Source of the DNA: Dehalococcoidia bacterium
Lineage (GTDB): Bacteria; Chloroflexota; Dehalococcoidia; SM23-28-2; RBG-16-64-32
Length of the DNA: 64,000 bases
Assembly (NCBI GenBank): GCA_040882565.1
Contig: JBBEAZ010000024.1
Location: forward strand, 105,662-169,661
Direction: 5' to 3'
Part shown: positions 1 to 64,000 of the stretch, one piece after another
Position numbering within the stretch: the first letter of the stretch is position 1
Layout of the letters: each line of letters starts with the position of its first letter
The notes under the pieces: model-generated
Seen by the model: only the letters and a program-made list of their open reading frames with translations
Database searches by the model: none
Told to the model about the DNA's origin: nothing
Position numbers and translations under genes: made by a program

Positions 1-440
1 GGGGTCGCCTCAGCCAGCCAGCCCCACTCACGGCCCAGGGGCGCCTCCGGCTTCGACCGCCACGCCACATCCGAGGCGATCACCCAGCCATCAGCCTTCG
101 TTACCCGCGCGAGCTCTCGCAGCGCCGGCTCCAGGCCGACGATCGACGGCGCGCCGATACAGTACGCGGCGTCCATTGCGCCGTCCCGCACCGGCAGGCG
201 CTGCCCGTTCGCCCGCACCAGCGTCACGAGATCGCGCAGGTTGAAATGCCAGAACTTGGCCGTCGCGATGTGCACGAAAGAATCGTAGGGCTCCACCGCG
301 ACAATCTGGCACGCGAACTCGCCCGCGAGGTGCGCCGCCGCCTCGCCCTTGCCCGCGCCCATGTCCAGCAGACGCGTGGCCTCGCCGGGCCGCACTCTCT
401 CCGTGATGATCCCGACCGTCCGCGCCGCGCCCGGCGTCAT
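1..440 (-). CDS. class I SAM-dependent methyltransferase. Partial: the N-terminus is at 440 and the C-terminus runs off the window start
   Basis: The minus-strand frame is open from ATG at 440 to the window edge. Translation MTPGAARTVGIITERVRPGEATRLLDMGAGKGEAAAHLAGEFACQIVAVEP contains the SAM motif I (LDxGxGxG-like). It is not in the ORF track because no stop lies in the window. Upstream in-frame GTG codons at 527 or 488 are possible alternative starts. Confidence 0.6.
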   Translation of the reverse strand, partial: MTPGAARTVGIITERVRPGEATRLLDMGAGKGEAAAHLAGEFACQIVAVEPYDSFVHIATAKFWHFNLRDLVTLVRANGQRLPVRDGAMDAAYCIGAPSIVGLEPALRELARVTKADGWVIASDVAWRSKPEAPLGREWGWLAEAT

Positions 441-560
441 GTACTCCTGCCGGGCGTAAATCCGCGCGAAGTCAGGCAATGATCGACACCGTCTGCAGCA
501 CGCGTTCGGCCAGGCGGGTGTCGCCACTGAGGTCTATGACGATCACTCGATCGAGCGGCT

Positions 561-1673
561 TCATTCGCCCGCGTATCCGGGGTAACCCGTCACCAGGATG
601 TCCTCGCCGAGCCGCTCCACCGTCACCTCGCGCAGACGGAGCGCGTCGGCCATGCGGTCAGCGCCCTCGCCCGCCACGGCGCTGGGAGCATCCGCAGCAC
701 CGACGATGATCGGCGCTATGACGGCGTGCACCTTGTCCACGAGACCGTTGTCGAAGAACGAGCCCAAGATGACACCGCCGCCCTCGACGAGGAGCGTTAC
801 AACATCCCGCCGGCCCAGCTCTTCCAGCAGCGTCCGCAGGTAAACGTGCTCGCCGTCGAGCGGCAACGCGAGCACTTCCGCGCCGCGGCCTTCGATCGCC
901 GCCCGCCAATCGGCCGGAGCGTCCGGACCGGTCGCGACCAGCGTGTTGGCCGGGCCGGCCAGCGCCTGCGCCATCGGCGGCGTGCGTCCACGTGTGTCAA
1001 CGACCACTCGCAGCGGCTGCCGTTCGGCGTCCTCGCCGCCCGGGCGCGCCGTCAGCTGCGGGTCGTCCACTACTACAGTCGAGGAGCCGACGAGGATCGC
1101 GTCGATGCGGGTCCGCAGCAGGTGCGCCCATTCGCGCGTCTCCGGCCCCGAGACCCAGCGCGAATCGCCCGACGCCGCCGCAATCTTGCCGTCGAGCGAG
1201 GCCGCGAACTTCGCGATCACAAACGGCAGGCCGGTCGTGCGGTGCTTGAAGAAGGCCTCGTTGATGCGCCGGGCTTCGGCGTCGCCTTCACCGGCGATAG
1301 TGCTGATCCCGGCGGCTTCCAGTGCCTTTTGACCGCGTCCATCTACTTTCTTGTCAGGATCGCCGATTGCGTAGTGCACCTCCACTACGCCCGCAGCGAT
1401 GATCGCCTCGGCGCAGGGCGACGTCTGCCCGTGGTGAGCGCACGGCTCGAGGGTCACGAACATCGTCGCGCCGCGCGCTCGCTCTCCCGCCGCCTCCAGC
1501 GCGACGACCTCCGCGTGCGGACCCGGCGGCGGCTGCGTCACGCCTTCACCGACCACAGTTCCGTCAGCGGCCACGACAACGGCTGCCACCAGCGGGTTCG
1601 GTGAGACGTACTGCGGGGCGTTCCGCGCCAGTTCGAGGGCGCGCTCCATTGGTTCGGGGGTCATCGCGGCCAT
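561..1673 (-). CDS. ribD: bifunctional riboflavin-biosynthesis deaminase / 5-amino-6-(5-phosphoribosylamino)uracil reductase RibD
   Basis: 370 aa. It has the CMP/dCMP-deaminase zinc motifs HAEVVAL and TLEPCAHHGQTSPC, followed by a RibD C-terminal reductase-like domain (KFAASLDGKIA, LLVEGGG). Confidence 0.9.
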   Translation of the reverse strand: MAAMTPEPMERALELARNAPQYVSPNPLVAAVVVAADGTVVGEGVTQPPPGPHAEVVALEAAGERARGATMFVTLEPCAHHGQTSPCAEAIIAAGVVEVHYAIGDPDKKVDGRGQKALEAAGISTIAGEGDAEARRINEAFFKHRTTGLPFVIAKFAASLDGKIAAASGDSRWVSGPETREWAHLLRTRIDAILVGSSTVVVDDPQLTARPGGEDAERQPLRVVVDTRGRTPPMAQALAGPANTLVATGPDAPADWRAAIEGRGAEVLALPLDGEHVYLRTLLEELGRRDVVTLLVEGGGVILGSFFDNGLVDKVHAVIAPIIVGAADAPSAVAGEGADRMADALRLREVTVERLGEDILVTGYPGYAGE

Positions 1674-1729
1674 TATCCAACCTCAGGCTCGCGCGCTGCT
1701 ATACTTTCGCTTGCGGAAGGAGCACGCCA

Positions 1730-2329
1730 ATGGCAGCAGTCAGCGAACGAATCGAGAAGATCATCCAGACGATCAAGGACGAGCGGCGACGCTTCTACGT
1801 GTTCTGCCTCTCGCTGAGCGATGAGGAACTAGCGCGGCCAGTCCCCAACAGCACGTGGACGGTAAAGGACTTCATCCCGCACCTCGGGACCCTCGATACG
1901 CAGATCATCCGCTGGTTCGAGGGCGTAGCCGCCGGCATCCCCGATGAGACGATCCGCGACTCGGAAGGCGCTCCCTTCAACATCGACAACTGGAACGACC
2001 GCGCCGTGGCCGAGCGCCGCGACTGGACAGTGGAGCAGACCCTCGACGAGGCAGAGGCCAACCGCGAGCAGTTGATTGCCACTCTTGAGAGGCTCACCGA
2101 CGAGAACATCGAGACGATCGTCCACTTCAGCGGCGACAACAAGCGCCCCGCCGCCAAGGTGCCGCTCAAGTTCTTCCTCTCCGGATGGGCGCACCACGAC
2201 GCCATCCACGTCGCGGACATGCTGAAAGCGCTCCCCGAGCGGGCCAACGACCCCGAGATGAGGGCCTGGCTCGACCACCCGGCCGTCACCTGGTACCAGA
2301 AGGCGATGGAGGGGCCGGCGGTCCGCTAG
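1730..2329 (+). CDS. DinB/MDMPI-like (DinB_2 superfamily) four-helix-bundle protein
   Basis: The start was chosen at ATG 1730 (MAAVSERIEKII), preceded by GGAAGGAG. The longer listed ORF from 1601 has a low-complexity Arg-rich leader. The W-T-V-K-D-F-I-P-H-L motif and conserved His residues are typical of DinB_2 / mycothiol maleylpyruvate isomerase N-terminal-like proteins. A paralog lies at 57375-57866. Confidence 0.6.
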   Translation: MAAVSERIEKIIQTIKDERRRFYVFCLSLSDEELARPVPNSTWTVKDFIPHLGTLDTQIIRWFEGVAAGIPDETIRDSEGAPFNIDNWNDRAVAERRDWTVEQTLDEAEANREQLIATLERLTDENIETIVHFSGDNKRPAAKVPLKFFLSGWAHHDAIHVADMLKALPERANDPEMRAWLDHPAVTWYQKAMEGPAVR

Positions 2330-2860
2330 GCACCAAGCGCATTCAATCGACGTTTCACAGCGTTCAATCGACGCTTTCGGCGGTCGTGTGTATCTGCGCT
2401 TTCGTTGTCCGGCGGGAACGGTTCGTCCGGGTCACAGTCATCGGGTTTCGTCGCCTGTCTCGACTCTGGGACTGTAGCCACCCTCATACCATACTTGCAA
2501 TTGTGGATATTCGTGACACTTTGAGAGCAATCACTTCGGACAGAGAATTGCGGAAGATGAGAGCGAAGAACTGAGCACGTATTTCGTTGAGACCGACCAA
2601 TGGCAGCGCATGTTCAAAGGTGAGGTCGGGTGCCGTTCTTGTACCGAGATGCGCTCGATATGGTTCAAGGAGCCGCCGAGTAGTGCGCGTGTCGGCTGTT
2701 ACAACGGTCAGAGCTGGTGATAATCGCTGACATTTTGACATCTGTGGCACGTAACCGCCCGACAGCCCATGGGAGCTGGCGGGAATGGCGAAGGATGAGA
2801 TTGACAGCACTCCTACAGCAGGTGCATTGTAGGGCCCACTAGGACCTAATGGGAGGACAC

Positions 2861-4027
2861 ATGTCATCTCTTACGCTGTTGGCGGGAACGAGCAATCAGG
2901 CCCAAAGTGAACGCTGTCCTTGGTGTGACAACCCGATAACCCACCGGCAGTTCGAGGAAATAAGAGCGAGAATAGCCTCCGAAGAGCGGAAGCGAGCGGC
3001 GGACGCGGCTGCCCAGTTAGAGGCGGAGCTCAACAGAGAGCGCGCGGAGGCCAAGAAGGTCGTGGAGTCAGAACGGGCCCGTCTAGCGAAGGAAGCCGAC
3101 GCCAGGGTGACCGCTGAGGTTAAGTCGGCCCGCGAAGAAGCGGCCGAGGCAAGCCGTCTCCAACTCGCCGAGATGGAGAAGGCGGCCATAGCCGCCGAGG
3201 CGCGCGTCGACGCTCTTGAAGCGGGCCAAGAAGATATGATTGCGGCCCGGCTCAAGGAGCAACGGACCGCCCTAGAGAAGGACAAGATTGACGCTTTGAA
3301 CGCCGAAAGGGCGCAGCGCTCAAAGGACGAGCTGAAGTTCAAAGAGAAGGTCGACCTCCTCCAACGTCAGCTCGAGAAGAAGACAGCGGAAGACCTAGGT
3401 GAGGGCGCAGAGGTCGACCTCTTCGAAACGCTGAGGGAGGCGTTCCCCGAGGACCTCATCACGCGAGTCGGGAAAGGTAAGGAAGGCGCCGACATTTTGC
3501 ACAGGGTCCGGGACTCTGGCGGCCACCAGTGCGGTTCAATCGTCTACGATTCCAAGAATCGCACGGCTTGGCGCAACGAATACGTAACAAAGCTTCGGAA
3601 GGATCAACTTGTAGCGAAAGCGGAGCACGCGATTCTCACATCTCTCGCGTTCCCAGCCGGCGCGAGGCAGCTTCACTTGCAGGATAGCGTGGTTGTATGC
3701 AATCCCGCGCGAGCTCGGGCAATCGTTGAATTGCTTCGCCGACATATCGTACAGACCCACACCATGCGGCTCAGCGCAGAGGCACGAGCCGAGAAGACTG
3801 CGCATCTGTACGATTTCGTAACATCAGATCAATGCGCTCAACTCCTAGAACAAATCGAGGCGCGTGCCGCAGACATTCTGACCCTTGACGTCACTGACAA
3901 GAAAGCGCACGAGTCGACCTGGAAGAAGCGTGGCGAAATGGTGCGCGCGATTGAGCGTGCTCACTTGGACCTTTCCACGGAGATTGATCGCATCATTGGT
4001 GGGCAATCGATTCGGCTCGTGAAATAG
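2861..4027 (+). CDS. zinc-ribbon / long coiled-coil protein with a C-terminal DUF2130-like region (possible PD-(D/E)xK nuclease fold)
   Basis: ATG 2861 follows GGGAGG. The N-terminus has a CPWC zinc ribbon. About 200 aa of E/K/A-rich coiled coil follow. The C-terminus has the conserved block GKGKEGADILHRV ... GSIVYDSKN ... W ... KLRKDQ, read by eye as a D / D-x-K catalytic-like arrangement. The DUF2130 assignment is from memory of the family architecture and was not searched. Confidence 0.75.
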   Translation: MSSLTLLAGTSNQAQSERCPWCDNPITHRQFEEIRARIASEERKRAADAAAQLEAELNRERAEAKKVVESERARLAKEADARVTAEVKSAREEAAEASRLQLAEMEKAAIAAEARVDALEAGQEDMIAARLKEQRTALEKDKIDALNAERAQRSKDELKFKEKVDLLQRQLEKKTAEDLGEGAEVDLFETLREAFPEDLITRVGKGKEGADILHRVRDSGGHQCGSIVYDSKNRTAWRNEYVTKLRKDQLVAKAEHAILTSLAFPAGARQLHLQDSVVVCNPARARAIVELLRRHIVQTHTMRLSAEARAEKTAHLYDFVTSDQCAQLLEQIEARAADILTLDVTDKKAHESTWKKRGEMVRAIERAHLDLSTEIDRIIGGQSIRLVK

Positions 4028-4028
4028 C

Positions 4029-4982
4029 ATGGGGGATCCGAAGGTGGTTCGCCTTGCTCCCAATCTAGACGCGTTGCAGGAACGTCGACTGGGTCGCACT
4101 GTACTTCGTACCTATCGGGCTACTCTGGACATCGACGACCTCATTCCCAACGAACGCCAACCTAGGCTAGGACCGAAGGAAGACGACGAACTACAGCGCC
4201 AAATTGAGGCCAATGAAGGAGTCTTCGAGCCCTTGCTGGTCGAACCTCACCCTGATGTGCCAGACAAATTCAGAATAATTGACGGCGAGCGACGTTGGAC
4301 GAACTCACTCGCGCTTGTGCACCAGGGGAAAGAACAGTATCGACAGCTGCCCGTCGAGATAACAGATAGAACACTCTCTGACGATGAACGATTGAGGGCG
4401 TGGATTTACATTCATCGCCAGCGCAAAGAATGGGACGCCAAAGAGAAAGAGATGGTGGCCTACAGACTCGTACAGTTAATGGGACGAGCCAGCGCCGCCA
4501 GTATATTGGGCATCACCGTTAGAGAACTGGATAAGCTGGTCGACATATTCGAGCTGTCTGAGCGGTTTGACAATCTGCGGGACCCGAGCGCAGCTATCAC
4601 CTGGGCACGTGAACTGAATGGCGTAAGCAAGAAGCTTCTAACCCCATCGATCGTTGATGCCGTCGTAGGCAAAGTCGGCGACAAGCGCATAACGAACTCT
4701 AAGGATATTCGCAAACTTCGTGTGATCCTTCGCGATCCAGTAGCCAAGGCGAACTTCCTGTCGGATGAGGGTGATATTGATTCCGCGTTGCTGCGAATTG
4801 CCCCGGACGAATCCAGTAAGGACGAACGTGACATCCTCACTCAGCTCGACTTCGCGATGGAGTCCATCCGACGTGCTCCGTGGACTACGCTTGAACAACA
4901 CCGAGGAGACGACCGCTTGATTCGACGCATCGATGAAGCCGAGGAGCTCCTTAGGGCGCTACGCGAGAAGTTGTCGAGGTAG
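4029..4982 (+). CDS. ParB/Srx (ParB N-terminal CTPase / nuclease-like) domain protein with a central HTH
   Basis: The start lies 1 nt after the upstream stop (TAG 4025-4027, ATG 4029), suggesting translational coupling. EPLLVEP ... FRIIDGERRWTNS matches the ParB box II GERRxRA arginine-finger motif. AASILGITVRELDKLV is HTH-like. The C-terminal 130 aa are helical and of unknown function. The gene has about 52 % GC. Confidence 0.8.
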   Translation: MGDPKVVRLAPNLDALQERRLGRTVLRTYRATLDIDDLIPNERQPRLGPKEDDELQRQIEANEGVFEPLLVEPHPDVPDKFRIIDGERRWTNSLALVHQGKEQYRQLPVEITDRTLSDDERLRAWIYIHRQRKEWDAKEKEMVAYRLVQLMGRASAASILGITVRELDKLVDIFELSERFDNLRDPSAAITWARELNGVSKKLLTPSIVDAVVGKVGDKRITNSKDIRKLRVILRDPVAKANFLSDEGDIDSALLRIAPDESSKDERDILTQLDFAMESIRRAPWTTLEQHRGDDRLIRRIDEAEELLRALREKLSR

Positions 4983-5054
4983 GGTCCCGCCGTTAGGAGC
5001 CGCCGGGCAATATGCGGCGCGTCAACTTACGCGAGCGTCAGCGTTTGAGAAAGA

Positions 5055-5225
5055 GACCGTCGAGGACGCCACGCAGGAGCTGTCGCATTGACAAGCCTTG
5101 GCGTCGAAGTTCCGGAGGGAGCGCGACTTGGCGGCCGCTGGTCCGCGAATCTTGCGGCCTGGTTGTCGCGGACTTAGAGTAGGGCGCGATGACGGGGAGA
5201 CCGGGGATTCCCCCTCGCGCAGAGG
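5055..5225 (+). repeat. copy A of an imperfect ~145-170 bp direct repeat (partner at 18186-18330)
   Basis: It aligns at about 85 % identity with 18186-18330. Shared blocks are GTCGCAT, AAGTTCCGGAGGGA, GCGACTT and GGTCCGCGAATCTTGCGGC..GTCGCGGACTTAG..GATGACGG. It has nested hairpins (GTCCGCGA/TCGCGGAC and CCGC-gaatctt-GCGG). Confidence 0.7.
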
Positions 5226-5390
5226 CTTCGGGCGCGAAGTCGAAAGGGGTATGTGGCACGGCCACGCCAGTGTCTCAGGACCCTCTCGGCGGCGAGGTGG
5301 TGGCAATGCGATGGGCTGGCTGTATCGCCCTCGGCCCAAGGGGGGTTACCTCGACCGGCTCATCCCCCGTTACCACTTGGACTGTCTGTC

Positions 5391-5756
5391 TTATGGAACG
5401 TCTTTCTTGGTTTGATTCAGCTTCTCCAATACCGCAGCGAGGGCGTCGATTGTTGCGTCGACGTCGAGAGCTCTGCGGCGGGCATTGTCGTGTATCCAAG
5501 CTAGAGCCTCGGACATTGGTTCACCCTCATCAACGCTGAATTCGTCAATCTGTACGCCCTGTTCGTTGGCGATGGACAAGGTATAGGTGGCACTAAAGGT
5601 AGATTTTAGATCACCGGTGATCCTGACCGAGGCAGGGCCAAAGTTGGCGTCGAAGATGCTATAGTCCGGTTTCGCAATTAGCGCGCGCCATTCTAGCTTG
5701 TCGCTGGCTTCAGCTAGATTCTTAACGATCGATTCGTATCTTGGTGGTATGGGCAT
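5391..5756 (-). CDS. hypothetical protein (121 aa)
   Basis: It is a clean ORF on the low-GC islet with no recognisable motifs (MPIPPRYESIVKNLAEASDKLEW...). Confidence 0.45.
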   Translation of the reverse strand: MPIPPRYESIVKNLAEASDKLEWRALIAKPDYSIFDANFGPASVRITGDLKSTFSATYTLSIANEQGVQIDEFSVDEGEPMSEALAWIHDNARRRALDVDATIDALAAVLEKLNQTKKDVP

Positions 5757-5766
5757 CCTATTTCCT

Positions 5767-6270
5767 TTACGCTTGGCGAGCGTCGAACTGCATTCTAGTC
5801 GATAGGGCGGTGAGAAAAGAAGAAAGTTGCGTTAGGGAGACATGCACGCTCGTCAGTTGTGAATCCTTGGGGTGCGACTCACCTAGTGTGGCCTTGAGTA
5901 GCAGTTTCTCCATATCCTCTACCTGCTCGATGTGCGAGTTGAATGTTTGGGTATCGTCTGCCGGGATGCCAGCTCCTGCGAGCTTTGCGAGGGCTTCCCT
6001 TAGATCGCTCATGCGACCGAGAGCGGCGCCATACTGCCGGTTTCGGACGTGCTCTTGGAGGTTAGTAATGATTCGAACAGCGTTAGTCAGGTCAGTCAGT
6101 TGAAGCTGGCGTGCGAGTTGTCGGGTTGTCGCGTAGACGGTTTCGGCTCTCTTTGCGACAGTATCGGCAGCACTGCGAATCTGCCAGACGGCAACTATCA
6201 GCGCGACGGCTGTCGCCCCTATCCCAGCCAATGCGATGATGTCACGCCAGCCGTCATTCAGAAATCCCAT
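5767..6270 (-). CDS. hypothetical membrane-anchored coiled-coil protein (about 167 aa)
   Basis: The start was moved to Met 6270 (MGFLNDGWRDIIALAGIGATAVALIVAVW, one TM helix). The upstream part of the listed ORF (to 6438) only translates the tRNA-like remnant (..GLEPPTPG..). Confidence 0.5.
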   Translation of the reverse strand: MGFLNDGWRDIIALAGIGATAVALIVAVWQIRSAADTVAKRAETVYATTRQLARQLQLTDLTNAVRIITNLQEHVRNRQYGAALGRMSDLREALAKLAGAGIPADDTQTFNSHIEQVEDMEKLLLKATLGESHPKDSQLTSVHVSLTQLSSFLTALSTRMQFDARQA

Positions 6271-6356
6271 TTCACCGTATGATAATGGTTTGTAGGCACC
6301 CGTGATCTTGGGCGCACAGCGCTCACAACCTGAGATACGGACGCACACCGCCAGCA

Positions 6357-6410
6357 GGATTAGGTTTCCTAAACCGGGTGTCGGCGGTTCGAGTCCGTCC
6401 CGGGGCACCA
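6357..6410 (+). pseudogene. tRNA-Arg(CCU)-like 3' fragment: anticodon arm to CCA, with no matching 5' half. Likely an att-site remnant
   Basis: TAGGT-TTCCTAA-ACCGG / GTGTC / GGCGG-TTCGAGT-CCGTC / CCGGGGC-A-CCA. It has a canonical T-arm and U33/A37 flanking the CCT anticodon. The required 5' acceptor strand GCCCCGG is absent upstream. Confidence 0.5.
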
Positions 6411-6618
6411 CAATTTCGTGCCTGTAGCGAAACCCCATCGACCTACGGTCGGCGCCGGTCCGGGCGAGCCCGCGACCCTCGGAGTGGAAGGAATATCTGC
6501 CCGCTATAAGTCAAGTTACGTTGATTGTGAGGTTGGTTTGGTCATACCCATTCGCGTTCATGACGTAGATCTCAGAGAGTTCGGGTCGGACTAGCGCGGC
6601 GCTTACAATACCCCTGAC

Positions 6619-7158
6619 TTGGCACCCATTACCTATCGCCCCTTTGTTCCCGCTGACCTCCCGCGCATCCGCGACATAGATCGCAGCGAGCGCATCGGCG
6701 TCCTCTATATCCAGCACGGAACACAGCCAGAGGAACGCCGCGGCGACTTCGACTCCCCCAACTGGCTCACGGAAGGCGACGGCGAGCACTCTCTTGCGGC
6801 CCAGCAAGCGCACGTCGAGGAGTTGCTGGCGTCAGGCGCTGTTGCCCTCGGCGCTTTCGATGGCGATCGCCTGGCTGGCATCGGCGTTCTTGTCCAGCAC
6901 CTGCGGCCCGGCGTCGCGCAGCTCGCCTACCTGCACGTGAGCAACGGCTATCGGGCCAGCGGCATCGGCCAGCGGCTGTCCGAGGACCTCGACCACATCG
7001 CCAGGGAAGGCGGCGACAGCGAGATCGTCGTCTCCGCTACGCCGTCACAGAACACCGTGCGTTTCTACACGGGCCGCGGCTACCAGCCGATGGCCGAGCC
7101 GCTCCCCGAACTCTTCGCGCTGGAGCCGGAGGACATCCACCTCCACAAGAAGCTGTAG
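6619..7158 (+). CDS. GNAT family N-acetyltransferase
   Basis: 179 aa, apparent TTG start. The acetyl-CoA motif region is GIGQRL .. VRFYTGRGY. Confidence 0.8.
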   Translation: MAPITYRPFVPADLPRIRDIDRSERIGVLYIQHGTQPEERRGDFDSPNWLTEGDGEHSLAAQQAHVEELLASGAVALGAFDGDRLAGIGVLVQHLRPGVAQLAYLHVSNGYRASGIGQRLSEDLDHIAREGGDSEIVVSATPSQNTVRFYTGRGYQPMAEPLPELFALEPEDIHLHKKL

Positions 7159-7258
7159 CCCGCCGAGGGCGGTATCATCGCAGCGATGAGACAACAAAAT
7201 GACCCTATTCTTCCGAGAAGTAGGGCCGTAAGCGAGGCAAGGCCCCGGCGAACGACGG

Positions 7259-7576
7259 TTAACGGGCTGTGATGGGCTCCACGCTGCCGTCGGCCGCGAT
7301 GCGCGACGCCAGGATGACCGTCGCCCCGAAGAGATCGCCGTCTTCTTCGATCGGTTCGCCGGCGTTGAGGCCGACGCGGACGTTCAGCGGCTCGCCCTCG
7401 CGGTCGGCAAAGGCGCGTTGGAGCCCGTTGGCGTCGCCTCCTCGGAGCCGTTGACAGTCGCCGGATCCCCCGCCAACGGACGAACCCCCAGGGCTGACGG
7501 CCGCGCTCCACCCACCGGCTGACGGTGCGCCGGTCGATCCCCAGCCTCCGTGCTGCTTCTGAAGCGTTCCCGCCAC
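7259..7576 (-). pseudogene. possible remnant of a class III adenylyl/guanylyl cyclase (C-terminal ~45 aa of the cyclase homology domain only)
   Basis: VRVGLNAGEPIEEDGDLFGATVILASRIAA resembles the C-terminal cyclase motif (IRIGIHTGEVV..GD.FG..VN.AARL). The N-terminal two-thirds of the domain are missing. Confidence 0.3.
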
Positions 7577-7752
7577 ACTCTCTTCAGGTTTCGATGATTT
7601 CTCGTATCTCTGTTCGCTGCATCCGTCATTCTAAGCACCTGTGCCATAAGTCGTGAGAGAACAAGAGTTAGTTGACTAATTCTGCGGCCACTCCTATACT
7701 TAACCCACTTCGGAAAAGGATCGAGGCTCGCGGGCCGGGGGAGGGGTTTAAG

Positions 7753-9480
7753 ATGCTCAGGTCGATTTCGCTCGGCGTTCTTGCCGTAGTACTTGTCGTT
7801 GTCGCCGCCTACTTGGACGGCGCCGGGGACAGAAGCGAGGCCGCTCCCGATCCTGACGTTATTCCGGGCCGCTACATTGTCACGCTGACGCCCGGTATCG
7901 CCGCTCATGCCTTCGCTCAAGAGACGGGTTCCCGGCTCGGTTTTCGAGCGGACGTCGTGTATTCCCACGCTCTCAACGGGTTTGCGGCCAACCTGCCAGC
8001 TCAGGCGGCGCAAGCCCTTGCCCGCGATTCCGGGGTTCTCTCCATCGAACCAGACCGCATCGCCCGCGTCACCGATCAGATTCTGCCAACGGGCATCGAC
8101 CGCATCGACGTAGACGAAAATAGCACTGCGGGAATCGCCGGCGACGGTGGTGCTATGGACGTTGATATCGCCATCATCGACACAGGCATCGACGTCGATC
8201 ACCCGGACCTGAACGTGGTTGGTGGCGCTCGATTCTCCGGGTCGGGGTTCGCCATCTTCTGGACTTGCGACAATGGCAGCGGCTCGTTTGACGACGATAA
8301 TGCGCACGGCACCCACGTCGCCGGCACCGCGGCTGCCAGGGACAACTCCGTGGGAGTAGTGGGAGTGGCGCCCGGCGCCCGCCTGCACGCGGTCAAGGTG
8401 CTGACATCGGGGGGCACAGGTGCCTACTCGTGCATCATTATGGGGATCGACTGGGTGACCGCGCGAGCCGACACGATCGATGTCGCGAACATGAGCCTCG
8501 GCGGCGGCAGCAGCAGCGCCCTCTGCAACGCCATCCAGAACTCGGTCAACGCCGGAGTCGTCTATGCCGTCGCCGCGGGCAATGAGATCGTAGACGCTGA
8601 AACCCGCAGCCCCGCGAACTGCGCCCCTGTGGTGACGGTGTCAGCTATCGCCGACTTTGACGGAAAGCCGGGAGGTCTGCAGGACGAGACGATCGCGTTC
8701 TCATCCTGCACGGAGACCGAAGACGACTCGTTTGCCTGTTTCAGTAACTTCGGTTCGACCATCGAGGTGGCGGCGCCGGGAGTGAAGATCCTGTCCACGC
8801 TCCCGGGCGGCGGCACCGGGACCGGCTCAGGTACAAGCATGGCCAGTCCCCATGTGGCAGGGGCGATCGCCCTGTACAAGGTCGCGAACCCCGCTTACAA
8901 CACCAGTCATGGTCCCACCGTCATCGCCGACATGACCGCGGACGGCTGGACGGTCCCGCAGGACAGCCCCTGTGGCTTTGACGGTGACCCGGACAGCTAC
9001 CCTGAGCCGCTGATCTACGGCGGCTCAAGCTGCCTCGGTGGCGCGACACCCACGCCCTCGCCGACTCCATCGCCCACGCCGACACCCACGGCGTCACCCG
9101 AGCCCACGCCGACGCCAACACCTACCGCGTCACCGGCACCCACACCAACACCGACGCCGGCGCCGGACGGAACGATGCACGTGGCAAGCCTCAGCGGCAT
9201 AAGCATCAGCCAGGGTTCAACCTGGGTCGCGCAGGTAACGATAACGGTCCACGATTCAGCCAACAACCCGGTGGCCGATGCAACTGTTTTCGGATCCTGG
9301 AGCCTGGGCTCGCCGTCCTCCGGCAACTGCACGACGAACGGCGCCGGGCAATGTACGCTCACTAGCGGCAGCATCCCTAAACGGAATTCGTCCGTCACGT
9401 TTACCGTCACAAACGTCACGTACACGACACTCGTCTACGATCCGAGTGGAACAACTTCAATAACCATCGCCAAGCCGTAG
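7753..9480 (+). CDS. secreted S8 subtilisin-like serine protease with I9 propeptide, Pro/Thr linker and C-terminal beta domain
   Basis: The start was chosen at ATG 7753 after GGGGAGGGG, followed by a signal peptide. The catalytic triad motifs are DTGIDVDHPDL, HGTHVAGT and GTSMASPHVAG. The linker is TPTPSPTPSPTPTPTASPEPTPTP. Confidence 0.9.
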   Translation: MLRSISLGVLAVVLVVVAAYLDGAGDRSEAAPDPDVIPGRYIVTLTPGIAAHAFAQETGSRLGFRADVVYSHALNGFAANLPAQAAQALARDSGVLSIEPDRIARVTDQILPTGIDRIDVDENSTAGIAGDGGAMDVDIAIIDTGIDVDHPDLNVVGGARFSGSGFAIFWTCDNGSGSFDDDNAHGTHVAGTAAARDNSVGVVGVAPGARLHAVKVLTSGGTGAYSCIIMGIDWVTARADTIDVANMSLGGGSSSALCNAIQNSVNAGVVYAVAAGNEIVDAETRSPANCAPVVTVSAIADFDGKPGGLQDETIAFSSCTETEDDSFACFSNFGSTIEVAAPGVKILSTLPGGGTGTGSGTSMASPHVAGAIALYKVANPAYNTSHGPTVIADMTADGWTVPQDSPCGFDGDPDSYPEPLIYGGSSCLGGATPTPSPTPSPTPTPTASPEPTPTPTPTASPAPTPTPTPAPDGTMHVASLSGISISQGSTWVAQVTITVHDSANNPVADATVFGSWSLGSPSSGNCTTNGAGQCTLTSGSIPKRNSSVTFTVTNVTYTTLVYDPSGTTSITIAKP

Positions 9481-10317
9481 ACAGCGGGACTTGGATTCGG
9501 GGCGGACTTCGGTCAGGGGCTTGGGGTGCTTCAGCCGAAATCGTATCTGGAGCGGGAGAGGGGCTCGCCCTACAGGTCCCGCCGCGGCGGAAACCCGCGA
9601 CCCTCTGCTTGGAAGGCTCGGACCTGGAAAAAGCGCCGAAAATGAGGATTTCAGATACGAAATTGCGACCAAGATGCCACACTCAGCGGGGTGGTAGCAG
9701 CGGTGTGCCCCTACCGAGGAGACTCACGCTATTTCGTTGTATTTGTCCTCCATTTCGTTCGAATTCGCAGGTGGATTCTAACATGCGCTAAAAGGACCCT
9801 TGCGCCAATCATGGCATCACGAACAGCCCGGCGCGTCCCGACTCCACCTGCGATTCATCTTGCGTCCGGGCTAGGCCGACCGTGCTAGCGCGACAAGCCC
9901 GCTGAGCGATTTGCACCGATCCTCGAAGAGTTCGCTAGTGGACGTTCGTGCGATCCCGCGCGCCGAGAGTTTCGCTTGAAGGTAACATCCGCCAATACAC
10001 CGGTGCCAACGGTTCCGGCGTGCAGTTGTTGATCACCGACCAGCTTCGTTGGGCTGGTCGTGATGTTCGTGGTAGAGAGCGCGAACTGCACGATGCTCGA
10101 CCCGTCCATGGCCTGGAAGTAGCAGCCAATCGCGGGGAGAGGTGGTACAGGGGCCCGTCGTGGCGCCGGTCAGAGGGCCGGCCCGCTGCCAGTTAGAATA
10201 CTTCGCGCAACACAAAGCAAGTAGGCCACAAGCAATGGTTGTAGCAGGCCAGCCGTTCCGGCTCGATCGCGGCTCAGTGCGACCGGTAGAAGGCTGCCCC
10301 CCGCTCCCCCACCATGT

Positions 10318-11388
10318 CTACTTCTCCAGCAAGAACAGTTGATGGTAGGGATGCTCGACGGGAAGCTTCTCGAAGTGAGAGAAGCCGGCCTCCCGCGCCA
10401 GCTCCCGGGCTGTTCCCTCCCCCACTACGTTGCCCAGCCCCTCGCCACCGTGGGCTAGCGAGACTGTCATGCAGTGCATAACGCTGGTGGCGTAGAGGAG
10501 TCGCCCCATGGGGTTGATGTTGTCCTCAAGGCGGTCGGACGCGTTGGCCTCCGACCACAGGAAGGCGCCGTCGGGTTTGAGGGCCCGGCAGACGCCGGCC
10601 AGGGCACCGCGCGGGTTGGCCATGTCGTGGATGCAGTTGAAGGCGATGATGAGATCGAAGTGGCCCTTGTGGGGGATATCCTCCGCCGCCGTGAACTCGA
10701 ACGATACCCGTTCGCCGAGGTCGGCATTGGCGGCGTGTCGCCGTGCCCGGCGGATAGACTCCTCATCGATGTCATAGCCAACAAAGCGTGAGTTGAGGTA
10801 GGCCTTGGCGAAGGGGATGAGGGCCTGACCGGCGCCGCAGCCGACTTCCGCGACGTCCGCCCCGGCCTTGACCCTCTCGAACACCTCTCCAAGGGCCGGG
10901 AGCCACTGGGTCGCCACCGCGCTCTCGTAGCCGGGCGCGAAGAGGCGTTGGATGGCCTCGACGATCTCGGGTCCAAACTCGGCAAAGGCGATGCCGCCAC
11001 CGTTCTTGAAAGCTTCCATCAGTCTCGGCAGTTGCCGGACGCACGCTTGGGCGTAGAGGAAACCACCGCCCATGAAGCGGGGACTATCATCGTCTGCCAG
11101 CACCGCCACCTGTTCAGGACTGAGCCGGAAGGTGTGATCCCGAGGATTGTAGTCGATATATTCCGATGCGGCCATGGCGGCGGCCCACTCGCGTATGTAG
11201 CGCTCGTTCAGGCCGGTGCGGTCCGCCAGGTCCTGCGAGGTCATTGGCACGCCGTCAGCCAGCGCCCGGAAGATGCCCAGCCGGTCGCCGATGTAGGCGA
11301 GCGCGATGATGTGGGCGCCGCCCCAGTCCTGGAGCACGCGGGTGGCAAACTGGGCGACCTTGCCAGGATCTGCGGATCGCTGTGACAC
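10318..11388 (-). CDS. class I SAM-dependent O-methyltransferase with an N-terminal dimerisation (wHTH) domain
   Basis: EVGCGAGQALIPFA is the SAM motif. The N-terminal helix is VLQDWGGAHIIALAYIGDRLGIF. The start was set at GTG 11388 to avoid a 130-nt overlap with the upstream gene. The listed 11541 start adds a low-complexity leader. Confidence 0.8.
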   Translation of the reverse strand: MSQRSADPGKVAQFATRVLQDWGGAHIIALAYIGDRLGIFRALADGVPMTSQDLADRTGLNERYIREWAAAMAASEYIDYNPRDHTFRLSPEQVAVLADDDSPRFMGGGFLYAQACVRQLPRLMEAFKNGGGIAFAEFGPEIVEAIQRLFAPGYESAVATQWLPALGEVFERVKAGADVAEVGCGAGQALIPFAKAYLNSRFVGYDIDEESIRRARRHAANADLGERVSFEFTAAEDIPHKGHFDLIIAFNCIHDMANPRGALAGVCRALKPDGAFLWSEANASDRLEDNINPMGRLLYATSVMHCMTVSLAHGGEGLGNVVGEGTARELAREAGFSHFEKLPVEHPYHQLFLLEK

Positions 11389-11410
11389 GGGACCGTTATG
11401 CCAGGCGGCC

Positions 11411-12562
11411 TTAGCGGGGCGTCCCGGCAGTCGCTGGCTGGCGCTCGATCCTGTCCGCGAAGTAGGGCATGACCAGGCGCCCGAAGCGCTCCGCCTCCTC
11501 GTCGTGGGGATAGCCGGAGAGGCAGAACTCCGTGCAGCCAAGGTCGATGAATTCCTGGATGGTCTCGGCTACCTGCTCCGGGTTGCCCACGATGGCGACG
11601 CCGGCGCCTGGCCGCACAGTGGCGACGCCGCTCCAGAGGTGCTTGCCAATCCGGAGGTCTTCAGTCTGCGCCAGCTCCTTCATCCTAGTGTTCGCCTGCG
11701 ACTCCCTCCACATATTTTGAACGACGTCCTTTAGCAATTGAGGCGCACCGGCGATGAGGGCGTCGGCGTCCCGCCACGCCTTTTCCTCCGTCTCGCGGAC
11801 CAGCACCTGGAGTCGCATGCCGAAAGCGAGGTCGTCCCCGCGGCCGTACTTTGCGGCAACGCGCTTCACTTCGGCGACCTCTTCGGCGATCCGCTCGGGA
11901 GTGTCGCCCCAGAAGAGGTAGACGTCGGCGTGCCTGGCGCCGACCTCTCTGGCGGCGGGCGAGATACCGCCGATGTAGAAGCGCGGATGGGGCTTCTGGT
12001 AGGGACGGGGCTGGACGACGGCGTTCTCCACCTGGTAGTACTTGCCTTTGTGGGTCACGGGCCCGTCTTCAGTCCAGAGCCGCTTCATCAGCGTCACCGT
12101 CTCGTCCATGACTTCGTAGCGCTCGTCGTGTTCGTAGAAGAGGCCTTCGGCGGCCTGCTCGGCGCCGCCGGGCCCGGCGATGAGGTTGATACAGACGCGC
12201 CCCTGGGTGAGCTGGTCGAAGGTGGTGAACATCTTGGCCATGAGCGTGGGCAGCATGTAGCCGGCGCGCACCGCCACCAGCGGCTTCAGGCGCTCCGTGC
12301 GGGCCGCGACCATGGCGCAGGCGATCCAGGCCTCGTAGCACATGGTCTGGACGGGAACGAGGGCGTACTCGAAGCCGGCGCTCTCGGCCGCCTGCGCGAC
12401 CTTTGTGAAGTGGTCCAGGCTGGGCGGGATGTTTGCGGCGCCATCGCCGAACGCCCTCGTGTCACCAGCGGTCGGGATGAACCAGCCGAAGCGAAGGCGG
12501 CCGTTGTCCTTTGTTCCCGTGTCGTCTACCGATGGGTGAACCATAGCTCCACGTTCAGCCAT
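11411..12562 (-). CDS. LLM-class flavin-dependent monooxygenase (luciferase-like; SsuD/alkanesulfonate-monooxygenase-like)
   Basis: The start was set at Met 12562 (MAERGAMVHPS), 13 nt after the tauD stop. The TIM-barrel LLM signature regions are FGWFIPTAGD and GGAEQAAE. The upstream 70 aa of the listed ORF are Arg/Ser low-complexity. Confidence 0.85.
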   Translation of the reverse strand: MAERGAMVHPSVDDTGTKDNGRLRFGWFIPTAGDTRAFGDGAANIPPSLDHFTKVAQAAESAGFEYALVPVQTMCYEAWIACAMVAARTERLKPLVAVRAGYMLPTLMAKMFTTFDQLTQGRVCINLIAGPGGAEQAAEGLFYEHDERYEVMDETVTLMKRLWTEDGPVTHKGKYYQVENAVVQPRPYQKPHPRFYIGGISPAAREVGARHADVYLFWGDTPERIAEEVAEVKRVAAKYGRGDDLAFGMRLQVLVRETEEKAWRDADALIAGAPQLLKDVVQNMWRESQANTRMKELAQTEDLRIGKHLWSGVATVRPGAGVAIVGNPEQVAETIQEFIDLGCTEFCLSGYPHDEEAERFGRLVMPYFADRIERQPATAGTPR

Positions 12563-12575
12563 AAGAGCTGACCGG

Positions 12576-13406
12576 TCAGCCGGCCAGGTAGGGGCGCTCG
12601 CCCACGGTGGTGACGCGGTAGCCGGTGCGAGTCTCGGGGAAGTAGTCCCAACTGGCGTAATGCTGGACGCAGCGGTTGTCCCATAGCGCCACAGAGTTCT
12701 CCTCCCAGCGGAAGCGCACCTGGCACTCGACCTCGTACGCGACGTGGTCAAACAGCATCTTGAGGATCGCGTCACTCTCCCGTCTGGTGACGCCTTTGAT
12801 GCGGGTGGTGAACCCGGAATTTATGTATAGCGCCCGCCGACCGGTCAACGGGTGGGTGCGCACCGCGGGATGAATGGCCGAGGGGGTCTTCGTGTCGTTC
12901 ATGCTATAGCGTCCGCCGTACACCTGATCCGAGGTGTGGATAGCCTGGCGGGCAGAGAGGAATTCCTTCATCGGGTCTGAGAGCAGGTCGTAGGCGGCGT
13001 ACATGCTGGACCAGAGCGTGTCGCCGCCGACCGAAGGGATAACCTCGACTCGCAGCATAGACAGCGCTGGTGGTTGCTCCTCGCAAGAGACATCGGTGTG
13101 CCAGGTTTCCCCCGCCGTGTACTTTGAGTCGGCGTCGGTGTGAACCAGCAGCACCTCAGGGTAGCCCTCTGGGCCCTTCGCTGCCGGGTGTACGTGCAGG
13201 GTACCCAAGCGCCGGCCAAGTTCCACCTGCTGATCCAGCGTCATCGCCTGATCACGGAAGAATAGTACGCCCCGTTCGGCTGCCAACTGCCTGATCTCCT
13301 CGATAGCCGCGTCGTCCAGATCGAGCAGGCGCAAGCCTCGCAGTTCGGTGCCGATGTGGTGGTTATAGTCAATGCGTTCAACACGAGTCAGGATGCCCGT
13401 CGTCAT
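12576..13406 (-). CDS. tauD: TauD/TfdA-family Fe(II)/2-oxoglutarate-dependent dioxygenase (taurine dioxygenase-like)
   Basis: Start ATG 13406 is preceded by AAGGAGG. It has the HTDVS (HxD) motif and WDNRCVQH. Confidence 0.85.
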   Translation of the reverse strand: MTTGILTRVERIDYNHHIGTELRGLRLLDLDDAAIEEIRQLAAERGVLFFRDQAMTLDQQVELGRRLGTLHVHPAAKGPEGYPEVLLVHTDADSKYTAGETWHTDVSCEEQPPALSMLRVEVIPSVGGDTLWSSMYAAYDLLSDPMKEFLSARQAIHTSDQVYGGRYSMNDTKTPSAIHPAVRTHPLTGRRALYINSGFTTRIKGVTRRESDAILKMLFDHVAYEVECQVRFRWEENSVALWDNRCVQHYASWDYFPETRTGYRVTTVGERPYLAG

Positions 13407-13923
13407 TTCAACCTCCTTAGGGAAACTCCGCGATGCGGACGGTATCACACAGGTGCGCAGGTGTCCAGCGAATGTACTCGTTCGGTACATATCCCACAGT
13501 CTTTGCCCTCCGGCGCCGGACTCGAGAAGTACGACTCTATGCGAGACAATCCTCCGCTGTTCCGACATGGCCCAGAGATCGCTTGGCAGCGGGGCCGCTG
13601 GCGGGCCGTAGGCCTTCAAGTCCGCACGCGTCCAAGACGCCAAACCAAACGCCCTGGGCGAGTCGATGCGGGCCGATATACGGGCTTGCGTTGGGGGAGC
13701 GGATTGAGTTTTGGTTAAGGGCTAGACACCACTGGCGAAGAGCATCTGTTTCGTAGGTGGCACCGGCCGGCTGGCCGTCTCGGCTGGGTAACGCTTCCGA
13801 AGGGTTAACGTCTACCTCTACATGCAAGCATCAACGGGTTATTCTCCGCGGGTCAGGCCACCAGCGTTCCATGGGCGCAACCAGCACGACCCGATATTCC
13901 AGCTGAAGGGCAATCTTTAACTA

Positions 13924-16900
13924 GTGCAGTCACGCGTTCAGCATCGCTCCGAGGCTGGCATCGACGAAGCCGCTACCGACAAGGTATTCGCGGCCGAGAC
14001 CGATATCACCTTCGTGCGCCTGGCGGTCATCGCGTTTAGCACCGTCGTTTATGTCTTCCTCTTCGACAAATCCGGTTCCATCCAGTGGCTTGCGTACGGC
14101 ACACTCGCCATCGCCTGGATCTACGGAGTGTCGGTGCTGGCGCTTCAGCCGCATCGGCGCCACCCGGCGCTGTTGTCGAGCTACTTCACATCGACATCCG
14201 ACGCAGCCCTGATCACAGCCTGGATCATCGCCACCGGCGGATACGATTCACCCTTTTACGTTCTGTGGTATGTATCGATCGTCGCAATTGCTTACCGATA
14301 CACCCCAAGGGAGACGATGATCGTCTCGTGTCTGTACGCGGCTTCGTATCTCGCTCTCGTGGCTGCCTTAGGTGAGACCTCTGACCGCACCACCGACTTG
14401 GTCGTTCGCATTGGCTATATCTTCCTCGTCGGTGCGATGAGTTCGTTGCTCTCGCGGGAGGCCCTTGGTCAGTCAAGGGCGAGAGTGGAGGCGCGCCGGG
14501 CGGCAGAGCTTGCGGCCGCCGCAGAAGCGCGGTTTCGCGAGCTCCTCGAATCGGCACCGGACCCGGTCATCATCGTGAACGAGCAGGGGTCTGTGGCTCT
14601 GGTCAACGCGGAGGCGGAGAGGGCCTTCGGCTACTCGAAAGAGGATATCCTGGGCGGCGGCGTGTTGATGCTCATACGCCAAACAGACCACGAGCGGGCG
14701 AGAGCCGAGTGGAGTGCATACACATCTGGGGTGCCAAGGCCGCAGACCATTGGTGGGATAGATCTCGTGGCGAGGCGAAAGGATGGAAGCGAGTTTGTGG
14801 TCGACGTCCGGCTGAGCCCGCTCAAAACCGAAGAGGGGATACTTTTCACGATCGTGATGCGCGACATCAGCGAGCGAAAGCGGGCCGAGGAGGCGCTCCA
14901 CGAAAGCGAGGCTCGCTTCCGTGCCCTCACCGAGAACGCTTCTGACTTTATCTTGATCCTTGACCCCCACGGCGTTCTTCAATACACGAGCCCATCCGTG
15001 GGCAGAATGCTAGGTTATGGCGAAGACGAGTTGTTAGGGAAAAATGGGTTCGAATTCGTACACCCAGATGACGCCTCAGAACTGGCGCAAATCCTCGCGA
15101 TGAGACTCCAGACGCGGGGGATCGGGGAGCCGATCGAATTTCGTGTTCTGCACAGCAACGGAGCCTGGCGCCTGTTCGAGGCGATCGGCAACTTCGACCT
15201 GCTGGACGACCCTGCGGTCGGCGGAATCGTCCTCAACGCCAGGGACATTACGGAGCGCCGACGGGCGGAGGAGGCATTGCGGGACTCCGAGACTCAGTAC
15301 CGTACCTTGGTGGAGGGCGCCAGCGACCACATTTTGATCCTTCAAAATGGGAAGACGGTATATCGAAACCCCGCATATGAAAGGCTGATCGGCTACAGCT
15401 CTACCGAAACAGCTGGCCGCAGCTTCCTGGAGTTCGTCGCCCCCGAGGACCGCGCCATAGTGGAAGAAAAATACCGGAAGCGGCTCCGGGGGGAACCCGC
15501 AACAGAGCAATATGAAGTGCACATCATGACCAGGGATGGCGGCAGGGCGCTTATGGAGGTTAAACCACGGGTCATCCAGTACCACGGTGAGCCAGCCACA
15601 ATGGTGCTGATGCGCGACATCACCGAGCGGAGGCAGGCCGAGGAGACGATCAGACGCCTCGCGCATCATGACGCGCTGACCGGCCTGCCGAACCGCATGC
15701 TCTTCGAGGACCGCCTCAACGTGGCTCTGGCCCAGGCGCGACGCAGCAAGGAGATGCTGGCCGTGCTGTTCCTGGACCTCGACCGTTTCAAGCTAGTGAA
15801 CGACACGATCGGCCACGCCGGAGGAGACGAACTGCTGCGGCAAGTCGCCGCGGACCTCGAAGAGGTAGTGCGCGACGGGGACACGGTAGCACGCAACGGC
15901 GGCGACGAGTTCACGTTGCTGCTTCCACGCATCCACTCCAAGCAAGATGCGATAGAAATCGCAGAGCGCATTCTGCGGGTCCTGGGCGAGCCCAAGTGTC
16001 TGCGTGGCCAGGAATTCACGGTCACGACGAGCATCGGCATCAGCATGTATCCCAAGGACGGCAGGACTGAGCAGGAACTGATGGCGAACGCGGACACCGC
16101 GATGTACCGGGTCAAGGAGCGGGGGCGCAACAACTACCAGCTGTACACGCCAGCGATGAAGGCAGACGTTCTTGGCCGGCTCGCTCTTGAGAGAGACCTT
16201 AGACGTGCTCTGGAGCATGAGGAATTCGTGTTGCATTACCAGCCGATCCTTGACGTGGGGACCGGCGAAATCGTCGCCGCGGAAGCACTCCTCCGCTGGC
16301 GGCACCCGACCCGCGGGCTGGTTTACCCGAACGATTTCATTCCGTTCGCCGAGGAGCACCGGCTCCTGGCCGAAATCGAAGAATGGGTCCTGTCCGAAGC
16401 GTGCAGGCAGAGGCGGCATTGGCGGCAGGAAGGATATCCCGAAGTCCGCATGAGCGTGAACCTATCGGCGCAGCAACTGCAGCGGAAGGAGTTGCCCGCC
16501 CTGGTGTCGCGGATACTGAAGCAATCCGGACTCGCCGGGGTGCACTTGCAGATTGAAATTACGGAAGGTGCGATGCTGGACAATGCCGACCCTGTCATCA
16601 GGACCCTCCGGCACCTGCGAGGGATGGGCGTGCGAATCTCAGTCGACGACTTCGGGACGGGATACTCGTCGCTCAGCTACCTTAAGAGATTTCCGATCGA
16701 CGAGGTGAAGATCGATAGGTCCTTCGTGAGAGACCTGACGGTGGATCCGAAAGACGCCACAATCGTCTCCACTATCATCACGATGGCCCACGACCTCGAA
16801 CTCGACGTCGTTGGCGAGGGGGTCGAATCAGAAGACCAGCTCCGCTTCCTCAAAGATCGCGGCTGTGACGCATGTCAGGGCTATCTGTTCAGTAAACCTG

Positions 16901-17001
16901 TGCCGGCAGCGGAGTTTGAACAGTTGCTCCGCGAGAGCATCGCGACAGTCGTCGGTGCACTCGGGGCAGGGGCCGGACGAAATAGCAGCCGCAACTCATA
17001 A
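13924..17001 (+). CDS. membrane sensor PAS(x4)-GGDEF-EAL c-di-GMP turnover protein
   Basis: 1025 aa. The N-terminus is multi-TM. Four PAS blocks follow. The GGDEF motif is RNGGDEFTLLL. The EAL domain has EALLRWRHP and DDFGTGYSSLSYLKRFPIDEVKID. Confidence 0.9.
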   Translation: MQSRVQHRSEAGIDEAATDKVFAAETDITFVRLAVIAFSTVVYVFLFDKSGSIQWLAYGTLAIAWIYGVSVLALQPHRRHPALLSSYFTSTSDAALITAWIIATGGYDSPFYVLWYVSIVAIAYRYTPRETMIVSCLYAASYLALVAALGETSDRTTDLVVRIGYIFLVGAMSSLLSREALGQSRARVEARRAAELAAAAEARFRELLESAPDPVIIVNEQGSVALVNAEAERAFGYSKEDILGGGVLMLIRQTDHERARAEWSAYTSGVPRPQTIGGIDLVARRKDGSEFVVDVRLSPLKTEEGILFTIVMRDISERKRAEEALHESEARFRALTENASDFILILDPHGVLQYTSPSVGRMLGYGEDELLGKNGFEFVHPDDASELAQILAMRLQTRGIGEPIEFRVLHSNGAWRLFEAIGNFDLLDDPAVGGIVLNARDITERRRAEEALRDSETQYRTLVEGASDHILILQNGKTVYRNPAYERLIGYSSTETAGRSFLEFVAPEDRAIVEEKYRKRLRGEPATEQYEVHIMTRDGGRALMEVKPRVIQYHGEPATMVLMRDITERRQAEETIRRLAHHDALTGLPNRMLFEDRLNVALAQARRSKEMLAVLFLDLDRFKLVNDTIGHAGGDELLRQVAADLEEVVRDGDTVARNGGDEFTLLLPRIHSKQDAIEIAERILRVLGEPKCLRGQEFTVTTSIGISMYPKDGRTEQELMANADTAMYRVKERGRNNYQLYTPAMKADVLGRLALERDLRRALEHEEFVLHYQPILDVGTGEIVAAEALLRWRHPTRGLVYPNDFIPFAEEHRLLAEIEEWVLSEACRQRRHWRQEGYPEVRMSVNLSAQQLQRKELPALVSRILKQSGLAGVHLQIEITEGAMLDNADPVIRTLRHLRGMGVRISVDDFGTGYSSLSYLKRFPIDEVKIDRSFVRDLTVDPKDATIVSTIITMAHDLELDVVGEGVESEDQLRFLKDRGCDACQGYLFSKPVPAAEFEQLLRESIATVVGALGAGAGRNSSRNS

Positions 17002-17271
17002 GAAGTTGGTTTGTTCTCGGCTCTGTCCGGTCGGCGCGCGGTTTCTCCCGGTTTGAAATACAGCTTCTACGCCAACGCGATCCCGACAGATTGGACGTGC
17101 AGTACGATGGCCGCAGCGCCGCGGAGGCGGGCGTCCCCAACCAGAGCGGATGTGAGACGCAAACTTCCTCCGGCGCTTCTGTTTGTCTAACTGTCTTCTT
17201 CTCAGAGCCAGCGAGCGGTGGGTCCGCCGGCCACCCGCTATACTTTTGGGCCAGCGCTCTGATTCCAGGAG

Positions 17272-17769
17272 GTGCTCTTGCCAGACAAACTTACCTCAGC
17301 GCAAGTTGAACGCTTCCTGCGGGGCCGCCACATAGCTGTGCTCACTACCGTCAACCCCAACGGCGCGCCGCTTCAGACCCCCGTCTGGTATCTCTACCGC
17401 GACGGGCTCATTTACATTCGCACCAACTCTCTAAGTGCCAAGGTGCGCAATGTTCGGCGCGATCCCCGAGTCAGCCTCTGCGTCCAGGATGAGCGGCCAC
17501 CGTACCGCGGCGTAACAGTCACAGGTGTCGTCGCAAGGATTGAGCCAGACCGGCGAGAGATATCGACGGTGATGTCTCGGAATTACCTCGGCATGGTCGC
17601 GGGCTTCTTCTATTTGCGACTTCGCACTCGCAACGAGATCGAGGACGATCCTGACATGATGCTAGTGATCAAAGCGCAGCGAAAACACGGCTGGGACTAT
17701 CGCCCACGCACTCCCCTGGTCGGCCGCGTCTGGCTGGCCTTCAAGCGCGTGCTGCCGCCTTGGCTGTAA
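17272..17769 (+). CDS. pyridoxamine 5'-phosphate oxidase family protein (likely PPOX-class F420-dependent)
   Basis: GTG start after CCAGGAGG. HIAVLTTVNPNGAPLQTPVWY is the PNPOx-like split-barrel signature. Confidence 0.8.
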   Translation: MLLPDKLTSAQVERFLRGRHIAVLTTVNPNGAPLQTPVWYLYRDGLIYIRTNSLSAKVRNVRRDPRVSLCVQDERPPYRGVTVTGVVARIEPDRREISTVMSRNYLGMVAGFFYLRLRTRNEIEDDPDMMLVIKAQRKHGWDYRPRTPLVGRVWLAFKRVLPPWL

Positions 17770-17775
17770 CGCGAC

Positions 17776-17940
17776 GGATTGGAAGAGGCGAAGGACGTCG
17801 TTGTACCACTTGATCGTCTTTACCGACTTGCCCTCGGTCTGGTTGTGGAACTCCCAGTACTCTTTCAGTTCGTCAAGCGTGAGCTTGTTCACTGTCTTCC
17901 TCCACTTGAGAGCGGAGTTGCGCTTCTCTAGCTTCAGCAT
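17776..17940 (-). pseudogene. tyrosine recombinase (phage integrase) N-terminal SAM-like domain fragment, truncated after about 55 aa
   Basis: MLKLEKRNSALKWRKTVNKLTLDELKEYWEFHNQTEGKSVKTIKWYNDVLRLF matches the integrase N-terminal pattern LT..EL.E.WLE.....G.S..TI..Y...L. The frame then runs into the antisense of the PNPOx gene. GC is lower here (about 52 %). Confidence 0.55.
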
Positions 17941-18122
17941 TTCCGGCGTGCCTCCTACGAGTCAAACTTGAGTGAGATCGAGATGAGATGCGGGTGATGC
18001 TTGCGTGATCTCGACTCGGCCAGGCACGCTCTGCAAAAGAGAGGGTGGCAGCGGTTCACCAGACGACTAAACGGGTCACCCCGTTTGCGCCAAACCGCGA
18101 ATTCGTATCTGAAAATGGGGTT

Positions 18123-18198
18123 TGGCGCCCCCGGAAGGACTCGAACCTGCAACCCGCTGCTTAGAAGGCAGATGGTCTTTCGGTCATTAACGCGTCGC
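18123..18198 (-). pseudogene. tRNA-Arg(UCU)-like sequence: the 3' two-thirds are canonical, the 5' part is degenerate. Pseudo-tRNA / att remnant
   Basis: Minus-strand reading: TCTGC-CTTCTAA-GCAGC / GGGTT / GCAGG-TTCGAGT-CCTTC / CGGGGGC-G-CCA. The 5' 26 nt (GCGACGCGTTAATGACC..) cannot form an acceptor or D-arm. Confidence 0.55.
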
Positions 18199-18330
18199 AT
18201 CAACCGGCCTTAGCGCCAAGTTCCGGAGGGACGCGACTTAGCTGCCGCGGGTCCGCGAATCTTGCGGCTTCGCTGTCGCGGACTTAGTGAGGGGCGCCAT
18301 GACGGGACGAGACCGGTGATTCCGCTACAG
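18186..18330 (+). repeat. copy B of the imperfect ~145 bp direct repeat (partner at 5055-5225)
   Basis: See copy A. Its left end overlaps the degenerate 5' part of the pseudo-tRNA. Confidence 0.7.
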
Positions 18331-18434
18331 CCCTTCGGCCGGACGGGGCACACGAGCACCCGCATCGTCTTCGGCGCCACCCTCAGTCACGCCACCGCAG
18401 GTCAGAAATCCGTTACGCTCTCGTCTCAGTCCTT

Positions 18435-19049
18435 CTATTTCTTTGCGGGCTGATACTTGATGTGCGTGACGGTGTCGGAAGCGACCACGCGGGCGGGCTT
18501 CAGTTCGATCGTCTTACCCATGCCGTTGAACAGCGGCCGTCCTCCACCGAGCAGCACGGGAGCGATGTGCACCTGCAGTTCGTCGAGGAGGCCCAGCGTC
18601 AGCAGTTGCTGGATGATGCTCGCGCCGCCGGCCACTGAGATGTGCTGGTTGCCGGCAGCCCCCTCCGCCTGCTTGAGCGCCTCTTCGATCGAGCTGACGA
18701 AGTGGAAGGTCGTGCCGCCCTCCTTCAGGAGTGGCTCTCGCGGGCGGTGAGTAACGACGAATACGTCGTTGTGGAACGGCGGGTTAATGCCCCACGGCTC
18801 CTCGGCGAAGTCGAACATCCGGCGGCCCATGATCGTCGCACCAACTCCCTCAATCGACTCCGCCATTACGTCCGAGTCGGGGCCTTCCTTGCCGCCCGTC
18901 ATGCCGTGCGGCTCGCGCCAGGCCTTGAGCCCGTACACCCACTGGTGCAGGCGCTCGCCGCCGTCCCCCAACCCGTTGTCCGGACTGTCGTTCGGGCCGG
19001 CGATGAACCCGTCCAGGGACATCGAGATGTCTGCTCTTAGCTTACCCAT
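18435..19049 (-). CDS. dihydrofolate reductase family protein (RibD C-terminal domain-like, YwjB/YyaP type)
   Basis: 204 aa. SMSLDGFIAG ... VAGGASIIQQLL..GLLDELQVHIAPVLLGGGRPLF. Confidence 0.8.
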   Translation of the reverse strand: MGKLRADISMSLDGFIAGPNDSPDNGLGDGGERLHQWVYGLKAWREPHGMTGGKEGPDSDVMAESIEGVGATIMGRRMFDFAEEPWGINPPFHNDVFVVTHRPREPLLKEGGTTFHFVSSIEEALKQAEGAAGNQHISVAGGASIIQQLLTLGLLDELQVHIAPVLLGGGRPLFNGMGKTIELKPARVVASDTVTHIKYQPAKK

Positions 19050-19059
19050 GGCTTACCCA

Positions 19060-19353
19060 TCACTTTCCATCCTTCCCCGGCTGGTACGTGAGTAGCACCA
19101 CGCCGGTCTTGTACGTCTTCGAGTCGACGAGACGCAGCTTCGGGATTGTGGCGTCATCGCGGAACAGGCGCAGGCCACTGCCAAGCACGATCGGGAACAC
19201 CATCAGGTCGTACTCGTCGACCAGGTCGTGCTTCACCAGCGTCTGGACCAGGTCACCGCTGCCGTACACGAGGATGTTGCCGAGGTCCTGCTTCTTGAGG
19301 TCGGCCATGCGGGCGAACCCGTCGATGATCACGAGGCGTGATATCTCGTCCAA
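19060..19353 (-). pseudogene. C-terminal half of a second RibD_C/DHFR-family gene (N-terminal half missing)
   Basis: LVYGSGDLVQTLVKHDLVDEYDLMVFPIVLGSGLRLF corresponds only to the C-terminal ~95 aa of the fold. Confidence 0.5.
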
Positions 19354-19399
19354 GTGTCGCGCCGCAAAGGCTATGATGGCAAGCGTCGCTGTAGCGATG

Positions 19400-19741
19400 C
19401 TGGCGAGTGCAAATTGGGAAACAGCCTGCGCGCTTCAGCACGGCTTCCACATCTAGCACAAAGTCATCAAGCTGCCGGGCCTGGGTGCGGTCGGACAGTC
19501 CCGTCCCGCGAAGATCGAAGCGAATCAATGTGTTTGTTCGCGCGAGCTCGCCGAGGAGGGTGCCGAGCACCGGATTCGAACACTCGAGCTGCACATGGCT
19601 GGCTGTGGACTCCATGGCGAAGATGAGCGGCGGGCCCTCGCCGGTCACCGTGTACGCGATGCGCACGCCATCGCTCGTCATGCAGTAGCGGACTTCGGGC
19701 TCCATGAGGCGGATTGTACAACCAGAGTCGTGGCTGGACAC
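19400..19741 (-). pseudogene. alpha/beta-hydrolase N-terminal fragment (nucleophile elbow missing)
   Basis: MTSDGVRIAYTVTGEGPPLIFAMEST...FDLRGTGLSDR is a typical hydrolase N-terminus. The frame degenerates before any GxSxG motif. Confidence 0.45.
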
Positions 19742-19762
19742 GAAGCCGCCGGGGCGCGGAGT

Positions 19763-21415
19763 CTACTGCAGCTCGAAGCCCTCGTAGGCGTTGGCGGCGA
19801 TCTCGTCGCAGCGTTGGCGGTAATTGGGGGCGCCGCCGGCGTAGGCCATGAACGTGCGCTTCTGCCGGGTGGATACGTTGCTGTTGATGCCGGTCATCCA
19901 GGAGTCGACCTGGGTCAGGAGAAGGTACCGGCCGGTCTCGTAGACGTGTGCGGTCCAGGCGTCCTGCGCCTCCACGGTCGGTACGACGCGCTGGTGGTTG
20001 TGCTCTCGCATGTATGCGATGAGGCCGGCGACCCAGTCGACGTTTTGCTCGGCGCAGCGGGGGATGTTGCAGAAGGTGGCGGCGTTGTGCGGGCCGATCA
20101 GCGTCAAGAAGTTCGGGAACCCGGCGATCATCAGGCCGAGGTAGGTCTGCGGGCCGTCCGCCCAGGCGTCCCTCAGCGCGCGGCCGCCGACGCCGCGAAT
20201 GTCGATGCGGTCGAAGGCGCCGGTGATGGCATCGAAGCCGGTGGCGTAAATGATCATGTCGAAGGGGTATTCGGCGTCGCTGGTCTTGATGCCGGTCAGG
20301 GTGATGCGCTCGATGGGCGTCTCGTTGATATCGACGAGGGTGACGTTGTCCTCGTTGTAGACCTCGTAGTAGCCGCTTTCGAGAGGGACGCGGCGAGTAC
20401 CGAAGCCGTGGTTCGTCGGGATCAGCTTTTGCGCGACCTGCGGGTCGTTGACGCGCTCGCGGATCTTCCGGCTCATGAACTCCGTGATGGTGGCGTTGGC
20501 CGCAGGCACGACCATCAGGTCGCGGAAGTTGCCCATCCAGATGCCGAAACCGGGCTGGGCGTACAGCTTCTCGTAGAAGGCTTCGCGCTCCTCCGGGCTG
20601 ACGTCCATAGCGTGGCGCTCGTCAGCCTGGTGGATGAAGCCGCCCCACGTTTCTTTGCACAGGGCGAAGATCTCGGGATACCGCGACCTGATGCTCTGCA
20701 TCTCTTCGCGGCCGATGGGAGCGTTGCGGAGCGGGGCGCAGAAGTTAGGCGTGCGCTGGAAGACGGTGAGTGTGCCCGCTGTCTTGGCGACTTCGGTGAT
20801 GGTCTGCACGCCGGTGGCGCCGGTGCCGATCACGGCCACGCGCTTGCCTTCGAAGGTCACCGGTTCGTGGGGCCAGCGGGCTGTGTGGAACGATTCGCCG
20901 ACGAAGCTGTCGACACCGGGGATGTTCGGCATTGTGTAGGCGGACAACGGGCCGACTGCGGTGATGAGGAACTGCGCGCGGGCACGGCGGCCGTCGTCGG
21001 TCTCGATCTGCCAGCGGTTGTCGGCTTCGTCGAAGGTCGCGGAGAGGACGCGGGTGGCGAAGGTGATGTCGCGGCGGAGGTGCAGCTTGTCGGCGACGAA
21101 ATTGCAGTAGCGCAGGGTCTCCGGCTGGCCTGCGAAGTGCTCGCTCCACTCCCACTCCTGGAGGATCTCGTCGTCGAAGGAATAGCCGTACGTCCAGCTC
21201 TCGGAATCGAAGCGGGCGCCGGGGTAGCGGTTCCAGTACCAGGTGCCGCCGACGCCCGTGCCGGCTTCGAACACGCGCACCGAGAGGCCGAGGCTGCGCA
21301 GACGGTGGAGCTGGTACATGCCGGAGATGCCGGCGCCGATGACGATGGCGTCGTATTGCTCGACCGGTCCCTGGGCGCCGGCCGGACGTTCGGAGGTGGT
21401 GGTTTTGGCTGACAT
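19763..21415 (-). CDS. Baeyer-Villiger (flavin-containing) monooxygenase
   Basis: 550 aa. It has GAGISG FAD binding, the BVMO fingerprint FVGESFHTARWP, and a second Rossmann fold GTGATG. Confidence 0.9.
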   Translation of the reverse strand: MSAKTTTSERPAGAQGPVEQYDAIVIGAGISGMYQLHRLRSLGLSVRVFEAGTGVGGTWYWNRYPGARFDSESWTYGYSFDDEILQEWEWSEHFAGQPETLRYCNFVADKLHLRRDITFATRVLSATFDEADNRWQIETDDGRRARAQFLITAVGPLSAYTMPNIPGVDSFVGESFHTARWPHEPVTFEGKRVAVIGTGATGVQTITEVAKTAGTLTVFQRTPNFCAPLRNAPIGREEMQSIRSRYPEIFALCKETWGGFIHQADERHAMDVSPEEREAFYEKLYAQPGFGIWMGNFRDLMVVPAANATITEFMSRKIRERVNDPQVAQKLIPTNHGFGTRRVPLESGYYEVYNEDNVTLVDINETPIERITLTGIKTSDAEYPFDMIIYATGFDAITGAFDRIDIRGVGGRALRDAWADGPQTYLGLMIAGFPNFLTLIGPHNAATFCNIPRCAEQNVDWVAGLIAYMREHNHQRVVPTVEAQDAWTAHVYETGRYLLLTQVDSWMTGINSNVSTRQKRTFMAYAGGAPNYRQRCDEIAANAYEGFELQ

Positions 21416-21847
21416 TGGCTTTGCCTTCTGACTTAGGCTACCCGAGAATCTTGTTGAACGCAGCTGTTATCGCCATGCGTGGGTTCGCTGGAGGAGAGGG
21501 AACGCCACGCGATGAAGCGGTCAGGCCGCACCAGTATAGCGCCGTCCGGACCGATCTCTCGTGGCTACAGCTAGCTTTACCTGGCAGGACCATCGGCCGG
21601 CGATTTCAATCTGACTGGACCTGGCAATCGCGTTTTCAGGCCATCCTGGCCAGATGGCCGTTTGAACCAAACGCCCGCCTCGCGCGTTTGTATTGCTATG
21701 AAACCACGCAGACAGCGGAGCTTCCTCCGCTTGCTCGAGGAGCGATACAGCCGCCTGCGGCGGGGGAACAGCAGGGGCGGCGGGCCGGTGGTGTATCCGG
21801 TGGTCAACCGGCCGGCGGGCGCGCAGCCACTCGCCGGGGGGTTTGGG

Positions 21848-22216
21848 ATGAGCTTCGATCAGGTGGTTGTGGCCGGGCTCATCTTCGTCATGATCGCCTG
21901 GGCAGGGGCGGGCGCGGTCGCCTGGGGGGTTGTCGAGCTTTCGGGCGGCGGCGAGCAGGGAGAGCAGGGCGTCGCCGGACCGCAGGGCGAGCAGGGTGAG
22001 GCGGGCGATATCGGGCCGCAGGGCCCAGCCGGCAACGACGCGGCAATGGAAATGATAAAACGCCTCGGCGCCATGTTCGCGGTGCAGCAGAAGTCCGCCT
22101 TAAACGGCGGCGCGTTCGTCGCGTTCAACGACACTGACATCGGCGCGTGCGTAAAGTACATCATCACCGGGGAGCCGGGAGTCTCCGCTTGTCCGGGATT
22201 CTCGGGCGGCCAGTGA
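21848..22216 (+). CDS. small membrane-anchored collagen-like (G-x-x repeat) protein
   Basis: A TM helix (VVVAGLIFVMIAWAGAGAVAW) precedes GEQGEQGVAGPQGEQGEAGDIGPQGPAGN. Alternative upstream starts are at 21698 or 21662. Confidence 0.55.
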   Translation: MSFDQVVVAGLIFVMIAWAGAGAVAWGVVELSGGGEQGEQGVAGPQGEQGEAGDIGPQGPAGNDAAMEMIKRLGAMFAVQQKSALNGGAFVAFNDTDIGACVKYIITGEPGVSACPGFSGGQ

Positions 22217-22259
22217 GCGGCGGGCGGTGTTCCCCTACGAATATGCCTTGGTATAATCG

Positions 22260-22751
22260 GTGCGTATGACCTCGATATCACACGTCGAGAACGCCCAGGA
22301 GTACGCTCCCCCTCTCCCTTACGCCAGTCTTTCACTACGCATCGTAGCCACGATCCTTGACGGCATCTTTATCCTCTCCCTCGCCGCGCTCGTCAGTGCC
22401 GTCGCCGGATTCTACCTGCTCGCCCGCACGAGCTGGGGCGACGTCGATCCTTCCGACGAGGTCGCCGCGACCTCGGCTGCGATCCTCTGCGGATATCTGG
22501 TGCTCGCTCCTCTTTACTTCATGCTGCTGTGGTACTGGCGCGGCCAGACCCTCGGCCAGATGGCCGTTCGTATCGCCGTCACTGACCGCGACGGTTACCA
22601 TCTCCATTTCTGGCAGGCGATCCTGCGGATGATCCTCTGGCCGCTCAGCGTCCTGCCGCTGGGCATCGGCGTGACGACGATGTTCTTCGACCGCGAGCAC
22701 CGCATGCTACACGACATGCTCTCCGGCACCGTCGTCGTCGAGCTTCCCTGA
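22260..22751 (+). CDS. RDD family membrane protein
   Basis: RIVATILDGIFI .. three TM helices .. RDGYHLHF .. HRMLHDMLSGTVVV, the RDD signature arrangement. Confidence 0.7.
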   Translation: MRMTSISHVENAQEYAPPLPYASLSLRIVATILDGIFILSLAALVSAVAGFYLLARTSWGDVDPSDEVAATSAAILCGYLVLAPLYFMLLWYWRGQTLGQMAVRIAVTDRDGYHLHFWQAILRMILWPLSVLPLGIGVTTMFFDREHRMLHDMLSGTVVVELP

Positions 22752-23570
22752 GTGTCCGCGCTGCGTGCCGTCTCTGTCTGGATCGTCGCTTTTGCCCTGG
22801 CCGTCGCCCTGGCCGCACTCTTCGCCACCCTCACCGTTTACCAGCTGACCTCTGAGGACACCGGGGAGCGCATCCTCCGCCGCTCCATTGCCGCGACCAC
22901 CGACATCGATGCGGCTCTGCCGCGGATCGAGGCCGACCTCGACCGCCTGACGACCGGCGACTCGCCCGAGACGGCCACCGTTCCCAACTTCCCGATCCAG
23001 GCCGAGCTGACGCGCGAAGAGGCGACGACCCTGCGGGGCGGCGAACTGCGCGACGTGATCCTGGATCGCGCCGCGCACAAACTCTACACAGTTGGTGGTG
23101 ACGCCTGGACCGAAGGCGATCCACAGGCGAACCGGAACATCGAACGCGTCTCCACAACCGGCGCGATCGACTACGGTCTCGGCTTCGTCCGTGACTCCAC
23201 GAACGCCGTCTTCCTGGTCCTCGCCGTCATCCTCGCCGTTGTCGCCATCGGCATGACCGCGGTACTGCTGGTCGTTCTTCCCTGGGACATGCGGCTGCTC
23301 GGCGCGGGCAGTGTCGCCGTTGTAGCGGGACTGCCGGGGCTCGCCGCCGCTGTTGCCGTGCGTTTCGTGTTCCGCACCGCCGACGACGAAGGCGACCCCT
23401 TCGTCAAGGCGATGCTGGACCTCGGTGTCGATAGCATGTGGGTGCCCATTCGCAACTTCGCCGTACTCAGCCTCTTCGGTTTTCTGCTGATCATCATCGC
23501 TACCACGCTCCTCTGGTGGGGTGCGCGCCATCGCCCGGCAGGGAGTCCCGCGCTGGATACACAGAGCTAG
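22752..23570 (+). CDS. hypothetical polytopic membrane protein
   Basis: GTG start overlapping the upstream stop. N- and C-terminal TM segments flank a soluble loop. Confidence 0.6.
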   Translation: MSALRAVSVWIVAFALAVALAALFATLTVYQLTSEDTGERILRRSIAATTDIDAALPRIEADLDRLTTGDSPETATVPNFPIQAELTREEATTLRGGELRDVILDRAAHKLYTVGGDAWTEGDPQANRNIERVSTTGAIDYGLGFVRDSTNAVFLVLAVILAVVAIGMTAVLLVVLPWDMRLLGAGSVAVVAGLPGLAAAVAVRFVFRTADDEGDPFVKAMLDLGVDSMWVPIRNFAVLSLFGFLLIIIATTLLWWGARHRPAGSPALDTQS

Positions 23571-23598
23571 GACGCTCGTATAATTCCCGGGTAGAGAG

Positions 23599-23964
23599 AT
23601 GACCGGCGACGTGTTCTCGCGCAATCGATTCGTTCGCTCCGTAGCGAGGTTCATCTTGCTCGGCGTGCTGCTTCCTAACTTCGTCTATCTCGGCCACTGG
23701 ACCACGACCGGCACTGAAGCCCATGAGACGACCCACCATCACCGACAACCGGACGCGGCAGCAGACGACGCCCACACGCTCCACTGCCACACCGGCATCT
23801 CGAAGTGTGGCGGCGCGCAGGCGATGGTCGGCGCGCTCTGGGTTGGCGAAGACGCGGGTCTCTTTGCGCCGGATGACGCGCCAAAGCCTATCCTCCTAGC
23901 GCCGGCCGCAATCGCTCCGGAACCACCGACGCTCCTCCTCCTCCAACCTCCTAAGGCTGCCTGA
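23599..23964 (+). CDS. small His-rich membrane protein (HETTHHHRQ ... HTLHCHTGISKCGG), possibly metal-binding
   Basis: An N-terminal TM helix is followed by a His/Cys cluster. It lies upstream of the copper locus. Confidence 0.5.
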   Translation: MTGDVFSRNRFVRSVARFILLGVLLPNFVYLGHWTTTGTEAHETTHHHRQPDAAADDAHTLHCHTGISKCGGAQAMVGALWVGEDAGLFAPDDAPKPILLAPAAIAPEPPTLLLLQPPKAA

Positions 23965-24030
23965 CCGGCCTGCCTTATCGATTCCGGCGTCCAATACGGC
24001 GCCGGTGGCGTTATTACTTGAGGAGGACAG

Positions 24031-24564
24031 ATGAATCCACGAATCCGGCTGCTATTCGCCGGCCTCGCTGCCGTCGCGCTACTCGCCCTCGTCCTGGTCG
24101 CGGCCTGCGACGACGACGACGATGACAGCGGCGGCAGTGACAATAGCGCGGAACTGGCCGAGCTGACAACGCGCCTGGAGCGGGTCGAGGTGGAGACCGC
24201 GCTCAACACGCTTGACGCCGCCGCGTTCCACACCATCGACGACGAACTACAGGCCGCCAGCGAGATCCCGAGCGGCACTTCCGGTACGATCGAACGGGCT
24301 CATGCCATCGCTGCTGCGACCCACTGGCCGGACGACCTCAGCGAGCTGGCCGCGACGCTCGTCCAAACTATGGACGACTTCCTAGCGGCACTCGGAGCGG
24401 AGGACCTCGAGGCGTCAAAGGGTCTGGCGACAGACGCCCACGACGCCTGGCACGAGCTTCAGCATTCCGCGTACGACTGGGTCGCGGGCGAGGAGCTCGC
24501 CGACGAAGGAGAAGACGACCACGGCGCTGAAGAATCGCCCGCAGCCGAGGAAACCGGTAGCTAG
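24031..24564 (+). CDS. acidic lipoprotein, hypothetical
   Basis: It has a signal peptide with a lipobox (LVAAC) and a poly-Asp segment. Confidence 0.6.
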   Translation: MNPRIRLLFAGLAAVALLALVLVAACDDDDDDSGGSDNSAELAELTTRLERVEVETALNTLDAAAFHTIDDELQAASEIPSGTSGTIERAHAIAAATHWPDDLSELAATLVQTMDDFLAALGAEDLEASKGLATDAHDAWHELQHSAYDWVAGEELADEGEDDHGAEESPAAEETGS

Positions 24565-24565
24565 A

Positions 24566-25153
24566 GTGACGTTCGCGGCACGTGTGAGCGGGGTGGCGGC
24601 GCTGGCCGTCGCCCTGCTCGCGGCCGTCCTGGTTTCGGCGTCTGGAGCCTCGGCTCACGCGCGCTACGTCAGCTCGACACCGGCCGACGGCGCGACGGTC
24701 GCCGAGTCTCCGGCTCAGATCGAAGCCGTGTTCGCAGAAGAGATGGGGCGCAGCGGCGGACTGCCGACGATGGTGCTCGTCAACGAGTCCGGCGACGTGA
24801 TCGCCGATGGCCCCGTGCTCAACGACGCAGACCGCACGAAAATGACCCTCGACCTGCCGCCCTCGCTTCCCGAGGGGCGCTACACAGTGATCTGGCACAA
24901 CATCTCGGACGACGACGGGGATGAGGCCCAGGGCGCGTTCGTTTTCTTCGTCGGCGGCGGCTCTTCTCAGACTCCGGGCCCCTCCGACACCGCCGCGGCC
25001 ACGGCCGCGCCAACGACCGTCATTACCAACCCCGGCACGAGTGACGACGGCAGTAACGACATCCCGCTCTGGGCACTGATCGCAGGCGTTGCGGTCGGGC
25101 TCTGTGCCGGCGCCTCGGCAGGCGTCGTCCTCGGAAGCAGGCGCGACACCTGA
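24566..25153 (+). CDS. copC: CopC-family periplasmic copper-binding protein with a C-terminal TM anchor
   Basis: The mature N-terminus is HARYVSSTPADGATV. YTVIWHNISDDDGDEAQG parallels the CopC YxVxWxxxSxDGH motif. Confidence 0.75.
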   Translation: MTFAARVSGVAALAVALLAAVLVSASGASAHARYVSSTPADGATVAESPAQIEAVFAEEMGRSGGLPTMVLVNESGDVIADGPVLNDADRTKMTLDLPPSLPEGRYTVIWHNISDDDGDEAQGAFVFFVGGGSSQTPGPSDTAAATAAPTTVITNPGTSDDGSNDIPLWALIAGVAVGLCAGASAGVVLGSRRDT

Positions 25154-26202
25154 TGCGATTCCGGCGGCTGCTGCTCATGGTCTTCGTGATATGCCTTACC
25201 GCGGGCGTTTGGGCCTGCGGCAGCGGTGACGACGACGGCGGCGAGACGAACGCGCCGACTGGCACAGAGAGCGCGGCTCCCGGAGCGGCGTATATCCTCT
25301 ACCGGGACGCCAGCGGCAACATCATCGCCAGTAATCTCGCCACCGCCGAGACCTTCCGGCAGCCCGTCGACTTCGAATCTGAGGTCGTCATCTCTGCCAT
25401 GTGCTCTCCCGACAGCAAGCGAGTCGCCTTGCTCAAGCAACGTTTCACCGTCACTAACCGCGAACTCGTGATCCTCGGCGAAGACGCACCTGATGAAGAG
25501 ATACCGCTCTCCGCCGCCGTCCAGGGCATGGACTGGTCCCCTGATGGGACCCACCTCGTCTATACCGAATACGATGGCTTCGAAAACATCCACAAGGTGG
25601 GTATCCTCGACATCGCAGCGGGCGAGGCAACCGAGCTTGGTGCCGCAGACAACCTCGCCGGCTCGCCATCCTGGTCTCCCGACGGGTCGACCATCGCCTA
25701 CAACGTGCAGGACGCGATTGGCAACTTCTCGGATGTCTTGTTGCTCGACGCGTCGGGCGGGGAACCGCAGAAGCTCCAGATCGGCTCCGGCGGCCTCTGG
25801 TATGACCCAGAGTGGACTCCCGATGGCGAGTCGCTCCTCGTCTCCGGTATCAGCGAAGGCGAATCCCAGTTGTACCTGGTCAGTGCGGACGGCGGCGAGC
25901 CTGCTGCGATCACCAATTCCGACATCTTCAAACGCTCACCGGAGTACTCCCCGGACGGCGCTCAAATCGCGTACACCGGTTCGATCGTCATTCAGACCGT
26001 GTCCTTGAACGCACTCCACTCCTTTGGCATCTTCCTCATGAACAGCGACGGCAGCGATGAGCGCGCTTTGACCGCCGACCCGCGCCTCAACCCCGGCGCC
26101 GCGGTCGATCCCTACCTCGATGCCTTCCTGCTTGGCTGGTGCCTGCCCGGTCCCTGGCTGGACGATTCCTGGGAGCCGGTCGCGGCGCTGCCCACGCCAT
26201 GA
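25153..26202 (+). CDS. TolB-like beta-propeller lipoprotein (PD40/WD40-like repeats)
   Basis: Repeated WSPDG, EWTPDG and YSPDG blocks. Lipobox near the N-terminus (VWACGSG). Confidence 0.8.
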   Translation: MRFRRLLLMVFVICLTAGVWACGSGDDDGGETNAPTGTESAAPGAAYILYRDASGNIIASNLATAETFRQPVDFESEVVISAMCSPDSKRVALLKQRFTVTNRELVILGEDAPDEEIPLSAAVQGMDWSPDGTHLVYTEYDGFENIHKVGILDIAAGEATELGAADNLAGSPSWSPDGSTIAYNVQDAIGNFSDVLLLDASGGEPQKLQIGSGGLWYDPEWTPDGESLLVSGISEGESQLYLVSADGGEPAAITNSDIFKRSPEYSPDGAQIAYTGSIVIQTVSLNALHSFGIFLMNSDGSDERALTADPRLNPGAAVDPYLDAFLLGWCLPGPWLDDSWEPVAALPTP

Positions 26203-27167
26203 TCCTCCACATCGGCGGCGCGAGCACCGGCACCGTTCTCATTACCGTCATCGGCATCTTCCTCCTCATCTTCGCGATGAGTTTCGCCATCGGGCCGATC
26301 CCCGAAGGCAAGCGCCGTTACAGCCGCGCCTGGTGCACCGCCTGGCTGCGCGCCTCCACACCCAGGCTGATCATCGCCGGGACTTTTTCCGCATTGGTCT
26401 TCACCGGCTCCGCTCTCTCCGGTGACGGCAAGAGCGACGCGCAAATCGCCGCCGACTGCGAATCGGCCGTGACTCCGCTCACCGGTAACGCTGTTACAGA
26501 GCCGCGCCTGCTCGTCGCCATCTCCGGGACGCGTGACATCGCCACCGCTGCCCGGAACGGCGATCCCGGCGGCGCGCAGACGCTCTTCTTCACCACCGAC
26601 GCCCACAACGTCACGCACGACATCGATGCGCAGCTTCGCCTCGGCAGCCCGACGTTGGCCCAAGATCTCTGCATCAGCGTGGTCAAGCTCGAAAACGAGA
26701 TCGCGGGAGACCTTCGGCCAGCCGTGATCGCCACGGAATCCGACAAGATCGCCGGCTACCTGGACCAAGCGAGTGACGAAATCGACTTTGCGGCAGAGCC
26801 CTCGCCGGTGCCGGGAGCCTCTGGCGTCTGCGCCTATCCGATCGGCGCTGTCAGCGACCGTCCGCTCACCGAGGAACGCCTGCGGTCTGCAATCGCGGCG
26901 ATGCGCGAGGTCTCAGCGCTTGCCGGCGCCGGCGACGTGCCAGCCGCTGCCGAGGCCTTTGGCGGCGACGCGCACAACATCACCCATGACATCGACCTGC
27001 CGCTCCGCAACGCCGACCCGCAGCTCGGCGTCGACCTCTGCGAGAGCGTTCTCGAGCTCGAGCTCGAGTTCGGAGGTAAGCGAGACGCGGGCATCATCGC
27101 CGCCGAGGCGACGACTAGCGCCGGCCTCCTCGAGGACTCCGGGCGGGTGCTGGGCCTCCTGCGATGA
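26199..27167 (+). CDS. membrane-anchored protein with two tandem 'DAHNxTHDID' repeat domains, unknown function
   Basis: The start was set at ATG 26199 (MILHIGG.. TM helix). Internal repeats are FFTTDAHNVTHDIDAQLRLGSPTLAQDLCISVVKLENE and FGGDAHNITHDIDLPLRNADPQLGVDLCESVLELELE. Confidence 0.65.
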   Translation: MILHIGGASTGTVLITVIGIFLLIFAMSFAIGPIPEGKRRYSRAWCTAWLRASTPRLIIAGTFSALVFTGSALSGDGKSDAQIAADCESAVTPLTGNAVTEPRLLVAISGTRDIATAARNGDPGGAQTLFFTTDAHNVTHDIDAQLRLGSPTLAQDLCISVVKLENEIAGDLRPAVIATESDKIAGYLDQASDEIDFAAEPSPVPGASGVCAYPIGAVSDRPLTEERLRSAIAAMREVSALAGAGDVPAAAEAFGGDAHNITHDIDLPLRNADPQLGVDLCESVLELELEFGGKRDAGIIAAEATTSAGLLEDSGRVLGLLR

Positions 27168-29467
27168 CGCGGCGCGGGGTACTCCCTCCGCTTGTTCTCG
27201 CCCTCGTGGCGGTAGTGCTTGTGGGCTGGCTGTCGTCCGCCCCGGGCGCTTCCGCGCATGCCATCCTCGTGAGGGCGGACCCGGCGATCAACGGCCAGCT
27301 CCAGTCGTCCCCGGCGATCGTGACCGGGTTCTTCAGCGAAACGGTCGATCAGCGGCTCTCAAACATGGAGGTCTTCGCCGGCACCGGGGAACGCGTCGAC
27401 AACGGCGAGCTGACGTTCGGCCCGGAGCGCGAACGGATGGCCGTCGGCGTCGACGACGAGCTCGGCCCCGGCTTCTACACGGTGGTCTGGGAGACGCTCT
27501 CCGGCGTCGACGGCCACCTGCTGAGGGGCTCTTTTCCCTTCACCATCCTCAACGCCGACGGCTCGCAACCCAGCGGCCCGCGTTTCACCGCCGAAGGCAC
27601 CGGTTCAACCCTCAAGCCGCAGAACGTTAGCGTGAAATGGACCCAGATTCTCTTCTCGACATTACTCGTCGGCAGCCTTGCCTTCGTCGCCCTCGTCGCG
27701 AACCCGGCAGCGTCCGTCTCAAGCGAACCGGCCCGCGCAGAAGCCCGCCTCGCCGCGCGCCGCCGCGCCCTCAACACGGCCTGGATAGCGGTCGGCGGCC
27801 TCGTCCTCGTCGCCGGGGGCGAGCTGTTTGTGCAGGCCGACCAACTGGGCGGCCTCAAGTACATTGACGACGTCCTCAGCAACAACTGGGGTGAGCGATT
27901 CATCCAGCGCCAGGCCGTGCTGGTTTGTATCGCCTCTGTGCTTGTGATGGTGCCCGCCTTTGCTCGCGGTAATCGCGAACGCCTCGCCGATTCCGCGACC
28001 TGGGTCGCCCTCGCCGGTGGCCTCGGTTACCTCCTGCTCATCGCGATGGTCGGCCACGCCAACGCTGTGCCCGGCTCCTTCTGGGCAGTTGCCGCCGACT
28101 TCCTCCACCTCGTGGCCACTGCCGTCTGGGTCGGCATGCTTGTCCAGCTCGGCCTCTTCCTCCTGTGGGTGCGACAGGAGCCGGACGCACGCTCCGACCT
28201 CCAGACCGCTCACCTCGAACGCTTCTCGCTGATCGCCGCCACGAGCGTCGTCGTTCTCCTCGCGACCGGCACCATTAACGCACTCGTCCAGGTACCGAGC
28301 TTCAACGCCCTGGTCGACACGGCATACGGGCGGGCGCTGCTCATCAAGCTCGGCGTCGTCACTACCGTTCTTGGCGTGGCCGGCGTCAACGCGTTCTATT
28401 TGCGCGAACGCACGATCGAGGAAGCCGAAGCTCCGGAGACTGGTTCAAGAGTCCGTCATTGGCTTCGGCGCGCCGTGTGGGCGGAGGCGGCTTTGGGCAT
28501 CGCAGTCATGCTCGCCGCCGCCATTCTCTTTCAGTACCCGACGTCGCGCCAGGCGGAGGACGCCGAACGGGCGGCCGAGGAGGCCTCGCGCACACAGGCG
28601 GTGGTGGGCTATGACGAGATTCAGCCCGCGGGTGACCTCACCGTCAACCTCACGATCTCTCCCAACGCGATCGGCAACAACTCCTTCCGAGTGTTCCTCT
28701 TCCCGCAGCAGGGTGGGGACATTGGCGACATCCTCCGCGTGCGCCTCCGCTTCGTGCCGCCGTCCGGGGACGCTGCCCCGTCGGAGATCGACATGGAGCC
28801 CGCCGAACTGACTGCGTACCGCGCGGTCGGCCCCTTCATCAGCGAGCCCGGCAGCTGGGTCGTCCACGTCGACATCCGCCGCAGCGGCGCCGACGACATC
28901 ACGGCCGATTTCCCTGTGGCGATTGACTCCCCGGGCGGCGGTGGTCAGTTCGATCTGCCTCTCGCCTCAGGAGGCTGGCTCACGGTCGGCGCCATTGGTC
29001 TGCTGGTCGCCGCGTTGCTCCTCGCTGCCTGGTCGCCACGGCTGCCGGAGCTTCCGGCGCCCGGCCCCCGGCTAATGCGGGTTGGCACCGCGGCGTTCAC
29101 GGTGATCGGCACCGGAGTGATCGCGATCAGCCTGCTGCCGGGGGAAGCCGAGACGATCGGCAACCCGATCGCCGCCGATCCACAGTCGATTGCGATGGGT
29201 CGCTCGTTATACACGGCGAACTGCCAGCAGTGCCACGGCCCGGACGGGCGCGGCGACGGGCCGGTGGCGCGTGACCTGGAGACGCCGCCCGCCGACTTCC
29301 GCATCCATCTCCCCTACCATAAGGACGAGTTCTTCTTCCACGTCATCAGCAACGGTCTGACCGTGATGCCCTCCTTCGGCGACCGGCTCACCGAGGATGA
29401 GATCTGGCACCTGATAAACTTCCTGCAATCGGAGTTTGGGATTGACGCTCAAGAGCCCGGCAGCTAG
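27164..29467 (+). CDS. copCD: CopC-CopD fusion with a C-terminal cytochrome c domain
   Basis: The N-terminus is CopC-like (HAILVRADPA ... YTVVWETLSGVDGH). A multi-TM CopD-like core follows. The C-terminus has CQQCHG (CxxCH) and a downstream Met, typical of a mono-haem cytochrome c domain. Confidence 0.85.
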   Translation: MTRRGVLPPLVLALVAVVLVGWLSSAPGASAHAILVRADPAINGQLQSSPAIVTGFFSETVDQRLSNMEVFAGTGERVDNGELTFGPERERMAVGVDDELGPGFYTVVWETLSGVDGHLLRGSFPFTILNADGSQPSGPRFTAEGTGSTLKPQNVSVKWTQILFSTLLVGSLAFVALVANPAASVSSEPARAEARLAARRRALNTAWIAVGGLVLVAGGELFVQADQLGGLKYIDDVLSNNWGERFIQRQAVLVCIASVLVMVPAFARGNRERLADSATWVALAGGLGYLLLIAMVGHANAVPGSFWAVAADFLHLVATAVWVGMLVQLGLFLLWVRQEPDARSDLQTAHLERFSLIAATSVVVLLATGTINALVQVPSFNALVDTAYGRALLIKLGVVTTVLGVAGVNAFYLRERTIEEAEAPETGSRVRHWLRRAVWAEAALGIAVMLAAAILFQYPTSRQAEDAERAAEEASRTQAVVGYDEIQPAGDLTVNLTISPNAIGNNSFRVFLFPQQGGDIGDILRVRLRFVPPSGDAAPSEIDMEPAELTAYRAVGPFISEPGSWVVHVDIRRSGADDITADFPVAIDSPGGGGQFDLPLASGGWLTVGAIGLLVAALLLAAWSPRLPELPAPGPRLMRVGTAAFTVIGTGVIAISLLPGEAETIGNPIAADPQSIAMGRSLYTANCQQCHGPDGRGDGPVARDLETPPADFRIHLPYHKDEFFFHVISNGLTVMPSFGDRLTEDEIWHLINFLQSEFGIDAQEPGS

Positions 29468-29966
29468 CACCTTTTTCTCCCGCCGCCGGCGTGCGCAGGC
29501 GGCGCGCCAGGACGCCCTTCCGGACTGGGTCTGGGGCGCCGGCCTGGGCGTTCTCGTCCTGATCTTCGTCGGCGCTTTCTTCTTGGTTCGCCAGGTCAGC
29601 GGCGGTGGTGGTGACGATACCTGCGACAAGGCGCTCGTTCCCCTCGGCCAGAGCGAGATCAGTGCCGACGCGTTCGTCACTGAGGAAGCAGCGCTTACCC
29701 GCGTCATCGACTTCCTGAACGGAGGCGATCGCCAGGCGGCGGAGGCCGCTTTCTTCGGCCCCGCTCACAACTTCACCCACAATGTCGACCCGGAAGTCCG
29801 TGAGAAGGACGAGAGCCTCGCCAGAGACCTCTGCCACGCCGTCGTTACCCTCGAGGACGACCTCGCGACCAACGGTTCGAACCAGGCAATCGCCGCAGAG
29901 GTGGACCGAGTGCGCCTACTGTTGCGTGACATCGCGGAGACCCTCGGCTACCCTCGACCCGGATAG
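29436..29966 (+). CDS. membrane-anchored protein with one 'AHNxTH' domain (paralog of the 26199-27167 repeats)
   Basis: A TM helix is followed by FFGPAHNFTHNVDPEVREKDESLARDLCHAVVTLEDD. The start codon is uncertain because the gene overlaps the copCD 3' end. Confidence 0.55.
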   Translation: MGLTLKSPAASTFFSRRRRAQAARQDALPDWVWGAGLGVLVLIFVGAFFLVRQVSGGGGDDTCDKALVPLGQSEISADAFVTEEAALTRVIDFLNGGDRQAAEAAFFGPAHNFTHNVDPEVREKDESLARDLCHAVVTLEDDLATNGSNQAIAAEVDRVRLLLRDIAETLGYPRPG

Positions 29967-29976
29967 GAGCAGACTA

Positions 29977-30765
29977 GTGGGACAACTTGACGGCAGAGTC
30001 GCGATCGTGACAGGCGCCAGCCGCGGCATTGGCAAGGAGATCGCCGTGCTCTTCGCCGGCGAAGGCGCGAAGGTCATCGCCGCCGCGCGTACGGAGCACG
30101 AAGGCGACCACCAGCTCCCCGGTGGCATCCACGTGACAGTCGACGAGATCCGTCGTAATGGCGGCGAGGCGACCGCTGTCCGCGCCGACGTCTCAGACCC
30201 CAAGGAGATCGAGCGTCTCGTCGCTACGACGCGCGACACCTATGGACCGGTTAGCGTGCTTGTGAACAATGCTGCCCTGACCTACTACCTGCCGATAAAG
30301 GACTTCCCGCTCCGGCGCTTTCAGAAGATGATCGACGTCGACCTCACCGGGCCCTTCCTCCTCGCCCAGGCGGTAGTTCCCGACATGCTGAACGCCGGCC
30401 ACGGGCACATCATCAATATCTCTTCGCGCGCCGCCTTTCACCCCGAAGGGCCGCCATACGAACTGCCACCGCGCGGCGGCACCGTTTACGGCCTGGTCAA
30501 GGCCGGCATCGAGCGTTTCAGCAGCGGCCTCGCGCACGAGCTGTACGATTCCGGGATCGCCGTCAACTCCCTCGCCCCGACGGGCATCGTCGCCTCACCC
30601 GGCGTCCTCTTCCACAAGCTCATCCAGAGCGGAGACGACCCGCGCGCCGAGCCGATTGAGTACATGGCAAGCGCCGCCCTCATCCTTGCCACCTGTGACG
30701 CGAAGACGCTAACGGGGCGCATCACCTTCAGCCAGCCGCTCCTCAAAGAACACGGCCTTCTGTAG
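29977..30765 (+). CDS. SDR family short-chain dehydrogenase/reductase
   Basis: GTG start after GGAG. TGASRGIG Rossmann motif and NNAA..Y...K catalytic region. Confidence 0.85.
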   Translation: MGQLDGRVAIVTGASRGIGKEIAVLFAGEGAKVIAAARTEHEGDHQLPGGIHVTVDEIRRNGGEATAVRADVSDPKEIERLVATTRDTYGPVSVLVNNAALTYYLPIKDFPLRRFQKMIDVDLTGPFLLAQAVVPDMLNAGHGHIINISSRAAFHPEGPPYELPPRGGTVYGLVKAGIERFSSGLAHELYDSGIAVNSLAPTGIVASPGVLFHKLIQSGDDPRAEPIEYMASAALILATCDAKTLTGRITFSQPLLKEHGLL

Positions 30766-30767
30766 CG

Positions 30768-31190
30768 TCAGCCTGACGGCTCAGCGCCCTCGTTCCCGAC
30801 GATCCGCCCCTCAGCGTCGGTCACCAGCCGTCCCTTGCTCATGTCCAGCATCACCAGGACGTTGGCGAACGGGTCCATCACCACGGCGCACAGCCCAATC
30901 TGAATCTCGAACGGCCCCCTGATCAGACGACCGCCGGCGACGACAAAGCGCTCCACAGCCTCACCTACCGACTCCACCAGCAGGTCCGTCTCAGCTTCCG
31001 GACGCTCTGTTTGCAACACCAACTCGCTGTCGCCGCCCGGCATCCGTAGTCCGGCTGCCGTCTCGGAACGCCAGACGAGTTCGTGCCCCAGTGCGTCGCG
31101 GTAGAAACGGAGCGCCGCGTCGAGGTCATTTACAGACAACTGGTAGCAGTCGACCTTAACGAACAGTGGATATTTCGGCGCCTCACTCAT
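30768..31190 (-). CDS. VOC family (glyoxalase/bleomycin-resistance fold) protein
   Basis: 140 aa with the beta-alpha-beta-beta-beta pattern and a conserved HELVW. Confidence 0.75.
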   Translation of the reverse strand: MSEAPKYPLFVKVDCYQLSVNDLDAALRFYRDALGHELVWRSETAAGLRMPGGDSELVLQTERPEAETDLLVESVGEAVERFVVAGGRLIRGPFEIQIGLCAVVMDPFANVLVMLDMSKGRLVTDAEGRIVGNEGAEPSG

Positions 31191-31302
31191 CGCCGCATCA
31201 GTATACGGCGCGTCTTAACCATCCCTCTCTCCTCATAGGGCAACACACGCGTTGCCCTGCCGTCATCCGTTATGGAAAGCGCTCAAGAAGGAGACCCGCC
31301 CC

Positions 31303-32271
31303 ATGAAAGTACCAGGAAAGCTGATCGTTGCCGCCTGCGCAGCGACCGCCGCCATCTTCGCCGTAGTGATCGCCGCCGGCCCCGCTGCTGATACTACATC
31401 GGCGACGACGATCCTCGATTCGGAGGAACAGATCTTCGTTACGCTGATCAACGACTATCGCGCGCAGAACGGCAAAGGCCCGCTACTCGTCGATGCCAAT
31501 ATCACGGAAGCCGCCCGGTGGATGGACGCCGACATGGGCGCCTACAACTACTTCAGCCACACCGACCACCTTGGACAAAGCCCCTGGACCCGCATGTGCA
31601 ACTTTGGCTACTGCTGGTCTACGCCCAAGGGCGAGAACATCGCCGCCGGCTATACGACTGGCCTCAGCGTCTTCAATGCCTGGAAGGCGTCTTCCGGCCA
31701 CAACGCCAATATGCTCAACGGCAATTTCAAGGTGATGGGCATCGACCGCACCTACACGGCCGGCAGCACCTACGGCTGGTACTGGACGAACGACTTCGGC
31801 GGCTACATCCCGCCCGCCGGTCCGACCAACACGCCGGCGCCGAGTAACACGCAGGCCCCCACGGCCACACCAACGCCATCGGCGGCGCCTACAGCCACTC
31901 CGGCCCCGACTGCCACTCCGGCCCCGACTGCCACTCCGGTGCCGACTGCCAGCCCTACGCCGACACCGCCACCCGGCTGCACGAATGACACCGACTGCGA
32001 TGGCTTCCTGAACAGTGTCGAGGCCGTGATGGGCACGGACCCCGTCAAGCGCTGTCCGACGACCGTCCTGGCCAATGATGAGAACCCTGACTCCTGGCCG
32101 CCGGACTTCGACGACAACCGCATGGTGAACATCTCGGACGTGCTCAGCTACAAGCCGGTGTTCGGGACCGGTGGGTACAGCGGGCGCTATGACCTGAACG
32201 GCGACGCGCTCATCAACATCATGGACGTCAACACGATCAGGTTCATCTTCGGGTCCACCTGCACGCCGTAA
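31303..32271 (+). CDS. secreted CAP/SCP/PR-1-like domain protein with Pro/Thr linker and C-terminal dockerin-like module
   Basis: ATG 31303 after AAGGAGA. Signal peptide. The CAP region has HTDHLGQ .. GENIAAGY .. GHNANML. The linker is APTATPAPTATPAPTATPVPT. The C-terminus has paired DxNxDxxxN-like loops (DTDCDGFLNSVE, DLNGDALINIMDVNTIRFIFG). Confidence 0.8.
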   Translation: MKVPGKLIVAACAATAAIFAVVIAAGPAADTTSATTILDSEEQIFVTLINDYRAQNGKGPLLVDANITEAARWMDADMGAYNYFSHTDHLGQSPWTRMCNFGYCWSTPKGENIAAGYTTGLSVFNAWKASSGHNANMLNGNFKVMGIDRTYTAGSTYGWYWTNDFGGYIPPAGPTNTPAPSNTQAPTATPTPSAAPTATPAPTATPAPTATPVPTASPTPTPPPGCTNDTDCDGFLNSVEAVMGTDPVKRCPTTVLANDENPDSWPPDFDDNRMVNISDVLSYKPVFGTGGYSGRYDLNGDALINIMDVNTIRFIFGSTCTP

Positions 32272-32348
32272 GCGAAACAGGGACCGTCGATTTGACGGTC
32301 CCTGTGTAAGAGCAATTCCGAAGGCCGGGCGCAGCGCCCGGCTTTCCC

Positions 32349-33503
32349 CTAGTCGAGGCGTTCGATGATCGTGGCTGTGCCGAGGCCGCCGCCGCAGCAC
32401 ATCAGCTGCATGCCGTAGCGGCCGCCGGCGCGCTCAAGCTCATGGAGCATCGTCGTCATCAGGCGGGCGCCGGTGGCACCGAGCGGGTGGCCGAGGGCGA
32501 TCGCCCCGCCGTTGACGTTGACCTTCGACATGTCGGGCGAGCACTCGCGCTTCCAGGCCAGGATGACGGAGGCGAAGGCTTCGTTGATCTCGATCAGGTC
32601 GATGTCCTTCATCTCGAGGCCGGCGTGCTTCAGCACCTTCGGCGTCGCCGTGATCGGCCCGGTCAGCATCAGGACCGGGTCGGAGCCGACGACTGCCTGC
32701 CCGACGATGCGTGCCCGCGGCTTCTTGCCGAGCTCTTCGGCCTTCTCGCGAGACATCAGCAGCACGGCCGATGAGCCGTCGGTGATCTGCGATGAGTTGC
32801 CGGCGTGGTGGATGCCGTTCGGACGGAAGGACGGCTGGAGGCTGGCGAGCTTCTCCAGCGAGGTGTCGCGGATGCCCTCGTCGGTCTTGACCGTGTGGTC
32901 GAGGCCTTCGAGCTTGACGTCGATCTGGAGCATCTCGCGGTCGAAGCGGCCCTCGTCACGCGCCGTCTTGGCCTTCTCATAGCTGCCGAGCGCCCACTCG
33001 TCGGCTTCCTGGCGGTCGATGCCCCACTTCACGGCGATCTCCTCGGCGGAGATGCCCTGCGGGGTGAGCGGGTACTTGTCCATCAACGCCGGGGTGAACG
33101 GCGCGCCGGGGCCCTGCATCATGTTGACGCCAAGCGGCACGCGTGACATCGACTCGACGCCGCCGCCGATCGTTATGTCGCAAACGCCGGAGGAAATGAG
33201 GTTGGCTGCGAAGTGGATCGCCTGCTGGCCGCTGCCGCACTGGCGGTCGACGCTCGTCGCCGGCACGGTGTACGGGAAGTCGGCGGTCAGCAGGACATTG
33301 CGCGCCACGTTCGCCGCCTGCTCGCCGACCTGGTCGACGCAGCCGAAGACGACGTCTTCGACCATCCCGGCCTCGATCCCGGAGCGCTTCACCAGCTCGT
33401 TGAGCACCTTCGCGCCCAGCTCGTTCGGGTGAATCCCGGAAAGCACGCCGCCGCGCCGTCCCATCGGCGTCCGTACCGCTTCAACAATTACAACTTCTCG
33501 CAT
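32349..33503 (-). CDS. acetyl-CoA C-acetyltransferase (thiolase II)
   Basis: Start ATG 33503 after AAGGAGG. MREVVIVEAVRTPMGR and the active-site regions CGSGQQAI and GGGLG. Confidence 0.9.
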   Translation of the reverse strand: MREVVIVEAVRTPMGRRGGVLSGIHPNELGAKVLNELVKRSGIEAGMVEDVVFGCVDQVGEQAANVARNVLLTADFPYTVPATSVDRQCGSGQQAIHFAANLISSGVCDITIGGGVESMSRVPLGVNMMQGPGAPFTPALMDKYPLTPQGISAEEIAVKWGIDRQEADEWALGSYEKAKTARDEGRFDREMLQIDVKLEGLDHTVKTDEGIRDTSLEKLASLQPSFRPNGIHHAGNSSQITDGSSAVLLMSREKAEELGKKPRARIVGQAVVGSDPVLMLTGPITATPKVLKHAGLEMKDIDLIEINEAFASVILAWKRECSPDMSKVNVNGGAIALGHPLGATGARLMTTMLHELERAGGRYGMQLMCCGGGLGTATIIERLD

Positions 33504-33762
33504 GGAAAGCATCCTCCTTCTCGGTTCGGCTCAATTCTAGCAGACGCTTGGCTACGCCAATAATCAAGGCATCGTGCAAACAAGGGCCGGGCTCCTGCTG
33601 TCTGCACGGCTGGGCGCTTGCTTGTTCGGGAGCCCGGGACCACCGGAACGCTAACGCGCTTCAGGCGACAGAGAAGTGGGCGCGATTGGGCGGCCCCCGC
33701 GTGGGACCACTGCGCTGGCGCCAGGGCTGCGAAATGTAGCGCATATTGTAGCTCGAGCGAGC

Positions 33763-33797
<35 letters not shown>

Positions 33798-33854
33798 GCG
33801 ACTATGAACGACCTTGACACTGACGCGTAGTATATGAGCGTCAGGGGGAACACG

Positions 33855-34565
33855 ATGCGCCGGAACGCTGGTTTCCGCAGCTCTTCACGGATGGGCCTTG
33901 CGCTTGGCTTCCTCGCAATCTACGCGGCAGCGGTATTCGTCGCGTGCAACGAGGGTGAGGAGGAGGTGCCCCAGCAGCCGCCTCCGGAAGCGTCAGGTAC
34001 TCGACCATCGCCTCCGCCGGAGGACGACCTTACACAACCGCCCCCGGGAGAACCACCGCCCCTCTGCCCGAGCCCGGACGCTGCAGCCGCGGCGAGGCCC
34101 CCGGGACAGACCTTCGAGCTCCCGGGAGGCACCACTATTCCCATCCCAACGGGCGCCTCGACAGATTCATATACTCTCAATTCAACCACGTTCTACCGCG
34201 TCTCGCTGGGGCTCTCCCTCCTTGCCTTCGACGCGCAAGGTGTGATGAGCGCCATCGGAGTTCACACCGAGCACTGCGAGGTGTTCGAGCCCACGTTCGC
34301 GGCCTTGGCTGCCCTGCGGGCGCAGATCCCGCCACCTCCGCTTGTGGTTGAGGGCGTGAGCATCCCAATACCGCCCGGCGGTCACTATTCAGGGCCCCCG
34401 ATTGGAGCGGGCGTGCCTCGCAGTTATGGGATTTATCGCGGCGACTCGTTTGTTCGGTTCAGTACAGCCGGAGTCATCCAGAGCGACATTTCTCAGGCGG
34501 ACTCTGCAGATTTCCAGCCAGTCCTCGAAGCCATCGAGCGACTTGCCGCAAGAGAATCCCAATGA
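33855..34565 (+). CDS. Pro-rich lipoprotein, hypothetical
   Basis: ATG 33855 after AGGGGG. Lipobox FVAC. PPPEASGTRPSPPPEDD Pro-rich segment. Confidence 0.6.
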   Translation: MRRNAGFRSSSRMGLALGFLAIYAAAVFVACNEGEEEVPQQPPPEASGTRPSPPPEDDLTQPPPGEPPPLCPSPDAAAAARPPGQTFELPGGTTIPIPTGASTDSYTLNSTTFYRVSLGLSLLAFDAQGVMSAIGVHTEHCEVFEPTFAALAALRAQIPPPPLVVEGVSIPIPPGGHYSGPPIGAGVPRSYGIYRGDSFVRFSTAGVIQSDISQADSADFQPVLEAIERLAARESQ

Positions 34566-34705
34566 GAGTTGCACGTTACCTGGCCGTGGTACTCGCCCTT
34601 AAAGCGCAGTCCATCATGTAGAGGAGTTGCTCGATAACGGATCTGCCCCGTAACCACGATCGATTCTAGCGCAGGTGGCCTCAGGGCACAGAGGCTAGAC
34701 GCGGT

Positions 34706-35533
34706 TCAATCTCCAGACGGCGCCCCCGGGCTTCCGGCGAAGTCGATGAACGCCACCGGCACGCCGCAGGCGCCCGATTGGTGCACCGAGACGATCCGCC
34801 CGCCTTGCAGCGCCGGGTGCGGCTCGCCCACCGGGTAGCCCTTCGCTTTCAGGTCAGCCGTCAGCTCGTCGATGCCCGTCACTTCGAATGCCAGCCCTGC
34901 GATGTTCCCCGGCCGGGGCTCGGCTGGCGCTTGGGTCGGCCCGATGACCTCGATCACCACATCCCCCGGGCGCATGAAGGCGAAGGTGGATTCGCCGCGC
35001 TCGAACGTGCGCTTGGTCCCGACGGCGAACCACGCCGCCATTCGCTCGCACACCGTCTTCGGGCTCGGCGCCCGCAGCACGACGTGGTCGATACGCGAGA
35101 TCGGGCCGGGGGTCGGGTTGGCGCCGGCGAAGGCGGCTTCCGGCTGCACGACCTCGATCTGCACGCCGTCGAACGCTTCGGGCGCGAGGTAGCACAGCCG
35201 GCCCGTGAAGCCCTCCCGTGGTTCAGCATCGGTGAGCGGCACACCCAGTCTGCTCAAGGTCGCCACGTCGCCTTCGATATCGTCGCTCCACAGGGCCACG
35301 TGGTGCAGGCCTTCGCCACGCTCTTCGATGAACGACGTGAACGGCGACGACGCCTCGACCGGCTGGATCACCTCAAGGTAGCCGCGTCCGGCGGCCAGCA
35401 TCGCCACGCGGACGCCGCGCGCCCGCATCTCGCCTTCCTTCACGCAGGGCAGCGAAAGGGCGTCGCGGTAGAAGGCGAGCGCCGCGTCGAGGTCGCGCAC
35501 GGCGATGCCGATGTGGTGCACGTCGCTGATCAT
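34706..35533 (-). CDS. tandem VOC-domain protein (methylmalonyl-CoA epimerase / glyoxalase-like)
   Basis: Two VOC modules (HHIGIAVRDLD.., HVVLRAP..). 275 aa. Confidence 0.75.
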   Translation of the reverse strand: MISDVHHIGIAVRDLDAALAFYRDALSLPCVKEGEMRARGVRVAMLAAGRGYLEVIQPVEASSPFTSFIEERGEGLHHVALWSDDIEGDVATLSRLGVPLTDAEPREGFTGRLCYLAPEAFDGVQIEVVQPEAAFAGANPTPGPISRIDHVVLRAPSPKTVCERMAAWFAVGTKRTFERGESTFAFMRPGDVVIEVIGPTQAPAEPRPGNIAGLAFEVTGIDELTADLKAKGYPVGEPHPALQGGRIVSVHQSGACGVPVAFIDFAGSPGAPSGD

Positions 35534-35600
35534 GGCCGCGATTGTACACGGTAAGGCCGCGGAGGCCGCTGGACCGCACCGGCGCGTGTATCATCATCCC

Positions 35601-35852
35601 ATGACTGAATACCCGAAGCTGCCCTCAGCCGAACCGGCAGACTATGAACACGCGCTCGAGGGTATCGCCTTCCCCGCCGCTAAGGACGGTATCGTCCGCC
35701 ACGCGGCGGATATCGGCGGCCTCGACAGCGAAGTCGGCGACATCCTGCACCGGCTACCGCGCGAGGGCTATGAGACCCGTGAGGAACTGATCGCCGGCAT
35801 CCGGGCGATCTACCTGGCGGACGGCTTCCCGCCCGATTCCTTGCCAGTCTGA
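35601..35852 (+). CDS. DUF2795-like small protein
   Basis: MTEYPKLPS..YEHALEGIAFPAAKDGIVRHAA ... ILHRLP matches the remembered DUF2795 pattern. Confidence 0.55.
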   Translation: MTEYPKLPSAEPADYEHALEGIAFPAAKDGIVRHAADIGGLDSEVGDILHRLPREGYETREELIAGIRAIYLADGFPPDSLPV

Positions 35853-36082
35853 GCCCGCCGCGAGCGGCCGAAGTACGGCGTGCCGCAGTGGCGGCAGAAC
35901 CGCGCCGCCAGCAACTCCGACGAATCATCCGGCATCGGCTCTTTGCATTTAGCGCAGTGCCAGACCATCGGGTTGCCACACTCCGCGCAGAAGTCATAGG
36001 GCTCCTCTGGCCGCGTGGGGTAGCCGTATGATCCGGGGTGATCGTTCTTGCACTTGCCTACCCCTCGCTCGCCTTCAGCCAT
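35810..36082 (-). CDS. small Cys-rich zinc-ribbon protein
   Basis: CAECGNPMVWHCAKC ... CRHCG, i.e. three CxxC pairs. The start was set at Met 36082. Confidence 0.5.
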   Translation of the reverse strand: MAEGERGVGKCKNDHPGSYGYPTRPEEPYDFCAECGNPMVWHCAKCKEPMPDDSSELLAARFCRHCGTPYFGRSRRAQTGKESGGKPSAR

Positions 36083-37136
36083 TCTTAGCCTCCTCGGTGT
36101 CGGGGGCAGTTCGCTCGTCCAGCGCAGTCGACATGGCCGGCGTACCACTCCGCTTCTCAAGATAGTAGTCCAAACCGACGCGGGCGACGGCTGCTGCGGG
36201 CAGCGCCAGCAAGACGCCAACGATGCCGGCCAATGCGCCGCCGATCATCACCGCCACCAGCACGATCACGGGCGGCAGGTTGAGGGTGTGGCCGTACACG
36301 CGCGGCGCAAGTATCCGGTCCTCGAACTGCTGATACACAAGTAGCGCCACGATGACGCCGAGTCCCTGTGCCGGGGACTCCTGGAACGCGGCGATCGCCG
36401 GCATCACCACGGCAATCACTGCGCCAACGATCGGGATGATGTCCACGAACCCGGCGAGGATGGCGAAGGCGATCGCGTTCGGCACCCCGGCGATCGACAA
36501 CACGACGAAGGTGACGACGGTGATGGACGCCGTCGTGATCACCTGGCCGCGGATGTAGCCACCGACCACTCGCCGCAGAGCGAAGAGCCAGCGCTCCAAC
36601 TCCGGCTCGTAGCCCGGCTTCACAAACTGGTAGAGGAACCGGTTCATCCGTGGCGTATCCAACAGCAAGTAGGCTGTCAGAAAGAAGATCGTGAACACCG
36701 CGAGGCCGAAGGATAGCGCCCGCTGCCCGTAGTCGATCGCGGTGTCGCCGGAGACCACCCGATCCCAGTTGATGTCGCGCGCCCGGTCCTCCAGCTCAAC
36801 GTTTATGCCGACATCGGCGAGGAAGTCCTCCATCTCGCGCGCGTCTTCAGGAAGGTTGTCCTTGAGGTCTGCGATCTCGTCGATCGTGGCCGGCACGACC
36901 AGCGCCGCGAGCGCTCCCAGCACCAGCAGGATCGCCAGCATGATCATCACGACCGCGGCCGTACGCGGAACGCGGTGCGCCGTGAGCCACTCGACGTAGG
37001 GCAGGAGCGCCGCCATGAAGATGAACGAGGTGACGACGATGACGATGATCGGCCACAGGCTGAGCAGCGCCCAGGCGGCGAGCAGGGCGACGATGATCAG
37101 GACGATGCCGCGGTACGAGACTTCGAGTCGCAGCAC
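36075..37136 (-). CDS. AI-2E family transporter (PerM/YhhT-like)
   Basis: 353 aa with eight predicted TM helices and a central soluble loop. Confidence 0.85.
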   Translation of the reverse strand: MLRLEVSYRGIVLIIVALLAAWALLSLWPIIVIVVTSFIFMAALLPYVEWLTAHRVPRTAAVVMIMLAILLVLGALAALVVPATIDEIADLKDNLPEDAREMEDFLADVGINVELEDRARDINWDRVVSGDTAIDYGQRALSFGLAVFTIFFLTAYLLLDTPRMNRFLYQFVKPGYEPELERWLFALRRVVGGYIRGQVITTASITVVTFVVLSIAGVPNAIAFAILAGFVDIIPIVGAVIAVVMPAIAAFQESPAQGLGVIVALLVYQQFEDRILAPRVYGHTLNLPPVIVLVAVMIGGALAGIVGVLLALPAAAVARVGLDYYLEKRSGTPAMSTALDERTAPDTEEAKNG

Positions 37137-37275
37137 CGCTTATCGACCTCGGGAGTTTATGAGGGGCGGGCAGGCCTGATCTGATGGGCGAATAATCACT
37201 GACTCGCAGTTTTACGCGCGGATACTTCATACGAGCATAGCGCAGCCTGTCTTCGGTATACCAATTTTATCGCAG

Positions 37276-37351
37276 CCCAGACGGGCGCCCAGACGGGCGA
37301 CGGACGGGTGCGGCCCGTAGCCCGTCGCCCAGACGGGCGCCTGACGGCGCG
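37276..37351. repeat. cluster of three CGCCCAGACGGGCG hairpin-forming units around a longer palindrome
   Basis: cccagacgggcg x2, then gacgggtgcggcccgtagcccgtc, then cagacgggcgcc. It lies in the divergent promoter region between the AI-2E transporter and the F420 LLM genes. Confidence 0.6.
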
Positions 37352-37403
37352 CGCAGCATCCGCTAGACTTGGCCTCGATACGCCCAACAGAGGAGCGCCC
37401 GCC

Positions 37404-38432
37404 ATGCAAGTCGAGACCACGATCATCGCCTCCAACATCCAGGGCTATGCCGAGCAGGCCCGCCGCCTCGAAGAGATCGGCTACGACGTCATCGTCACGC
37501 CGGAAGCGGGCCACGACCCCTTCCTGCCGCTGATGACCGTCGCCGAGCACACGCAGCGGCTGAAGTTCGGCACCGCCGTCGCGATCGCCTTCCCGCGCAG
37601 CCCGATGGTGACGGCGCAGATCGCCTGGGACCTCCAGCGCTTCTCCGGCGGGCGGTTCATTCTCGGGCTCGGCACGCAGGTCAAGGGCCACAACGAGCGC
37701 CGCTACTCCACCGCCTGGCCGTCGCCGCCGGGGCCGCGCCTCAAGGACTACATCCTGACGCTGAAGGCGATCTTCAAGACGTTCCAGACCAACGAGCGTC
37801 CGGCGCACCAGGGGCCGCACTACCAGTTCACGCTGATCTCGCCGTTCTTCAACCCCGGCGGCAACACAGCCCCCGGCGACGACGTGCCGATCTACATCTC
37901 GGCGGTCAACCGCTACAACTGCCGCCTCGTCGGCGAGGTCTGCGACGGGATCCGCATGCACGGCTTCAACACGGTCAAGTACACGAAGGAAGTGATCATC
38001 CCGGAGATCGAGGCCGGCGCGAAGAAGGCGGGCCGCGATCCGAAGGAGGTCGACATCGTCGGCGGCGCGTTCATCATTACCGGCAAGAACGAGGAAGAGG
38101 TGGAGCGCGCGAAGGCGCCCGTCCGCCAACAGCTCTCGTTCTACGCCTCGACCCGCGCCTACCACCCGGTCCTCGACGTCCACGGCTGGCAGGAGACCGG
38201 CGACCGTCTCTTCCGCCTGTCGATGGAAGGCAAGTGGCAGGACATGGCGAACGGCATCACCGACGAGATGCTGGAGCAGTTCGCGATCATCGGCACGTAC
38301 GACGAACTGCTCCCGAAGATCAAGGAGCGCTACTCGGGGCTCGTCTCGACACTCGACTTCGGCTTCGGCGTGCGCTCGCCGGAGGACCACGAGCGCCTCG
38401 CGTTCATCGTCCAGGAACTGAAGAAAGTCTAG
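37404..38432 (+). CDS. LLM-class F420-dependent oxidoreductase
   Basis: ATG 37404 after AGGAG. The luciferase-like TIM-barrel regions are FILGLGTQ and GHNERRY. Confidence 0.85.
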   Translation: MQVETTIIASNIQGYAEQARRLEEIGYDVIVTPEAGHDPFLPLMTVAEHTQRLKFGTAVAIAFPRSPMVTAQIAWDLQRFSGGRFILGLGTQVKGHNERRYSTAWPSPPGPRLKDYILTLKAIFKTFQTNERPAHQGPHYQFTLISPFFNPGGNTAPGDDVPIYISAVNRYNCRLVGEVCDGIRMHGFNTVKYTKEVIIPEIEAGAKKAGRDPKEVDIVGGAFIITGKNEEEVERAKAPVRQQLSFYASTRAYHPVLDVHGWQETGDRLFRLSMEGKWQDMANGITDEMLEQFAIIGTYDELLPKIKERYSGLVSTLDFGFGVRSPEDHERLAFIVQELKKV

Positions 38433-38433
38433 C

Positions 38434-39291
38434 GTGCCGACGGTCGAAGGCACGTTCGTCCACCTGCCCGGCCGCGGGCTGCGACTGCACTACCGCGACT
38501 GGGGCGGCGACGGCCCGCCGCTGATCCTCCTGCACGGCCTCTCGTCGGGCAGCCGCATCTGGGACTGGACCGCGCCGCTCCTCGCGCAGCGCTTCCGCGT
38601 GATCGCGCTCGACCAGCGCAGCCACGGCCTCAGCGACGCCCCGGACGACGGCTACGGCTTCGACGACGTCACGGCGGACCTCGATGCCTTCATCGAAGCG
38701 CTCGGCCTCGAGCGGCCTGCCCTCGCCGGCCACTCGTGGGGCGCCAGCGTGGCGCTCACCTACGCGGTTGCGCACCCGGCGCGCGCAGTCGTGCTCATCG
38801 ACGGCGGCGTCATCGAGCTTTCGAGCCGGGGCACATGGGAAGACGCCGAGGCGCGCATGCGCCCGCCGGACATCGACGGCACGCCGGTCGAGACCTTCCT
38901 CGGCTTCATGCGCCGCTGGCCGAACCTCCAGGACATGTGGAAGGAGGACCTTCCCGACATGGTGCTCTCCAACTTCGAGGTCCGCGACGACAAGGTCTAC
39001 CGGCGGCTGGCGATCCCCAACCACATGAAGATCGCGCGGGCCATCTTCGACCTCAAGCCTTCCGAGTTGCTGCCGGAGATCGCCTGCCCGCTGATGATCA
39101 TCTCCTGCCACCAGGAGCCGAAGACCGAACTCGAGCAGTCGTGGCTCGACGTGCGGCTCGAAGGCATCGAGGCTGCGCGCCGGTTGGTGGCCCGCGCGCG
39201 CGTCCTGATCATGGAGGACACGATCCACGACGTGCCGATCCAGCGCCCCGCCGAGCTGGCCGCCGCGATCAGCGACTTCCTGACGGAGTAG
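38434..39291 (+). CDS. alpha/beta hydrolase
   Basis: The oxyanion region is HGLSSGSRIW. The nucleophile elbow is GHSWG. Confidence 0.85.
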   Translation: MPTVEGTFVHLPGRGLRLHYRDWGGDGPPLILLHGLSSGSRIWDWTAPLLAQRFRVIALDQRSHGLSDAPDDGYGFDDVTADLDAFIEALGLERPALAGHSWGASVALTYAVAHPARAVVLIDGGVIELSSRGTWEDAEARMRPPDIDGTPVETFLGFMRRWPNLQDMWKEDLPDMVLSNFEVRDDKVYRRLAIPNHMKIARAIFDLKPSELLPEIACPLMIISCHQEPKTELEQSWLDVRLEGIEAARRLVARARVLIMEDTIHDVPIQRPAELAAAISDFLTE

Positions 39292-39546
39292 GGCCTTCGC
39301 CGGCGACCATGCCCCCGCGTATGGCCGGTCAGGCGTTGCCCGCGTGCTGCAACTCGGGGGTTAAGTGTCTCCACCAAAAGGTCTTTGGCAGCCAAGGAGC
39401 GTTGGTCTCGCCGCTTGCCGCCCTGATCGCGTCATTGTCAGCGTGCTCGCGGAGTGTGGATCGAAATCCTTGCTCCAGCGTATGGAACCTCCGCTTCACG
39501 GCGGAACGCACATTCGGGCCACCGGGTGCCCGCTGGCTTCCTGTCG

Positions 39547-39771
39547 CTAGACAGGCAGTTGCTTCCTGGGCTGACAACGCGGCGGCATGGCAATGATAGC
39601 AATTGCTTCTCGTCCAGCTACTACTTCTGATAACCGCCCTTGAACCGTGGGCAGATCCGGTGAGGCTGCCTTGATGAAGTCGACGTCCCTGCAGAACTCC
39701 GCTCGGTAGTTGTCGAGCTTAGCAACCGACTCTTCAATTGTGCATTCAAGAGGACCCCAGACCCAACTCAT
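39547..39771 (-). CDS. cassette ORF 1, hypothetical small protein (74 aa)
   Basis: Low-GC ORF starting at Met 39771, directly downstream of repeat R1. Confidence 0.4.
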   Translation of the reverse strand: MSWVWGPLECTIEESVAKLDNYRAEFCRDVDFIKAASPDLPTVQGRLSEVVAGREAIAIIAMPPRCQPRKQLPV

Positions 39772-39786
39772 GTCAACATTGACTCC

Positions 39787-39865
39787 ACCACAAACCCGCC
39801 ACCGCCTTGCTCGATGGCGAACGCGCCATCCGTGGTCTGCCACGCCCCGCAAACTTGCGTCTTGT
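39787..39865 (+). repeat. cassette-array repeat R1 (slightly 5'-truncated copy)
   Basis: ACAAACCCGCCACCGCCTTGCTCGATGGCGAACGCGCCATCCGTGGTCTGCCACGCCCCGCAAACTTGCGTCTTG. Contains the hairpins GATGGCG/CGCCATC and CGCAA-ac-TTGCG. Confidence 0.8.
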
Positions 39866-39957
39866 CGCAGGTCTCGCGCCCCGTCGTGCGCTCCGTCTGC
39901 AACCGCGGCCGACGACGCGGTTCATGGCCGCGATTGTGGCCACGTTGGCTCGCACGT

Positions 39958-40350
39958 CTAGGCGATGGGCGTGCCGTGCGTGGCACTGCGATTGTAGGCA
40001 GCATCTCGCCTGCGCTTGGTCGAGAGGATCCCTCCCACGAGCCCATGTAAGAACGCGCCGACAGGAAAGACAATCCACGCAGCAACGAAGATGGGTCCCC
40101 CGAAAAAGAAAAGCGGCTCGGTGGCAAGAACGACCATGGTGGCCGATATTCCAAGCAGCGTCCCCACAGGCAAATTTCTGGTCGACGCGAGAAGAAGACC
40201 CACCAGCCAACCGCCAATCCAAGCTCCAACGAAAGGAACTTGGAGAAACCACGGCATTACAGCAATCACGAATGCTATCAACAATCCGATGATGCAGAAA
40301 AGTATGAACGTGCCCAGTCCGTATTGATGAGCCGCGCGAGCCATAATCAC
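39958..40350 (-). CDS. cassette ORF 2, four-TM membrane protein (130 aa)
   Basis: Hydrophobic segments FILFCIIGLLIAFVIAV, VGAWIGGWLVGLLLA, etc. Confidence 0.5.
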   Translation of the reverse strand: MIMARAAHQYGLGTFILFCIIGLLIAFVIAVMPWFLQVPFVGAWIGGWLVGLLLASTRNLPVGTLLGISATMVVLATEPLFFFGGPIFVAAWIVFPVGAFLHGLVGGILSTKRRRDAAYNRSATHGTPIA

Positions 40351-40380
40351 AGTTTACCTTGGGGCGGGTTTCGCCCCCCT

Positions 40381-40470
40381 ACTCGAACGCCCCATCCACG
40401 ACAAACCCGCCGCCTTGCTCGATGGCGAGCGTGCCATCCGTAGTCTGCCACGCCCCGCAAACTTGCGTCT
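40381..40470 (+). repeat. cassette-array repeat R2
   Basis: ACTCGAACGCCCCATCCACGACAAACCCGCCGCCTTGCTCGATGGCGAGCGTGCCATCCGTAGTCTGCCACGCCCCGCAAACTTGCGTCTCG. Confidence 0.8.
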
Positions 40471-40486
40471 CGTGCGCGCCACGCTG

Positions 40487-40732
40487 TCACACGACCGCCC
40501 ATACATTCGCTGCGACCGCCGCAGTTCCGACAAGCAAGAACGATCCCGGCATGATCCAGCGGGCATAGCGACGCCACAGGTCACGTCGTCGCTTCTGCTC
40601 GTCGGGAGGTAGCTGTGGGGGAATAATTGCAGGATTCTTCAGCGTGGAATCGGCCACGATGTCAAAGATGGGCTTCACAGCAGTTAGCAACCCGGCTGCG
40701 ATGAAGCATGCCCCCAATATCAGCATCACCAT
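40487..40732 (-). CDS. cassette ORF 3, two-TM small membrane protein (81 aa)
   Basis: MVMLILGACFIAAGLLTAV .. SFLLVGTAAVAANVWAVV. Confidence 0.45.
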   Translation of the reverse strand: MVMLILGACFIAAGLLTAVKPIFDIVADSTLKNPAIIPPQLPPDEQKRRRDLWRRYARWIMPGSFLLVGTAAVAANVWAVV

Positions 40733-40736
40733 TGCT

Positions 40737-40830
40737 TCCCCCTACTCACGGCCCACCCACGACAGACCCGCCACCGCCTTGCTCGATGGCGACCGTGCCA
40801 TCCGTAGTCTGCCACGCCGCGCAAAGCTTG
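40737..40830 (+). repeat. cassette-array repeat R3
   Basis: CTCACGGCCCACCCACGACAGACCCGCCACCGCCTTGCTCGATGGCGACCGTGCCATCCGTAGTCTGCCACGCCGCGCAAAGCTTGCG. Confidence 0.8.
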
Positions 40831-40839
40831 CGATCGGAT

Positions 40840-41328
40840 CTAGAACGGGCACTCAGGAACCTCGGTCAGTAGCCACGAACCGTCGTCCTGGCGTGCCACA
40901 CCCCACTCATAGGCAACCGTCTTCACATTGGCACCAGCCCTCGCGACGAACTGTCCGCGAACGACCGCCTCGCCATCGCGCCCCGGAGTGATCTCCGCGG
41001 GGTCGTCTAATTCGATGCCTGCACCCACGGGAGCACACCCAACGAAGGAGGAAAGCTGATCGTCCTCAATTCGGTCGTCAATTAGTGGCCGAAGCAAGCG
41101 CTCCGACGGAATGAAAGCCCTGTTCATCACATCGCTAACGAGAGAGTTGATGTCCTCTTCGTCCCTCTGAGAAAGCAAAGTGACACCCGGAGTTGCCGTT
41201 GGGTCAATCCGCACGGGCGACGTTTCCGTGAAGGTGTCGGAGAACTGAACGTCCGTTCCAGCGGACAGCAAATACAGCACGATCAACGCGACTACTATAG
41301 CTACAACCAGAAATACGATCTTTCTCAT
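40840..41328 (-). CDS. cassette ORF 4, secreted/membrane-anchored protein (about 162 aa)
   Basis: Start ATG 41328 (MRKIVFLVVAIVVALIVLYLL signal-anchor). Confidence 0.5.
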   Translation of the reverse strand: MRKIVFLVVAIVVALIVLYLLSAGTDVQFSDTFTETSPVRIDPTATPGVTLLSQRDEEDINSLVSDVMNRAFIPSERLLRPLIDDRIEDDQLSSFVGCAPVGAGIELDDPAEITPGRDGEAVVRGQFVARAGANVKTVAYEWGVARQDDGSWLLTEVPECPF

Positions 41329-41354
41329 GTGCAAATCAGAAAGTCCGACGAATC

Positions 41355-41455
41355 ACCCCTACTCGAACGGCCCATCCGCGACAAGCCCGCCGCCGGCTTG
41401 CTCGATGGCGAACGCCGCCATCCGTAGTCTGCCACGCCCCGCAAACTTGCGTCTC
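41355..41455 (+). repeat. cassette-array repeat R4
   Basis: CCCCTACTCGAACGGCCCATCCGCGACAAGCCCGCCGCCGGCTTGCTCGATGGCGAACGCCGCCATCCGTAGTCTGCCACGCCCCGCAAACTTGCGTCTCGG. Confidence 0.8.
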
Positions 41456-41785
41456 GGTGCGGGTCGCGGTTCCCGAACCCAGCGGCGGCCACCATCGTTG
41501 TCCTAGCAACCGTGCGCGCCTTCCATCCACAGCCTCGCCACTGGTCCGTCTTGATGTCAGCTCTCGTGTCGTTCGCCTTGGCGATGGCGCTGATGAGTTT
41601 CACGTACTTAGTGGTGCTCGCAGCAAACGAGTTTGCCAGCACGCCTACCTCGTGTGATCGGAGATGGGCGGGGCTTCCAGACCCGAGCACGAGCATCGCA
41701 TCCGAATATGTGAGGGAATTTAGCGAACTTGATAAGGCGGGCTGCAGTCCTCGCTCCTATTTCTACTGATTCAAACTGAACCATT

Positions 41786-42154
41786 TCACGATTCGCGGCC
41801 TTCGTTCTCCTTGGTCCATATCGCGTTCATCACCGCCATGCCGTGATCTGTGATGGCGAACTCGACAAACTCATGATCTGGTGACTCTGAGCCAGCCCAA
41901 TTATCCGGATTCGCGAGGACATCATTGATGTCTTCGGCGGGGATCGGTCGGGCGTCGGATGGGTCGTGTTTCGCAAAGACCAGCCTGACAAGTCCTTTGG
42001 CAAGGAGGCTCTGTAGCGTTGGTTCAGTTGATCCGCTGACCTCGACTCCAGTGGGAGAGAGCGTGATCGTGAAACTGGGGTTGAACTCCTGAAGGCCAAA
42101 CGAGTCGTCGTACGAAATTTCTAACAGGGCCCGTTCCTGATCCGTCAGATCCAT
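41786..42154 (-). CDS. cassette ORF 5, soluble hypothetical protein (about 122 aa)
   Basis: Start at Met 42154 (MDLTDQERALLEISYDD..). The upstream part of the listed ORF merely translates repeat R5. Confidence 0.45.
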   Translation of the reverse strand: MDLTDQERALLEISYDDSFGLQEFNPSFTITLSPTGVEVSGSTEPTLQSLLAKGLVRLVFAKHDPSDARPIPAEDINDVLANPDNWAGSESPDHEFVEFAITDHGMAVMNAIWTKENEGRES

Positions 42155-42198
42155 CACGCAGCGATTATAGACTTCACGCCGCGCGCGCCGACGGCTCG

Positions 42199-42290
42199 CC
42201 ACTCGACGGCCCACCCACGACAAACCCGCCACCGTCTTGCTCGATGGCGGACGTGCCATCCGTAGTCTGCCACGCCCCGCAAACTTCGCC
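42199..42290 (+). repeat. cassette-array repeat R5
   Basis: CCACTCGACGGCCCACCCACGACAAACCCGCCACCGTCTTGCTCGATGGCGGACGTGCCATCCGTAGTCTGCCACGCCCCGCAAACTTCGCC. Confidence 0.8.
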
Positions 42291-42312
42291 TCGTTGAGCG
42301 CGTTGGGTCGTC

Positions 42313-42760
42313 TCAAGCCAACGCGAAACGAGGGACGGCGTGGCCAACTTGGCGCAATCTAAGCAAGAGGTGGTCGCGGTTCGGGGGTTGCGCGTGCAAT
42401 GCGAATCGCAGCCTTCCGGGTCGGGAACCGCGATAACGCACTCCTTCAAGAGCGAGAATCGATAAGACCTCCATGAATTGCCGGAAGCGATCCCGGTCGG
42501 GAAGAAGCCTGTCCGCGTCCGAAACGAGTGCCACGTATTGGGAAGCTGGCAGCCAACTGAGATCCCTCATCCAATCTACGAGCGAATTCCAATTGTTGCT
42601 GACGGTCGGGAAATCGAATGCGAAGCTCCAAGCAGCCAGAAGGGCATCCTCGTCATCTCCGCTATCGCCAGGTACGGTTCGAACAACCAAGTCTGCTGCT
42701 GGCTGCGCCTCAAGAAAGCGATCCAGCTGACCGCGACTGCCCACCAAGACACTGAGCCAT
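42313..42760 (-). CDS. barstar-like (barnase-inhibitor family) putative immunity protein. Start codon uncertain
   Basis: LVVRTVPGDSGDDEDALLAAWSFAFDFPTVSNNWNSLVDWMRDLSWL follows the barstar pattern (.. F.FP.Y.G.N.DAL.D.L.DL ..). The N-terminal part of the listed 208-aa ORF overlaps a partial repeat copy. Confidence 0.5.
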
Positions 42761-42875
42761 GGCGCTTCAGGTGCGAGAAGCGTCGCCCAGCTGATCTTCG
42801 GGTCTTCTTGAACCGTCAATTGACTAGCAGTCCTGAGTGAATGCGTCACCCAATATACACGCGTGGGGCCATCCC

Positions 42876-42905
42876 TAGCCGGCCCGCCCATCCACGAAGG
42901 AAAGA
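42876..42905 (+). repeat. partial cassette-array repeat copy R6'
   Basis: GGCCCGCCCATCCACGAAGG resembles the CGGCCCATCCACGACAA block of R2-R5. Confidence 0.4.
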
Positions 42906-42949
42906 GCGGGCCCGATGGCCCGCTCTTAATGCCAAACACAGGGTCTGGT

Positions 42950-44479
42950 CTAGAAATCTTCGTCCAGTTCCGCTTCGTCCACGTCAGCCTCGTTCTCCAC
43001 GAACAAGGCGAACACGCGATCGAATGAGTCGCGGCTGAGAACCGGCTTAGCGCCGTCGAAACTCGCGCTCTCGATCAGGATCTCCACGAGGTCGCGGGCG
43101 TAGCTCGCCCTGGGCTGCAGGCCGGGCTCGTCGTAAATCTTGCGCACCGCGTGCTCGATCGCGTCATCTTCCACCGGAACGTGCTTCGTGCGGCACTCGC
43201 GGCGCATGATCTCCCCGAAGTTGGCCTCGTCCGGATTGGGCATTCGCACCTTGTAGAGAATACGCCGGAGCAGCGAGTCGTCGGCGACGTCGCGGACCCG
43301 CGCGTTCGTGCCGAACAACAGCTGCAAGCGGAACGGCACCGTCAGTTTCTCGCCGGTGGCGAGGCTGAGCGAGTCCCAGCCGCGCTCCAGCGGGATCAGC
43401 CAGCGTGTGAGCAGGTCGGTCGTCGTTACGCGCTGCCGGCCGAAGTCGTCGACGATCAACGCGCCGTTCTGCGCCTTGATGTGCGCCGGCGCCTGGTAGA
43501 ACTTTGACTGCGGGTCGTAGCCCAGGTCGAGGGCGTCGCGGTCCATCTCCGCGCCGAGTATGATAGCCGGCCGCTTCACCTTGACCCAGCGCCTGTCCAG
43601 AAGCGAGTCGTCCTTGAACGAGCTTGAGTCCTCGTTCTGGTCCGGCGTCTCAAGCGGCTGGTGGATCGACGCGTCGAACACGCGGATCACCTGCCCGTAG
43701 GCGTAGATCGCGTAGGGCATCACGGAGTGGCCTTCCAGTGCCTTCGCAAAGCGTTCGAGGACGACGGTCTTCCCGTTGCCCGATGGCCCGTAAAGCAGCG
43801 TCGTCTTCCCCGAATACAGCGCCCGCGCTGTCGCGTCCGACACCTCACTTGTCAGGACCAGGTCCTTGAGTGCTTCTGTGATCTCGTTGCGGCTGACGGC
43901 CGGCTTCTCTTCGAGCAGCTTCGTCATCACCCGCGTGTATTGTTCGGCCGTCACCGGTGCCGGACCCGCGTACCGCGTGCGCTCCAGCGCTTCCGCTACC
44001 CGCGTCTGTCCGCGCTCCGAAAGGCGGTAGCGGTAGTTGCCGGTGTAGAGGTCAGACTGGCTCAGGATGTCCACCAGCCGCTCTTCCTGAAGCGCCTGCA
44101 GAATCTGTCCCACGATCTCCGTGTGCAGGCCCAGGCGCTTCGAGAGCTGCGCCAATGAAGGCGTGCCCGAGTAGTGCATGATCTTCATCGTCAGGTCCGT
44201 CAGGAACGCCTTCGAAAGACCAACCTCAGTGAACGTCCGTGGCGCGTTGGGGATCAGACCTTCATCCGCCGGGTCGTCTTTGTCCGCGACCGTGGCCATC
44301 GTCCGCGAGATGAACTGCGACATGGAATCGCTGTGTTGCTCCTCCGGCGCTGCCGACCCCTCGCGGGCGAAGAGCGACGGCACGTAGCCGCCATTCATCA
44401 CGCCGCCGGGCGGTCCGCCTGGGGCGGACTCGCCTGCGACGTCCGGTTCATCGTCTCGGAACACTGGTTCGGTCTCCAT
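42950..44479 (-). CDS. AAA+ ATPase with an N-terminal winged-helix domain and an acidic C-terminal tail; function unknown
   Basis: 509 aa. The wHTH region is PSLAQLSKRLGLHTEIVGQILQALQEERLVDI. Walker A is LYGPSGNGKT. Walker B is ALIVDDFGRQ. The sensor-1 region is LLFGTNAR. The C-terminus is ENEADVDEAELDEDF. Confidence 0.8.
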   Translation of the reverse strand: METEPVFRDDEPDVAGESAPGGPPGGVMNGGYVPSLFAREGSAAPEEQHSDSMSQFISRTMATVADKDDPADEGLIPNAPRTFTEVGLSKAFLTDLTMKIMHYSGTPSLAQLSKRLGLHTEIVGQILQALQEERLVDILSQSDLYTGNYRYRLSERGQTRVAEALERTRYAGPAPVTAEQYTRVMTKLLEEKPAVSRNEITEALKDLVLTSEVSDATARALYSGKTTLLYGPSGNGKTVVLERFAKALEGHSVMPYAIYAYGQVIRVFDASIHQPLETPDQNEDSSSFKDDSLLDRRWVKVKRPAIILGAEMDRDALDLGYDPQSKFYQAPAHIKAQNGALIVDDFGRQRVTTTDLLTRWLIPLERGWDSLSLATGEKLTVPFRLQLLFGTNARVRDVADDSLLRRILYKVRMPNPDEANFGEIMRRECRTKHVPVEDDAIEHAVRKIYDEPGLQPRASYARDLVEILIESASFDGAKPVLSRDSFDRVFALFVENEADVDEAELDEDF

Positions 44480-44597
44480 CGCTACCTCGCGGTCTTTCTC
44501 GTATGCATGCTCACCCCGCGCAATGCGGGCCTACACGTAAGACGCTGTACGCGAGCCGCTGTTACCTCAACCTGAACCGTGAAGCGTGGTCAACAGG

Positions 44598-44617
44598 TTT
44601 GTAATTTTCGGCACAAA
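44598..44617. promoter_or_regulatory. putative Rex operator (inverted repeat TTGTAA-N6-GCACAA) in the rex promoter region
   Basis: TTTGTAATTTTCGGCACAAA sits in the AT-rich stretch about 90 nt upstream of rex. It resembles the Rex box consensus TTGTGAA-N4-TTCACAA with mismatches. Confidence 0.3.
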
Positions 44618-44706
44618 CTATTGACCTTAAAACACGTCGGGCGCTATAACTAATCCAAGTCATCATTCGCCATTGAAAACATCAATAGGCAACATAGGAC
44701 GTAGTT

Positions 44707-45339
44707 ATGGAAATACCGCCAGTCGTCATCGACCGCTTGCCACTCTACGCGCGCGCCCTCGCCGCCCTCGAGTCCCTGGGACGCGAAGTCGTCAGCTCCC
44801 AGGAACTGGGACAGCAGCTCAACGTCACGCCCGCCCAGATCCGCAAGGACCTCAGCTATTTCGGGCGTTTCGGCAAGCAAGGCCGCGGCTACAACGTCCG
44901 TAAGCTGCTGGAAGAGCTGCGCAGCATCCTCGGGCTCAACCGCCAGTGGCGCATGGCGCTCGTCGGCACCGGCCGCCTCGGCCGCGCGATCCTCGGCTAC
45001 GAGGGCTTCGCGCCGCAGGGCTTCCGCATCGTCGAGACGTTCGACTCGGACCCTCAGTGGATCGGCAAGGCGGTCAACGGCCTGACCATCGCCAGCACCG
45101 ACGACCTCGAGACGATCCTCGGTGGGGATCCCGTTGACATCGGCATCGTCGCCGTCCCCGCCGAGACCGCCCAGCAAGTGATCGACCGCCTCGTGCGCTG
45201 CGGCGTCCAGGCGATCCTCAACTACGCCCCCATCGCCGCCCACGTCCCGCCCAACGTCCACATCAAGCGCATCGACCCGGTGCTGGCGCTCCAGGGGATG
45301 ACGTACTACCTCAAGGCGGACGCAGCTTCGCCCAAGTAA
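44707..45339 (+). CDS. rex: redox-sensing transcriptional repressor Rex
   Basis: The N-terminal wHTH has IRKDLSYFGRFGKQGRGYNV. The Rossmann fold has ALVGTGRLG and a CoA/NAD-binding C-terminus. Confidence 0.85.
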   Translation: MEIPPVVIDRLPLYARALAALESLGREVVSSQELGQQLNVTPAQIRKDLSYFGRFGKQGRGYNVRKLLEELRSILGLNRQWRMALVGTGRLGRAILGYEGFAPQGFRIVETFDSDPQWIGKAVNGLTIASTDDLETILGGDPVDIGIVAVPAETAQQVIDRLVRCGVQAILNYAPIAAHVPPNVHIKRIDPVLALQGMTYYLKADAASPK

Positions 45340-45487
45340 GCGCACGGCGAACGCTCCCCGCGCCCTCCGGTGGCTGTCCGCGCGCAAAATAGCGGAACCA
45401 AAGGGCCGACTTAACCGTTTGATGGCTAGAAGTAGCCATTGACTTCCTCCAAAGCAGGACTACGATACAGCCAAACCGAAGGGTATC

Positions 45488-46138
45488 TTGAGTGGATCCC
45501 TCGATCACGTAACAACGATCCGCGGCCGCTTTGTCGAATTGCGGCCGATCAGCCGCGAGGACTATCCCACCTTATTCCGCTGGCGCTCGAGCTTCAGCAC
45601 GATCCACGCCCTTAACTTCCGGCGCAGTGTTTCCACGTACGAGGAGTTTGTCCGCGAGTTGGAACAGATGCTCCCGAACGTGATCCTTCTCCTGATCCGC
45701 GATCGCAAGACCGCCGCGCCAATTGGTTACACCCTCGGTTACAACATTCAGCCTTGGGACCGATACATGGGCGGCTCGATCTTCATCGAGCCGGGCCGCC
45801 GAATGCGCGTCTACGGCGGCGAAGCGCTTGTTCACTCCATCGATTTCTTTTTCTCCCTCTTCCCCATCAACAAGATCGTGGTTGAGCCATACGAATTCGC
45901 GACGACGCTCCGCGCGATGCTGGAAAGAATGGGCTTCGAGGAGTGCGGCGTCTACACCGACCATTACTGGCACGACGGCAAAAGTTGGGCGCTCCACGTC
46001 ATGGCGCTGCACCGGGAGCGGTGGGGGATAGAGCGAGAGAGGTACTTGAGTCTGATCGATACGGAAAACTTCCTCTCCAGTCATGACGAAAACGGCGCCC
46101 GTGGAGATGATCAGATCGGAAGTGAGGTCGCTATATGA
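45488..46138 (+). CDS. GNAT family acetyltransferase (RimJ/RimL-like)
   Basis: 216 aa. FVELRPISREDYPTLFRW ... acetyltransferase core. Confidence 0.7.
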   Translation: MSGSLDHVTTIRGRFVELRPISREDYPTLFRWRSSFSTIHALNFRRSVSTYEEFVRELEQMLPNVILLLIRDRKTAAPIGYTLGYNIQPWDRYMGGSIFIEPGRRMRVYGGEALVHSIDFFFSLFPINKIVVEPYEFATTLRAMLERMGFEECGVYTDHYWHDGKSWALHVMALHRERWGIERERYLSLIDTENFLSSHDENGARGDDQIGSEVAI

Positions 46139-46779
46139 TGAAGCAAGGGCTGGTCTTGGTCGGCGGAACCGCAGCGGTTGCCCTCCTGATCTTCCTAATC
46201 CTGACGGTGGGTGGAGTCGACTTGCGTGAAGAGGGAACCGCGCAGGAGTCGGGGGGATTCACCGGGGACTTACTAATTTGGAGTGGACGCCAGGAACTCG
46301 CAGTGTGCGTTGAGGTCGCTGGATCCGCGAAGAATGAACAACAGGTCGTCGCAAGCGAGGCCGTCGAATCCGTATCGCCAGCCTTGCTGATTGTGAGCCA
46401 GGACGAGGCATTCACGGCCTCCGAGCGACTTCAGACGGCGGCCAGTTCGGTCGTCGTCGAAGCAGAGTGCCCTGGAGATGCCCAACTCGATTGTCCAGCG
46501 TATCCGTACGACCCGCCAATATTGTGCCCGGACGGCTACGAGATAGTGAAGGAGCCAAGTAAGTACCGGGTCTTCGTCTACGTGGTTTCCGATGCAGATC
46601 TAGAGCAGATCCTTGGCGGCGCGACTCAGCGTCGGGGTGGCGGAGAACACTTGTGCAGCGGAGACAGTTGCTCGGAAGTCACGTCGGCGGTGTATGTGAG
46701 CGTTAACGAATTGAACGACACCCAAGTACTGGCTGGCATACTCCGTGAGGGACTTGGGTTTGGCGGTCACAGGGAGTGA
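46135..46779 (+). CDS. hypothetical secreted/membrane-anchored Cys-containing protein
   Basis: ATGA overlap with the GNAT stop. Signal-anchor LVLVGGTAAVALLIFLILTV. Confidence 0.55.
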   Translation: MMKQGLVLVGGTAAVALLIFLILTVGGVDLREEGTAQESGGFTGDLLIWSGRQELAVCVEVAGSAKNEQQVVASEAVESVSPALLIVSQDEAFTASERLQTAASSVVVEAECPGDAQLDCPAYPYDPPILCPDGYEIVKEPSKYRVFVYVVSDADLEQILGGATQRRGGGEHLCSGDSCSEVTSAVYVSVNELNDTQVLAGILREGLGFGGHRE

Positions 46780-47639
46780 CGCCACGGGAAACCTCCCACC
46801 AATGGCGCATCGTGCGCGTGGCTTTAAGCGCGGCCGTCGGTACCACGCTTGCTTTGGCAGCCCGGCTCGCGACCTCTGAACCCGGGAAAGCCAGTCACCC
46901 CTACTGGTTTCCAATCCAAGATCCTGGGCACATAGAGTCCATCAACTTTTCCGACATACCGGAAGCGGTCTGCGTCGATATCCAGACACAGCCGGCCATT
47001 GACTATCAGACCGCGTGGTACAGGATTGGGGATGCCCTCTACTACGCTGTACCTGACGGCGAGGATAGCTGGGACGGGCTTAACAACGACAAAATCAACT
47101 TCACATTTGCCCACCATAAAGAATATGAGATGCTCGGGCAGGGCTGCTTCGCCCCCCCGCCGGCCGACCCCTTGGTTTGGGAGATCCGAATCGCCGTTAA
47201 GGATGACGTGACGAGCAACTGCAACGGAAACTCTCGGGGATGCGCGTTTCGGAACGGCCCCATGTACGGGGACCCGTCGACTTCTGGGCACTCCTATGGC
47301 GAATACCAGAACAGTCAAATCTACATCGCGACAGGCGAGCTTCTAAGTGACTCCTACCTCTTCATAATAAATCATGAGGTCGGTCACGCGCTTGGTCTGG
47401 CCGACGGCGGGCCCGACGCGCCCGATGAACAGAACGCGAATGGTACTCAAATTCCCTTGCCATCCCAAACACAGAATCCATTGTCCTGCTCACCAATTAG
47501 TATCATGCATGTCTACGGTTGCGATGAGACGGACTGGCCGTCCGCAGTTGACAGGGCGGCCCTCGAGTTTCACATTCCCAACGGGCAACCGGCCGGCGGT
47601 GGGGGCAGTGGAGCCACCGCCAACAAGGGGTTCTTCTAG
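46776..47639 (+). CDS. secreted zinc metalloprotease (HExxH zincin)
   Basis: HEVGHALGLADGG is an HExxHxxGxxD-type motif. N-terminal signal-like region. Confidence 0.75.
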   Translation: MTPRETSHQWRIVRVALSAAVGTTLALAARLATSEPGKASHPYWFPIQDPGHIESINFSDIPEAVCVDIQTQPAIDYQTAWYRIGDALYYAVPDGEDSWDGLNNDKINFTFAHHKEYEMLGQGCFAPPPADPLVWEIRIAVKDDVTSNCNGNSRGCAFRNGPMYGDPSTSGHSYGEYQNSQIYIATGELLSDSYLFIINHEVGHALGLADGGPDAPDEQNANGTQIPLPSQTQNPLSCSPISIMHVYGCDETDWPSAVDRAALEFHIPNGQPAGGGGSGATANKGFF

Positions 47640-47643
47640 ATAC

Positions 47644-49908
47644 ATGAGAGTATTGATCGGCGCCCTCGCCGTAGTTGCCGCTCTTGCCGCTCTTACGCTA
47701 ATCACGTATCGCGAAGCCTTCGCCGCAGGCACATATGGGCCTACTCTAACCGTCGAACACTGCAACGGCCTCGCTGCCAACTTCCCCGCGAGCGGGACCT
47801 CAACTGATCCCGACCTTGCCGGCAACCCATCGTGCACCACCGGTGCCACTCCGCTTGCGTTGAACACCGCAACAAACTTGACGTTCAAGCAAGCGGTGCC
47901 CATTGGCCACATGAATCCTGGCACGGCTCTGTTCGTGACCGGGCCCGGTGACGATTACGTGGCGCCGGACGCATCAATTGCGAACGGAACCAAGGCTGGT
48001 GGCGTGACGGCCACCATGACCATCAGCGTGGCAAATGGCGCGTGCTCGACAGCGATCAACGTAGATTACATCCTCTACGAATCAACGACCAGCAACTCTG
48101 TGCTCATCGATCCGTTGGACCCAGGCACCGCCGACCACCTCTCGAACCTCGCCACGGATTCCGGCTTGGATGGATTCGCCGACTACAATTCGCCATTCCG
48201 CAACTCCAACCCGAGCTTTTACCCTCCCATCTTTGACCCCGATTTGGACGCCTTACTGGGGATCAACGGCCCAGTTGCGCCCTTGCTACCAATCGCACGT
48301 TATACGGGCATGTCGCGTGTCATTCCTACCGGGTCCGGGGAGTGGTCGATGCTTTCTGTTTTCGTCTTCAACAGCAGCGCTCTCGCCCCGTTCGCCGCCT
48401 ATGAACACAATATTCCTCATTCATTCTCCCGTCTTGGCCGTTCGCCGGCCGACGGGCGTGTCTACTTCGCGGTTTTTGACGATCCGCTCGAAGCAGCTTA
48501 TGGGCAGTCGAGGCTCCTCGAGACGTGCAGTCCGCTTACCACCACAGCGATGCTTCTCGGCACCCTACCGAATGCCGAGGTGCGCGCGCGAACGCCAACG
48601 ACTTCAGGGACGCGTGCGTATAGCGCGTGGAGCTACAGCGCCCGCAACGCCGACAGCGACACGCTGGACAATTGGCTCGACAGTTGCCCGCTAGTCGCCA
48701 ACGCCGGTACCGACGCAGACAACGATGGCATCGACGGCGCGTGCGATCCCACACCTTCCGTCAACACCGGCTTCGGCGACCACGACGGCGACGGCTTCAA
48801 CAACCGCGAAGACAATTGCCCGCTAGAGGCCAACTGGCCGCAGTCCTCGGAGCGCGAGGGCGAGATGTACTACATCACCACCGCCCCGGACGGCGGCCCC
48901 CGCGGCGACGGCATCGGCAACCACTGCGACCCGCACCAGTTCAACGGTTACTCGGAGGGCGATTTCATCGAAAGCTACGTCATGGTGCCCAAGTGCTTCG
49001 GCGGCACAGACGGGGACGGAGATCGCTACTGCTCTACGCAGGACCTCAACGACAGCAGCGCCTCGACGCCCGGCTACACGCTGAACAGGGGCCCCGACAC
49101 GGACGGCCTGCCCATCGGCGATGGTCATGGCTCAAACCTGGAGAAGTACGTCGGCACCGATCCGCTCAAGGCTTGCAACAAGACCACGGCAACTGATGAT
49201 GAATCAGCGGGCGCGGACGCCTGGCCGGTGGATCTCAACGACTCAGGGCACGTCAACATTACAGACATACTCGGGATGAAGCCGTTTATCGGTTCGGCGG
49301 TGCCGCCGAACCAGCGCTATGACATTGTCCCGAGCAAGACCATCAACATTCAGGACGTGCTCGCGATAAAGCCTTCAATCGGCTTGACGTGCGGGATTAC
49401 AACCAGGATCGATGCTGAAATTGCCTACGAGATTGCGAACGCAGCAACGTTGATCGGCTCCCCCGAGACGTGCACGGAGATGAACGTTGGCAACAGCATC
49501 CAAATTGATATCACAGCGAGCGCGATTCCGGCCTATACCGGTGGCCAAAACGGCCTCACCGGCTTCGAGTTCACGTTCAAGTACATCAGCAGCAAAATCA
49601 AAGTCACCGCGCTCGACGTCGACCTGCTTCTCAAGGCGAACCTGAACTCCAGTCTGCTCAGCATCGGCGACGCTCCGCCGAATACTGACGGCACGTTCTT
49701 CGTCTCAGTGGGCGATATTGGCACTGGGCAGCCGGAACAGGGCGCCGGCGTATTGGCCCGCATCACCGTCGAGGCGCTGGCCTCAGGCACTACAGCGGTG
49801 GAACTCACCAACATGGTCCTGACCGGAAGGACGGTGGGCGGCGGCGACTTCGAATACCCGGCGCGGGCCGTCAACGCGAACCTGGCCATCGGCACCACCT
49901 GCCCCTAG
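47644..49908 (+). CDS. large secreted protein with thrombospondin type-3-like Ca-binding repeats and C-terminal dockerin-like / beta-sandwich regions
   Basis: The start was set at ATG 47644 (MRVLIGALAVVAALAAL signal). The longer listed ORF from 47374 overlaps the previous gene in a different frame. The TSP3-like repeats are DADNDGIDGACD, DHDGDGFNNREDNC and GDGIGNHCD. Dockerin-like pairs are DLNDSGHVNITDILGMKPFIG and TINIQDVLAIKPSIG. Confidence 0.8.
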   Translation: MRVLIGALAVVAALAALTLITYREAFAAGTYGPTLTVEHCNGLAANFPASGTSTDPDLAGNPSCTTGATPLALNTATNLTFKQAVPIGHMNPGTALFVTGPGDDYVAPDASIANGTKAGGVTATMTISVANGACSTAINVDYILYESTTSNSVLIDPLDPGTADHLSNLATDSGLDGFADYNSPFRNSNPSFYPPIFDPDLDALLGINGPVAPLLPIARYTGMSRVIPTGSGEWSMLSVFVFNSSALAPFAAYEHNIPHSFSRLGRSPADGRVYFAVFDDPLEAAYGQSRLLETCSPLTTTAMLLGTLPNAEVRARTPTTSGTRAYSAWSYSARNADSDTLDNWLDSCPLVANAGTDADNDGIDGACDPTPSVNTGFGDHDGDGFNNREDNCPLEANWPQSSEREGEMYYITTAPDGGPRGDGIGNHCDPHQFNGYSEGDFIESYVMVPKCFGGTDGDGDRYCSTQDLNDSSASTPGYTLNRGPDTDGLPIGDGHGSNLEKYVGTDPLKACNKTTATDDESAGADAWPVDLNDSGHVNITDILGMKPFIGSAVPPNQRYDIVPSKTINIQDVLAIKPSIGLTCGITTRIDAEIAYEIANAATLIGSPETCTEMNVGNSIQIDITASAIPAYTGGQNGLTGFEFTFKYISSKIKVTALDVDLLLKANLNSSLLSIGDAPPNTDGTFFVSVGDIGTGQPEQGAGVLARITVEALASGTTAVELTNMVLTGRTVGGGDFEYPARAVNANLAIGTTCP

Positions 49909-50126
49909 CGCCATTTCCCCTTTAGGACTTCGCGCTCGAACCCGCTACGCTATCCCCATGGCTATCAGCCTGGCTGTGTCACCCCGCCCGCGCGCTTGCC
50001 CGCTCGCCCGTCTGGGTCTGGGCCGCGCCGCTGCAGCCGAAGGTGCTCCGACCTCAAAACGAGGCGCAATCATCTTGAACCCAATCAAGAGTTTGGCGCC
50101 GCGTCAGACACGAAAAAGCGCTCCCC

Positions 50127-50164
50127 CAGAAAAAATCGAAAAACGCAATCAAGTTGTCTTGATT
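50127..50164 (-). terminator. Rho-independent terminator candidate downstream of mreB
   Basis: Minus-strand hairpin CAATCAAGACAACTTGATTG, followed by CGTTTTTCGATTTTTT. Confidence 0.5.
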
Positions 50165-50174
50165 GTCCCGACCG

Positions 50175-51203
50175 TCAGAACGAGACGAGCCATTCGCCCT
50201 CGGCGGGCTGAGCGCGCTTGATCAGCGGCAGGTAGTCCAGCGCGATCCCCGCGCCCATGGCCACGCACTCCATCGGGCTGTCCGCCACGTAGCACGGGAT
50301 GCCGATCTCCTGCGTGATCAGCCGGTCGAGGTTGCGCAGCATCCCGGTACCCCCCGAGAGGACGATGCCCCGATCCACGACGTCCGAGGCCAGCTCCGGC
50401 GGGGTGCGCTCCAGGACGGACCGCGCCGCGCCGACGATCGACGCCAGCGGGTCCTGGATCGCCTGCGTCACATCGGTTGACGTTACGGTGATCGTGCGCG
50501 GCAGCCCGGTGATCTGGTCGCGGCCGCGCACCTGGTACGTGATCTCTTCGTCGAGCGGCAAGGCGCTGCCGATCGCGATCTTCAGCTCTTCCGCTGTCCG
50601 GTCGCCGACGACGAGGTTGTGGCGCCGCTTCACGTAGGCCGCGATCGCGTCGTCGAGCCGGTCCCCGGCCACGCGGACGCTTTCGCTGACAACGATCCCG
50701 TACATCGAGATCACGGCCGCTTCCGTGCGCCCGCCGCCGATGTCTACGATCATGTGCCCCTGCGGCACGTGCACGGGTATCCGCGCGCCGATCGCTGCCG
50801 CCAGTGGTTCCGGGATCAGGTGCGCCGGCCGCCGCGCTCCCGCCGCTTCCGCGGCGTCCTGCACGGCGCGCTGCTCGACGCCTGTGACGCCCGCCGGCAC
50901 GCAGATCATCACTTCCGGCTTCACGAACGAGACCCGGCCCAGCACCCGGCTGATGAAGTGGCGCAGCATCGCTTCTGTGGTCACGTAGTCTGCGATCACC
51001 CCTTCGCGCATCGGCCGGATCACCTGGATAGCGCCCGGCGTGCGGCCCAGCATCTCGCGCGCCTCAGTGCCCACGGCGACGATGCTGTTGTCACGCTGCG
51101 CCACGGCGACCACGGAAGGCTCGGCGATGACGATGCCGCGGCCCTTCACGTACACGAGTACGTTCGCAGTCCCCAGGTCAACGCCGATTCGTTTGCCGAA
51201 CAT
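50175..51203 (-). CDS. mreB: rod shape-determining protein MreB
   Basis: [19 protein letters not shown] .. actin-like ATPase motifs. Confidence 0.95.
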
Positions 51204-52474
51204 TAAACCCTCTCGATATCAGCCCCGAGTGAGCGGAGCTTATCGTCGATTCGCTCGTAGCCGCGGTCCACGTGATAGATGCCGGAGATATCCGTACGGC
51301 CCCTCGCCGCGAGCCCTGCCAGTATAAACGCAGCGCCGGCCCGGACATCCAGCGCGCGTAGGGCAGCTCCGGTCAGGGGAGCAGGCCCGGTAATGATAGC
51401 AACGGTGGCACCGGTCGTCACTATTTCCGCACCCATCTTGCGTAGCTCGCTGATATAGCCCAGGCGGTTGTCGAACACCCGCTCGTGCACGTAACTCACG
51501 CCGTGCGCCTGCGTCAGGAGCGCCGCGATCGGCGCCTGCAGGTCGGTTGGGAATCCCGGATACGGTAACGCCTGCACCGTCATAGCGTTCAGGTCACCGC
51601 CGCCGGTGACGTACATCCGGTCGCCTTCTGTCTCTACGCTGACGCCCAGCTGCCGCAGCTTCGCGATCACAGCCTGCATGTGCGCTGCGTTCACGCCGCG
51701 CACTTCGACGTCGCCGCCGGTGATCGCCGCCGCGATCGCGTACGTACCGGCTTCGAGGCGGTCCGGGATGATCGCGTAAGTGGTGCCGTTAAGCTTCTCG
51801 ACGCCGTCCACCGTGATCGTGTGAGTCCCGGCGCCGCTGATCCGCGCACCCATGCCGGTCAGCATCTCGGCGAGGCCCTGCACTTCTGGCTCGGCGGCGG
51901 CGTTGACGATGGTTGTTGTGCCCTTCGCAGTCGCCGCCGCCATCATCGTGTTCTGCGTGCCCAGCACGCTTGGGTAGTCGGCGAAGAACACCGACCCGCG
52001 CAGTTCGTCTGCCCGAGCGTGGAACATCTCCTGGCTGACGCCGGTCTCGGCGCCCAGCGCGCGGAACCCCGCGAGGTGCACGTCGATCGGCCGCTGGCCG
52101 ATCACGTCACCGCCCGGCGGCGGGCAGGCAGCTTCGCCGAGGCGCCCGAGCAGGGCGCCCATCACGAGGAAGCTCCCACGCAACGTTCCCACGAGGTCCT
52201 TGTCGGGGCACGATGAGGTGATCTCGCCCGCGTTCAGGCGCAGCTTGTGCTCTTCCGCCCACTCCACTATGCACCCGAGGCTGCGCAGGACGAGCGCCAT
52301 CTGGTCGACATCGTCGATGTGAGGGACGTTCTCGAGGATGCAATCGTCAGGGACGAGCAATGCGGCCGCCATCGCGCCCAGAGTCGCGTTCTTAGAGCCG
52401 CCGATTTCGACGGTCCCGGACAGGCGCTTTCCGCCTTCGAGGACGAACGTCTGCTCGCGAAGCTGAAGGGCCAT
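51203..52474 (-). CDS. murA: UDP-N-acetylglucosamine 1-carboxyvinyltransferase MurA
   Basis: 423 aa. [13 protein letters not shown] and active-site Cys region. Confidence 0.95.
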
Positions 52475-52485
52475 TCGCCCTTAGG

Positions 52486-52938
52486 TTACACCTCAGGCGG
52501 GCTGGACGGCCCGGACGGCCTTCGCGTGGTGCGCCTGCGCCCGCGTTCGGCCGCGCGCAGACGCAGCAACGCCCGCTGCAGCGAAGCGGCAGCCAGGGCG
52601 AGGTCTTCGGTGCTCTCGCGCTCCTCGAGGGCGCGCTCGGCGCGCCGGCGGGCCTCTTCGGCGGCCACAGTGTCGATCTCTTCGGCCCGTTCGGCGTCGT
52701 CAGCGAGGATCGTGACACGGTCGTCGCGCACTTCGAGGAAGCCGCCCGTGATCGCGACGTCTGTCTCGTCGTTGCCCTTGATCAAGCGCATGATGCCGGG
52801 CTTGATCATCGTCAGCAGCGGCGCGTGGCTGGGCAGCACCGTCAGCTCGCCTTCGATGCCGGGCACTACGACCTCGTCCACACCTGAGTCGGTGTAGACT
52901 TCGCGCTCCGCCGTGACTACGTGTACTGAAAGTGGCAT
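52486..52938 (-). CDS. atpC: F1 ATP synthase epsilon subunit
   Basis: VVTAEREVYTDSGVDEVVVPGIEGELTVLPSHAPLLT. Confidence 0.9.
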   Translation of the reverse strand: MPLSVHVVTAEREVYTDSGVDEVVVPGIEGELTVLPSHAPLLTMIKPGIMRLIKGNDETDVAITGGFLEVRDDRVTILADDAERAEEIDTVAAEEARRRAERALEERESTEDLALAAASLQRALLRLRAAERGRRRTTRRPSGPSSPPEV

Positions 52939-52940
52939 AT

Positions 52941-54474
<1,534 letters not shown>

Positions 54475-54480
<6 letters not shown>

Positions 54481-54942
54481 TTCGTGTTCTTCGCTCGCGT
54501 AGTACGGCTCATGTCCATCGGAAATGCCGTTCCGGTTCCAGTCCGGTTGCTGCTTCGCCTTGTTGCGCAGTGCTTTGATGAGGCCCGAGAGAGTCGCAGC
54601 TGCCTCAGACCGAATGGGCTCAATCGCTGCGATGTCCGCCTCGGTCAGGATCTCTACATCCAGCATGAATTCGAGCAGATACTCCACCTCACTGATCGAA
54701 GTGCTCGCAGTTTCCAGGAAACGCAGGAAATCTCGAGTCGTACCACGCCCGTGACCTTCTACGATGTTCAGAGGAGCGGAAACTGCCGCTCTCGACAGCT
54801 GACTGGCCAACCAACCATCGGTTTTGGCGACCTTTTTACTGAGCGCGTAGGCTCTTTTCGCCAGGAGGTCTGCCTTGCGAAATGCGATGACCCGCCGGTA
54901 GCCCTTGCTACTTGCTCCTTGCTCCTTGCTCCTCGTCGTCAT
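54475..54942 (-). CDS. four-helix-bundle protein (TIGR02436 / 23S-rRNA-intervening-sequence-type protein) inserted between atpD and atpG
   Basis: IAFRKADLLAKRAYALSKKV ... LASQLSRAAVSAPLNIVEGHGRGTTRDFLRFLETASTSISEVEYLLEFMLD matches the remembered family pattern (..FP..E.Y.L.SQLRRAA.SI..NIAEG..R....DF..FL.IA.GS..E....L). Confidence 0.75.
54902..54932. repeat. TTGCTCC-rich tandem/inverted repeat at the 5' end of the four-helix-bundle gene
   Basis: CCCTTGCTACTTGCTCCTTGCTCCTTGCTCC. Its reverse complement, GGAGCAAGGAGCAAGGAGCAAGTAGCAAGGG, pairs with AGTAGCAAGGAGCC at 54411-54424. Confidence 0.65.
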
Positions 54943-55811
54943 GTCATTGCCTCGACGCCGCCGACGATGTCCAGCAGCTCGTTTGTGATGCTCTCTTGAC
55001 GCGCCTTGTTGTAGACCAAGGTCAAGTCCCGCATCAACTCGTTTGCACTGTCAGTTGCGTTGCGCATCGCTACCATGCGCGCCGATTGCTCGCTCGCCGC
55101 TGCCTCGAGGATCGCGTCGTAGATGAGGCGCTCCACGTAGCGAGGGAGGAGTTCAGCGAGCACGGCCTCGCGGCTCGGCTCGTAGATGTAGTCAACGCCT
55201 GCGGTCTCTGCATCGGTAGGTGGTTCGATCGGCAGCAGCTTTGAGACTACCGGACGCTGCGTCACCATGTTCACGAACTCGGCGTAGAGGACATACACCT
55301 CGTCCGCCGCGCCGCTGATGAAGTCCTCCATCGCGACCTGCGCGACCGGCCGCACGTCGGTGTATGCCGGGTAGTCGCCGATCTCAAGAAACTCCGCGAC
55401 GATCTCTTGTCCCGTCCGCCGCATGAAGTCGCGGCCCTTGCGGCCAACGGCGATCACGCGTACCGGCTTGCCTTCCGCCATAATGTACTGCGCCGCCCGA
55501 CGGTTCAGGTTCGACGGCAGGCCGCCGGAAAGACCGCGGTTCGGCGTCACGATGATCAGCTCAACCGTCTTCACCTCACCGCGCACACGGATCAAGGGGT
55601 GCCGGTCTTCGTCGTCGATCTGCGGCAACGTCTCGGCGAGGTCAGCCAACACCCAGCGCAGGCGCTCGGCGTAGGGACGCGCCGCCAGCGCGTTCAGTTG
55701 GGCGCGGCGCATCTTCGAAGCCGCCACCAGCTCCATCGCCCGCGTGATCTTCGCGGTGCTCTGGATCGAGCGGATGCGGCGGCGTGTCTGCCTTAGCTGT
55801 CCTGCGCCCAT
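54939..55811 (-). CDS. atpG: F1 ATP synthase gamma subunit
   Basis: RRRIRSIQSTAKITRAMELVAASKMRRAQ. Confidence 0.9.
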   Translation of the reverse strand: MGAGQLRQTRRRIRSIQSTAKITRAMELVAASKMRRAQLNALAARPYAERLRWVLADLAETLPQIDDEDRHPLIRVRGEVKTVELIIVTPNRGLSGGLPSNLNRRAAQYIMAEGKPVRVIAVGRKGRDFMRRTGQEIVAEFLEIGDYPAYTDVRPVAQVAMEDFISGAADEVYVLYAEFVNMVTQRPVVSKLLPIEPPTDAETAGVDYIYEPSREAVLAELLPRYVERLIYDAILEAAASEQSARMVAMRNATDSANELMRDLTLVYNKARQESITNELLDIVGGVEAMT

Positions 55812-55817
55812 ATCGTC

Positions 55818-57353
55818 CTAGTACGCACCAGTCTGTTTGAACGCTTCGATAGCCTTCTTCAACTTCTCCTCGGTGTCGTCGTCGAGCAGTCCGCTGTCGT
55901 CGATAGCCTTCAGGATTTCTGGGTTGTTCGACGCGATGAAGCGGTGGAAAGCCGTCTCGAAGTCGAACACTTTGCCAGGCTCGACATCGTTCAGGTGACC
56001 GTTCACGACCGCGTAAATGATCGTTACCTCTTCGCCCGGGGTCAGCGGGCTGTACTGTGGCTGCTTGAGGATCTCGACCAGGCGCTGACCCAGCTCGAGT
56101 TGGCGTCGCGTGGCCGGGTCCAGCTCTGCAGTGCCGAACTGGGCGAAGGCCTGCAGCTCGCGGTACTGGGCGAGCCCGAGGCGCATGCCGCCGGCGACTT
56201 TGCGCATCGCCTTGGTTTGAGCGGCGCCACCCACGCGTGACACCGAAAGGCCGGCGTTGATCGCCGGCCGGATGCCGGACGCGAAGAGGTCCGCCTCCAG
56301 GTAGATCTGGCCGTCGGTAATCGAAATCACGTTCGTCGGCACGTAGGCCGAAACGTCGCCTGCCTGTGTCTCGATGATCGGCAGCGCCGTTAGCGAGCCG
56401 CCGCCGTACTCGGGCGCGAGCTTGGCCGCCCGCTCCAACAAGCGACTGTGCAGGTAGAACACGTCGCCCGGGTAGGCTTCGCGTCCCGGCGGACGGCGCA
56501 GTAGCAGCGACATCTGGCGGTAGGCCCAGGCGTGCTTGGAGAGGTCGTCGTAGATGATGAGACAGTCCTTGCCCTGGTCCATGAACTCTTCACCGATCGC
56601 GCAGCCCGCGTAAGGGGCGATGTACTGGAGGGCGGCCGGGTCCGCGGCGTTGGCACAGACGATTACCGTGTGCTCCATCGCGCCGTTCTCCTCCAGGATG
56701 CCGACGACCTGGGCGATTTTCGAGGCCTGCTGGCCGATGCCCACGTAGATGCAGATGACGTCGCGGCCCTTCTGCGAAATGATCGTGTCGAGGCAGATCG
56801 CGGTCTTGCCTGTGAAGCGATCGCCGATCACCAGCTCGCGCTGACCACGGCCGATCGGCACCATGGCGTCAATCGCCTTGACGCCGGTGTGCAGTGACTG
56901 GTTCACGCTCTGCCGCATCACCACACCCGGCGCAATCTTCTCGACAGGCCGCGCCTTGTCCGATGGAACCGGGCCTTTGCCGTCGAGCGGCTGGCCCAGC
57001 GGGTCGACCACGCGGCCGATCAGCGCGTCGCCGACCGGCACCTCGATGATGCGCCCGGTGGAGCGGACCTCGTCGCCTTCTTTGATGTCTGTGAATTCGC
57101 CGAGGACGATCGCGCCGACGGTGTCTTCTTCGAGGTTCAGCGCCAGGCCCATGATCGTCTTCGCCGCACCCTTGTCGTCCTTCGTGCGGAACTCCAGCAG
57201 CTCGCTGTAGACAGCATTGCGCAGGCCGTACACCCGCACGATGCCGTCACCGGCCGCGACGACGCTGCCGACGTCGACGGCCGTTACCTCGCCGCCGAAC
57301 TGCTCGATCTGCTGACGGATTATTGATGCGATCTCTTCTGGTTTTACCGCCAT
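55818..57353 (-). CDS. atpA: F1 ATP synthase alpha subunit
   Basis: Walker [10 protein letters not shown]. 511 aa. Confidence 0.95.
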
Positions 57354-57374
57354 AGCGTCCTCCCGTAGCTCGCG

Positions 57375-57866
57375 CTACGCTTCTGTCGTCTCCAACGCCC
57401 GCAGCCAGTCGCGGATGTGCTCGGCGTGTTGTCGGTAGTGTTCATATGTGTCGTAGCCGAACTCGGTGATCAGGGGCTGGCCGCGCAGTTCTTGCCCCAG
57501 GACCTCTTCGGGGGTGTCGTCAAGTGCGCGCGTGGCGTTCTGGTGATTACGCATCCACTCGACCCGCACTTCCGTGAAGGGGTGGTCTTTGCGCGCGTTG
57601 TACTCGCGCTCGTTCCACTCGTCCACCCAGTTGTCGCCCTCACCGATCGGGATGGCATCGAAGCGCCCGGCGGTCGCACAACGCAACGTCTCGCAAGCAC
57701 GGCCGCTCCAGAAGGCGATGTGGCCGAGCAGGTCTTTGAGCGACCAGTTCTCGACGACGCCGGGCTGCGTCACCGCCGCGCTCGGCACCGATTCCACGAT
57801 CGTCAATAGCTCCGCCCAAGCCCTGTCCAACTCGGTCTCGGCTAACGATTTCGTTACTGTTGTCAT
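57375..57866 (-). CDS. DinB/MDMPI-like (DinB_2 superfamily) protein embedded in the atp operon
   Basis: WSLKDLLGHIAFW .. conserved His residues. The start overlaps the atpH stop by 4 nt (ATGA). Paralogous to 1730-2329. Confidence 0.65.
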   Translation of the reverse strand: MTTVTKSLAETELDRAWAELLTIVESVPSAAVTQPGVVENWSLKDLLGHIAFWSGRACETLRCATAGRFDAIPIGEGDNWVDEWNEREYNARKDHPFTEVRVEWMRNHQNATRALDDTPEEVLGQELRGQPLITEFGYDTYEHYRQHAEHIRDWLRALETTEA

Positions 57867-58402
57867 GACCGCGCTCCCGCCAGCTTCTGCTTTAGCGCCA
57901 TCAGGCGACTGCGCGTGCTGCCATCGATCAACCGGTCGCCGATGCGCACGATCAGGCCGCCGATGATGCTCTCATCGACTTCCGTCTGCACTTCGACCTC
58001 GCCGCCGGTAATCTCGGCCAGCCGCTTCTTCACGGCAGCCAGCTCCGCGTTCGTCAGCGGTACGGCCGTCGTTACCATCGCATGCGAGATGCCCTTTGCC
58101 GCGTCCAGTAGCTCCTGGTACGCCTCGGCGATCTCCGGGCCGAGGGCGGTGCGCCCGCGGCTCATCAGCAGAAGCGCGAGGTTGAGCGTCTCCTTCTGGA
58201 CCCCGGCCAGCGACTTCTCGATCAGCTCACGCTTCGCCTTCGGTGTCACGCGCGAGTTGCCGAGGAACGCCGCCGCCTGTGGGTCGCCGTACAGCGCGGC
58301 CATCGCCCAGAGCCCATCCGCCCACTGCTGTTCCGTCCCGTCTTCCCTGGCAATGAGGTACGCGGCCTCCGCGTAGCGCTTGGCGGCGATGTTCCGGATC
58401 AA
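57863..58402 (-). CDS. atpH: F1 ATP synthase delta (OSCP) subunit
   Basis: 179 aa. AKRYAEAAY ... IIGGLIVRIGDRLIDGS. Confidence 0.85.
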   Translation of the reverse strand: MIRNIAAKRYAEAAYLIAREDGTEQQWADGLWAMAALYGDPQAAAFLGNSRVTPKAKRELIEKSLAGVQKETLNLALLLMSRGRTALGPEIAEAYQELLDAAKGISHAMVTTAVPLTNAELAAVKKRLAEITGGEVEVQTEVDESIIGGLIVRIGDRLIDGSTRSRLMALKQKLAGARS

Positions 58403-58935
58403 TTCGGGGAACGTCCTCCGCCGTCGCCTATTGGCGCGTCTGCGAGCACCTCTTCGATGATCTCGCCGTGCGCCTTGCGGTCGAGGGTGCGCTTGATCAC
58501 GCGTTCCGCCGCCGTCACGGTCAGGTCCGCGAACTCGCGCCGCAGATCGGCGATCGCGCTGTCGCGTTCCAGCTGGATCTCCTGCCGTGCTCGCTCAAGG
58601 ATCTGCTCTTGCTCCGCGCGGGCCGCCGCGCGCCCTTCTTCCTGGATCCGCGACGAAGCCTGCTGCGCCTGCGTGATGATGCCTTGCGCTTCCTGGCGCG
58701 CCCGCGTCATCTCCGCCGCCACTTCTTGCTCCGTTTGGGTGAGCCGCGCCTTCGCCTCATCCGAGGCCTGCAGGCCCTCTTCGATACGCTTCTTGCGTTC
58801 GTCGAGGATCCGCAGGAGCGGCTTGTACAGGAACAGCCGGAAGACGATCAGCAGCAGCGTGAAGTTGATCAGCTGCGCGATCAGAGCCGGCAGGTTCAGG
58901 CCTAGCGCCCCGATGCCGAGGATCACCGGTTCCAT
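58399..58935 (-). CDS. atpF: Fo ATP synthase subunit b
   Basis: N-terminal TM helix, then a long charged helix (LDERKKRIEEGL...). Confidence 0.85.
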   Translation of the reverse strand: MEPVILGIGALGLNLPALIAQLINFTLLLIVFRLFLYKPLLRILDERKKRIEEGLQASDEAKARLTQTEQEVAAEMTRARQEAQGIITQAQQASSRIQEEGRAAARAEQEQILERARQEIQLERDSAIADLRREFADLTVTAAERVIKRTLDRKAHGEIIEEVLADAPIGDGGGRSPN

Positions 58936-59001
58936 ATCACCACGTCCATTTCCGGGTACGGGTCGCGCCCCAGAGGCGCGACTTCAATCCCTGGGGCCAA
59001 C

Positions 59002-59319
59002 CTAAAACACGAAGCCGATCATCACCGCGGTGACCAGCGCGTAAATGCCGATCGCCTCGGCGAAAGCCAGGCCCAAGATCATGTTTGTCTGGATCACCGG
59101 CTGCGCCTCCGGGTTGCGGCCGAGAGCGTCGAGCGCCCGGCCGACAAGGTTACCGATGGCGATGGCAGGGCCGAACGAACCAAGACCCATCGCCAAGCCG
59201 GCGCCCAGGAACTTGATGCCGTCGTCAGTGATCGCGAATGTTGTCTGCCCGCCGCCTTCCTGGGCGACGTTGCGCATCGCCTCCACAGCCGGTGGGATTA
59301 CTGCCAGTAGCAGGTCCAT
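59002..59319 (-). CDS. atpE: Fo ATP synthase subunit c (N-terminally extended)
   Basis: GLGSFGPAIAIGNLVGRALDALGRNPEAQ .. AFAEAIGIYALV. The hairpin has its carboxylate in the second helix. Confidence 0.85.
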   Translation of the reverse strand: MDLLLAVIPPAVEAMRNVAQEGGGQTTFAITDDGIKFLGAGLAMGLGSFGPAIAIGNLVGRALDALGRNPEAQPVIQTNMILGLAFAEAIGIYALVTAVMIGFVF

Positions 59320-59371
59320 TTAGGGGTTCCTCCTTGTGTTTGAACGCCAGTGTCGTTGAATTGCAGTCACG

Positions 59372-60457
59372 CTATGAAACTCCATGTGCAACAGCGCCTT
59401 CGCTCGCGCCCTCTACGTGTTCCTTGTGCTCCTCGTGCCCGTTCCCGTGGTGCGTAACGGCCGAGACGCCGAAGACCAGCGTCAGCATCGCGAATATGAA
59501 CGCCTGGATCACGCCGACGAACAGCTCGAGGCCGTAGAACACCACGGTGATGAGCAAGGGCGTCATGAACGTGAACATGAGGATCACGACCTCGCCGGCA
59601 AACATGTTGCCGAAAAGGCGCGCCGTGAAGCTCAGCAGCCGCACGATCTCCGAGACAAACTCGAGACCGCCGACGAACGCATCGATCATCCCCTCGAGGA
59701 TCATTCCCGGATTCAGCTTGACGATGCCTCGCCCGATTCCTCCCAGCCGGATGAACTTGCTGCCGTACGTGAAGAGGCCAAGCGTGCTGATGCCCCAGGC
59801 CTCCACGAAAATCGCCGAGACGATGGCCAGCGCAAGCGTTGTGTTCAGGTCTGTGTTCGGGCCACGGAAGTACGGGAACAGTTCGCCGACGACCTTACCC
59901 TCGGCTATCGCTTCCTCGTAAAGCTCCTCGTGGTTTGGATCATCGTCCTCGATCGCGTCTCCGCTCAGGGCGCCCGGGCCGGACAGCGGCACGTAGTTCA
60001 CGTCGAACGGGCCGGCGGACCCCTTGTCCAGCACGAACCCGTGCTCTTCCTCGTGCACCTCGCCGATCACGTTGAAGACAGGCAAGAGCGAGAGCCAGTT
60101 GGAGGCCAGGACGAAGAAGAAGATCGTCGCCACCACCGGAAAGAACCGCCGGCCGTTCTTCTCGCCGGCAACGCCGACGACCAGGTTGTAGAAGGCTTCG
60201 ACGATGCCCTCGACCGTGTTCTGGACGCCGCCGGGCACGAGGTCCCAGCGCCGCGTCGTCAGCAGCACCGTGATGATCATCGTCGCCACCACCAGCCACG
60301 ACGTCAGCATCGTGTTCGTGATGTCGACAGGCCCGACGGTCGCAATCGTCTCAGGCTTGATCGAAATGTGAGGGGTCGGCCCGCGGAGGAAGACGAAGCC
60401 AACAAGCGTCACAGCGATCGCCAGGACGGCGAAAATGAGGAGGTTACGCTTGTTCAT
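59372..60457 (-). CDS. atpB: Fo ATP synthase subunit a (enlarged, 361 aa)
   Basis: The C-terminal helices carry the conserved Arg region (LSFTARLFGNMFAGEV). About 90 aa of extra acidic insert lie in the periplasmic loop. Confidence 0.85.
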   Translation of the reverse strand: MNKRNLLIFAVLAIAVTLVGFVFLRGPTPHISIKPETIATVGPVDITNTMLTSWLVVATMIITVLLTTRRWDLVPGGVQNTVEGIVEAFYNLVVGVAGEKNGRRFFPVVATIFFFVLASNWLSLLPVFNVIGEVHEEEHGFVLDKGSAGPFDVNYVPLSGPGALSGDAIEDDDPNHEELYEEAIAEGKVVGELFPYFRGPNTDLNTTLALAIVSAIFVEAWGISTLGLFTYGSKFIRLGGIGRGIVKLNPGMILEGMIDAFVGGLEFVSEIVRLLSFTARLFGNMFAGEVVILMFTFMTPLLITVVFYGLELFVGVIQAFIFAMLTLVFGVSAVTHHGNGHEEHKEHVEGASEGAVAHGVS

Positions 60458-60737
60458 CGGTTCCTGTCGTCTCCGTAGTCACCGCTATTGCCTGCATCAG
60501 CAGCTTGTATCCCCCAAGAAAGGCCGTCGCCAGGCCGATGATGAGACCGGCCATCGTTAGCAACGGGTCGGTGTTTAGCCATCCGTCCGCGAGCACTCCC
60601 AGCACGATACCACCGACTATGCAGAAGGCCAAATACCATCCCAACCCCAACAATCTGACGGCCCGGGGAAGCCGCTGCATCATGCCTTGATCAGGCTCGT
60701 GGGTGTGCGGTTTTTCTCGCATTGAGAAGAATATCAC
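60444..60737 (-). CDS. atpZ: AtpZ/AtpI-family small membrane protein
   Basis: LLGLGWYLAFCIVGGIVLGVLADGWLNTDPLLTMAGLIIGLATAF. It is the first gene of the operon. Confidence 0.6.
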   Translation of the reverse strand: MIFFSMREKPHTHEPDQGMMQRLPRAVRLLGLGWYLAFCIVGGIVLGVLADGWLNTDPLLTMAGLIIGLATAFLGGYKLLMQAIAVTTETTGTDEQA

Positions 60738-60901
60738 AAAGTTTCGCTAGGGCAAACAAAGGCTGCTTTCGCGTTTGAACACTTGAACAACGAAACAACG
60801 CCGCAACCTTTGTTCCCTTGTTCAAACTGTTCAAGTTCGCGCACCCCCGGCCCACAAAAAATCCAGGCCCCCCCGCCTGGATTACCGCCGCCTTACCGCT
60901 C

Positions 60902-61432
60902 CTAGCTCTTCTTCCCGAAGTCCTCCAGGTCCAACCCCTCGATCACGTCGCGGAAAGGACTGAGCTTCTTCAGTTCTTCTTCCGATACTTCTGTCGTTTC
61001 TTCCGTCCCATCGGTGACGCCTTCGAGACCGCCGCCCTCTTCGTCGAGCCGTACGCCCGCCTTCTCCAAGACCGCCTCGTCCGCGAAGATCGGCACCTCT
61101 GCCCGTACCGCCAGCGCGATCGCGTCACTCGGCCGCGAGTCGATGTCCAGCGTGCGCCCGTCGACCTGCACGACGATTCGCGCGAAGAAGGTGTCGTTGG
61201 AGAGATCGCTGACGACGATGTGCTCGATCGTTCCGCCCAGCTGGTCGATGATCCCCCGCAGGAGATCATGGGTGAGCGGCCGGGCGACCTGCACATCCTG
61301 CAGGCGGACCGCGATCGCATCGGCCTCTGCCGGCCCGATCCAGATGGGCAAGTAGCGATCCGAGTCCTTCTCCTTCAAGATGACCACGCGCTGGTAATTC
61401 ATGAGGCTGACGCGGATGCTTTCGATGGTCAT
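60902..61432 (-). CDS. bifunctional nuclease (BFN / DUF151) family protein
   Basis: YLPIWIGPAEADAIAVRL .. ARPLTHDLL is the BFN signature. Start at Met 61432. Confidence 0.75.
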   Translation of the reverse strand: MTIESIRVSLMNYQRVVILKEKDSDRYLPIWIGPAEADAIAVRLQDVQVARPLTHDLLRGIIDQLGGTIEHIVVSDLSNDTFFARIVVQVDGRTLDIDSRPSDAIALAVRAEVPIFADEAVLEKAGVRLDEEGGGLEGVTDGTEETTEVSEEELKKLSPFRDVIEGLDLEDFGKKS

Positions 61433-61498
61433 CTCGACCACTACTGCCACCTCCAATATCTAGGCAATTTCGATACTATCCCCCGTGGTACGTCACAA

Positions 61499-62842
61499 TC
61501 AAGTATGAACGCGCTCGCGTTCTCGTGTCGCGGCCTCGTCCTTGTCCTCCTCAGCCCGTCCCACGGTCTCGCTCAGGAACGCGATCCCCCCTACGATCGC
61601 AGCCAATAGAACCAGCACAATCGTGATGTCCAGCACGTCCGTGATCGCGCCCACGAGGAGCAGCGGGATCAGGGAGATGAAGTTTGCCGACACCACCTGC
61701 GTCGCGAAAATGCGGCCGCGCATCTCCGGCGGCGCTCGTTCGTGGAGCACCGTCTGCGCCGGCGCGTTCAGCAGCGCGTAGAAGAACCCCATCGGCGCAG
61801 CGAACGCCATCACCAGCGCCTGCAAAAGCGAGATTCGCAGGATCTGCGTGGGGTCCAACTCGTCCGGCCCCCTCTCCCAGAGGTTCTCGATCGGTTGCAC
61901 GAGCGCTAGCAAGACCAGGCAGACCGCGATCCCCGTCAGGCCGATGACCACTGTCCGGTTCTTCCCGTAGCGCGTGAACGAGGAAAGGAAGCGCAAACCG
62001 ACCAGCGCGCCGATTCCCGTCGGCGCGAAGACGAACGCCGCGCTGTCCGCCGGCACGTCCAGCACGTCCCGCATGTAGCGCGGGATCAGGATCGCGAACA
62101 GGAGCACCAGCGTGCTACTCAGGATCAGCTGCGAGAGAGCGATCGCCGAGCGGCGGTCCGAGGCCAGCGCCTTCCAGCTCTCCCGGAACTCCGCCTGGAA
62201 GCCGCCGAACATCGCGCCCTGCGGCAGCTCAACCTTCGAGGTGTCCTTCCAGACGTTCACCCGCGCCGCGAAGAACGCGGCGGCCACGAACATGACCGCC
62301 GCCGCCAGGAACATCCCGTCGGCGCCGACTCCCTTCAGTAGAACGGGCGCCACGAAGACGATGCCCAGCAGCTGTGATCCAGTCAGCGTGAAGTTGTAGA
62401 GGCTGTTCGCCTGCACCAGCTTGTCCCGGGAAACGATCGAGGGGATCAGGGAGACGACCGCCGGATTGAAGAACAGGCCTGCCGTCGCCACCGCGATGCT
62501 GATCCCGTAGATGGTCCATTCGTCACTGTGGAAGAAGAAGAACAGCATGCAGCCGCCGGCCCGCAGGAGGTTCGTCACGATCAGCACCGGTTCCTTGTTC
62601 ACCCGGTCCAAAATGACGCCGACGATGAACCCCAGCGGGATCGAAGGCAGGATGAAGCAGAAGACGAGGATACTCGTGTGGATCGATGAGTTCGTGATGT
62701 TGAGCACCACGACCAGCAGGCTGAACAACAGCGCGTTCTGGGCCGTCTGCGCGATGCCCTGGCTCAGCCAGAGGCTGAGGACCCGCCGGTCACCAAGCAG
62801 GGCCCTTGAGCGGACGACCTCGCGGACGTTCGGTTCGTACAA
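61499..62842 (-). CDS. MFS transporter
   Basis: 447 aa with 12-14 TM helices and MFS motif-A-like regions. Confidence 0.85.
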   Translation of the reverse strand: MYEPNVREVVRSRALLGDRRVLSLWLSQGIAQTAQNALLFSLLVVVLNITNSSIHTSILVFCFILPSIPLGFIVGVILDRVNKEPVLIVTNLLRAGGCMLFFFFHSDEWTIYGISIAVATAGLFFNPAVVSLIPSIVSRDKLVQANSLYNFTLTGSQLLGIVFVAPVLLKGVGADGMFLAAAVMFVAAAFFAARVNVWKDTSKVELPQGAMFGGFQAEFRESWKALASDRRSAIALSQLILSSTLVLLFAILIPRYMRDVLDVPADSAAFVFAPTGIGALVGLRFLSSFTRYGKNRTVVIGLTGIAVCLVLLALVQPIENLWERGPDELDPTQILRISLLQALVMAFAAPMGFFYALLNAPAQTVLHERAPPEMRGRIFATQVVSANFISLIPLLLVGAITDVLDITIVLVLLAAIVGGIAFLSETVGRAEEDKDEAATRERERVHT

Positions 62843-62845
62843 CGC

Positions 62846-63061
62846 CTAGCTCTCCGCCTGCACGTCGGCCTCGGGGCCGCGGGTCAGGAACGTCTTCAGG
62901 CGCTTCTCCAAGTCGCTACGCGCCAGCAGTACGCGCCGCTTGCAACTCAGGCAGCGCAGGCCGATGTCGGCTCCCAGGCGCACCACCTCCCAGTCGTAGC
63001 TTCCGCAGGGATGTTTTTTCCGGAGGCGCACCGTGTCGCCCAGGCGGATTTCGAGCACCAT
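62846..63061 (-). CDS. DUF951-like small protein
   Basis: GDTVRLRKKHPCGSYDWEVVRLGADIGLRCLSCKRRVLL. Confidence 0.55.
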   Translation of the reverse strand: MVLEIRLGDTVRLRKKHPCGSYDWEVVRLGADIGLRCLSCKRRVLLARSDLEKRLKTFLTRGPEADVQAES

Positions 63062-63065
63062 GCGG

Positions 63066-63875
63066 CTACCGCCCGGCGAGGAGCGCCTCGCGCATCGTGT
63101 TGATGCGGGTCCGCAGCCCCTGCGCAGCCCGTCGCGCGTTGCCGGCGTAGTCCCCGGCCCGCGACGCGTACACGACCGCCCGCGACGCAGCGATCAGAAA
63201 TCCCTCGCCGCGCGCATCCGCGGCCGCTTGCACAGCTGCCTCTAGCTCCCCCTCTTGCGCGCCGACTCCCGGCACCAGGATCAACTGGTCGGGGCAGATC
63301 TCCCGGACCCGCTCGATTTGCTCCGGCCACGTCGCCCCGGCCACGAGTCCGACGTTCCCATGTTCGTTCCAGGCCCGCGCGCTCTCGGCTACCTTCTCGT
63401 AGAGCATGCCGCCCTCGGCCGTCCGCACGTCCTGCACGTCGGCGGCGCCCGGGTTCGAGCTCCGGCACCAGATCAACACGCCGCGCTCGGCGTAGTCGGC
63501 GAAGGGTTGCACAGCATCCCGGCCTCCGTACCCATTGACCGTAGCCGCGTCGAAGTCATACACATCGAACAGCGCTTTTGCATAGAAGCGCGCGGTGTTC
63601 CCGATGTCCCCACGCTTGGCATCGGCGATGACAGGAATGCTGGCTGGGACGGCGCGCAGCGACTCCATCAGCGTTTGCATTCCCCCGGGGCCCAGCGCCT
63701 CGAAGAACGCCAGGTTCGGCTTGTAGGCGCACACGAGGTCCTTCGTCGCCTCAATGATCTCGGTCAGGAAGAACGCGACGTCTGGATGGGGCATTAACTC
63801 CGGGTCGGGGTCGAGGCCCACGCACAGGAAGGTGTGGTTCTTGTCCTGGGCCGCCCGGAGCTTTTCAACGAACAT
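63066..63875 (-). CDS. pyrF: orotidine 5'-phosphate decarboxylase (type 2 PyrF)
   Basis: HTFLCVGLDPDPELMP. 269 aa, typical of long-form ODCase. Confidence 0.85.
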   Translation of the reverse strand: MFVEKLRAAQDKNHTFLCVGLDPDPELMPHPDVAFFLTEIIEATKDLVCAYKPNLAFFEALGPGGMQTLMESLRAVPASIPVIADAKRGDIGNTARFYAKALFDVYDFDAATVNGYGGRDAVQPFADYAERGVLIWCRSSNPGAADVQDVRTAEGGMLYEKVAESARAWNEHGNVGLVAGATWPEQIERVREICPDQLILVPGVGAQEGELEAAVQAAADARGEGFLIAASRAVVYASRAGDYAGNARRAAQGLRTRINTMREALLAGR

Positions 63876-64000
63876 GCGCGAGCCTGCTCCTTCGTCTTAC
63901 TTCTGGGAGGCCGCTCTGGGGCGTTGTATTGTCCCGCTTCCCGTCCTATGGATCCGCCGGATGATGTCCAATGGCTTAGCGGCATAATATAGACCAGCAT

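Follow-up and report, generated by a model that had tools for sequence, protein, structure and literature searches.

What is the function of a gene cluster in which recognisable copper proteins, one of them fused to a cytochrome c domain, are encoded alongside several proteins without an assigned family? This question is raised by seven genes (g1 to g7, Table 1) located within the window, i.e., the whole 64,000-nucleotide stretch of Dehalococcoidia DNA analysed, which an initial annotation had described as a copper-homeostasis cluster of atypical composition.

Organisation of the locus

All seven open reading frames were found at 23599-29966 on the + strand, co-directional and with tight or overlapping junctions as described initially, but the run to which they belong turned out to be longer than stated: ten co-directional genes (22260-30765, +) enclose the cluster, with two genes upstream and a short-chain dehydrogenase (SDR) gene downstream. 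A gap of 1 nt separates g2 from g3, g3 and g4 overlap by 1 nt, g5 and g6 by 4 nt and g6 and g7 by 26-32 nt, while g4 and g5 share an ATGA overlap, provided that g5 starts at ATG 26199, the start used for NCBI protein P0121 (322 aa), which is 100% identical to g5. For g7, the TTG at 29442, preceded by GGAG at 29431-29434, appears to be the likelier start codon. The overlapping junctions are compatible with co-transcription. Since each of the seven has conserved homologues, they are genuine genes rather than fortuitous open reading frames. The GC content of the cluster (0.64-0.68) lies within the range of the window (0.55-0.70), hence its base composition is ordinary and the term atypical applies to gene content only.

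For locus comparison, 12 distinct g6-type loci were considered, with individual loci denoted by L numbers. In L001, L002 and L010, relatives which share synteny past the cluster too, the RDD gene likewise lies upstream. The 272-aa membrane protein gave no Pfam or NCBIfam match and possesses orthologues in L001 (44% identity) and L002 (43%), its place being taken in L010 by a paralogue of the AHN proteins (g5 and g7, see below). Whether the RDD and 272-aa proteins are module members is uncertain. The SDR gene follows g7 in L002 and L010 also, but not in L001 or L003-L007; it is probably co-transcribed with g7, a functional tie to the copper module being doubtful.

Table 1. Features of the co-directional gene run and domains of g6 (positions within the window).
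Feature	Size or residues	Position	Strand	Characteristics
RDD-family membrane protein	163 aa	22260..22751	+	PF06271, E 7e-22; first gene of the run
Polytopic membrane protein	272 aa	22752..23570	+	~4 hydrophobic segments (hydropathy); abuts RDD gene
g1	121 aa	23599..23964	+	N-terminal membrane anchor; extracytoplasmic GHW...HxxHCHx(4-5)C...PP[KR]
g2, predicted lipoprotein	177 aa	24031..24564	+	lipobox VAAC, ~120-aa domain, acidic tail
g3, CopC	195 aa	24566..25153	+	PF04234, 61 bits, E 2e-16; signal peptide, Pro/Thr-rich linker, C-terminal membrane anchor
g4, PD40 beta-propeller, possible lipoprotein	349 aa	25153..26202	+	PD40, E 8e-11
g5	322 aa	26199..27167	+	two N-terminal TM helices; two tandem AHN domains, each C...DAHNxTHDxD...LC...E
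g6, fusion	767 aa	27164..29467	+	signal peptide, CopC, 8-TM CopD, YtkA-like, 2 TM, class I cytochrome c
g6 CopC domain	32-128	27257..27547	+	PF04234, 49 bits, E 1e-12
g6 CopD domain	~157-460	27632..28543	+	PF05425, 75 bits, E 9e-21; 8 TM by hydropathy
g6 YtkA-like domain (FixH/YtkA fold), extracytoplasmic	~480-595	28601..28948	+	alignment to P0107
g6 extra TM helices	~604-622, 637-658	28973..29137	+	hydropathy peaks; chain back outside
g6 cytochrome c domain	665-767	29156..29467	+	Cytochrome_CBB3 PF13442, 53 bits, E 4e-14; Cytochrom_C PF00034, 38 bits, E 4e-9
g7	174-176 aa	29436..29966	+	one TM anchor, one AHN domain (C63...PAHNFTHNVD...LC133...E140), conserved C-terminal LGYPRPG
SDR		29978..30765	+	adh_short, E 4e-43; GTG start 29978, 11 nt past g7 stop

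The CopC-CopD-YtkA-cytochrome c fusion

The initial assignment of g3 as CopC and of g6 as a CopCD protein with C-terminal CxxCH cytochrome c domain was confirmed by Pfam (Table 1). For g6, 188 homologues were found, 36 of which (29-72% identity) were aligned (alignment A3). Within this alignment the canonical Cu(II) triad of the CopC domain (H32, D116, H118) is invariant, H32 being the first residue following ASA cleavage, and a PDB search matched the domain to the YcnJ CopC structure (9C14, E 7e-8). Equally invariant are H298, D312 and H315 of the CopD domain, whereby H298 and H315 align with H135 and H154 of E. coli YebZ, residues on which copper uptake depends (PMC11923076). Homologue P0107 contains a YtkA domain (PF13115, 35 bits, cut-off 25.9), to which the stretch following the CopD domain of g6 aligns unbroken; searched alone, this stretch recovered FixH only (E 0.019) and is a divergent domain under the Pfam threshold. 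Its presence identifies g6 as a YcnJ-type protein. As no His, Met or Cys is conserved in this domain across A3, it keeps no obvious copper ligand and no Cu(I) acceptor site was recognised outside CopD. Direct sequence reading revealed that a Met-rich Cu(I) site is absent from the CopC domains of both g3 and g6, which therefore look to be of the Cu(II)-only type.

Between the two extra TM helices an Arg-rich loop fits the positive-inside rule, as judged by direct reading, and a simple hydropathy scan predicts the CopC, YtkA-like and cytochrome c domains to reside on the same outer face, which for the latter agrees with the requirement for haem attachment. The haem motif CQQCH (29222-29236; C687, C690, H691), the axial Met (M735) and a pair of histidines within HLPYH (29306-29320; H715/H719, HxxxH) are invariant across 29-72% identity, and CxxCH is retained wherever the C-terminal domain is present among the homologues (103 of the 120 clusters listed), down to 29-30% identity and including cultured Tepidiforma thermophila. 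The closest solved cytochromes are CytC552 9VR0 (E 1e-19) and 7O9U (E 2e-19). This domain may provide the redox coupling which the initial annotation had suggested for it.

Proteins accompanying g6

The stand-alone CopC protein g3 retains the N-terminal His but possesses Asp/Glu in place of the second His ligand, all orthologues carrying DG[DE]; in its top PDB match (CopC 6NFQ, E 2e-10) the ligand His aligns to Asp. The protein g4, initially termed TolB-like, is a PD40 propeller but not TolB itself, as it scored 95 bits with the TolB equivalog TIGR02800 (cut-off 343) and its PDB matches span the TolB propeller part only. It is kept between CopC and g6 in L001, L006, L010 and L011. The cluster encodes no protein resembling thiocyanate dehydrogenase, g4 having 3 His only.

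No Pfam or NCBIfam family match and no PDB sequence match was obtained for g1, g2, g5 and g7, in line with the earlier view that the accessory proteins are not standard cop components. In an alignment of 7 g1 orthologues (A5), G32, H33, W34, H59, H62 and H64 are invariant, and g1 was found in L001, L002, L006, L010, L011 and L012. The g2 domain is marked by the invariant signature FH...WP...D...HxxxH (alignment A4), a putative 3-His metal site, and showed no hhalign link to the AHN domain. Even where g6 identity drops to 32-35% (L011), the domain resides beside CopC and g6, and it occurs in three tandem copies in L012; g2 is itself a deeply conserved partner. Neither this conservation nor the YtkA-like domain of g6 had been part of the initial annotation.

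The proteins g5 and g7 are homologous (hhalign probability 99.7) and constitute a rare four-helix-bundle family without Pfam entry, no Pfam match being found in any of their 56 (g5) and 74 (g7) homologue clusters. Invariant residues of g5 are C87, H136, H140, D141, C158 and E165 in the first and C211, H259, H263, D264, C281 and E288 in the second AHN domain. AF2 models predict helical bundles for g5 (pLDDT 87.7) and a TM helix followed by a four-helix bundle for g7 (pLDDT 86.2). Foldseek gave no match at E <= 0.001, generic bundles of this type (e.g., PsbQ, p130Cas and talin) matching equally well, and the imelysin HxxE motif is absent.

Gene linkage across genomes

A gene for a membrane-anchored CopC is located upstream of g6 in all 12 loci and an AHN gene behind g6 in 9 of them, with L003 harbouring the CopC-g6-AHN trio in an unrelated neighbourhood. 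The unusual genes thus adjoin CopC and the CopCD-cytochrome c gene elsewhere too; association with unrelated functions, which the initial annotation had named as contrary to its reading, was not observed. The conservation of CxxCH in the homologues likewise favours that reading, loss of the motif having been named as a further argument against it. In the closest relatives synteny reaches well past the cluster, hence part of the conservation results from common descent. At none of the 12 loci was an efflux ATPase, a multicopper oxidase or a copper regulator identified, nor were oxidase, Sco or cytochrome c maturation genes tied to the module at any locus examined. A CopCD paralogue without cytochrome is found in a MerR/DUF305/P-type ATPase island.

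A proposed copper-acquisition module and its alternatives

As the most likely reading it is tentatively suggested, with a confidence somewhat short of even, that the cluster constitutes a copper-acquisition module of aerobic Dehalococcoidia, comprising a YcnJ-type importer with its own haem c redox centre. Initially, Cu(II) would be caught outside the membrane by the anchored g3 CopC with its His/Asp/Asp-Glu variant site, and probably also by g2, g5 and g7, which are helical and rich in His, and by g1 with its His/Cys motif, copper being the presumed substrate of these four. Next, the g6 CopC domain would take over Cu(II) at its canonical His-Asp-His site, and the outward-facing cytochrome c domain, with its His pair by the haem, would reduce it to Cu(I), the electrons being fed in by the respiratory chain. 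Finally, Cu(I) would enter the CopD channel via H298/H315 and may supply cytoplasmic and membrane copper needs such as those of haem-copper oxidases. When copper is limiting, YcnJ supports the Qox and Cta oxidases by means of its CopC and CopD histidines, and the reductant of Cu(II) for import was stated to be unknown in the field (PMC13344008). Against this reading speak the YtkA-like domain devoid of an obvious copper ligand, the lack of linked oxidase, Sco or cytochrome c maturation genes, the distant AHN proteins encoded away from any visible CopCD, and the generic nature of the AHN fold.

A reversed electron flow would render the module one for copper detoxification, which is considered unlikely: extracytoplasmic Cu(I), being toxic, would be oxidised to Cu(II) by g6 cytochrome c, which would pass the electrons to the terminal oxidase, the haem thereby replacing the multicopper oxidase of cop/pco systems, with the CopC domains and His-rich proteins sequestering Cu(II). 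For a haem of +160 to +250 mV, oxidising free Cu(I) is a downhill reaction, and the numerous extracytoplasmic His-rich binders would suit buffering. Moreover, CopC and CopD were first discovered in resistance operons (PMC8689200), and the sole relative of the haem domain to have been characterised, CytC552, is reduced by a Cu(I) centre (PMC9456337), its electrons running opposite to the direction assumed for acquisition. However, the 12 loci encode neither an efflux ATPase nor a regulator of the CsoR/CueR/CopRS kind nor any outer-layer component, the resistance-type island of the lineage possesses a CopCD without cytochrome c, the CopD histidines critical for import are invariant, and CopC domains of the Cu(II)-only type are associated with non-resistance contexts. 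An uptake role is better supported than efflux.

Quite unlikely is a function as oxidase-assembly factor, for which the g6 haem would not act on copper at all but would dock on the cytochrome c binding face of haem-copper oxidase subunit II or be a tethered electron donor, the CopC, CopD and YtkA-like parts giving copper locally to CuA or CuB. Respiratory complexes of monoderms commonly carry fused cytochrome c domains, and hydropathy assigns to g3 the same C-terminal anchor as to the CopC protein of C. glutamicum, which together with the CopD-containing CtiP serves bc1-aa3 supercomplex assembly (PMC9145763). Against this, oxidase genes are adjacent in no locus, the YtkA-like domain lacks any conserved ligand, and H715/H719, shared with CytC552, are no general cytochrome c trait, being missing in the third PDB alignment.

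That the functional unit consists of CopC and the CopCD-cytochrome c protein only, with g1, g2, g4, g5 and g7 as unrelated envelope proteins kept together by shared ancestry, is regarded as improbable. Tepidiforma has the CopC and g6 pair alone, two distant AHN proteins come from short contigs on which no CopCD was seen, and the far-reaching synteny of close relatives would be explained likewise. Yet start/stop codon overlaps tie g3 through g7, AHN follows g6 in a different genomic context in L003-L007, the g1 and g2 domains are still present, in changed copy number, at a g6 identity of 32-35%, P0380 unites CopC-CopD and an AHN-like domain in one protein, and each of these proteins bears invariant His (and Cys) motifs with a predicted outward orientation. 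Hardly probable at all is a module for another metal or substrate, e.g., iron as in EfeUOB, which joins a redox step to metal import, in which case the CopC/CopD names would mislead: the CopC Cu(II) triad and the CopD copper-import histidines are invariant, and the AHN fold neither matches better than generic bundles nor contains the HxxE motif.

Comparison with known systems

EfeO, EfeM and imelysin (M75) are among the top AHN fold matches and likewise are extracytoplasmic helical bundles, linked to redox-coupled metal import, but they share no sequence similarity with AHN, score the same as unrelated four-helix bundles and possess HxxE where AHN has HNxTH[D/N] and a distant Glu. CopABCD of Pseudomonas and the E. 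coli plasmid-borne PcoABCD contain CopC and CopD homologues; they differ by a multicopper oxidase, CopB and CopRS, absent here, and by the Met-rich site of CopC, and the cluster proteins score under the NCBIfam CopC and CopD equivalog cut-offs.

R. capsulatus CcoG is a cytoplasm-facing iron-sulfur protein and the cupric reductase for cbb3 oxidase biogenesis. The centre proposed here would in contrast be an extracytoplasmic haem c fused to a transporter, and Pfam and NCBIfam scans gave no CcoG-like match for any cluster gene. The proposed job is nevertheless the same, i.e., membrane-bound reduction of Cu(II) to Cu(I) for oxidase biogenesis (discussed in PMC13344008). C. glutamicum CopC (Cg1884) is, like g3, extracytoplasmic and anchored by a C-terminal TM helix, and works with a CopD-containing membrane protein in oxidase supercomplex assembly within a monoderm-type envelope (PMC9145763), but CtiP is a fusion of CopD with Caa3_CtaG instead of cytochrome c and has a PCuAC protein as neighbour.

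Among solved structures, Thioalkalivibrio CytC552 comes closest to the haem domain, with which it aligns without gaps over 91 residues and shares HxPxH. Its haem is exposed, with an Em near +160 mV. The relay residue His83, which aligns with g6 H715, belongs to a cytochrome whose partner in electron exchange is the copper centre of thiocyanate dehydrogenase (PMC9456337) and whose gene is co-induced with copCD (PMC5744179, PMC9456337). Unlike the g6 domain, CytC552 occurs as a separate, soluble protein, it partners a tri-copper enzyme and not a transporter, and electrons run from Cu(I) to the haem.

The AZY system (YebZ, YebY), which serves copper uptake and not tolerance (PMC8689200, PMC11923076), likewise combines CopC and CopD with, as third component, a small extracytoplasmic protein in which two cysteines are conserved; its components are separate polypeptides without YtkA or haem domain, and YebY (DUF2511, MlbQ-like fold) is unrelated to the AHN four-helix bundle. 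Finally, B. subtilis YcnJ shares with g6 the order of an N-terminal, extracytoplasmic Cu(II)-only CopC, an 8-TM CopD and an extracytoplasmic YtkA-type domain, divergent in g6, as well as a separate membrane-anchored Cu(II) protein encoded alongside, and the conserved CopC and CopD histidines, needed for YcnJ function, have conserved counterparts in g6 (PMC13344008, PMC12362106). No YcnK-like regulator is encoded in the cluster, and the DUF1775 partner YcnI is replaced by a second CopC, the AHN and g2 families, g1 and the PD40 propeller. What g6 adds to the YcnJ architecture are two TM helices and the cytochrome c domain and, if the acquisition reading holds true, the module may show how some bacteria switch the copper redox state at the point of import.

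Architecture of the fusion protein g6

The gene cluster very probably encodes a module that handles copper through CopC and CopD and has a functional haem domain. The CopC-CopD-cytochrome c fusion proposed by the initial annotation was recovered by domain searches of g6, which matched all three domains with profile E-values of 1e-12 (CopC), 9e-21 (CopD), 4e-14 (PF13442) and 4e-9 (PF00034). The N-terminal CopC domain scored 49.2 bits against PF04234 (cut-off 23.3) and was supported by CopC and YcnJ-CopC matches in the PDB, the CopD domain scored 74.7 bits against PF05425 (cut-off 32.1) and the cytochrome c domain 53.3 bits against PF13442 (cut-off 27) and 38.3 bits against PF00034 (cut-off 21.3). 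Hydropathy gives the order signal peptide, CopC, eight transmembrane helices (residues 161-460), a soluble region of ~130 residues, two further transmembrane helices (604-622 and 637-658) with an Arg-rich loop between them, and cytochrome c; with the CopC domain outside, this topology predicts that the soluble middle region and the haem domain lie outside too. Searched alone, the middle region matched FixH only, and weakly (E 0.019); it aligns colinearly and without interruption with the domain of the homologues P0107 and P0114 that scores as YtkA (PF13115). This alignment points to the CopC-CopD-YtkA architecture of the B. subtilis copper importer YcnJ, to which g6 would add two transmembrane helices and a cytochrome c domain. 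The NCBIfam models copper_CopC (NF033814; 59.6 and 51.5 bits, cut-off 95) and copper_CopD (NF033808; 102.5 bits, cut-off 195) were missed on score, and the CopC and CopD proteins of the cluster are homologues of the Pseudomonas proteins, not equivalogs.

The search with g6 returned 188 homologues, and conservation was assessed in an alignment of 36 sequences of 29-72% identity. Within the CopC domain H32, D116 and H118, which form the canonical Cu(II) site, are invariant, H32 being the first mature residue, directly behind ASA. Invariant in CopD are H298, D312 and H315, of which H298 and H315 align with H135 and H154 of the E. coli CopD protein YebZ, whose mutation was reported to reduce or abolish copper uptake (PMC11923076). 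No His, Met or Cys is conserved in the YtkA-like region. By inspection, a Met-rich Cu(I) site is absent from both CopC domains (g3 and g6), each having 2-3 dispersed Met and lacking any MxxM-type cluster; profile, His1, Asp-x-His and the missing Met-rich site thus place the g6 domain with the Cu(II)-only C0-1 CopC proteins.

The haem domain and its relatives

The C-terminal CxxCH motif noticed earlier is a CQQCH, and its conservation was borne out: one CxxCH was found at the same relative position in 103 of the 120 clusters listed, the other 17 lacking the domain or being fragments. The haem attachment residues C687, C690 and H691 and the axial ligand M735 are invariant in the 36 homologues, as are H715 and H719 within a PPADFRxHxPxHxD motif. 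A single CxxCH, a distal Met and the profile match argue for a class I c-type cytochrome. The best solved relative is CytC552 from Thioalkalivibrio paradoxus (9VR0, E 1e-19; 7O9U, E 2e-19), with which the haem domain aligns over 91 residues without gaps. CytC552 was described as the electron partner of the tri-copper thiocyanate dehydrogenase, its haem being exposed to an unusual degree and its Em lying near +160 mV, and its His83 was proposed to act as relay linking the copper of the enzyme with the haem propionate (PMC9456337). It is this residue, whose numbering was confirmed via Arg95, with which H715 of g6 is aligned.

Partner proteins

The initial annotation had regarded the His/Cys-rich protein, the PD40 propeller lipoprotein and the AHNxTH proteins as non-standard cop components; g1, g2, g5 and g7 have no match in Pfam or NCBIfam. 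With an hhalign probability of 99.7, g5 and g7 are homologues, and each of their domains, named AHN after the motif, keeps an N-terminal Cys, H-N-x-T-H-[D/N], Leu-Cys and a Glu. AlphaFold models (pLDDT 86-88) contain one or more transmembrane anchors followed by helical bundles, one in g7 and two in g5. No sequence relatives of AHN were found in the PDB, nor did Foldseek with g5 and g7 give a PDB match at E <= 0.001; the family is rare, with 184 representatives among 1.84 billion proteins at E <= 1e-3. Its member P0380 is a CopC-CopD protein with an AHN-like C-terminus, a fusion that ties the family to CopCD. At its locus (L008, 124-5794) P0380 is preceded by a histidine kinase, a response regulator and a GGDEF/HD response regulator, which may be the regulatory context of this CopC-CopD-AHN variant. 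The distant AHN proteins P0286 and P0373 lie on short contigs. Assignment of AHN to the imelysin/EfeO M75 domain was rejected, as neither a profile match nor the HxxE motif in paired four-helix bundles was found.

The g1 protein combines an HxxHCHx(4-5)C motif with a transmembrane helix that ends in GHW, and g2 is a predicted lipoprotein with a domain of ~120 residues (F-H, W-P, D and HxxxH being invariant) that has no match in Pfam or the PDB. Homology between g2 and AHN was dismissed, being undetected by single sequence or profile (hhalign probability below 1). The CopC identity of g3 held (PF04234, E 2e-16, 61.1 bits against a cut-off of 23.3) and PDB CopC matches agree. Of the canonical ligands g3 retains the N-terminal His and the Asp, but Asp stands in place of the second His; all orthologues have Asp or Glu there, reading DG[D/E]. 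The site is thus a variant one, and g3 no canonical C0-1 CopC. Like Cg1884 of C. glutamicum (PMC9145763), g3 is anchored C-terminally. As to the suggested TolB-like propeller, the PD40 repeats of g4 stood (E 8e-11), but TolB itself was rejected on score (TIGR02800, 95.3 bits against 343, with the propeller part at residues 127-308 alone matching), and no tol or pal genes lie near g4. A copper propeller of the thiocyanate dehydrogenase type was also ruled out, g4 having only 3 His.

The accessory proteins are modular in other loci: L012 (7768-9366) encodes 532 aa with three tandem g2 domains and a C-terminal 'HIHVTVDG' domain, L010 (6372-7328) a 318-aa CopC-like protein with a His-rich second domain (HIEHVHVG...AVHAG) and L002 (3646-4629) a 327-aa CopC carrying an extra 'HYHIYLD' domain.

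Gene order and surroundings

All seven plus-strand reading frames reported before are present, and so are the tight or overlapping junctions: g2 and g3 are 1 nt apart, g3 and g4 overlap by 1 nt, g4 and g5 share an ATGA if g5 starts at 26199, as does the identical NCBI protein P0121, and the overlaps of g5/g6 and g6/g7 amount to 4 nt and 26-32 nt. P0001, P0121 and P0177 are NCBI proteins from metagenome-assembled genomes with 99-100% identity, and the window itself stems from such a genome of a Dehalococcoidia bacterium. The extent of the cluster has to be revised, as the co-directional run comprises 10 genes: upstream of g1 it includes genes for an RDD protein and for a membrane protein of 272 aa, and downstream of g7 the gene for a short-chain dehydrogenase. 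The short-chain dehydrogenase is probably co-transcribed with g7 and has no obvious link to copper; it also lies 3' of g7 in L002 and L010, not in the other loci. Read as base composition, the claimed atypical composition is ruled out, the cluster GC of 0.64-0.68 falling inside the range of the window.

Features of the window in and around the cluster
Feature	Position	Strand	Remarks
Luciferase-like monooxygenase, TauD dioxygenase, Baeyer-Villiger-type flavin monooxygenase and 1025-aa PAS-GGDEF-EAL protein	11411-13643; 19763-21415; 13924-17001	-; -; +	
184-aa ORF	21662-22216	+	collagen-like Gly-X-Y run (GEQGEQGVAGPQGEQGEAGDIGPQGPAGN); no Pfam match; 43 nt 5' of the RDD gene that opens the run
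TATAAT hexamer	23580-23585		14 nt 5' of the g1 ATG
g1	23599-23964	+	His/Cys protein
g2	24031-24564	+	lipoprotein
g3	24566-25153	+	CopC
g4	25153-26202	+	PD40 propeller
g5	26199-27167	+	two AHN domains
g6	27164-29467	+	CopC-CopD-cytochrome c fusion
CQQCH of g6	29222-29236	+	
g7	29436-29966	+	one AHN domain
Short-chain dehydrogenase	29978-30765	+	GTG start at 29978, 11 nt past the g7 stop
CAP/SCP-domain protein	31252-32271	+	secreted; long Pro/Thr-rich linker; C-terminal Asp-rich repeats (DCDGFLN...DLNGDALINIMD) similar to dockerin-type repeats that bind calcium; synteny shared with L001 and L010
408-aa ORF	37227-38453	-	no Pfam match at E <= 1e-5
844-aa ORF	47374-49908	+	no Pfam match at E <= 1e-5

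Promoter and terminator scans were uninformative (promoter-like sites 1 against 1.0 expected). The perfect TATAAT hexamer, not called in the promoter scan because a -35 match is missing, may belong to a promoter inside the co-directional run. An Rfam search of 21000-31500 gave no match. The remaining window is ordinary chromosome, with ATP synthase, MreB, MurA and several oxygenases among its genes; this abundance of oxygenases agrees with the aerobic lifestyle of SAR202-like Dehalococcoidia.

Linkage across genomes

Across the 12 distinct loci, CopC is encoded upstream of g6 in every case and AHN downstream of it in 9, and the loci with the most divergent g6 still keep g2 and g1. Common descent accounts for part of the conservation among close relatives, because L010 shares genes outside the cluster as well. 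Cultured Tepidiforma thermophila possesses the minimal pair of CopC and fusion.

Gene content of homologous loci (L-numbers) and identity of their g6 proteins
Locus	g6 identity	Genes
Window		RDD, membrane protein, g1, g2, CopC, PD40, AHN, g6, AHN
L001	50%	as window
L002	56%	without g2 and PD40
L003, L005, L007	44-45%	CopC, g6, AHN only; unrelated acyl-CoA metabolism genes around
L004	44%	g2, CopC, g6, AHN
L006	46%	g1, g2, CopC, AHN, PD40, g6, AHN
L009 (Tepidiforma thermophila)	39% over local segment	CopC, g6; 4-nt overlap
L010	50%	as window, including flanking SDR, CAP, thiolase and glyoxalase genes
L011	35%	g1-like, g2, CopC, PD40, g6
L012	32%	g1, protein with three g2 domains, CopC, g6

Copper efflux ATPase, multicopper oxidase and copper regulator genes were found in none of the 12 loci. 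A cop/pco resistance operon was dismissed, as no multicopper oxidase, CopB/PcoB or CopRS is encoded in the 10-gene run or in the neighbourhood at the 12 loci.

Proposed mechanism and alternatives

Copper acquisition is the best-supported reading of the module, and it is moderately likely that import is its task rather than resistance. Cu(II) would initially be caught on the outer face by the anchored proteins and handed to the CopC domain of g6, whereupon the neighbouring haem domain would carry out a one-electron step and the metal would enter CopD via H298 and H315. That the haem domain performs this cupric-reductase step is suggested tentatively, with the balance leaning slightly against it. 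Given a tight Cu(I) acceptor, reduction would be thermodynamically feasible, because the standard Cu(II)/Cu(I) potential of +0.15 V is moved by the ratio of the Cu(II) and Cu(I) affinities.

The strongest alternative reverses the electron flow and is kept alive by the only characterised relative of the haem domain, which takes electrons from Cu(I): g6 would then oxidise Cu(I) and serve detoxification. As a further possibility, the module may use its haem domain to dock onto a haem-copper oxidase; neither oxidase nor regulator genes adjoin the cluster in the window or in the related loci.

Within the copper acquisition reading, a more far-reaching proposal is possible, though less likely than not, namely that g6 is a self-contained cupric reductase and importer, coupled to the respiratory chain and fed by a copper relay of three hitherto undescribed families. 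Haem c on the outer face would reduce the Cu(II) bound to CopC right where the CopD channel opens, the His pair of g6 would be the site of copper docking and relay, and the relay would consist of the AHN four-helix bundle, the 3-His domain of g2 and the HxxHCH...C protein g1, all being putative extracytoplasmic metal-binding proteins. If true, g6 would be the first enzyme identified as Cu(II) reducer for CopD-type import.

Comparison with known systems

In E. coli and B. subtilis, CopC/CopD systems are by now recognised to import copper, and papers from 2025 and 2026 explicitly name the oxidation state of the transported copper and the source of reductant as unknown. It was likewise stated to be unknown whether an enzyme catalyses the Cu(II) reduction behind the YcnJ-dependent supply (PMC13344008), a gap that haem-driven reduction by g6 would close. 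g6 is a natural fusion in which a haem c domain is predicted on the same membrane face as a Cu(II)-binding CopC domain, and haem domain and copper ligands are conserved together across a class of bacteria; the redox step of CopC/CopD import hence has in this fusion a specific candidate that can be tested.

The architecture as such is already visible in databases, because annotation pipelines label its domains: relatives are named 'CopD family protein', or CopC, CopD and cytochrome c together. The literature search gave no paper that describes or interprets a CopCD-cytochrome c fusion, an earlier mention in the CopC-family survey PMC5260838 being possible. The AHN, g2 and g1 families have no assignment in the family libraries searched, and with their invariant His or Cys motifs these three unannotated families are candidate new extracytoplasmic metallochaperones in Chloroflexota. 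To our knowledge, metal trafficking in this phylum is essentially unstudied.

The cytochrome-less CopC-CopD paralogue P0109 (875 aa) resides in a classical resistance island (L014, 1448-11841), a setting that contrasts with every cytochrome-fused locus. The island also encodes a MerR regulator, a DUF305/DUF4142 protein, VKOR and a cupredoxin-HMA P-type ATPase. No split cytochrome c gene was found in a search beside cytochrome-less CopCD paralogues. In Thioalkalivibrio a homologue of CytC552, copCD and the copper enzyme were reported to be induced together (PMC5744179, PMC9456337), which constitutes the unfused counterpart of the association fused in g6. Set against these systems, the cluster is a variant of YcnJ-like CopC/CopD copper import with three candidate new accessory families.

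Follow-up and report, generated by a model that had tools for sequence, protein, structure and literature searches.

CopC/CopD Systems and Their Accessory Proteins

Bacterial copper import is poorly understood, and CopC/CopD systems are the main candidates for this function. To our knowledge, the third component differs between the CopC/CopD lineages studied to date and is poorly characterised in each, as with YcnI or YebY. YcnI, a membrane-anchored extracytoplasmic protein of the ycnKJI operon, is encoded beside the CopC-CopD fusion importer YcnJ and belongs to DUF1775, whose fold is a beta-sandwich bearing a histidine brace at the N-terminus. In Bacillus subtilis, YcnI exchanges Cu(II) with the CopC domain of YcnJ (PMC12362106), and YcnJ itself carries a YtkA domain after CopD (PMC13344008). 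In E. coli, the third periplasmic component is YebY (DUF2511) of the yobA-yebZ-yebY operon, a protein of low copper affinity that, when reduced, binds both Cu+ and Cu2+ through a Cys pair; approximately 52% of the YebY family is found in cop operons, and members also occur in unrelated contexts (PMC8689200).

Here, we describe two genes, A and B, in a 64,000-nt window of a Dehalococcoidia bacterium (contig JBBEAZ010000024.1; all coordinates refer to this window), which together encode three copies of a domain that is real, repeated, conserved and under selection. Both genes lie in the same operon as CopC and CopD, and their products are predicted to be extracytoplasmic; they thus occupy the niche of the lineage-specific CopC/CopD accessories, and therefore constitute an unannotated family within a familiar functional class, one that is not categorically new. 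The operon logic and proposed role of YcnI are the same as those suggested here for A and B, although the proteins are unrelated in sequence and fold: the A/B domain is a predicted all-alpha bundle with an internal HxxxH...E signature, it follows a TM segment and so offers no free N-terminal His, and neither A, B nor the diverse relatives scanned match DUF1775 in Pfam. The importers also differ, YcnJ having YtkA where that of the window has cytochrome c. The likeness to YebY extends to its position as third periplasmic component of a CopC/CopD operon, its strictly conserved, disulfide-forming Cys pair, and its mixed distribution over genomic contexts, yet YebY belongs to another family and fold and is devoid of the HxxxH...E signature.

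A Repeated Domain in a Copper Gene Cluster

The motif AHNxTH[DN][IV]D was found three times in a six-frame translation of the window, with no fourth copy in any frame and no match in 200 window shuffles. A preliminary description of this DNA had reported three copies over two genes flanking copCD, and both points are borne out, the intervening gene being a CopC-CopD-cytochrome c fusion (Table 1). The two domains of protein A are 40% identical over 104 residues (BLASTP, E 2e-21), and protein B matches them at E values of 7e-15 and 9e-14; since the similarity reaches well past the motif, the repeat unit is a domain of approximately 115 aa instead of the module of ~35–40 aa first proposed. Each copy contains two invariant cysteines, one near the N-terminus in the context C-x3-P-L and the other in DLC.

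The N-terminal TM anchor earlier attributed to both proteins applies to B, in which an RRRR tail is followed by one TM segment (~residues 31–52, hydropathy), but not to A, where it is replaced by a two-helix membrane hairpin (~residues 10–31 and 57–75) joined by a KR-rich loop (hydropathy and AF2); the external N-tail of A contains a near-invariant His4. All three domains are predicted to face outside the cytoplasm on the basis of the positive-inside rule, hydropathy and the AF2 TM helices. Lipoprotein signal sequences in many relatives and the covarying Cys pair further support this location, which is the same compartment as that of CopC and the cytochrome c domain. Protein A matches WD904_04300, a Dehalococcoidia MAG protein labelled "hypothetical" by NCBI, at 100% identity, and gene B is called at 174 aa by NCBI; the B domain ends in a conserved LGYPRPG. 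Searches of Pfam, NCBIfam and PADLOC with proteins A and B returned no families, even at E<=1.

Table 1. Features of the copper gene cluster and of the repeated domains (window coordinates)
Feature	Positions	Strand	Description
RDD-family membrane protein	22260–22751	+	Pfam RDD 6.7e-22
272-aa membrane protein (mem272)	22752–23570	+	Heads the cluster with the RDD protein
121-aa His/Cys-rich membrane protein	23599–23964	+	HETTHHH, HCHTGISKCGG; cluster-conserved
177-aa lipoprotein	24031–24564	+	Invariant H67, H137, H141, H145; AHDxWHELxH; cluster member
Stand-alone CopC	24566–25153	+	195 aa; C-terminal TM anchor; Pfam CopC 2.2e-16
PD40/TolB-like beta-propeller lipoprotein	25153–26202	+	349 aa; Pfam PD40 7.8e-11
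Gene A (ORF)	26199–27167	+	322 aa; short external N-tail, two-TM hairpin, two tandem four-helix-bundle domains (predicted)
Gene A domain 1	26445–26798	+	Residues 83–200; Cys87 ... DAH136-N-V-T-H140-D-I-D ... L-C158 ... E165; motif at 26601–26627
Gene A domain 2	26817–27164	+	Residues 207–322; Cys211 ... DAH259-N-I-T-H263-D-I-D ... L-C281 ... E288; motif at 26970–26996
CopC-CopD-cytochrome c fusion	27164–29467	+	767 aa; putative copper importer
Gene B (ORF)	29436–29966	+	176 aa; Arg-rich cytoplasmic tail, one TM, one four-helix-bundle domain (residues 59–176; predicted); Cys63, His111, His115, Cys133, Glu140; motif at 29763–29789

Between 22.2 and 30 kb, the plus strand is tightly packed with mostly overlapping ORFs, and third-position GC is high, at 0.79–0.83 for the ORFs in which it was computed. 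Along the run from the 177-aa lipoprotein through CopC, the propeller, A and CopCD to B, genes overlap by 1–32 nt, indicating co-translation; gene A shares 4-nt start/stop overlaps with both of its neighbours, the propeller gene lying directly 5' of it. Scans for Rfam families, promoters and terminators yielded nothing informative on operon boundaries. The fusion protein matches CopC (1.1e-12), CopD (8.6e-21) and Cytochrome_CBB3 (3.6e-14) in Pfam and copper_CopD in NCBIfam (3.1e-29); its middle region, between CopD and cytochrome c, contains TM segments and is assigned to no family. Its putative mature N-terminus (ASA/HAIL) and a VDGH motif would fit the histidine brace of CopC. The propeller lipoprotein also matches NCBIfam TolB at 3.8e-27, under the curated cutoff. 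The 121-aa membrane protein has no Pfam match, and its orthologues occur in loci L008, L009, L011 and L013 and in metagenome loci. The 177-aa lipoprotein, which contains the sequence DAHDAWHELQH, was considered as a fourth copy of the domain: an hhalign probability of 94.7% came from its signal peptide and lipobox, and with leaders trimmed the alignment to the domain family covered only 37 columns at 62% probability, so membership was rejected.

Size and Conservation of the Domain Family

Word-indexed searches identified 56 A-type and 74 B-type proteins in which the C/H/H/C/E residues are invariant; each of them is either unnamed or called "hypothetical", and Pfam recognises no domain in any. 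Full-length homologues of gene A number 48, at 43–65% identity. A search of 1.84 billion cluster representatives with a domain-profile HMM retrieved only 207 matches at E<=1e-3, and the family is therefore small. It includes single-domain forms, anchored either by a TM segment or as lipoproteins, and a Thermaerobacter (Bacillota) MAG accounts for one annotated member. Diverse members scanned one by one (47 and 29), as well as 10 distant members, revealed no recurrent known family, in line with the preliminary description, which had not recognised the family and which no curated library contradicts. Literature searches found no published description of the domain family.

In a census of 325 domain instances, the most conserved positions (domain numbering) were His57 and Glu82 (98% each) and His53 (97%), followed by Leu74 (91%), Phe48 (90%), Arg64 (85%), Asp60 (84%) and Asn54 (61%). 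The motif is thus kept in homologues, and of the residues initially singled out as conserved (two His, an Asn, acidic residues and a Cys), the His residues and the Glu stand across the family, the Cys proves to be two per domain, and the Asn holds within the Dehalococcoidia subfamily only. This pattern suggests that His-x3-His...Glu is the functional core of the domain family.

Genomic Context Across Lineages

The gene order CopC, propeller, A, CopC/CopD/cytochrome c, B recurs in L001, L004/5, L011, L012 and L013, where protein A shares 44–57% identity with its counterpart in the window; synteny is kept over homologues of 43–65% identity. The stand-alone CopC is syntenic in all Chloroflexota loci, and the propeller lipoprotein and the RDD-mem272 pair are syntenic across loci. 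Variations on this arrangement include an additional B-like gene in L011, giving four domain copies in the cluster as against three in the window; replacement of the two-domain A by single-domain forms in L012 and L013; and absence of the CopCD-cytochrome c gene in L003 and L028 (one lineage), where A, B and CopC are kept. With an A-type profile, 24 metagenome loci were recovered. CopC and/or CopD were present in 19 of the 24, and nine longer contexts likewise carry the translationally coupled cluster; three of the 24 contained only RDD, mem272 and a single-domain lipoprotein, without cop genes (e.g., L038), and two were too short to judge. Most syntenic loci come from related Dehalococcoidia and are therefore not independent observations. 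The most independent support for the copper link is provided by two lipoproteins without the Cys pair (P0278 and P0282), which directly follow CopC and CopC/CopD/cytochrome c but have other surroundings: hydrolase genes lie upstream of both, and MutS2 lies downstream in L008. They represent a branch of ~130-aa lipoproteins that is homologous to the family (hhalign 99.9%, E 8.6e-31).

The co-occurrence with copC/copD that the preliminary description had proposed to check is accordingly tight in Chloroflexota but does not extend to distant members, from Bacillota and elsewhere, which adjoin no recognisable copper gene; copper specificity is therefore at most a property of a subfamily. In two widely differing genomes (GC 70% and 37%), members of the Bacillota type come last in FtsE-FtsX-X-Y-domain operons, a TM-anchored subgroup adjoins DUF951, and one low-GC member has no informative neighbours. 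The single GTDB match to the low-GC subgroup (L010, from an Azoarcus MAG) was discarded as spurious because it runs opposite to a histidine kinase ORF of 991 aa, and a metagenome scan with subgroup A9 retrieved no relatives.

Predicted Fold and Candidate Metal Site

AF2 modelling from a 47-sequence domain alignment predicts that the B domain is an up-down four-helix bundle (pLDDT 96.8, pTM 0.89) with helices at residues 19–37, 41–66, 68–86 and 91–111. Full-length A is modelled as a TM hairpin and two such bundles (mean pLDDT 87.7). Helix 2 carries the signature F-x4-H-x3-H-[DN]-x-D-x-P-L-R, with His53 and His57 in a segment that has Gly/Pro at both ends, and helix 3 carries L-C-x6-E, comprising Cys75 and Glu82. 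Counting residues from the turn between helices 2 and 3 would place Glu82 level with His53, and Cys75 level with Asp60. The i/i+4 His pair and the invariant Glu on the next helix point to a candidate metal site.

Proposed Role and Alternative Readings

Our preferred reading, to which we assign somewhat less than an even chance, is that His/His/Glu in the domain form a metal site outside the cytoplasm, which serves to buffer or relay copper for CopC/CopD, by analogy with YcnI or YebY. We go no further because we infer the binding of metal and because the family is not exclusively copper-linked. A and B would be membrane-tethered proteins facing outward, in which His/His/Glu, possibly together with the Asp of the GD loop between helices 1 and 2, would form a mononuclear site. 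The three domains might then capture or buffer copper, or hand it to the histidine-brace CopC domains of CopC and of the CopC-CopD-cytochrome c protein, with the fused cytochrome c reducing Cu(II) before passage through CopD; the Cys pair would serve as a disulfide that pins the N-terminal extension onto helix 3. Cu(II) is favoured given the N/O-type ligands and the histidine-brace CopC partners. What the analysis shows is the domain itself, with its predicted fold and topology, its pattern of conservation, and the structure and synteny of its operon; how the ligands are arranged, which metal is bound and which way it would be transferred are all points that we infer. Other small His-rich proteins in the cluster were also counted for the copper reading.

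A more ambitious version, which we regard as doubtful, is that F-x4-H-x3-H ... E bundles form a new extracytoplasmic metal-binding fold family, acting in Chloroflexota as a multi-copy, membrane-tethered copper relay or store that feeds a CopC-CopD-cytochrome c importer with a Cu(II)-reducing cytochrome, and recruited in Bacillota to FtsEX-type ABC systems. In the Bacillota FtsEX operons, two partner proteins begin with a mature N-terminal His.

The strongest competing explanation, albeit one that we consider rather unlikely, is that the bundle is a scaffold or adaptor without metal, docking on CopCD-cytochrome c or the propeller in this cluster, on RDD-mem272 elsewhere and on FtsEX in Bacillota, so that the conserved His, Asp, Arg and Glu would build a structural network of hydrogen bonds and salt bridges or a protein-binding surface. 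The occurrence of the family in several unrelated membrane-complex contexts is consistent with such a function, as is the D60-x3-R64 spacing, which suits an intrahelical salt bridge. The nearest structural neighbours in Foldseek are protein-protein interaction bundles (e.g., PsbQ, FAT domain, talin, catenin), the best E-value being 0.11, and YebY, the nearest analogue by operon and the occupant of this position in E. coli, has the low copper affinity noted above. However, conservation of an i/i+4 His pair and a Glu at 97–98% across subfamilies of less than 30% identity would be unusual for purely structural residues, a short Gly/Pro-bracketed helix is a typical setting for a functional site, and His-rich proteins, like CopC proteins with a histidine brace, are over-represented in the operons. 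These points argue against the scaffold.

It is improbable, in our estimate, that the domain instead serves another metal or cofactor, such as Zn(II), Fe(II) or Ni(II) at His/His/Glu or a heme held between domains or protomers, either partnering the fused cytochrome c in redox or electron-transfer chemistry or buffering metals in general. Among the neighbours of the domain, CopC and CopD are the only metal-specific ones that recur, and a His pair on the same face of one helix cannot supply both ligands to one heme. Hemerythrin di-iron ligands follow the pattern H...HxxxE...HxxxH...HxxxxD, with five His and two carboxylates, a set for which the domain has too few His. Imelysin-like/EfeO M75 proteins are built from two helical-bundle lobes packed together, and a GxHxxE metal motif is conserved in them. 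Identity of the domain to imelysin/EfeO M75 and to PsbQ/CyanoQ is 7–13% with Foldseek E-values of at least 0.1, a generic four-helix likeness; the two A domains taken together do not match the two-bundle architecture of imelysin, only approximately 110–125 residues being aligned, and Pfam gave no match to Peptidase_M75 (PF09375). More generally, M75, hemerythrin and cytochrome b562 showed no relationship to the domain in Pfam or among PDB sequences; a profile search of the PDB sequences gave no match to the domain, and no specific fold similarity to solved PDB chains was found. Helical copper binders are no closer. SmbP (3u8v) has many repeated His as ligands, unlike the domain; CopM/DUF305 has a Met/His ligand set, and Csp1 is a helical periplasmic copper binder. 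Csps have a Cys-lined core (PMC5171941). No sequence similarity of the domain to SmbP, CopM or Csp was detected.

The Cys pair itself must also be weighed. Both cysteines are present in 249 of the 325 domains and both absent in 44, which still keep His/His/Glu; in these, the N-terminal segment bearing Cys5 is missing and position 75 holds Trp, Tyr, Phe or Leu. The remaining mismatches are mostly truncated fragments, together with four sequences that have the second Cys at position 64. This all-or-none pattern and the bulky hydrophobic substitutes favour a structural disulfide clamp, and the cysteines accordingly look like such a clamp as opposed to universal metal ligands. That the pair is instead the functional centre in the Dehalococcoidia subfamily, acting on Cu(I) or on partner cysteines as a Cu(I)-binding or redox dithiol in the manner of Sco or reduced YebY, is highly improbable: the invariance of both cysteines in the 130 A-type and B-type proteins, the modelled position of Cys75 about one helical turn from His57, and the Cys-pair copper binding of reduced YebY (PMC8689200) are in its favour, but the Cys-less domains retain the His/His/Glu core, two Cys-less members sit in CopCD operons, and the substitutions at Cys75 suit a buried structural disulfide.

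Implications for Copper Handling

Under the preferred reading, in which the domain handles copper for CopC/CopD, the A/B family adds a further unannotated accessory with a clean candidate ligand set, comprising two His and one Glu. The proposal is directly testable owing to the small soluble domain, the high-confidence model, and the naturally occurring forms that have or lack the Cys pair. The locus also highlights that aerobic Dehalococcoidia have a CopC-CopD-cytochrome c fusion, a hint that Cu(II) reduction and import may be coupled. As the family is small and narrowly distributed, the impact would be specialist rather than broad. Nevertheless, copper binding by the domain, if confirmed, would justify a Pfam entry and sharpen the annotation of a few hundred Chloroflexota and Bacillota metagenome proteins now labelled "hypothetical"; should the more ambitious fold-family version hold true, these bundles would represent a class of modules, as yet undescribed, for handling copper on the outer face of monoderm bacteria.

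Components of the copper gene cluster

The presence of a c-type cytochrome in the same polypeptide as a putative copper importer suggests that Cu(II) reduction is coupled to import. Bacillus subtilis YcnJ has a YtkA domain after CopD (PMC13344008), whereas the fusion encoded in the window carries the cytochrome at its far end instead. The two CopC domains also diverge from one another: the stand-alone protein, which retains the mature N-terminal His (ASA|HARY), contains 'DDDGDE' in place of the canonical 'VDGH' of the CopD-fused domain, and their copper sites may therefore differ.

Features of the window
Feature	Position	Strand	Details
PAS-PAS-GGDEF-EAL protein	13924-17001	+	Large signalling protein
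RDD/mem272 pair	22260-23570		RDD and 272-aa membrane protein
121-aa membrane protein	23599-23964	+	His/Cys-rich motifs 'HETTHHH' and 'HTLHCHTGISKCGG'
177-aa lipoprotein family	24031-24564	+	Invariant H67, W99-P100 and H137/H141/H145 ('AHDxWHELxH')
Stand-alone CopC	24566-25153		'DDDGDE'
CopD-fused CopC domain	27164-27590		'VDGH'
CopC-CopD-cytochrome c fusion	27164-29467	+	CopC, CopD, ~130-aa unassigned region, extra TM segments, c-type cytochrome (CxxCH)

The 177-aa lipoprotein is encoded immediately 5' of CopC in every case and resembles the four-helix domain only weakly, over a short stretch (hhalign probability 62% over 37 columns); its orthologue at locus L001 (5439-6368) has an additional C-terminal domain with 'GEGHAHIYVDG'. 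The 121-aa membrane protein, which has no Pfam match, is probably a further unannotated component for metal handling. Its orthologues, marked by 'LPNVT[YF]xGHW' and 'HCH..G...C', occur in several of the related clusters examined (L011, 554-934; L013, 1452-1784), and His-rich versions are found at two other loci (L008, 3040-3519; L009, 1328-1789).

The window ORFs checked included no genes for cytochrome oxidase, Sco or CopA/CopZ, and Rfam detected no RNA families in the window. Other neighbors checked encode metabolic enzymes (luciferase-like monooxygenases, TauD, FMO-like, thiolase and glyoxalase) and an AI-2E family transporter.

The domain family in other genomic contexts

In Bacillota, the domain-family member is the last gene of an FtsE-FtsX operon (loci L014, 3284-7405; L015; and L017, 926-4846) with a conserved order: FtsE-like ABC ATPase, FtsX, protein X, protein Y and the four-helix lipoprotein. 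Protein X (318-352 aa) is coiled-coil-like and protein Y (314-336 aa) has a C-terminal TM segment; neither has a Pfam match, and the signal peptides of both end in A-x-A|H in both Bacillota genomes, predicting a mature N-terminal His. Comparison of L017_314 with L014_336 from these loci gave an E value of 4e-42.

No relatives with the low-GC subgroup motif [VA]H[DAP]FFH[DEA][IVA][DN] were found in species-representative genomes; the sole GTDB genome match to the subgroup pattern, in an Azoarcus MAG (L010, 8001-8162), was rejected as a chance match because it lies on the strand opposite a 991-aa ORF for a histidine kinase.

On three Chloroflexota-type contigs (L038, 193-675; L040; and L041), a single-domain family lipoprotein is encoded directly 3' of an RDD/272-aa membrane protein pair, and the sequence available for these contigs contains no CopC/CopD. 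The domain may thus have an independent partner in the RDD/mem272 pair.

Follow-up and report, generated by a model that had tools for sequence, protein, structure and literature searches.

The genome of one uncultured Dehalococcoidia population carries an islet in which six small, co-oriented and mutually unrelated open reading frames (ORFs) are punctuated by five copies of a repeat of about 100 nt, and which was inserted immediately behind the terminator of a conserved ATPase gene. With a probability of roughly 40%, this locus is interpreted here as a cassette-type array whose genes may be orphan immunity genes and whose repeats would be the junctions between gene modules and perhaps also expression adaptors. 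The window, that is, the whole 64-kb stretch of DNA that was analysed, had previously been inspected by a model working from the sequence alone. This sequence-only reading recognised a modular array of repeats and small genes and compared it with integron cassette arrays and with arrays of immunity genes. The modular organization is supported by the present analysis, the comparison with immunity genes is weakly supported, and the comparison with integrons fails.

A lineage-specific islet behind a conserved terminator

The islet comprises 3,605 bp (39292-42896, minus strand) between the T-tract of the ATPase terminator and the stop codon of a convergent alpha/beta-hydrolase gene. The ATPase gene upstream of the array is also present in relatives that lack the array, its copies in six relatives being 70-78% identical to the one in the window, and the site is otherwise strictly syntenic. 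All six relatives are devoid of the islet, and the gap between the ATPase and hydrolase genes measures only 50-96 bp in these genomes, accommodating the terminator hairpin followed by the hydrolase stop codon. Since the ATPase terminator abuts the convergent hydrolase gene in the six relatives, the array represents a lineage-specific insertion. The ATPase gene ends in a native hairpin that serves as a bidirectional terminator (42897..42925, minus strand; GAGCGGGCC-ATCG-GGCCCGCTC followed by TTTCCTT). This hairpin is orthologous, together with its T-tract, to the ATPase terminator kept in 6/6 relatives, and the base directly after this T-tract is the left end of the islet.

The GC content of the islet is 0.55-0.60 compared with about 0.65 in the flanks, and at third codon positions GC3 amounts to 0.56-0.66 in all six ORFs as against 0.85-0.95 in the neighboring core genes. 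Together with the absence of the islet from the same site in the six relatives, the GC3 values support its horizontal acquisition. By inspection, neither TIR nor TSD were found at the ends of the repeats or of the islet. Derivation of the repeats from tRNA or tmRNA att sites, as in tandem island accretion, was considered and rejected, given that no tRNA or tmRNA gene is present in the window and the insertion site is a terminator.

Identical cassette proteins are encoded in three MAG assemblies. Two sequencing runs also yielded Logan contigs that cover the array. Over the DNA compared, the array in one other MAG assembly (L121) and in two Logan contigs is identical to that in the window and is therefore not an assembly artefact. 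That all available assemblies of the population encode identical cassette proteins is an observation that gives no sign of mobility and counts against a cassette reading.

The repeat and its invariant hairpin

The sequence-only reading described five full direct repeats in the same orientation and a partial sixth one, highly similar to each other and endowed with two conserved hairpins. The five full copies, which span 39770-42302, were borne out, with boundaries defined by nhmmer envelopes: R1 (39770..39874), R2 (40376..40478), R3 (40739..40837), R4 (41355..41466) and R5 (42204..42302), all on the minus strand and with start-to-start spacings of 608, 364, 619 and 839 bp. The similarity is high but uneven, in that a core of 73 nt is about 96% alike (about 4% of the alignment cells differ), whereas the 5′ and 3′ edges differ in about 31-33% of the cells. 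Individual copies also show distinct features: R1 is conserved over the 5′ ~75 nt and diverges at the 3′ end after ...GGGTTTGTGGTGGA; R2 has a 3-nt deletion; R3 starts at most about 5 nt from the stop codon of ORF 3; and R4 contains a 1-nt insertion that extends the hairpin loop to 7 nt and resembles R1 further in the 5′ direction. A 36-nt core pattern searched with at most 3 mismatches matched four of the five copies, missing R4 with its 7-nt loop, and produced no other match in the 64 kb, with 0 expected from shuffles.

The two hairpins fared differently. All five copies have the GATGGC(G)...(C)GCCATC hairpin with an invariant stem, whereas CGCAA-ac-TTGCG is preserved in R1, R2 and R4 only, altered in R3 and broken in R5. 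The stem of the former is under functional constraint: the differing cells number 0/70 in the stem, 14/330 in the rest of the core and 6/35 in the loop (Fisher p = 0.007). The loop, of 6-7 nt, is different in every copy; were it to serve a tyrosine recombinase as overlap region, these differences would block recombination between copies.

The partial sixth copy (R6p, 42872..42898, minus strand; TTCGTGGATGGGCGGGCCGGCTAGGGA) is located exactly at the left junction of the islet. It matches the 3′ end of the repeat in 20 of 27 positions, and in 128 kb of both strands nothing else beyond the array matches better, but it does not reach E<=10 in the nhmmer profile search and is a weak candidate for a partial repeat. 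The islet would thus open, at its left end, with a weak copy of the 3′ ~26 nt of the repeat, and the 5′ ~75 nt kept by R1 diverge at nearly the same point. The right end lacks a significant partial repeat, and given the weak statistics of R6p, the two ends of the islet do not establish a simple attL/attR picture.

With respect to the genes, an upstream stop codon lies within about 0-20 nt of the repeat in three of the five cases, and 8-45 nt of unrelated sequence separate each start codon from the conserved part of the repeat before it. No further copies were found in the window and its flanks of about 11 kb (about 75 kb of the genome in total). None of the Rfam covariance models matched the window at the gathering threshold, and nothing overlapped the repeats at E<=10. 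The repeat is previously undescribed and has no known relative. No second array with this repeat turned up in any collection searched, another observation that counts against a cassette reading.

Small genes of the array

The six ORFs, all on the minus strand, show no relationship among themselves, and all are ORFans or close to it. One interval includes a stretch of about 320 nt (41467..41785) that has no called gene and contains only weak ORFs, one of 71 aa on the minus strand and one of 85 aa with a single TM segment on the plus strand; this stretch may be a decayed module. The only gene with a family assignment is ORF 1 (42313..42891, minus strand; 192 aa as called, with an uncertain true start; GC3 0.59). 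Its product had been suspected to be barstar-like, which was confirmed both by Pfam (PF01337, E 3.6e-9, 36.9 bits versus a cutoff of 23.4, profile positions 4-78 of 96) and by tblastn, where it matched annotated barstar-family genes on Bacillus plasmids (E 4e-7).

The membrane and soluble proteins anticipated from the sequence were recovered by hydropathy analysis, which assigned four TM segments to the 130-aa protein, two to the 81-aa protein and an N-terminal one to the 164-aa protein, and predicted the 122-aa and 74-aa proteins to be soluble. ORF 2 (41786..42157, minus strand; GC3 0.63) encodes a soluble ORFan of 122/123 aa with no family match, no homolog in a word-indexed search of 5.8 billion proteins and a poor single-sequence structure model. 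ORF 3 (40840..41334, minus strand; 162/164 aa) combines an N-terminal membrane anchor with a predicted NTF2-like domain. An exhaustive phmmer search retrieved 16 distant homologs of this protein, the best with 41-43% identity, and those for which the sequence was inspected are small lipoproteins ending in ...DGSWLL..PECPF. ORF 3 ends exactly at the conserved C-terminus of its family, with R3 directly after it. The AF2 model of ORF 3 has a pLDDT of 87 and matches NTF2-like folds in Foldseek, although the predicted fold is a generic one. Its two closest homologs are encoded outside arrays, next to different genes and, as far as the short contigs show, in ordinary contexts, which argues against a conserved pre-existing operon. 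The remaining ORFs are ORF 4 (40487..40732, minus strand; 81 aa, two TM segments), ORF 5 (39958..40350, minus strand; 128/130 aa, four TM segments), for which no plasmid homolog was found, and ORF 6 (39547..39771, minus strand; 74 aa, GC3 0.56), a soluble ORFan in frame with an open frame that runs through R1.

An HMM search of the cassette ORFs against Pfam, NCBIfam, PADLOC and PHROGs, along the lines advised in the sequence-only reading, yielded the barstar family and no family match for the other five proteins. The proposal of an immunity-type array accordingly stands on recognizable immunity homology in one of the six ORFs, and no toxin gene was found near the array. Based on a single barstar-family gene and on generic features of the other products (small, membrane-associated or exported, NTF2-like), the immunity-type reading is weakly supported.

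A putative leader frame that ends on downstream start codons

A Shine-Dalgarno match of at least 4 nt precedes two of the six cassette starts, compared with 27 of 38 core genes. An open frame that begins at a conserved TTG within the repeat ends in a TGA that overlaps or adjoins the start of the downstream gene in all four of the copies R2-R5, despite indels of +1, -3, -2 and -1 nt among them. These putative leader frames, all on the minus strand, extend over 42154..42282 in R5 (42 codons, the TGA overlapping GTG 42157 / ATG 42154 of ORF 2), 41325-41444 in R4 (ATGA overlap), 40726-40824 in R3 (overlap of 1 or 7 nt) and 40347-40460 in R2 (GTGA overlap). Depending on the start codon chosen, GTGA or ATGA overlaps of the -4 type are found in R5, R4 and R2, and the open frame of R1 is fused to ORF 6. 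The sequence of the leader peptide is not conserved: the frame is shifted in R4 and still ends on the start codon. Under an empirical null of 19-24% per gene start, the four out of four coincidences correspond to a post hoc p of about 0.002-0.02. Neither the TTG nor the GTG of the leader has a good Shine-Dalgarno sequence. The arrangement is suggestive only of a coupling between the leader frame and the start of the downstream gene.

The repeat is not an attC site

In attC sites, the R′′ and R′ cores at the two ends are reverse-complementary, and one of the strands forms a long, imperfectly paired hairpin with an R box, an L box, extrahelical bases and a variable terminal loop; in complete integrons, an intI tyrosine recombinase gene with attI and the Pc promoter is located next to the array. 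At first sight, the islet shares much with such arrays and with CALIN elements, namely one small, often ORFan and promoterless ORF per repeat, uniform orientation, repeats located close after, or abutting, stop codons, and high similarity within the array as in sedentary chromosomal integrons; even the lack of an adjacent integrase is compatible with the definition of CALIN. The repeat, however, has none of the defining elements of attC. A regular-expression scan of the whole islet on both strands revealed no RYYYAAC/GTTRRRY pairs, either at a spacing of 40-160 nt or at a conserved position of the repeat, in agreement with the earlier failure to find canonical cores by eye. There are no L boxes, the two repeat ends lack complementarity, and in place of an extended imperfect palindrome there is only a local stem of 6-9 bp, of which 7 bp are conserved. 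Folding of the repeats, also proposed earlier, gave no long hairpin: as single-stranded DNA, the five copies showed z-scores of +0.08 to -2.4 on both strands, mostly no better than shuffles. No Phage_integrase or other recombinase domain was detected in the approximately 40 window ORFs scanned (recombinase-sized or island ORFs only), and the genes called in about 11 kb of additional flank include no recombinase either, which agrees with the description of an array without an integrase. The repeat is thus not an attC site. A genuine CALIN, in which the attC sites would have diverged and another locus of the genome would supply the IntI, is largely refuted and extremely improbable.

Origin and possible role of the array

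Under the favored explanation, an islet settled behind the ATPase terminator of a single Dehalococcoidia population, and its repeats would be, at the DNA level, the shared sequence at which gene modules became joined. Joining could have been catalyzed by an unlinked site-specific recombinase recognizing the invariant palindrome CGGATGGC-n6/7-GCCATCG or could have occurred by plain homologous recombination between repeat copies. At the RNA level, the repeat might be a common adaptor that allows foreign ORFs with poor ribosome-binding sites to be expressed from one transcript, with the short TTG/GTG frame ending on the start of the next gene and mediating termination-reinitiation coupling. The gene content would then represent a stockpile of orphan protection or immunity genes, encoding a barstar-family RNase inhibitor, two proteins with four and two TM segments, an exported NTF2-like protein with a membrane anchor, and small soluble ORFans. 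In favor of this explanation are the confinement of the co-oriented repeats to the array, the foreign and unrelated genes, the tight boundaries between repeats and stop codons, the constrained stem, and the divergence of R1 near the point at which R6p takes up the repeat. Against it also stand the loops that differ between copies, the lack of a recombinase among the ORFs scanned, the failure to detect a sigma-70-like promoter, and the unremarkable RNA and DNA folds. A bolder version, which we regard as very doubtful, casts the repeat as the site at which a new, non-integron gene-cassette system of Chloroflexota recombines to capture single small genes, and at the same time as a translational-coupling adaptor. 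The site of about 100 nt would combine the invariant palindrome with a crossover near the border of ...TTTGT and CGTGGA..., and the genes would be captured by a host Xer-type enzyme or by a recombinase from another locus. If this is the case, each captured ORF would be expressed without a ribosome-binding site of its own.

The main rival of the cassette reading, unlikely in our assessment, is a selfish, non-autonomous MIRU-like or REP-like element that inserted one-way into the gaps of a ready-made gene cluster. The cluster would have been assembled in a donor or in this genome, the genes would not be cassettes, the repeats would postdate them, and coupling of the internal ORF to the downstream start would keep the insertions harmless. 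According to a summary of Supply et al. 1997 in PMC12548453, MIRUs (mycobacterial interspersed repetitive units) are repeats of about 50-100 nt that lie between co-oriented genes in a fixed orientation, with the stop codon of an internal ORF overlapping the downstream start at -4 nt, suggestive of translational coupling, and are dispersed at many loci, often in tandem. The repeat described here is likewise confined to the spaces between co-oriented genes in a single orientation, its putative internal ORF, depending on the start codon chosen, terminates on the downstream start in the manner seen in R5, R4 and R2, and no recombinase was found nearby. The copies, however, are single at each site rather than tandem VNTR-like units and belong to one foreign array, with none elsewhere in the approximately 75 kb of genome seen; their conserved part stops short of the start codons and is separated from them by unrelated sequence, so that insertion did not occur precisely at the start codons. 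Moreover, the array genes are all foreign, unrelated ORFans, the neighbors of the only cassette homologs found differ, which gives no sign of a pre-existing operon, and the coupling statistic is weak.

A purely cis-regulatory repeat, propagated as a promoter or UTR module without any role in assembly, is judged improbable. It would act as the operator of a dimeric regulator or, within the RNA of the 5′ UTR, as a hairpin, a processing signal or an attenuator, and the combination of invariant 7-bp arms with a hypervariable spacer of 6-7 nt is indeed typical of a hairpin or of an operator with two half-sites. Every copy precedes a gene and is in the sense orientation, and the GCCATCG arm can pair either with the upstream CGGATGGC or with the downstream CGGTGGC (followed by GGTTTGT), resembling a choice between terminator and anti-terminator. 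Against such a role stand the lack of any Rfam family even at E<=10, z-scores of sense-strand RNA folds of only -0.5 to -1.0, the fact that no compensatory changes are available, and the failure to detect a sigma-70-like promoter or a canonical terminator in the repeats. Regulation would also leave unexplained why six unrelated foreign genes cluster and why the repeats abut upstream stop codons. The presence of the same upstream sequence before unrelated genes recalls putative mobile promoters, reportedly characterized by Matus-Garcia et al. in 2012 as homologous upstream regions before non-homologous genes; the repeat, however, contains no promoter-like hexamers, and its copies are clustered in one array instead of being scattered.

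Short ORFs at cassette junctions provide a parallel for the expression part of the favored reading. In attI1, ORF-11, ORF-17 and ORF-18, as well as ORFs in some attC sites, drive translation of cassettes that lack their own initiation region (PMC8876359). The leader frame would similarly be a short, non-functional ORF in a junction sequence, ending on or close to the cassette start, to which it could hand on ribosomes, but ORF-11 starts at an ATG behind a canonical Shine-Dalgarno sequence, in contrast to the TTG/GTG starts without a good Shine-Dalgarno sequence and the putative coupling in the present case. For the array as a whole, the rAID-1 (recombinase-associated acquired interbacterial defence) clusters of Bacteroidales offer a precedent. 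In these arrays, orphan immunity genes of skewed GC content are accompanied by repetitive intergenic sequences “reminiscent of integrons”, and the defining element is a conserved gene for a XerD-like tyrosine recombinase at the 5′ end (Ross et al. 2019, bioRxiv 10.1101/471110). The Dehalococcoidia array differs from them in taxonomic placement, in the lack of such a recombinase among the ORFs scanned, in the recognizable immunity homology of only one of six genes and in a repeat without a known relative. The two have in common co-directional small genes, a GC content skewed relative to the host, repetitive intergenic sequences and apparent horizontal acquisition, and the rAID-1 pattern of two or more downstream genes that run in one direction, deviate in GC and are spaced by repetitive sequence is also found here.

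Insertion site and origin of the array

The array is a well-delimited, horizontally acquired set of small genes punctuated by repeats, found in an uncultured Dehalococcoidia population. Upstream of it lies the gene for a 509-aa ATPase, a conserved core gene with 468 homologs, and in six relatives with a 70-78% identical ATPase the local gene order is the same as in the window: ATP synthase, murA, mreB, rex, the ATPase gene, and then, convergently, an alpha/beta-hydrolase gene and a luciferase-like gene. In all six, 50-96 bp separate the ATPase and hydrolase stop codons and hold a terminator hairpin with a T-tract; in the window, an island of 3,605 bp (39292-42896) sits exactly between the T-tract, which ends at 42897, and the hydrolase stop codon. 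The six cassette ORFs of the island have GC3 values of 0.56-0.66 vs 0.85-0.95 in the flanking core genes, and the island is therefore foreign and internally homogeneous in composition, which would fit an origin in one donor pool and perhaps arrival in one piece. A second MAG assembly and Logan contigs of two sequencing runs carry the array with identical DNA, and a third MAG encodes cassette proteins identical to those of the window, so that an assembly artefact can be dismissed. All available assemblies of the population share this one array.

Cassette genes

As the sequence-only reading had it, each interval holds one small gene on the minus strand, and the six ORFs are mutually unrelated. 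The barstar-like protein that it had named is ORF 1, which matches the barstar family (PF01337) at 36.9 bits against a cutoff of 23.4 and, by tblastn, annotated barstar-family genes. The family search proposed for all cassettes was fruitful for this ORF and gave no match in Pfam, NCBIfam, PADLOC or PHROGs for the other five, namely ORF 2 (122 aa, soluble), ORF 3 (164 aa, one N-terminal TM segment), ORF 4 (81 aa, two TM segments), ORF 5 (130 aa, four TM segments) and ORF 6 (74 aa, soluble). A word-indexed search of 5.8 billion proteins detected no relatives of ORF 2 or ORF 3, and no plasmid homologs of ORF 2 and ORF 5 were found. Exhaustive phmmer yielded 16 distant relatives of ORF 3 (41-43% identity at best); the ones whose sequences were inspected are small lipoproteins with the C-terminus ...DGSWLL..PECPF, and the closest ones are encoded in ordinary high-GC contexts, on short contigs, without arrays. 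The AlphaFold model of ORF 3 (pLDDT 87) predicts an NTF2-like domain on a membrane anchor, a fold that is generic; the model of ORF 2 is poor. No toxin partner was found for the barstar, and the large protein of a neighbouring insertion was rejected for this role, being a surface protein with TSP3 repeats and not an RNase.

About 320 nt between ORF 2 and repeat R4 (41467-41785) contain no called gene and may represent a decayed cassette. The plus strand of this segment has an 85-aa ORF with one hydrophobic segment, and positions 41486-41515 form a 30-nt inverted repeat, 80% complementary, with 40116-40145 inside the four-TM ORF.

Repeat copies, anatomy and constraint

The five direct repeats, described previously as 360-845 bp apart, are recovered as nhmmer envelopes of about 100 nt each, in a single orientation on the minus strand, at 39770-39874 (R1), 40376-40478 (R2), 40739-40837 (R3), 41355-41466 (R4) and 42204-42302 (R5), with start-to-start spacings from R1 to R5 of 608, 364, 619 and 839 bp (range 364-839 bp). 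Their identity, put at about 85-90%, is uneven: in a 73-nt core (AAGTTTGCG...GTCGTGG, minus strand) about 4% of the cells differ across copies, vs about 31-33% at the 5' and 3' edges. The core sequence of the sense (minus) strand is ...AAGTTTGCGGGGCGTGGCAGACTACGGATGGC-loop-GCCATCGAGCAAGGCGGTGGCGGGTTTGTCGTGG..., with 7-bp arms GGATGGC/GCCATCG that are invariant in all copies (0/70 cells differ) and a loop of 6-7 nt that is distinct in each copy (6/35 cells); 14/330 cells differ in the remaining core (Fisher p = 0.007). This distribution of changes does not look like that of neutral, recently duplicated DNA and points to selection on a putative hairpin or on a palindrome that would bind a protein through two half-sites. 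The GCCATCG arm can alternatively pair with the downstream CGGTGGC, behind which GGTTTGT lies, and a third GGATGG-like segment is present in the 3' part of the repeat.

In three of the five cases the repeat lies within about 0-20 nt of the upstream stop codon, R3 beginning directly past the family-conserved C-terminus of ORF 3, and the conserved part is separated from the next start codon by 8-45 nt of unrelated sequence. About 25 nt of additional similarity is shared by the 5' ends of R1 and R4 (39862-39883 and 41454-41475); since these two copies share the extension and do not abut an upstream stop codon, the ancestral repeat may have measured about 125 nt.

A 36-nt core pattern, allowing up to three mismatches, matched four of the five copies, missing R4 with its 7-nt loop, and had no match elsewhere in the 64 kb (expected from shuffles, 0). 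The search for further copies, recommended earlier, was carried with the five-copy profile through the 64-kb window, about 11 kb of extra flank and about 260 other loci, and gave none. A loose 18-nt pattern had more than 120 chance matches in a collection of genome contigs, none of them real by local blastn and nhmmer. Metagenome contigs had no match to a pattern with 26 specified bases and one to a pattern with 20, rejected as a chance match inside a transporter gene; viral contigs had seed-length chance matches only, and blastn against phage and plasmid records matched nothing. Exact-pattern scans of public collections tend to miss copies below about 90% identity, and for this reason the absence of the repeat elsewhere is weak evidence. 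Identity of 22-24 nt to the repeat segment CGCCATCGAGCAAGGCGGTGGCGG occurs in IMG/VR loci L181, L206, L221 and L228 of the loci compared, and in about ten others, and stops at the segment ends; it probably reflects a conserved coding motif of related phages, matched by chance.

Island junctions

The claimed partial sixth copy (R6p, 42872-42898), at the left junction, agrees with the 3' end of the repeat at 20/27 positions. No other site outside the array matches this end as well, and the profile search did not reach R6p at E<=10; it is at most a weak candidate for a repeat remnant. The first bases of the island (CGTGGATGGGC...) look like the last ~26 nt at the 3' end of the repeat, and R1 retains the 5' ~75 nt, diverging past ...GGGTTTGTGGTGGA; a crossover near TTTGT/CGTGGA would fit both. 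At the right end (39292) no significant partial repeat was found, the local alignment score equalling background, and the composition of the segment past R1 is no less foreign than that of the remaining island. Because of this segment, the weak R6p and the lack of a right-end partial copy, a clean attL/attR structure is not established.

Putative leader frames

A conserved TTG (TTGCGsGGCGTGGCAGAC) anchors a frame in the repeats. In R2-R5, this frame has 32-42 codons before its TGA, which overlaps the next start codon or lies beside it. The TGA is at 42156-42154 for R5 (starts GTG 42157 or ATG 42154), at 41327-41325 for R4 (ATG 41328, overlapping as ATGA even though the loop is frameshifted), at 40728-40726 for R3 (ATG 40732 or 40726) and at 40349-40347 for R2 (GTG 40350 or ATG 40344); in R1 the frame runs on into the last ORF. 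An empirical null was taken from 70 ordinary gene starts of this genome and its relatives: at 19% (strict) to 24% (loose) of them, a stop overlaps or adjoins the start and closes a frame of 30 or more open codons, which gives p ~0.002-0.02 for four of four leader frames, a post hoc observation. Shine-Dalgarno matches of at least 4 nt precede two of the six cassette starts vs 27 of 38 core genes, and none precedes the leader TTG/GTG. Translational coupling through the leader frames is a suggestion from these arrangements, not a finding. Short ORFs are similarly arranged in integrons, where attI1 has ORF-11, ORF-17 and ORF-18 and some attC sites carry short ORFs (PMC8876359). In R5 (42282-42315) and R3 (40824-40842), the putative leader frame is the same as that of the upstream cassette ORF and opens right past its stop codon, the TTG lying 6-11 codons further on; R2 differs.

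Possible nature of the array

Of the systems that stockpile single-gene cassettes, only integrons are, to our knowledge, well understood, and a CALIN, i.e., an integron cassette array without an integrase, had been proposed from the alternation of repeats and single genes. The missing attC cores and integrase noted at that time are confirmed: there are no RYYYAAC/GTTRRRY pairs at attC spacing or conserved positions, and no integrase or recombinase domains among the roughly 40 window ORFs scanned or the genes called in the extra flanks. The repeat ends are not complementary to each other, and single-strand DNA folds of both strands (z +0.08 to -2.4, at or near shuffle level) give a short local stem only and no attC-like hairpin. 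An attC site was rejected on these grounds; by its sequence features the array does not qualify as an attC-type integron, and a true CALIN is highly improbable. We tentatively read the locus, with a probability of about 0.4, as a cassette-type array of foreign small genes in which the repeats are the module junctions. At the DNA level, the repeats would serve as recombination or homology blocks, and at the RNA level perhaps as a shared expression adaptor. A protective or immunity-type content is plausible. The nearest known parallel is found in rAID-1, the recombinase-associated acquired interbacterial defence clusters of Bacteroidales, which hint that other recombinase/site combinations stockpile immunity genes (Ross et al. 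2019, bioRxiv 10.1101/471110), and the array is best filed among repeat-separated cassette or orphan-immunity arrays.

It is also conceivable, if rather unlikely, that an intercistronic element of the MIRU (mycobacterial interspersed repetitive unit) or REP type colonised a pre-existing gene cluster. One report describes a MIRU-internal ORF with a -4 nt coupling to the gene behind it (PMC12548453), and the leader frames likewise end on the start of the downstream gene; the copies detected are all confined to the island. Still less likely is a regulatory hairpin or operator alone, copied ahead of each gene. The invariant arms would agree with it; the repeat contains no sigma-70-like promoter or canonical intrinsic terminator, and its sense-strand RNA folds reach z of only -0.5 to -1.0. 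No Rfam family matches the repeat, even at E<=10, and no compensatory changes are available among five near-identical copies. A structural RNA or ssDNA explanation was rejected (folds at or near shuffle level), as were a promoter (no sigma-70-like sites), a tRNA origin, and a coding repeat or conserved peptide, the 1-nt insertion in R4 shifting all frames.

The repeat is previously undescribed and shows signs of constraint. With a cassette-like array built on another kind of junction repeat, modular gene capture would reach into an uncultured phylum that has been little studied, through a type of site invisible to attC-based tools. If the junction carries a coupling frame, it would show how foreign ORFs become expressible on arrival; if the repeat is MIRU-like, it would exemplify MIRU behaviour outside mycobacteria. 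As a single, invariant locus, the array is at present of value as a well-defined lead, not as a demonstrated system.

Other features of the neighbourhood

About 4-10 kb past window position 64000 (L261:1-5900) lies a type I-C CRISPR-Cas locus with Csd1/Cas8c, Cas7, Cas4, Cas1 and Cas2 genes, followed by a Fic-domain gene, and an array of 27 repeats (GTTGCACTCTCCCCACGGGGAGGGTGAGGATTGAAAC). Neither the window nor the island has a match to any of its 26 spacers, and a link between the CRISPR array and the island was rejected on this basis. A second lineage-specific insertion (45488-49908), between rex and mreB, encodes a GNAT acetyltransferase, two family-less proteins and a surface protein of 754-844 aa that carries calcium-binding TSP3 repeats and, by sequence inspection, dockerin/cohesin-like segments; in the relatives, this position has only a gene for 66-79 aa and, in some, also a 167-aa or pentapeptide-repeat gene. 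With insertions both beside the ATPase gene and beside rex, the rex-ATPase pair is therefore flanked by variable spots. Inside the ATP synthase operon, a 155-aa 23S_rRNA_IVP gene (PF05635; 54475-54942, minus strand) sits between the gamma and beta subunit genes, which are directly adjacent in the relatives examined. A low-GC segment (0.55-0.59) at 2849-4982, encoding a DUF2130 protein and then a ParB_N-domain protein, may be another acquired module.

Follow-up and report, generated by a model that had tools for sequence, protein, structure and literature searches.

The 64-kb stretch of Dehalococcoidia DNA analysed here (hereafter the window) carries an intact long-form barstar gene (Imm-Barstar, PF01337), and this gene is a true orphan within those 64 kb, since no RNase gene adjoins it or occurs anywhere in them. 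It stands at one end of a foreign-looking island of short, mostly family-less ORFs that are separated by a direct repeat. The protein is a divergent addition to a known family, and orphan immunity genes are already well known.

A long-form barstar gene and the RNase genes of its relatives

The minus-strand ORF 42313..42939 contains the peptide AAWSFAFDFPTVSNNWNSLVDWMRDLSWL, which the initial annotation had matched to the barstar fold. That match is borne out: Pfam Barstar (PF01337) finds the 208-aa ORF with E=3.6e-9 (36.9 bits) and its 168-aa version with E=2.3e-9 (37.5 bits, residues 47-120), both above the gathering cut-off of 23.4 bits. The features of the gene are as follows:

42313..42819, minus strand: long-form barstar-family gene, 168 aa, with a probable TTG start at 42819 and a TGA stop at 42313-42315
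42460..42681, minus strand: Pfam Barstar-matched stretch, residues 47-120 of the 168-aa protein
42559..42597, minus strand: helix alpha-2 segment NNWNSLVDWMRDL; in barstar the corresponding helix, N33-W44, obstructs the active site of the RNase

The true start is most likely the TTG at 42819, because the alignments of the 414 relatives begin at their own residues 4-8 opposite residue ~30-38 of a 192-aa version of the query. Only a weak AGGA lies upstream of this TTG, and the Logan gene calls begin at the ATG at 42891 (192 aa). The gene had been placed at 42313-42760; its 3' end is indeed at 42313, but a 5' end at 42760 would cut off part of the N-terminal 45 residues, which are conserved and belong to the protein.

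A word-indexed search of 5.8 billion proteins returned a single match, P0001, which is a Logan gene call identical to the 192-aa version; that protein collection has no entry for any of four translations from alternative starts, and the ORF appears to lack annotation in the NCBI MAG records. The protein is identical on Logan contigs of three sequencing runs. A HMMER scan of 1.84 billion cluster representatives gave 414 relatives at E<=1e-3, usually 155-190 aa long, the best two being 39-40% identical, and a profile built from 40 members of this "long barstar" family (~165 aa) recovered 784 proteins, all of which contain PF01337. Among PDB entries the same profile picks up chains of barstar from Bacillus amyloliquefaciens (E=9e-4, over barstar residues 5-43), which a direct PDB search with the single protein sequence did not match. 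The 168-aa protein has the barstar alpha/beta fold of three parallel strands and four helices, and its AF2 model is confident along the whole chain.

Barstar homologues had been said to sit, as a rule, immediately downstream of an RNase toxin gene, and the genomic contexts retrieved for seven distinct relatives agree. In six of the seven a PF00545 (barnase/RNase Sa-type) gene lies directly upstream, with a gap of 0-5 nt or a 4-nt overlap (relatives/loci P0294/L012, P0348/L013, P0337/L014, P0282/L015, P0123/L017-19 and P0330/L021-23), and the partner PF00545 domains were confirmed with E=1e-10 to 2e-14. The partner of P0282 (L015 2229-3995) is a 588-aa protein with PF00545 at its extreme C-terminus and an N-terminal region of ~500 aa that has no Pfam match, a polymorphic-toxin layout which suggests a delivered toxin. 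Imm-Barstar has been specifically tied to barnase-like nuclease toxins, in toxin-then-immunity order (Zhang et al. 2012, PMC3482391). The closest relative of the window protein, P0122 (40% identity), lies on a 944-nt contig, L016, without an RNase gene.

The window has no such partner, as the initial annotation had claimed for the immediate neighbourhood of the gene. An HMM of the six real partner RNases found nothing in the six-frame translation of the 64 kb (best E=0.15), and neither did an HMM of barnase, binase and RNase Sa or a catalytic-motif regular expression run over the whole window. A Pfam scan of the neighbouring and otherwise unassigned window ORFs, which are a subset of the window ORFs and consist of ordinary metabolism and signalling genes, contained no ribonuclease, recombinase or secretion-system component. 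The scanned ORFs also include no SUKH/Imm family members and no T6SS, T7SS or CDI loci, and no delivery system is known for this Dehalococcoidia from the 64 kb. The ~130 nt between the stop codon of the adjoining ATPase gene and the barstar start are filled by a hairpin and a repeat fragment (both described below).

The putative RNase-binding helix and the probable role of the barstar gene

Barstar closes the active site of barnase with Asp35, Asp39 and Glu76, which lie on helix alpha-2 and the loop next to it (PMC8837141); D35 and D39 define a DxxxD motif on that helix (PMC3482391). Residues were mapped from barstar onto the window protein through the profile alignment. The D39 equivalent is retained as D; the D35 equivalent, which is D in 72% of the aligned relatives, is N, and the DxxxD signature therefore reads NxxxD (N-S-L-V-D). 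The Y29 equivalent is lost through a one-residue deletion in the FPxYFG loop, and the RNase-contacting loop, whose family consensus is FPxYFGxNWDAFxEC, reads FPT-VSNNWNSLVDW. All five invariant family residues are present, and 13 of 32 well-conserved positions deviate from the family consensus, mostly in the RNase-binding loop. The alpha2-beta2 segment is 67% identical (16/24) to that of P0122, against 40% overall, and the two proteins have in common NWNS(L/F)(V/I)D(W/C)M(R/T)DLSWLPAS(Q/H)YV, while the RNase-linked P0123 has the family-typical NWDAF at this position. This local excess of identity argues for purifying selection on a distinct specificity. We infer that the window protein keeps the barstar fold while presenting an altered but conserved binding helix, and that it would be an inhibitor of shifted specificity and not a wreck.

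The gene probably serves as an orphan immunity gene, protecting against a barnase-type RNase whose own gene lies somewhere else. The barstar-type protein, an intracellular inhibitor that is presumably expressed and still binds an RNase, would insert its acidic helix and adjacent loop into the active site of a PF00545 enzyme, and in this Dehalococcoidia population the gene would have become parted from its usual RNase partner. Its target would be a toxin domain that other bacteria deliver or else an endogenous enzyme encoded at an unlinked site; we infer this choice of target, as we do the route by which the island was assembled (below).

A neutral or decaying passenger, that is, an inhibitor captured without its toxin, under no selection, without current function and heading for loss, would account for the 13 off-consensus positions with their concentration in the binding loop, for the TTG start, for the apparent failure of PGAP to annotate the gene and for the fact that a sigma-70-type promoter, or any promoter-like site, was sought in the region and not detected. 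It is nevertheless unlikely: the ORF runs for 168 codons without a stop or frameshift, the invariant residues are kept, AF2 is confident over the full chain, the protein is the same in all three sequencing runs, and the NWNS...D...DLSWLPAS pattern is common to the independent P0122. Ordinary self-immunity would have a barnase-type RNase, secreted or in the form of a toxin domain, encoded elsewhere in the genome, the gene being an orphan only locally. In its favour, the window is 64 kb of a contig of at least 373 kb, and the ORF is intact with a binding helix conserved in P0122; however, six of the seven relatives are part of a tightly coupled pair (gap at most 5 nt), barnase and barstar are described as a toxin-immunity gene pair (Zhang et al., PMC3482391), and the foreign island that brought the gene has no RNase, all of which makes this explanation quite improbable.

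The island, its insertion site and its repeats

In five relatives (L006/L007, L008/L009, L010/L011 and L020 among the loci) the genes run in the order ATP synthase, MurA, MreB, small ORF(s), Rex, ATPase, convergent alpha/beta hydrolase, LLM oxidoreductase, and the stop codons of the ATPase and hydrolase genes are 50-100 nt apart, with the terminator hairpin of the window between them too. The window has a 3.6-kb segment, 39292-42896, inserted between the two. Its six ORFs have a GC content of 55-58% and a GC3 of 0.56-0.65, against a GC3 of 0.85-0.95 in the flanking core genes, and by position and composition the segment is a foreign-looking island. Its parts and borders, listed in the direction of its ORFs, are:

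42950..44479, minus strand: wHTH + AAA+ ATPase, flanking core gene outside the island, 56-78% identity across Dehalococcoidia
42902..42927, no strand: perfect 11-bp hairpin behind the ATPase gene, the conserved terminator where ATPase and hydrolase genes converge, on the core-genome side
42873..42897, minus strand: 25-nt repeat fragment at the island/terminator junction, matching the 3' end of the repeat
42313..42819, minus strand: barstar gene (see above)
42200..42301, minus strand: repeat r5, between barstar and cassette 2
41786..42157, minus strand: cassette 2 (WD904_04380), 123 aa, soluble, acidic (pI 4.2), no family
41358..41465, minus strand: repeat r4
40840..41328, minus strand: cassette 3 (WD904_04375), 162 aa, N-terminal TM or signal segment, pI 4.2, no family
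40739..40845, minus strand: repeat r3, beginning at the cassette 3 stop codon
40487..40732, minus strand: cassette 4 (WD904_04370), 81 aa, two hydrophobic segments, no family
40378..40477, minus strand: repeat r2
39958..40344, minus strand: cassette 5 (WD904_04365), 128 aa, four hydrophobic segments, no family
39767..39874, minus strand: repeat r1
39547..39771, minus strand: cassette 6, 74-aa ORF, no family, called only in Logan assemblies
38434..39291, plus strand: alpha/beta hydrolase, flanking core gene outside the island, converging directly on the ATPase gene in relatives

The window ATPase is identical to WD904_04385 [Dehalococcoidia bacterium] and has many orthologues in Dehalococcoidia MAGs; that of L020 is 78% identical, and the terminator hairpin is found unchanged in L006, L008 and L020. 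The initial annotation had named this AAA+ ATPase as the upstream neighbour of the barstar gene. Its position at 42950..44479 is as described, but it belongs to the conserved core genes, has a terminator of its own and is not a functional neighbour. It was likewise rejected as a partner or toxin of the barstar protein, as a core gene that keeps the same neighbours in many Dehalococcoidia without any barstar gene. In the orphan-immunity reading, barstar would be the first unit of a horizontally acquired island inserted at the convergent terminator of two core genes.

Three NCBI MAG assemblies carry cassettes 2-5 with identical sequences and in one and the same order; in the assembly with the WD904 prefix, locus tags WD904_04365, 04370, 04375 and 04380 (cassettes 5 to 2) are followed by 04385 (the ATPase). 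Pfam, NCBIfam, PADLOC and PHROGs gave no match for any of cassettes 2-6, three of these five non-barstar ORFs are predicted membrane proteins, and an alignment-free AF2 model of cassette 2 was too poor to use (pLDDT 50). Cassette 6 is separated from the hydrolase stop by ~255 nt to which no feature is assigned. A defence-system reading was rejected, PADLOC having found nothing for the island genes, and so was a phage or plasmid origin: the island DNA has no PLSDB match, the barstar protein no INPHARED match, and PHROGs gave nothing.

Two further features lie near cassette 2. The spacer between its stop codon and repeat r4 is unusually long (320 nt, 41467-41785). Inside it are a 58-aa minus-strand ORF and, on the plus strand at 41512-41769, what may be an 85-aa ORF that has a TM segment and no Pfam match; neither is in the protein collection. 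A perfect TATAAT (42162-42167, minus strand) stands 4 nt (5 if counted from these coordinates) before the GTG of cassette 2 and 7 nt before its ATG; used as a -10 element, it would mean a near-leaderless cassette 2 transcript.

A second lineage-specific insertion (45488-49908, plus strand; lower GC3 of 0.65-0.75) lies between Rex and MreB, where the relatives show no more than an ORF of 66-79 aa, joined in one of them by a 167-aa ORF. Encoded in the insertion are a GNAT-like acetyltransferase, an acidic 214-aa protein with a TM anchor, a 287-aa protein that has the zinc-protease-like motif HEVGHALG, and an 844-aa protein that looks secreted and matches thrombospondin-3 and dockerin weakly. In the low-GC (54-59%) region 2849-6438, the gene for a DUF2130 protein, whose LmuB-like coiled-coil matches are weak, is followed by one for a protein with a ParB_N domain and by two ORFs of no family; the region may be another mobile or defence-related islet.

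The repeat-delimited cassettes that had been described downstream of barstar are real. Five ~95-nt copies of the repeat, all in the orientation of the ORFs and within 2.6 kb, separate the six ORFs; they have 62-94% ungapped identity to a reference copy, the 62% copy holding a 1-nt insertion that depresses its ungapped score, and a 29-nt core within one mismatch occurs five times against zero expected. Each copy ends in the RBS-like GAGTAGGGG, 5-45 nt before the next start codon. The junction fragment agrees with the repeat 3' end at 20 of 25 positions, the first 12 being identical (10 of 2000 shuffles align equally well). It resembles the native L020 spacer less (p ~0.08), and its derivation from native spacer is a weak candidate.

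Nhmmer over the window and 23 fetched loci found only the five copies, and when GTDB representative genomes, JGI metagenomes and IMG/VR were scanned for the exact core, the only matches were two that fall by chance in unrelated sequence (L001 and L005). The Logan short-read contigs that carry barstar all stop 45 nt into the repeat. Rfam at E<=1 gave no match except a spurious lncRNA, and the sense-strand RNA folds weakly better than shuffles (z -0.9 to -1.9), with a weak stem. Single-stranded DNA folding gave z values of -1.7 to +0.3 for the sense and -2.1 to +1.1 for the antisense strand relative to shuffles, and no inverted arms spanning the repeat and no conserved GTTRRRY box were found. 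An attC/integron reading of the repeats was rejected on this structure (folding z near 0, no R''/R' boxes, no arm pairs). A tRNA-derived att site was rejected as well, as tRNA and tmRNA genes are absent from the window.

The gene for P0122 is also bracketed by direct repeats, 54 nt long, at L016 128-181 and 726-779; they are 78% identical and 598 nt apart, and each ends in an RBS just before the next ATG. No homology is detectable between the window repeat and the L016 repeat. A motif agreeing at 13 of 14 nt, CCACGCGT(G)GTATA, is present upstream of both the window and the L016 barstar ORFs (p ~0.007 by shuffling) and resembles a -10 element.

How the array arose can be read in two ways, a cassette-capture structure or a repeat-colonised foreign operon, and these are roughly balanced. 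In the latter the array is an ordinary foreign operon whose intergenic regions have been colonised or homogenised by a REP/MIRU/MITE-like repeat or by a duplicated leader/RBS element, and the repeat would then be uninformative about immunity cassettes. This is quite possible: the repeat is not a hairpin recombination site and ends in an RBS-like sequence ahead of the ORF starts, the Pfam-scanned ORFs include no recombinase or transposase, the last cassette has no terminal repeat, and the order of cassettes 2-5 is the same in the three MAGs. It fits less well with five same-orientation copies in 2.6 kb and their absence from the rest of the 64 kb and from related loci, with a repeat fragment exactly at the island junction, with inter-repeat ORFs that are family-less, do not recur in the island and have a common atypical composition, with the direct repeats that also bracket the closest barstar relative, and with short-read assemblies that break inside the repeat.

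An undescribed Chloroflexota cassette-capture system is a bolder proposal and an improbable one. In it, repeat-led short genes would be stacked by a recombinase encoded elsewhere, and orphan immunity genes collected in the process. It is similarly doubtful that the ~95-nt non-hairpin repeat would also supply the ribosome-binding site and that stacking would take place at a terminator-associated chromosomal site, and there is likewise only a slim chance that L016, with its different direct repeat, is a second array of the same kind. Were such a system real, it would be analogous in function to integrons or rAID-1 but would use another kind of recombination site. The initial annotation had seen an orphan-immunity cassette and had read the whole array as immunity and accessory cassettes; the former stands for barstar, but the array as a collection of immunity cassettes is unproven, the other five ORFs being family-less and including the three membrane proteins.

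Comparison with known barstars, immunity arrays and integrons

Barstar of B. amyloliquefaciens (PF01337) has 89 aa, against 168 in the window protein. Here the barstar core is preceded by a conserved N-terminal extension, ~45 residues that contribute a strand-helix-strand, and ends in a helix-strand tail, the whole forming a larger alpha/beta domain; NxxxD replaces DxxxD, the Y29 equivalent is missing and no RNase gene adjoins. The simple barnase-barstar pairs of L012-L015, L017 and L021 belong to the same long-barstar subfamily and align end to end with the window protein at 29-40% identity, but they have the RNase gene 0-5 nt upstream, where the window has the terminator and repeat fragment. 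Pairing the window barstar with the RNases of these relatives is a concrete combination to test.

Orphan immunity genes are taken as footprints of interbacterial warfare, and most of the documented arrays are those of gut Bacteroidales, Proteobacteria and Firmicutes. Finding such a gene intact, in the form of a barstar on a foreign island of an uncultured member of the Dehalococcoidia, suggests that toxins of the barnase RNase type exert selection in its community.

The island resembles polyimmunity loci in its tandem, closely spaced small genes on one strand, in the absence of toxin genes between them and in its variable, foreign content (PMC3482391), but barstar is the only one of the six genes recognisable as an immunity gene; extended polyimmunity loci have been reported only in Proteobacteria, Bacteroidetes, Firmicutes and Actinobacteria (PMC3482391). 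The rAID-1 arrays of Bacteroidales contain orphan immunity genes, have a skewed GC content and carry integron-like intergenic repeats (Ross et al., 10.1101/471110). The island is like them in its same-orientation array, its orphan immunity-family gene, its skewed GC content and its repetitive intergenic sequence. It differs in lacking an adjacent XerD-family recombinase, in having a head that abuts the ATPase terminator, in the single recognisable immunity gene among six, in phylum (Chloroflexota) and in size (3.6 kb against up to 16 kb). Because the recombinase is absent and only one gene in six is recognisable as an immunity gene, we file the island under neither rAID-1 nor polyimmunity loci.

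The third comparison is with integron arrays and with CALINs, which are clusters of attC sites lacking an integrase. An attC site consists of imperfect inverted repeats with R''/L''-L'/R' boxes (RYYYAAC/GTTRRRY) that form a hairpin in single-stranded DNA. The island shares with such arrays its promoter-less-looking, mostly family-less small ORFs in one orientation, its related repeats of ~100 nt and the repeat fragment at the proximal junction, and with CALINs in particular the lack of a nearby integrase: no IntI-type recombinase and attI were found beside the array, which is flanked by the ATPase and hydrolase genes, and the scanned window ORFs include no recombinase. Unlike attC sites, its repeats form no imperfect palindrome, have no R''/R' boxes and as single-stranded DNA fold no better than shuffles, and they precede each ORF instead of following it, the last ORF having none after it. 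This repeat architecture is the more interesting residue of the analysis, and if it recurs elsewhere with other ORFs it would hint at a non-integron way of stacking gene cassettes.
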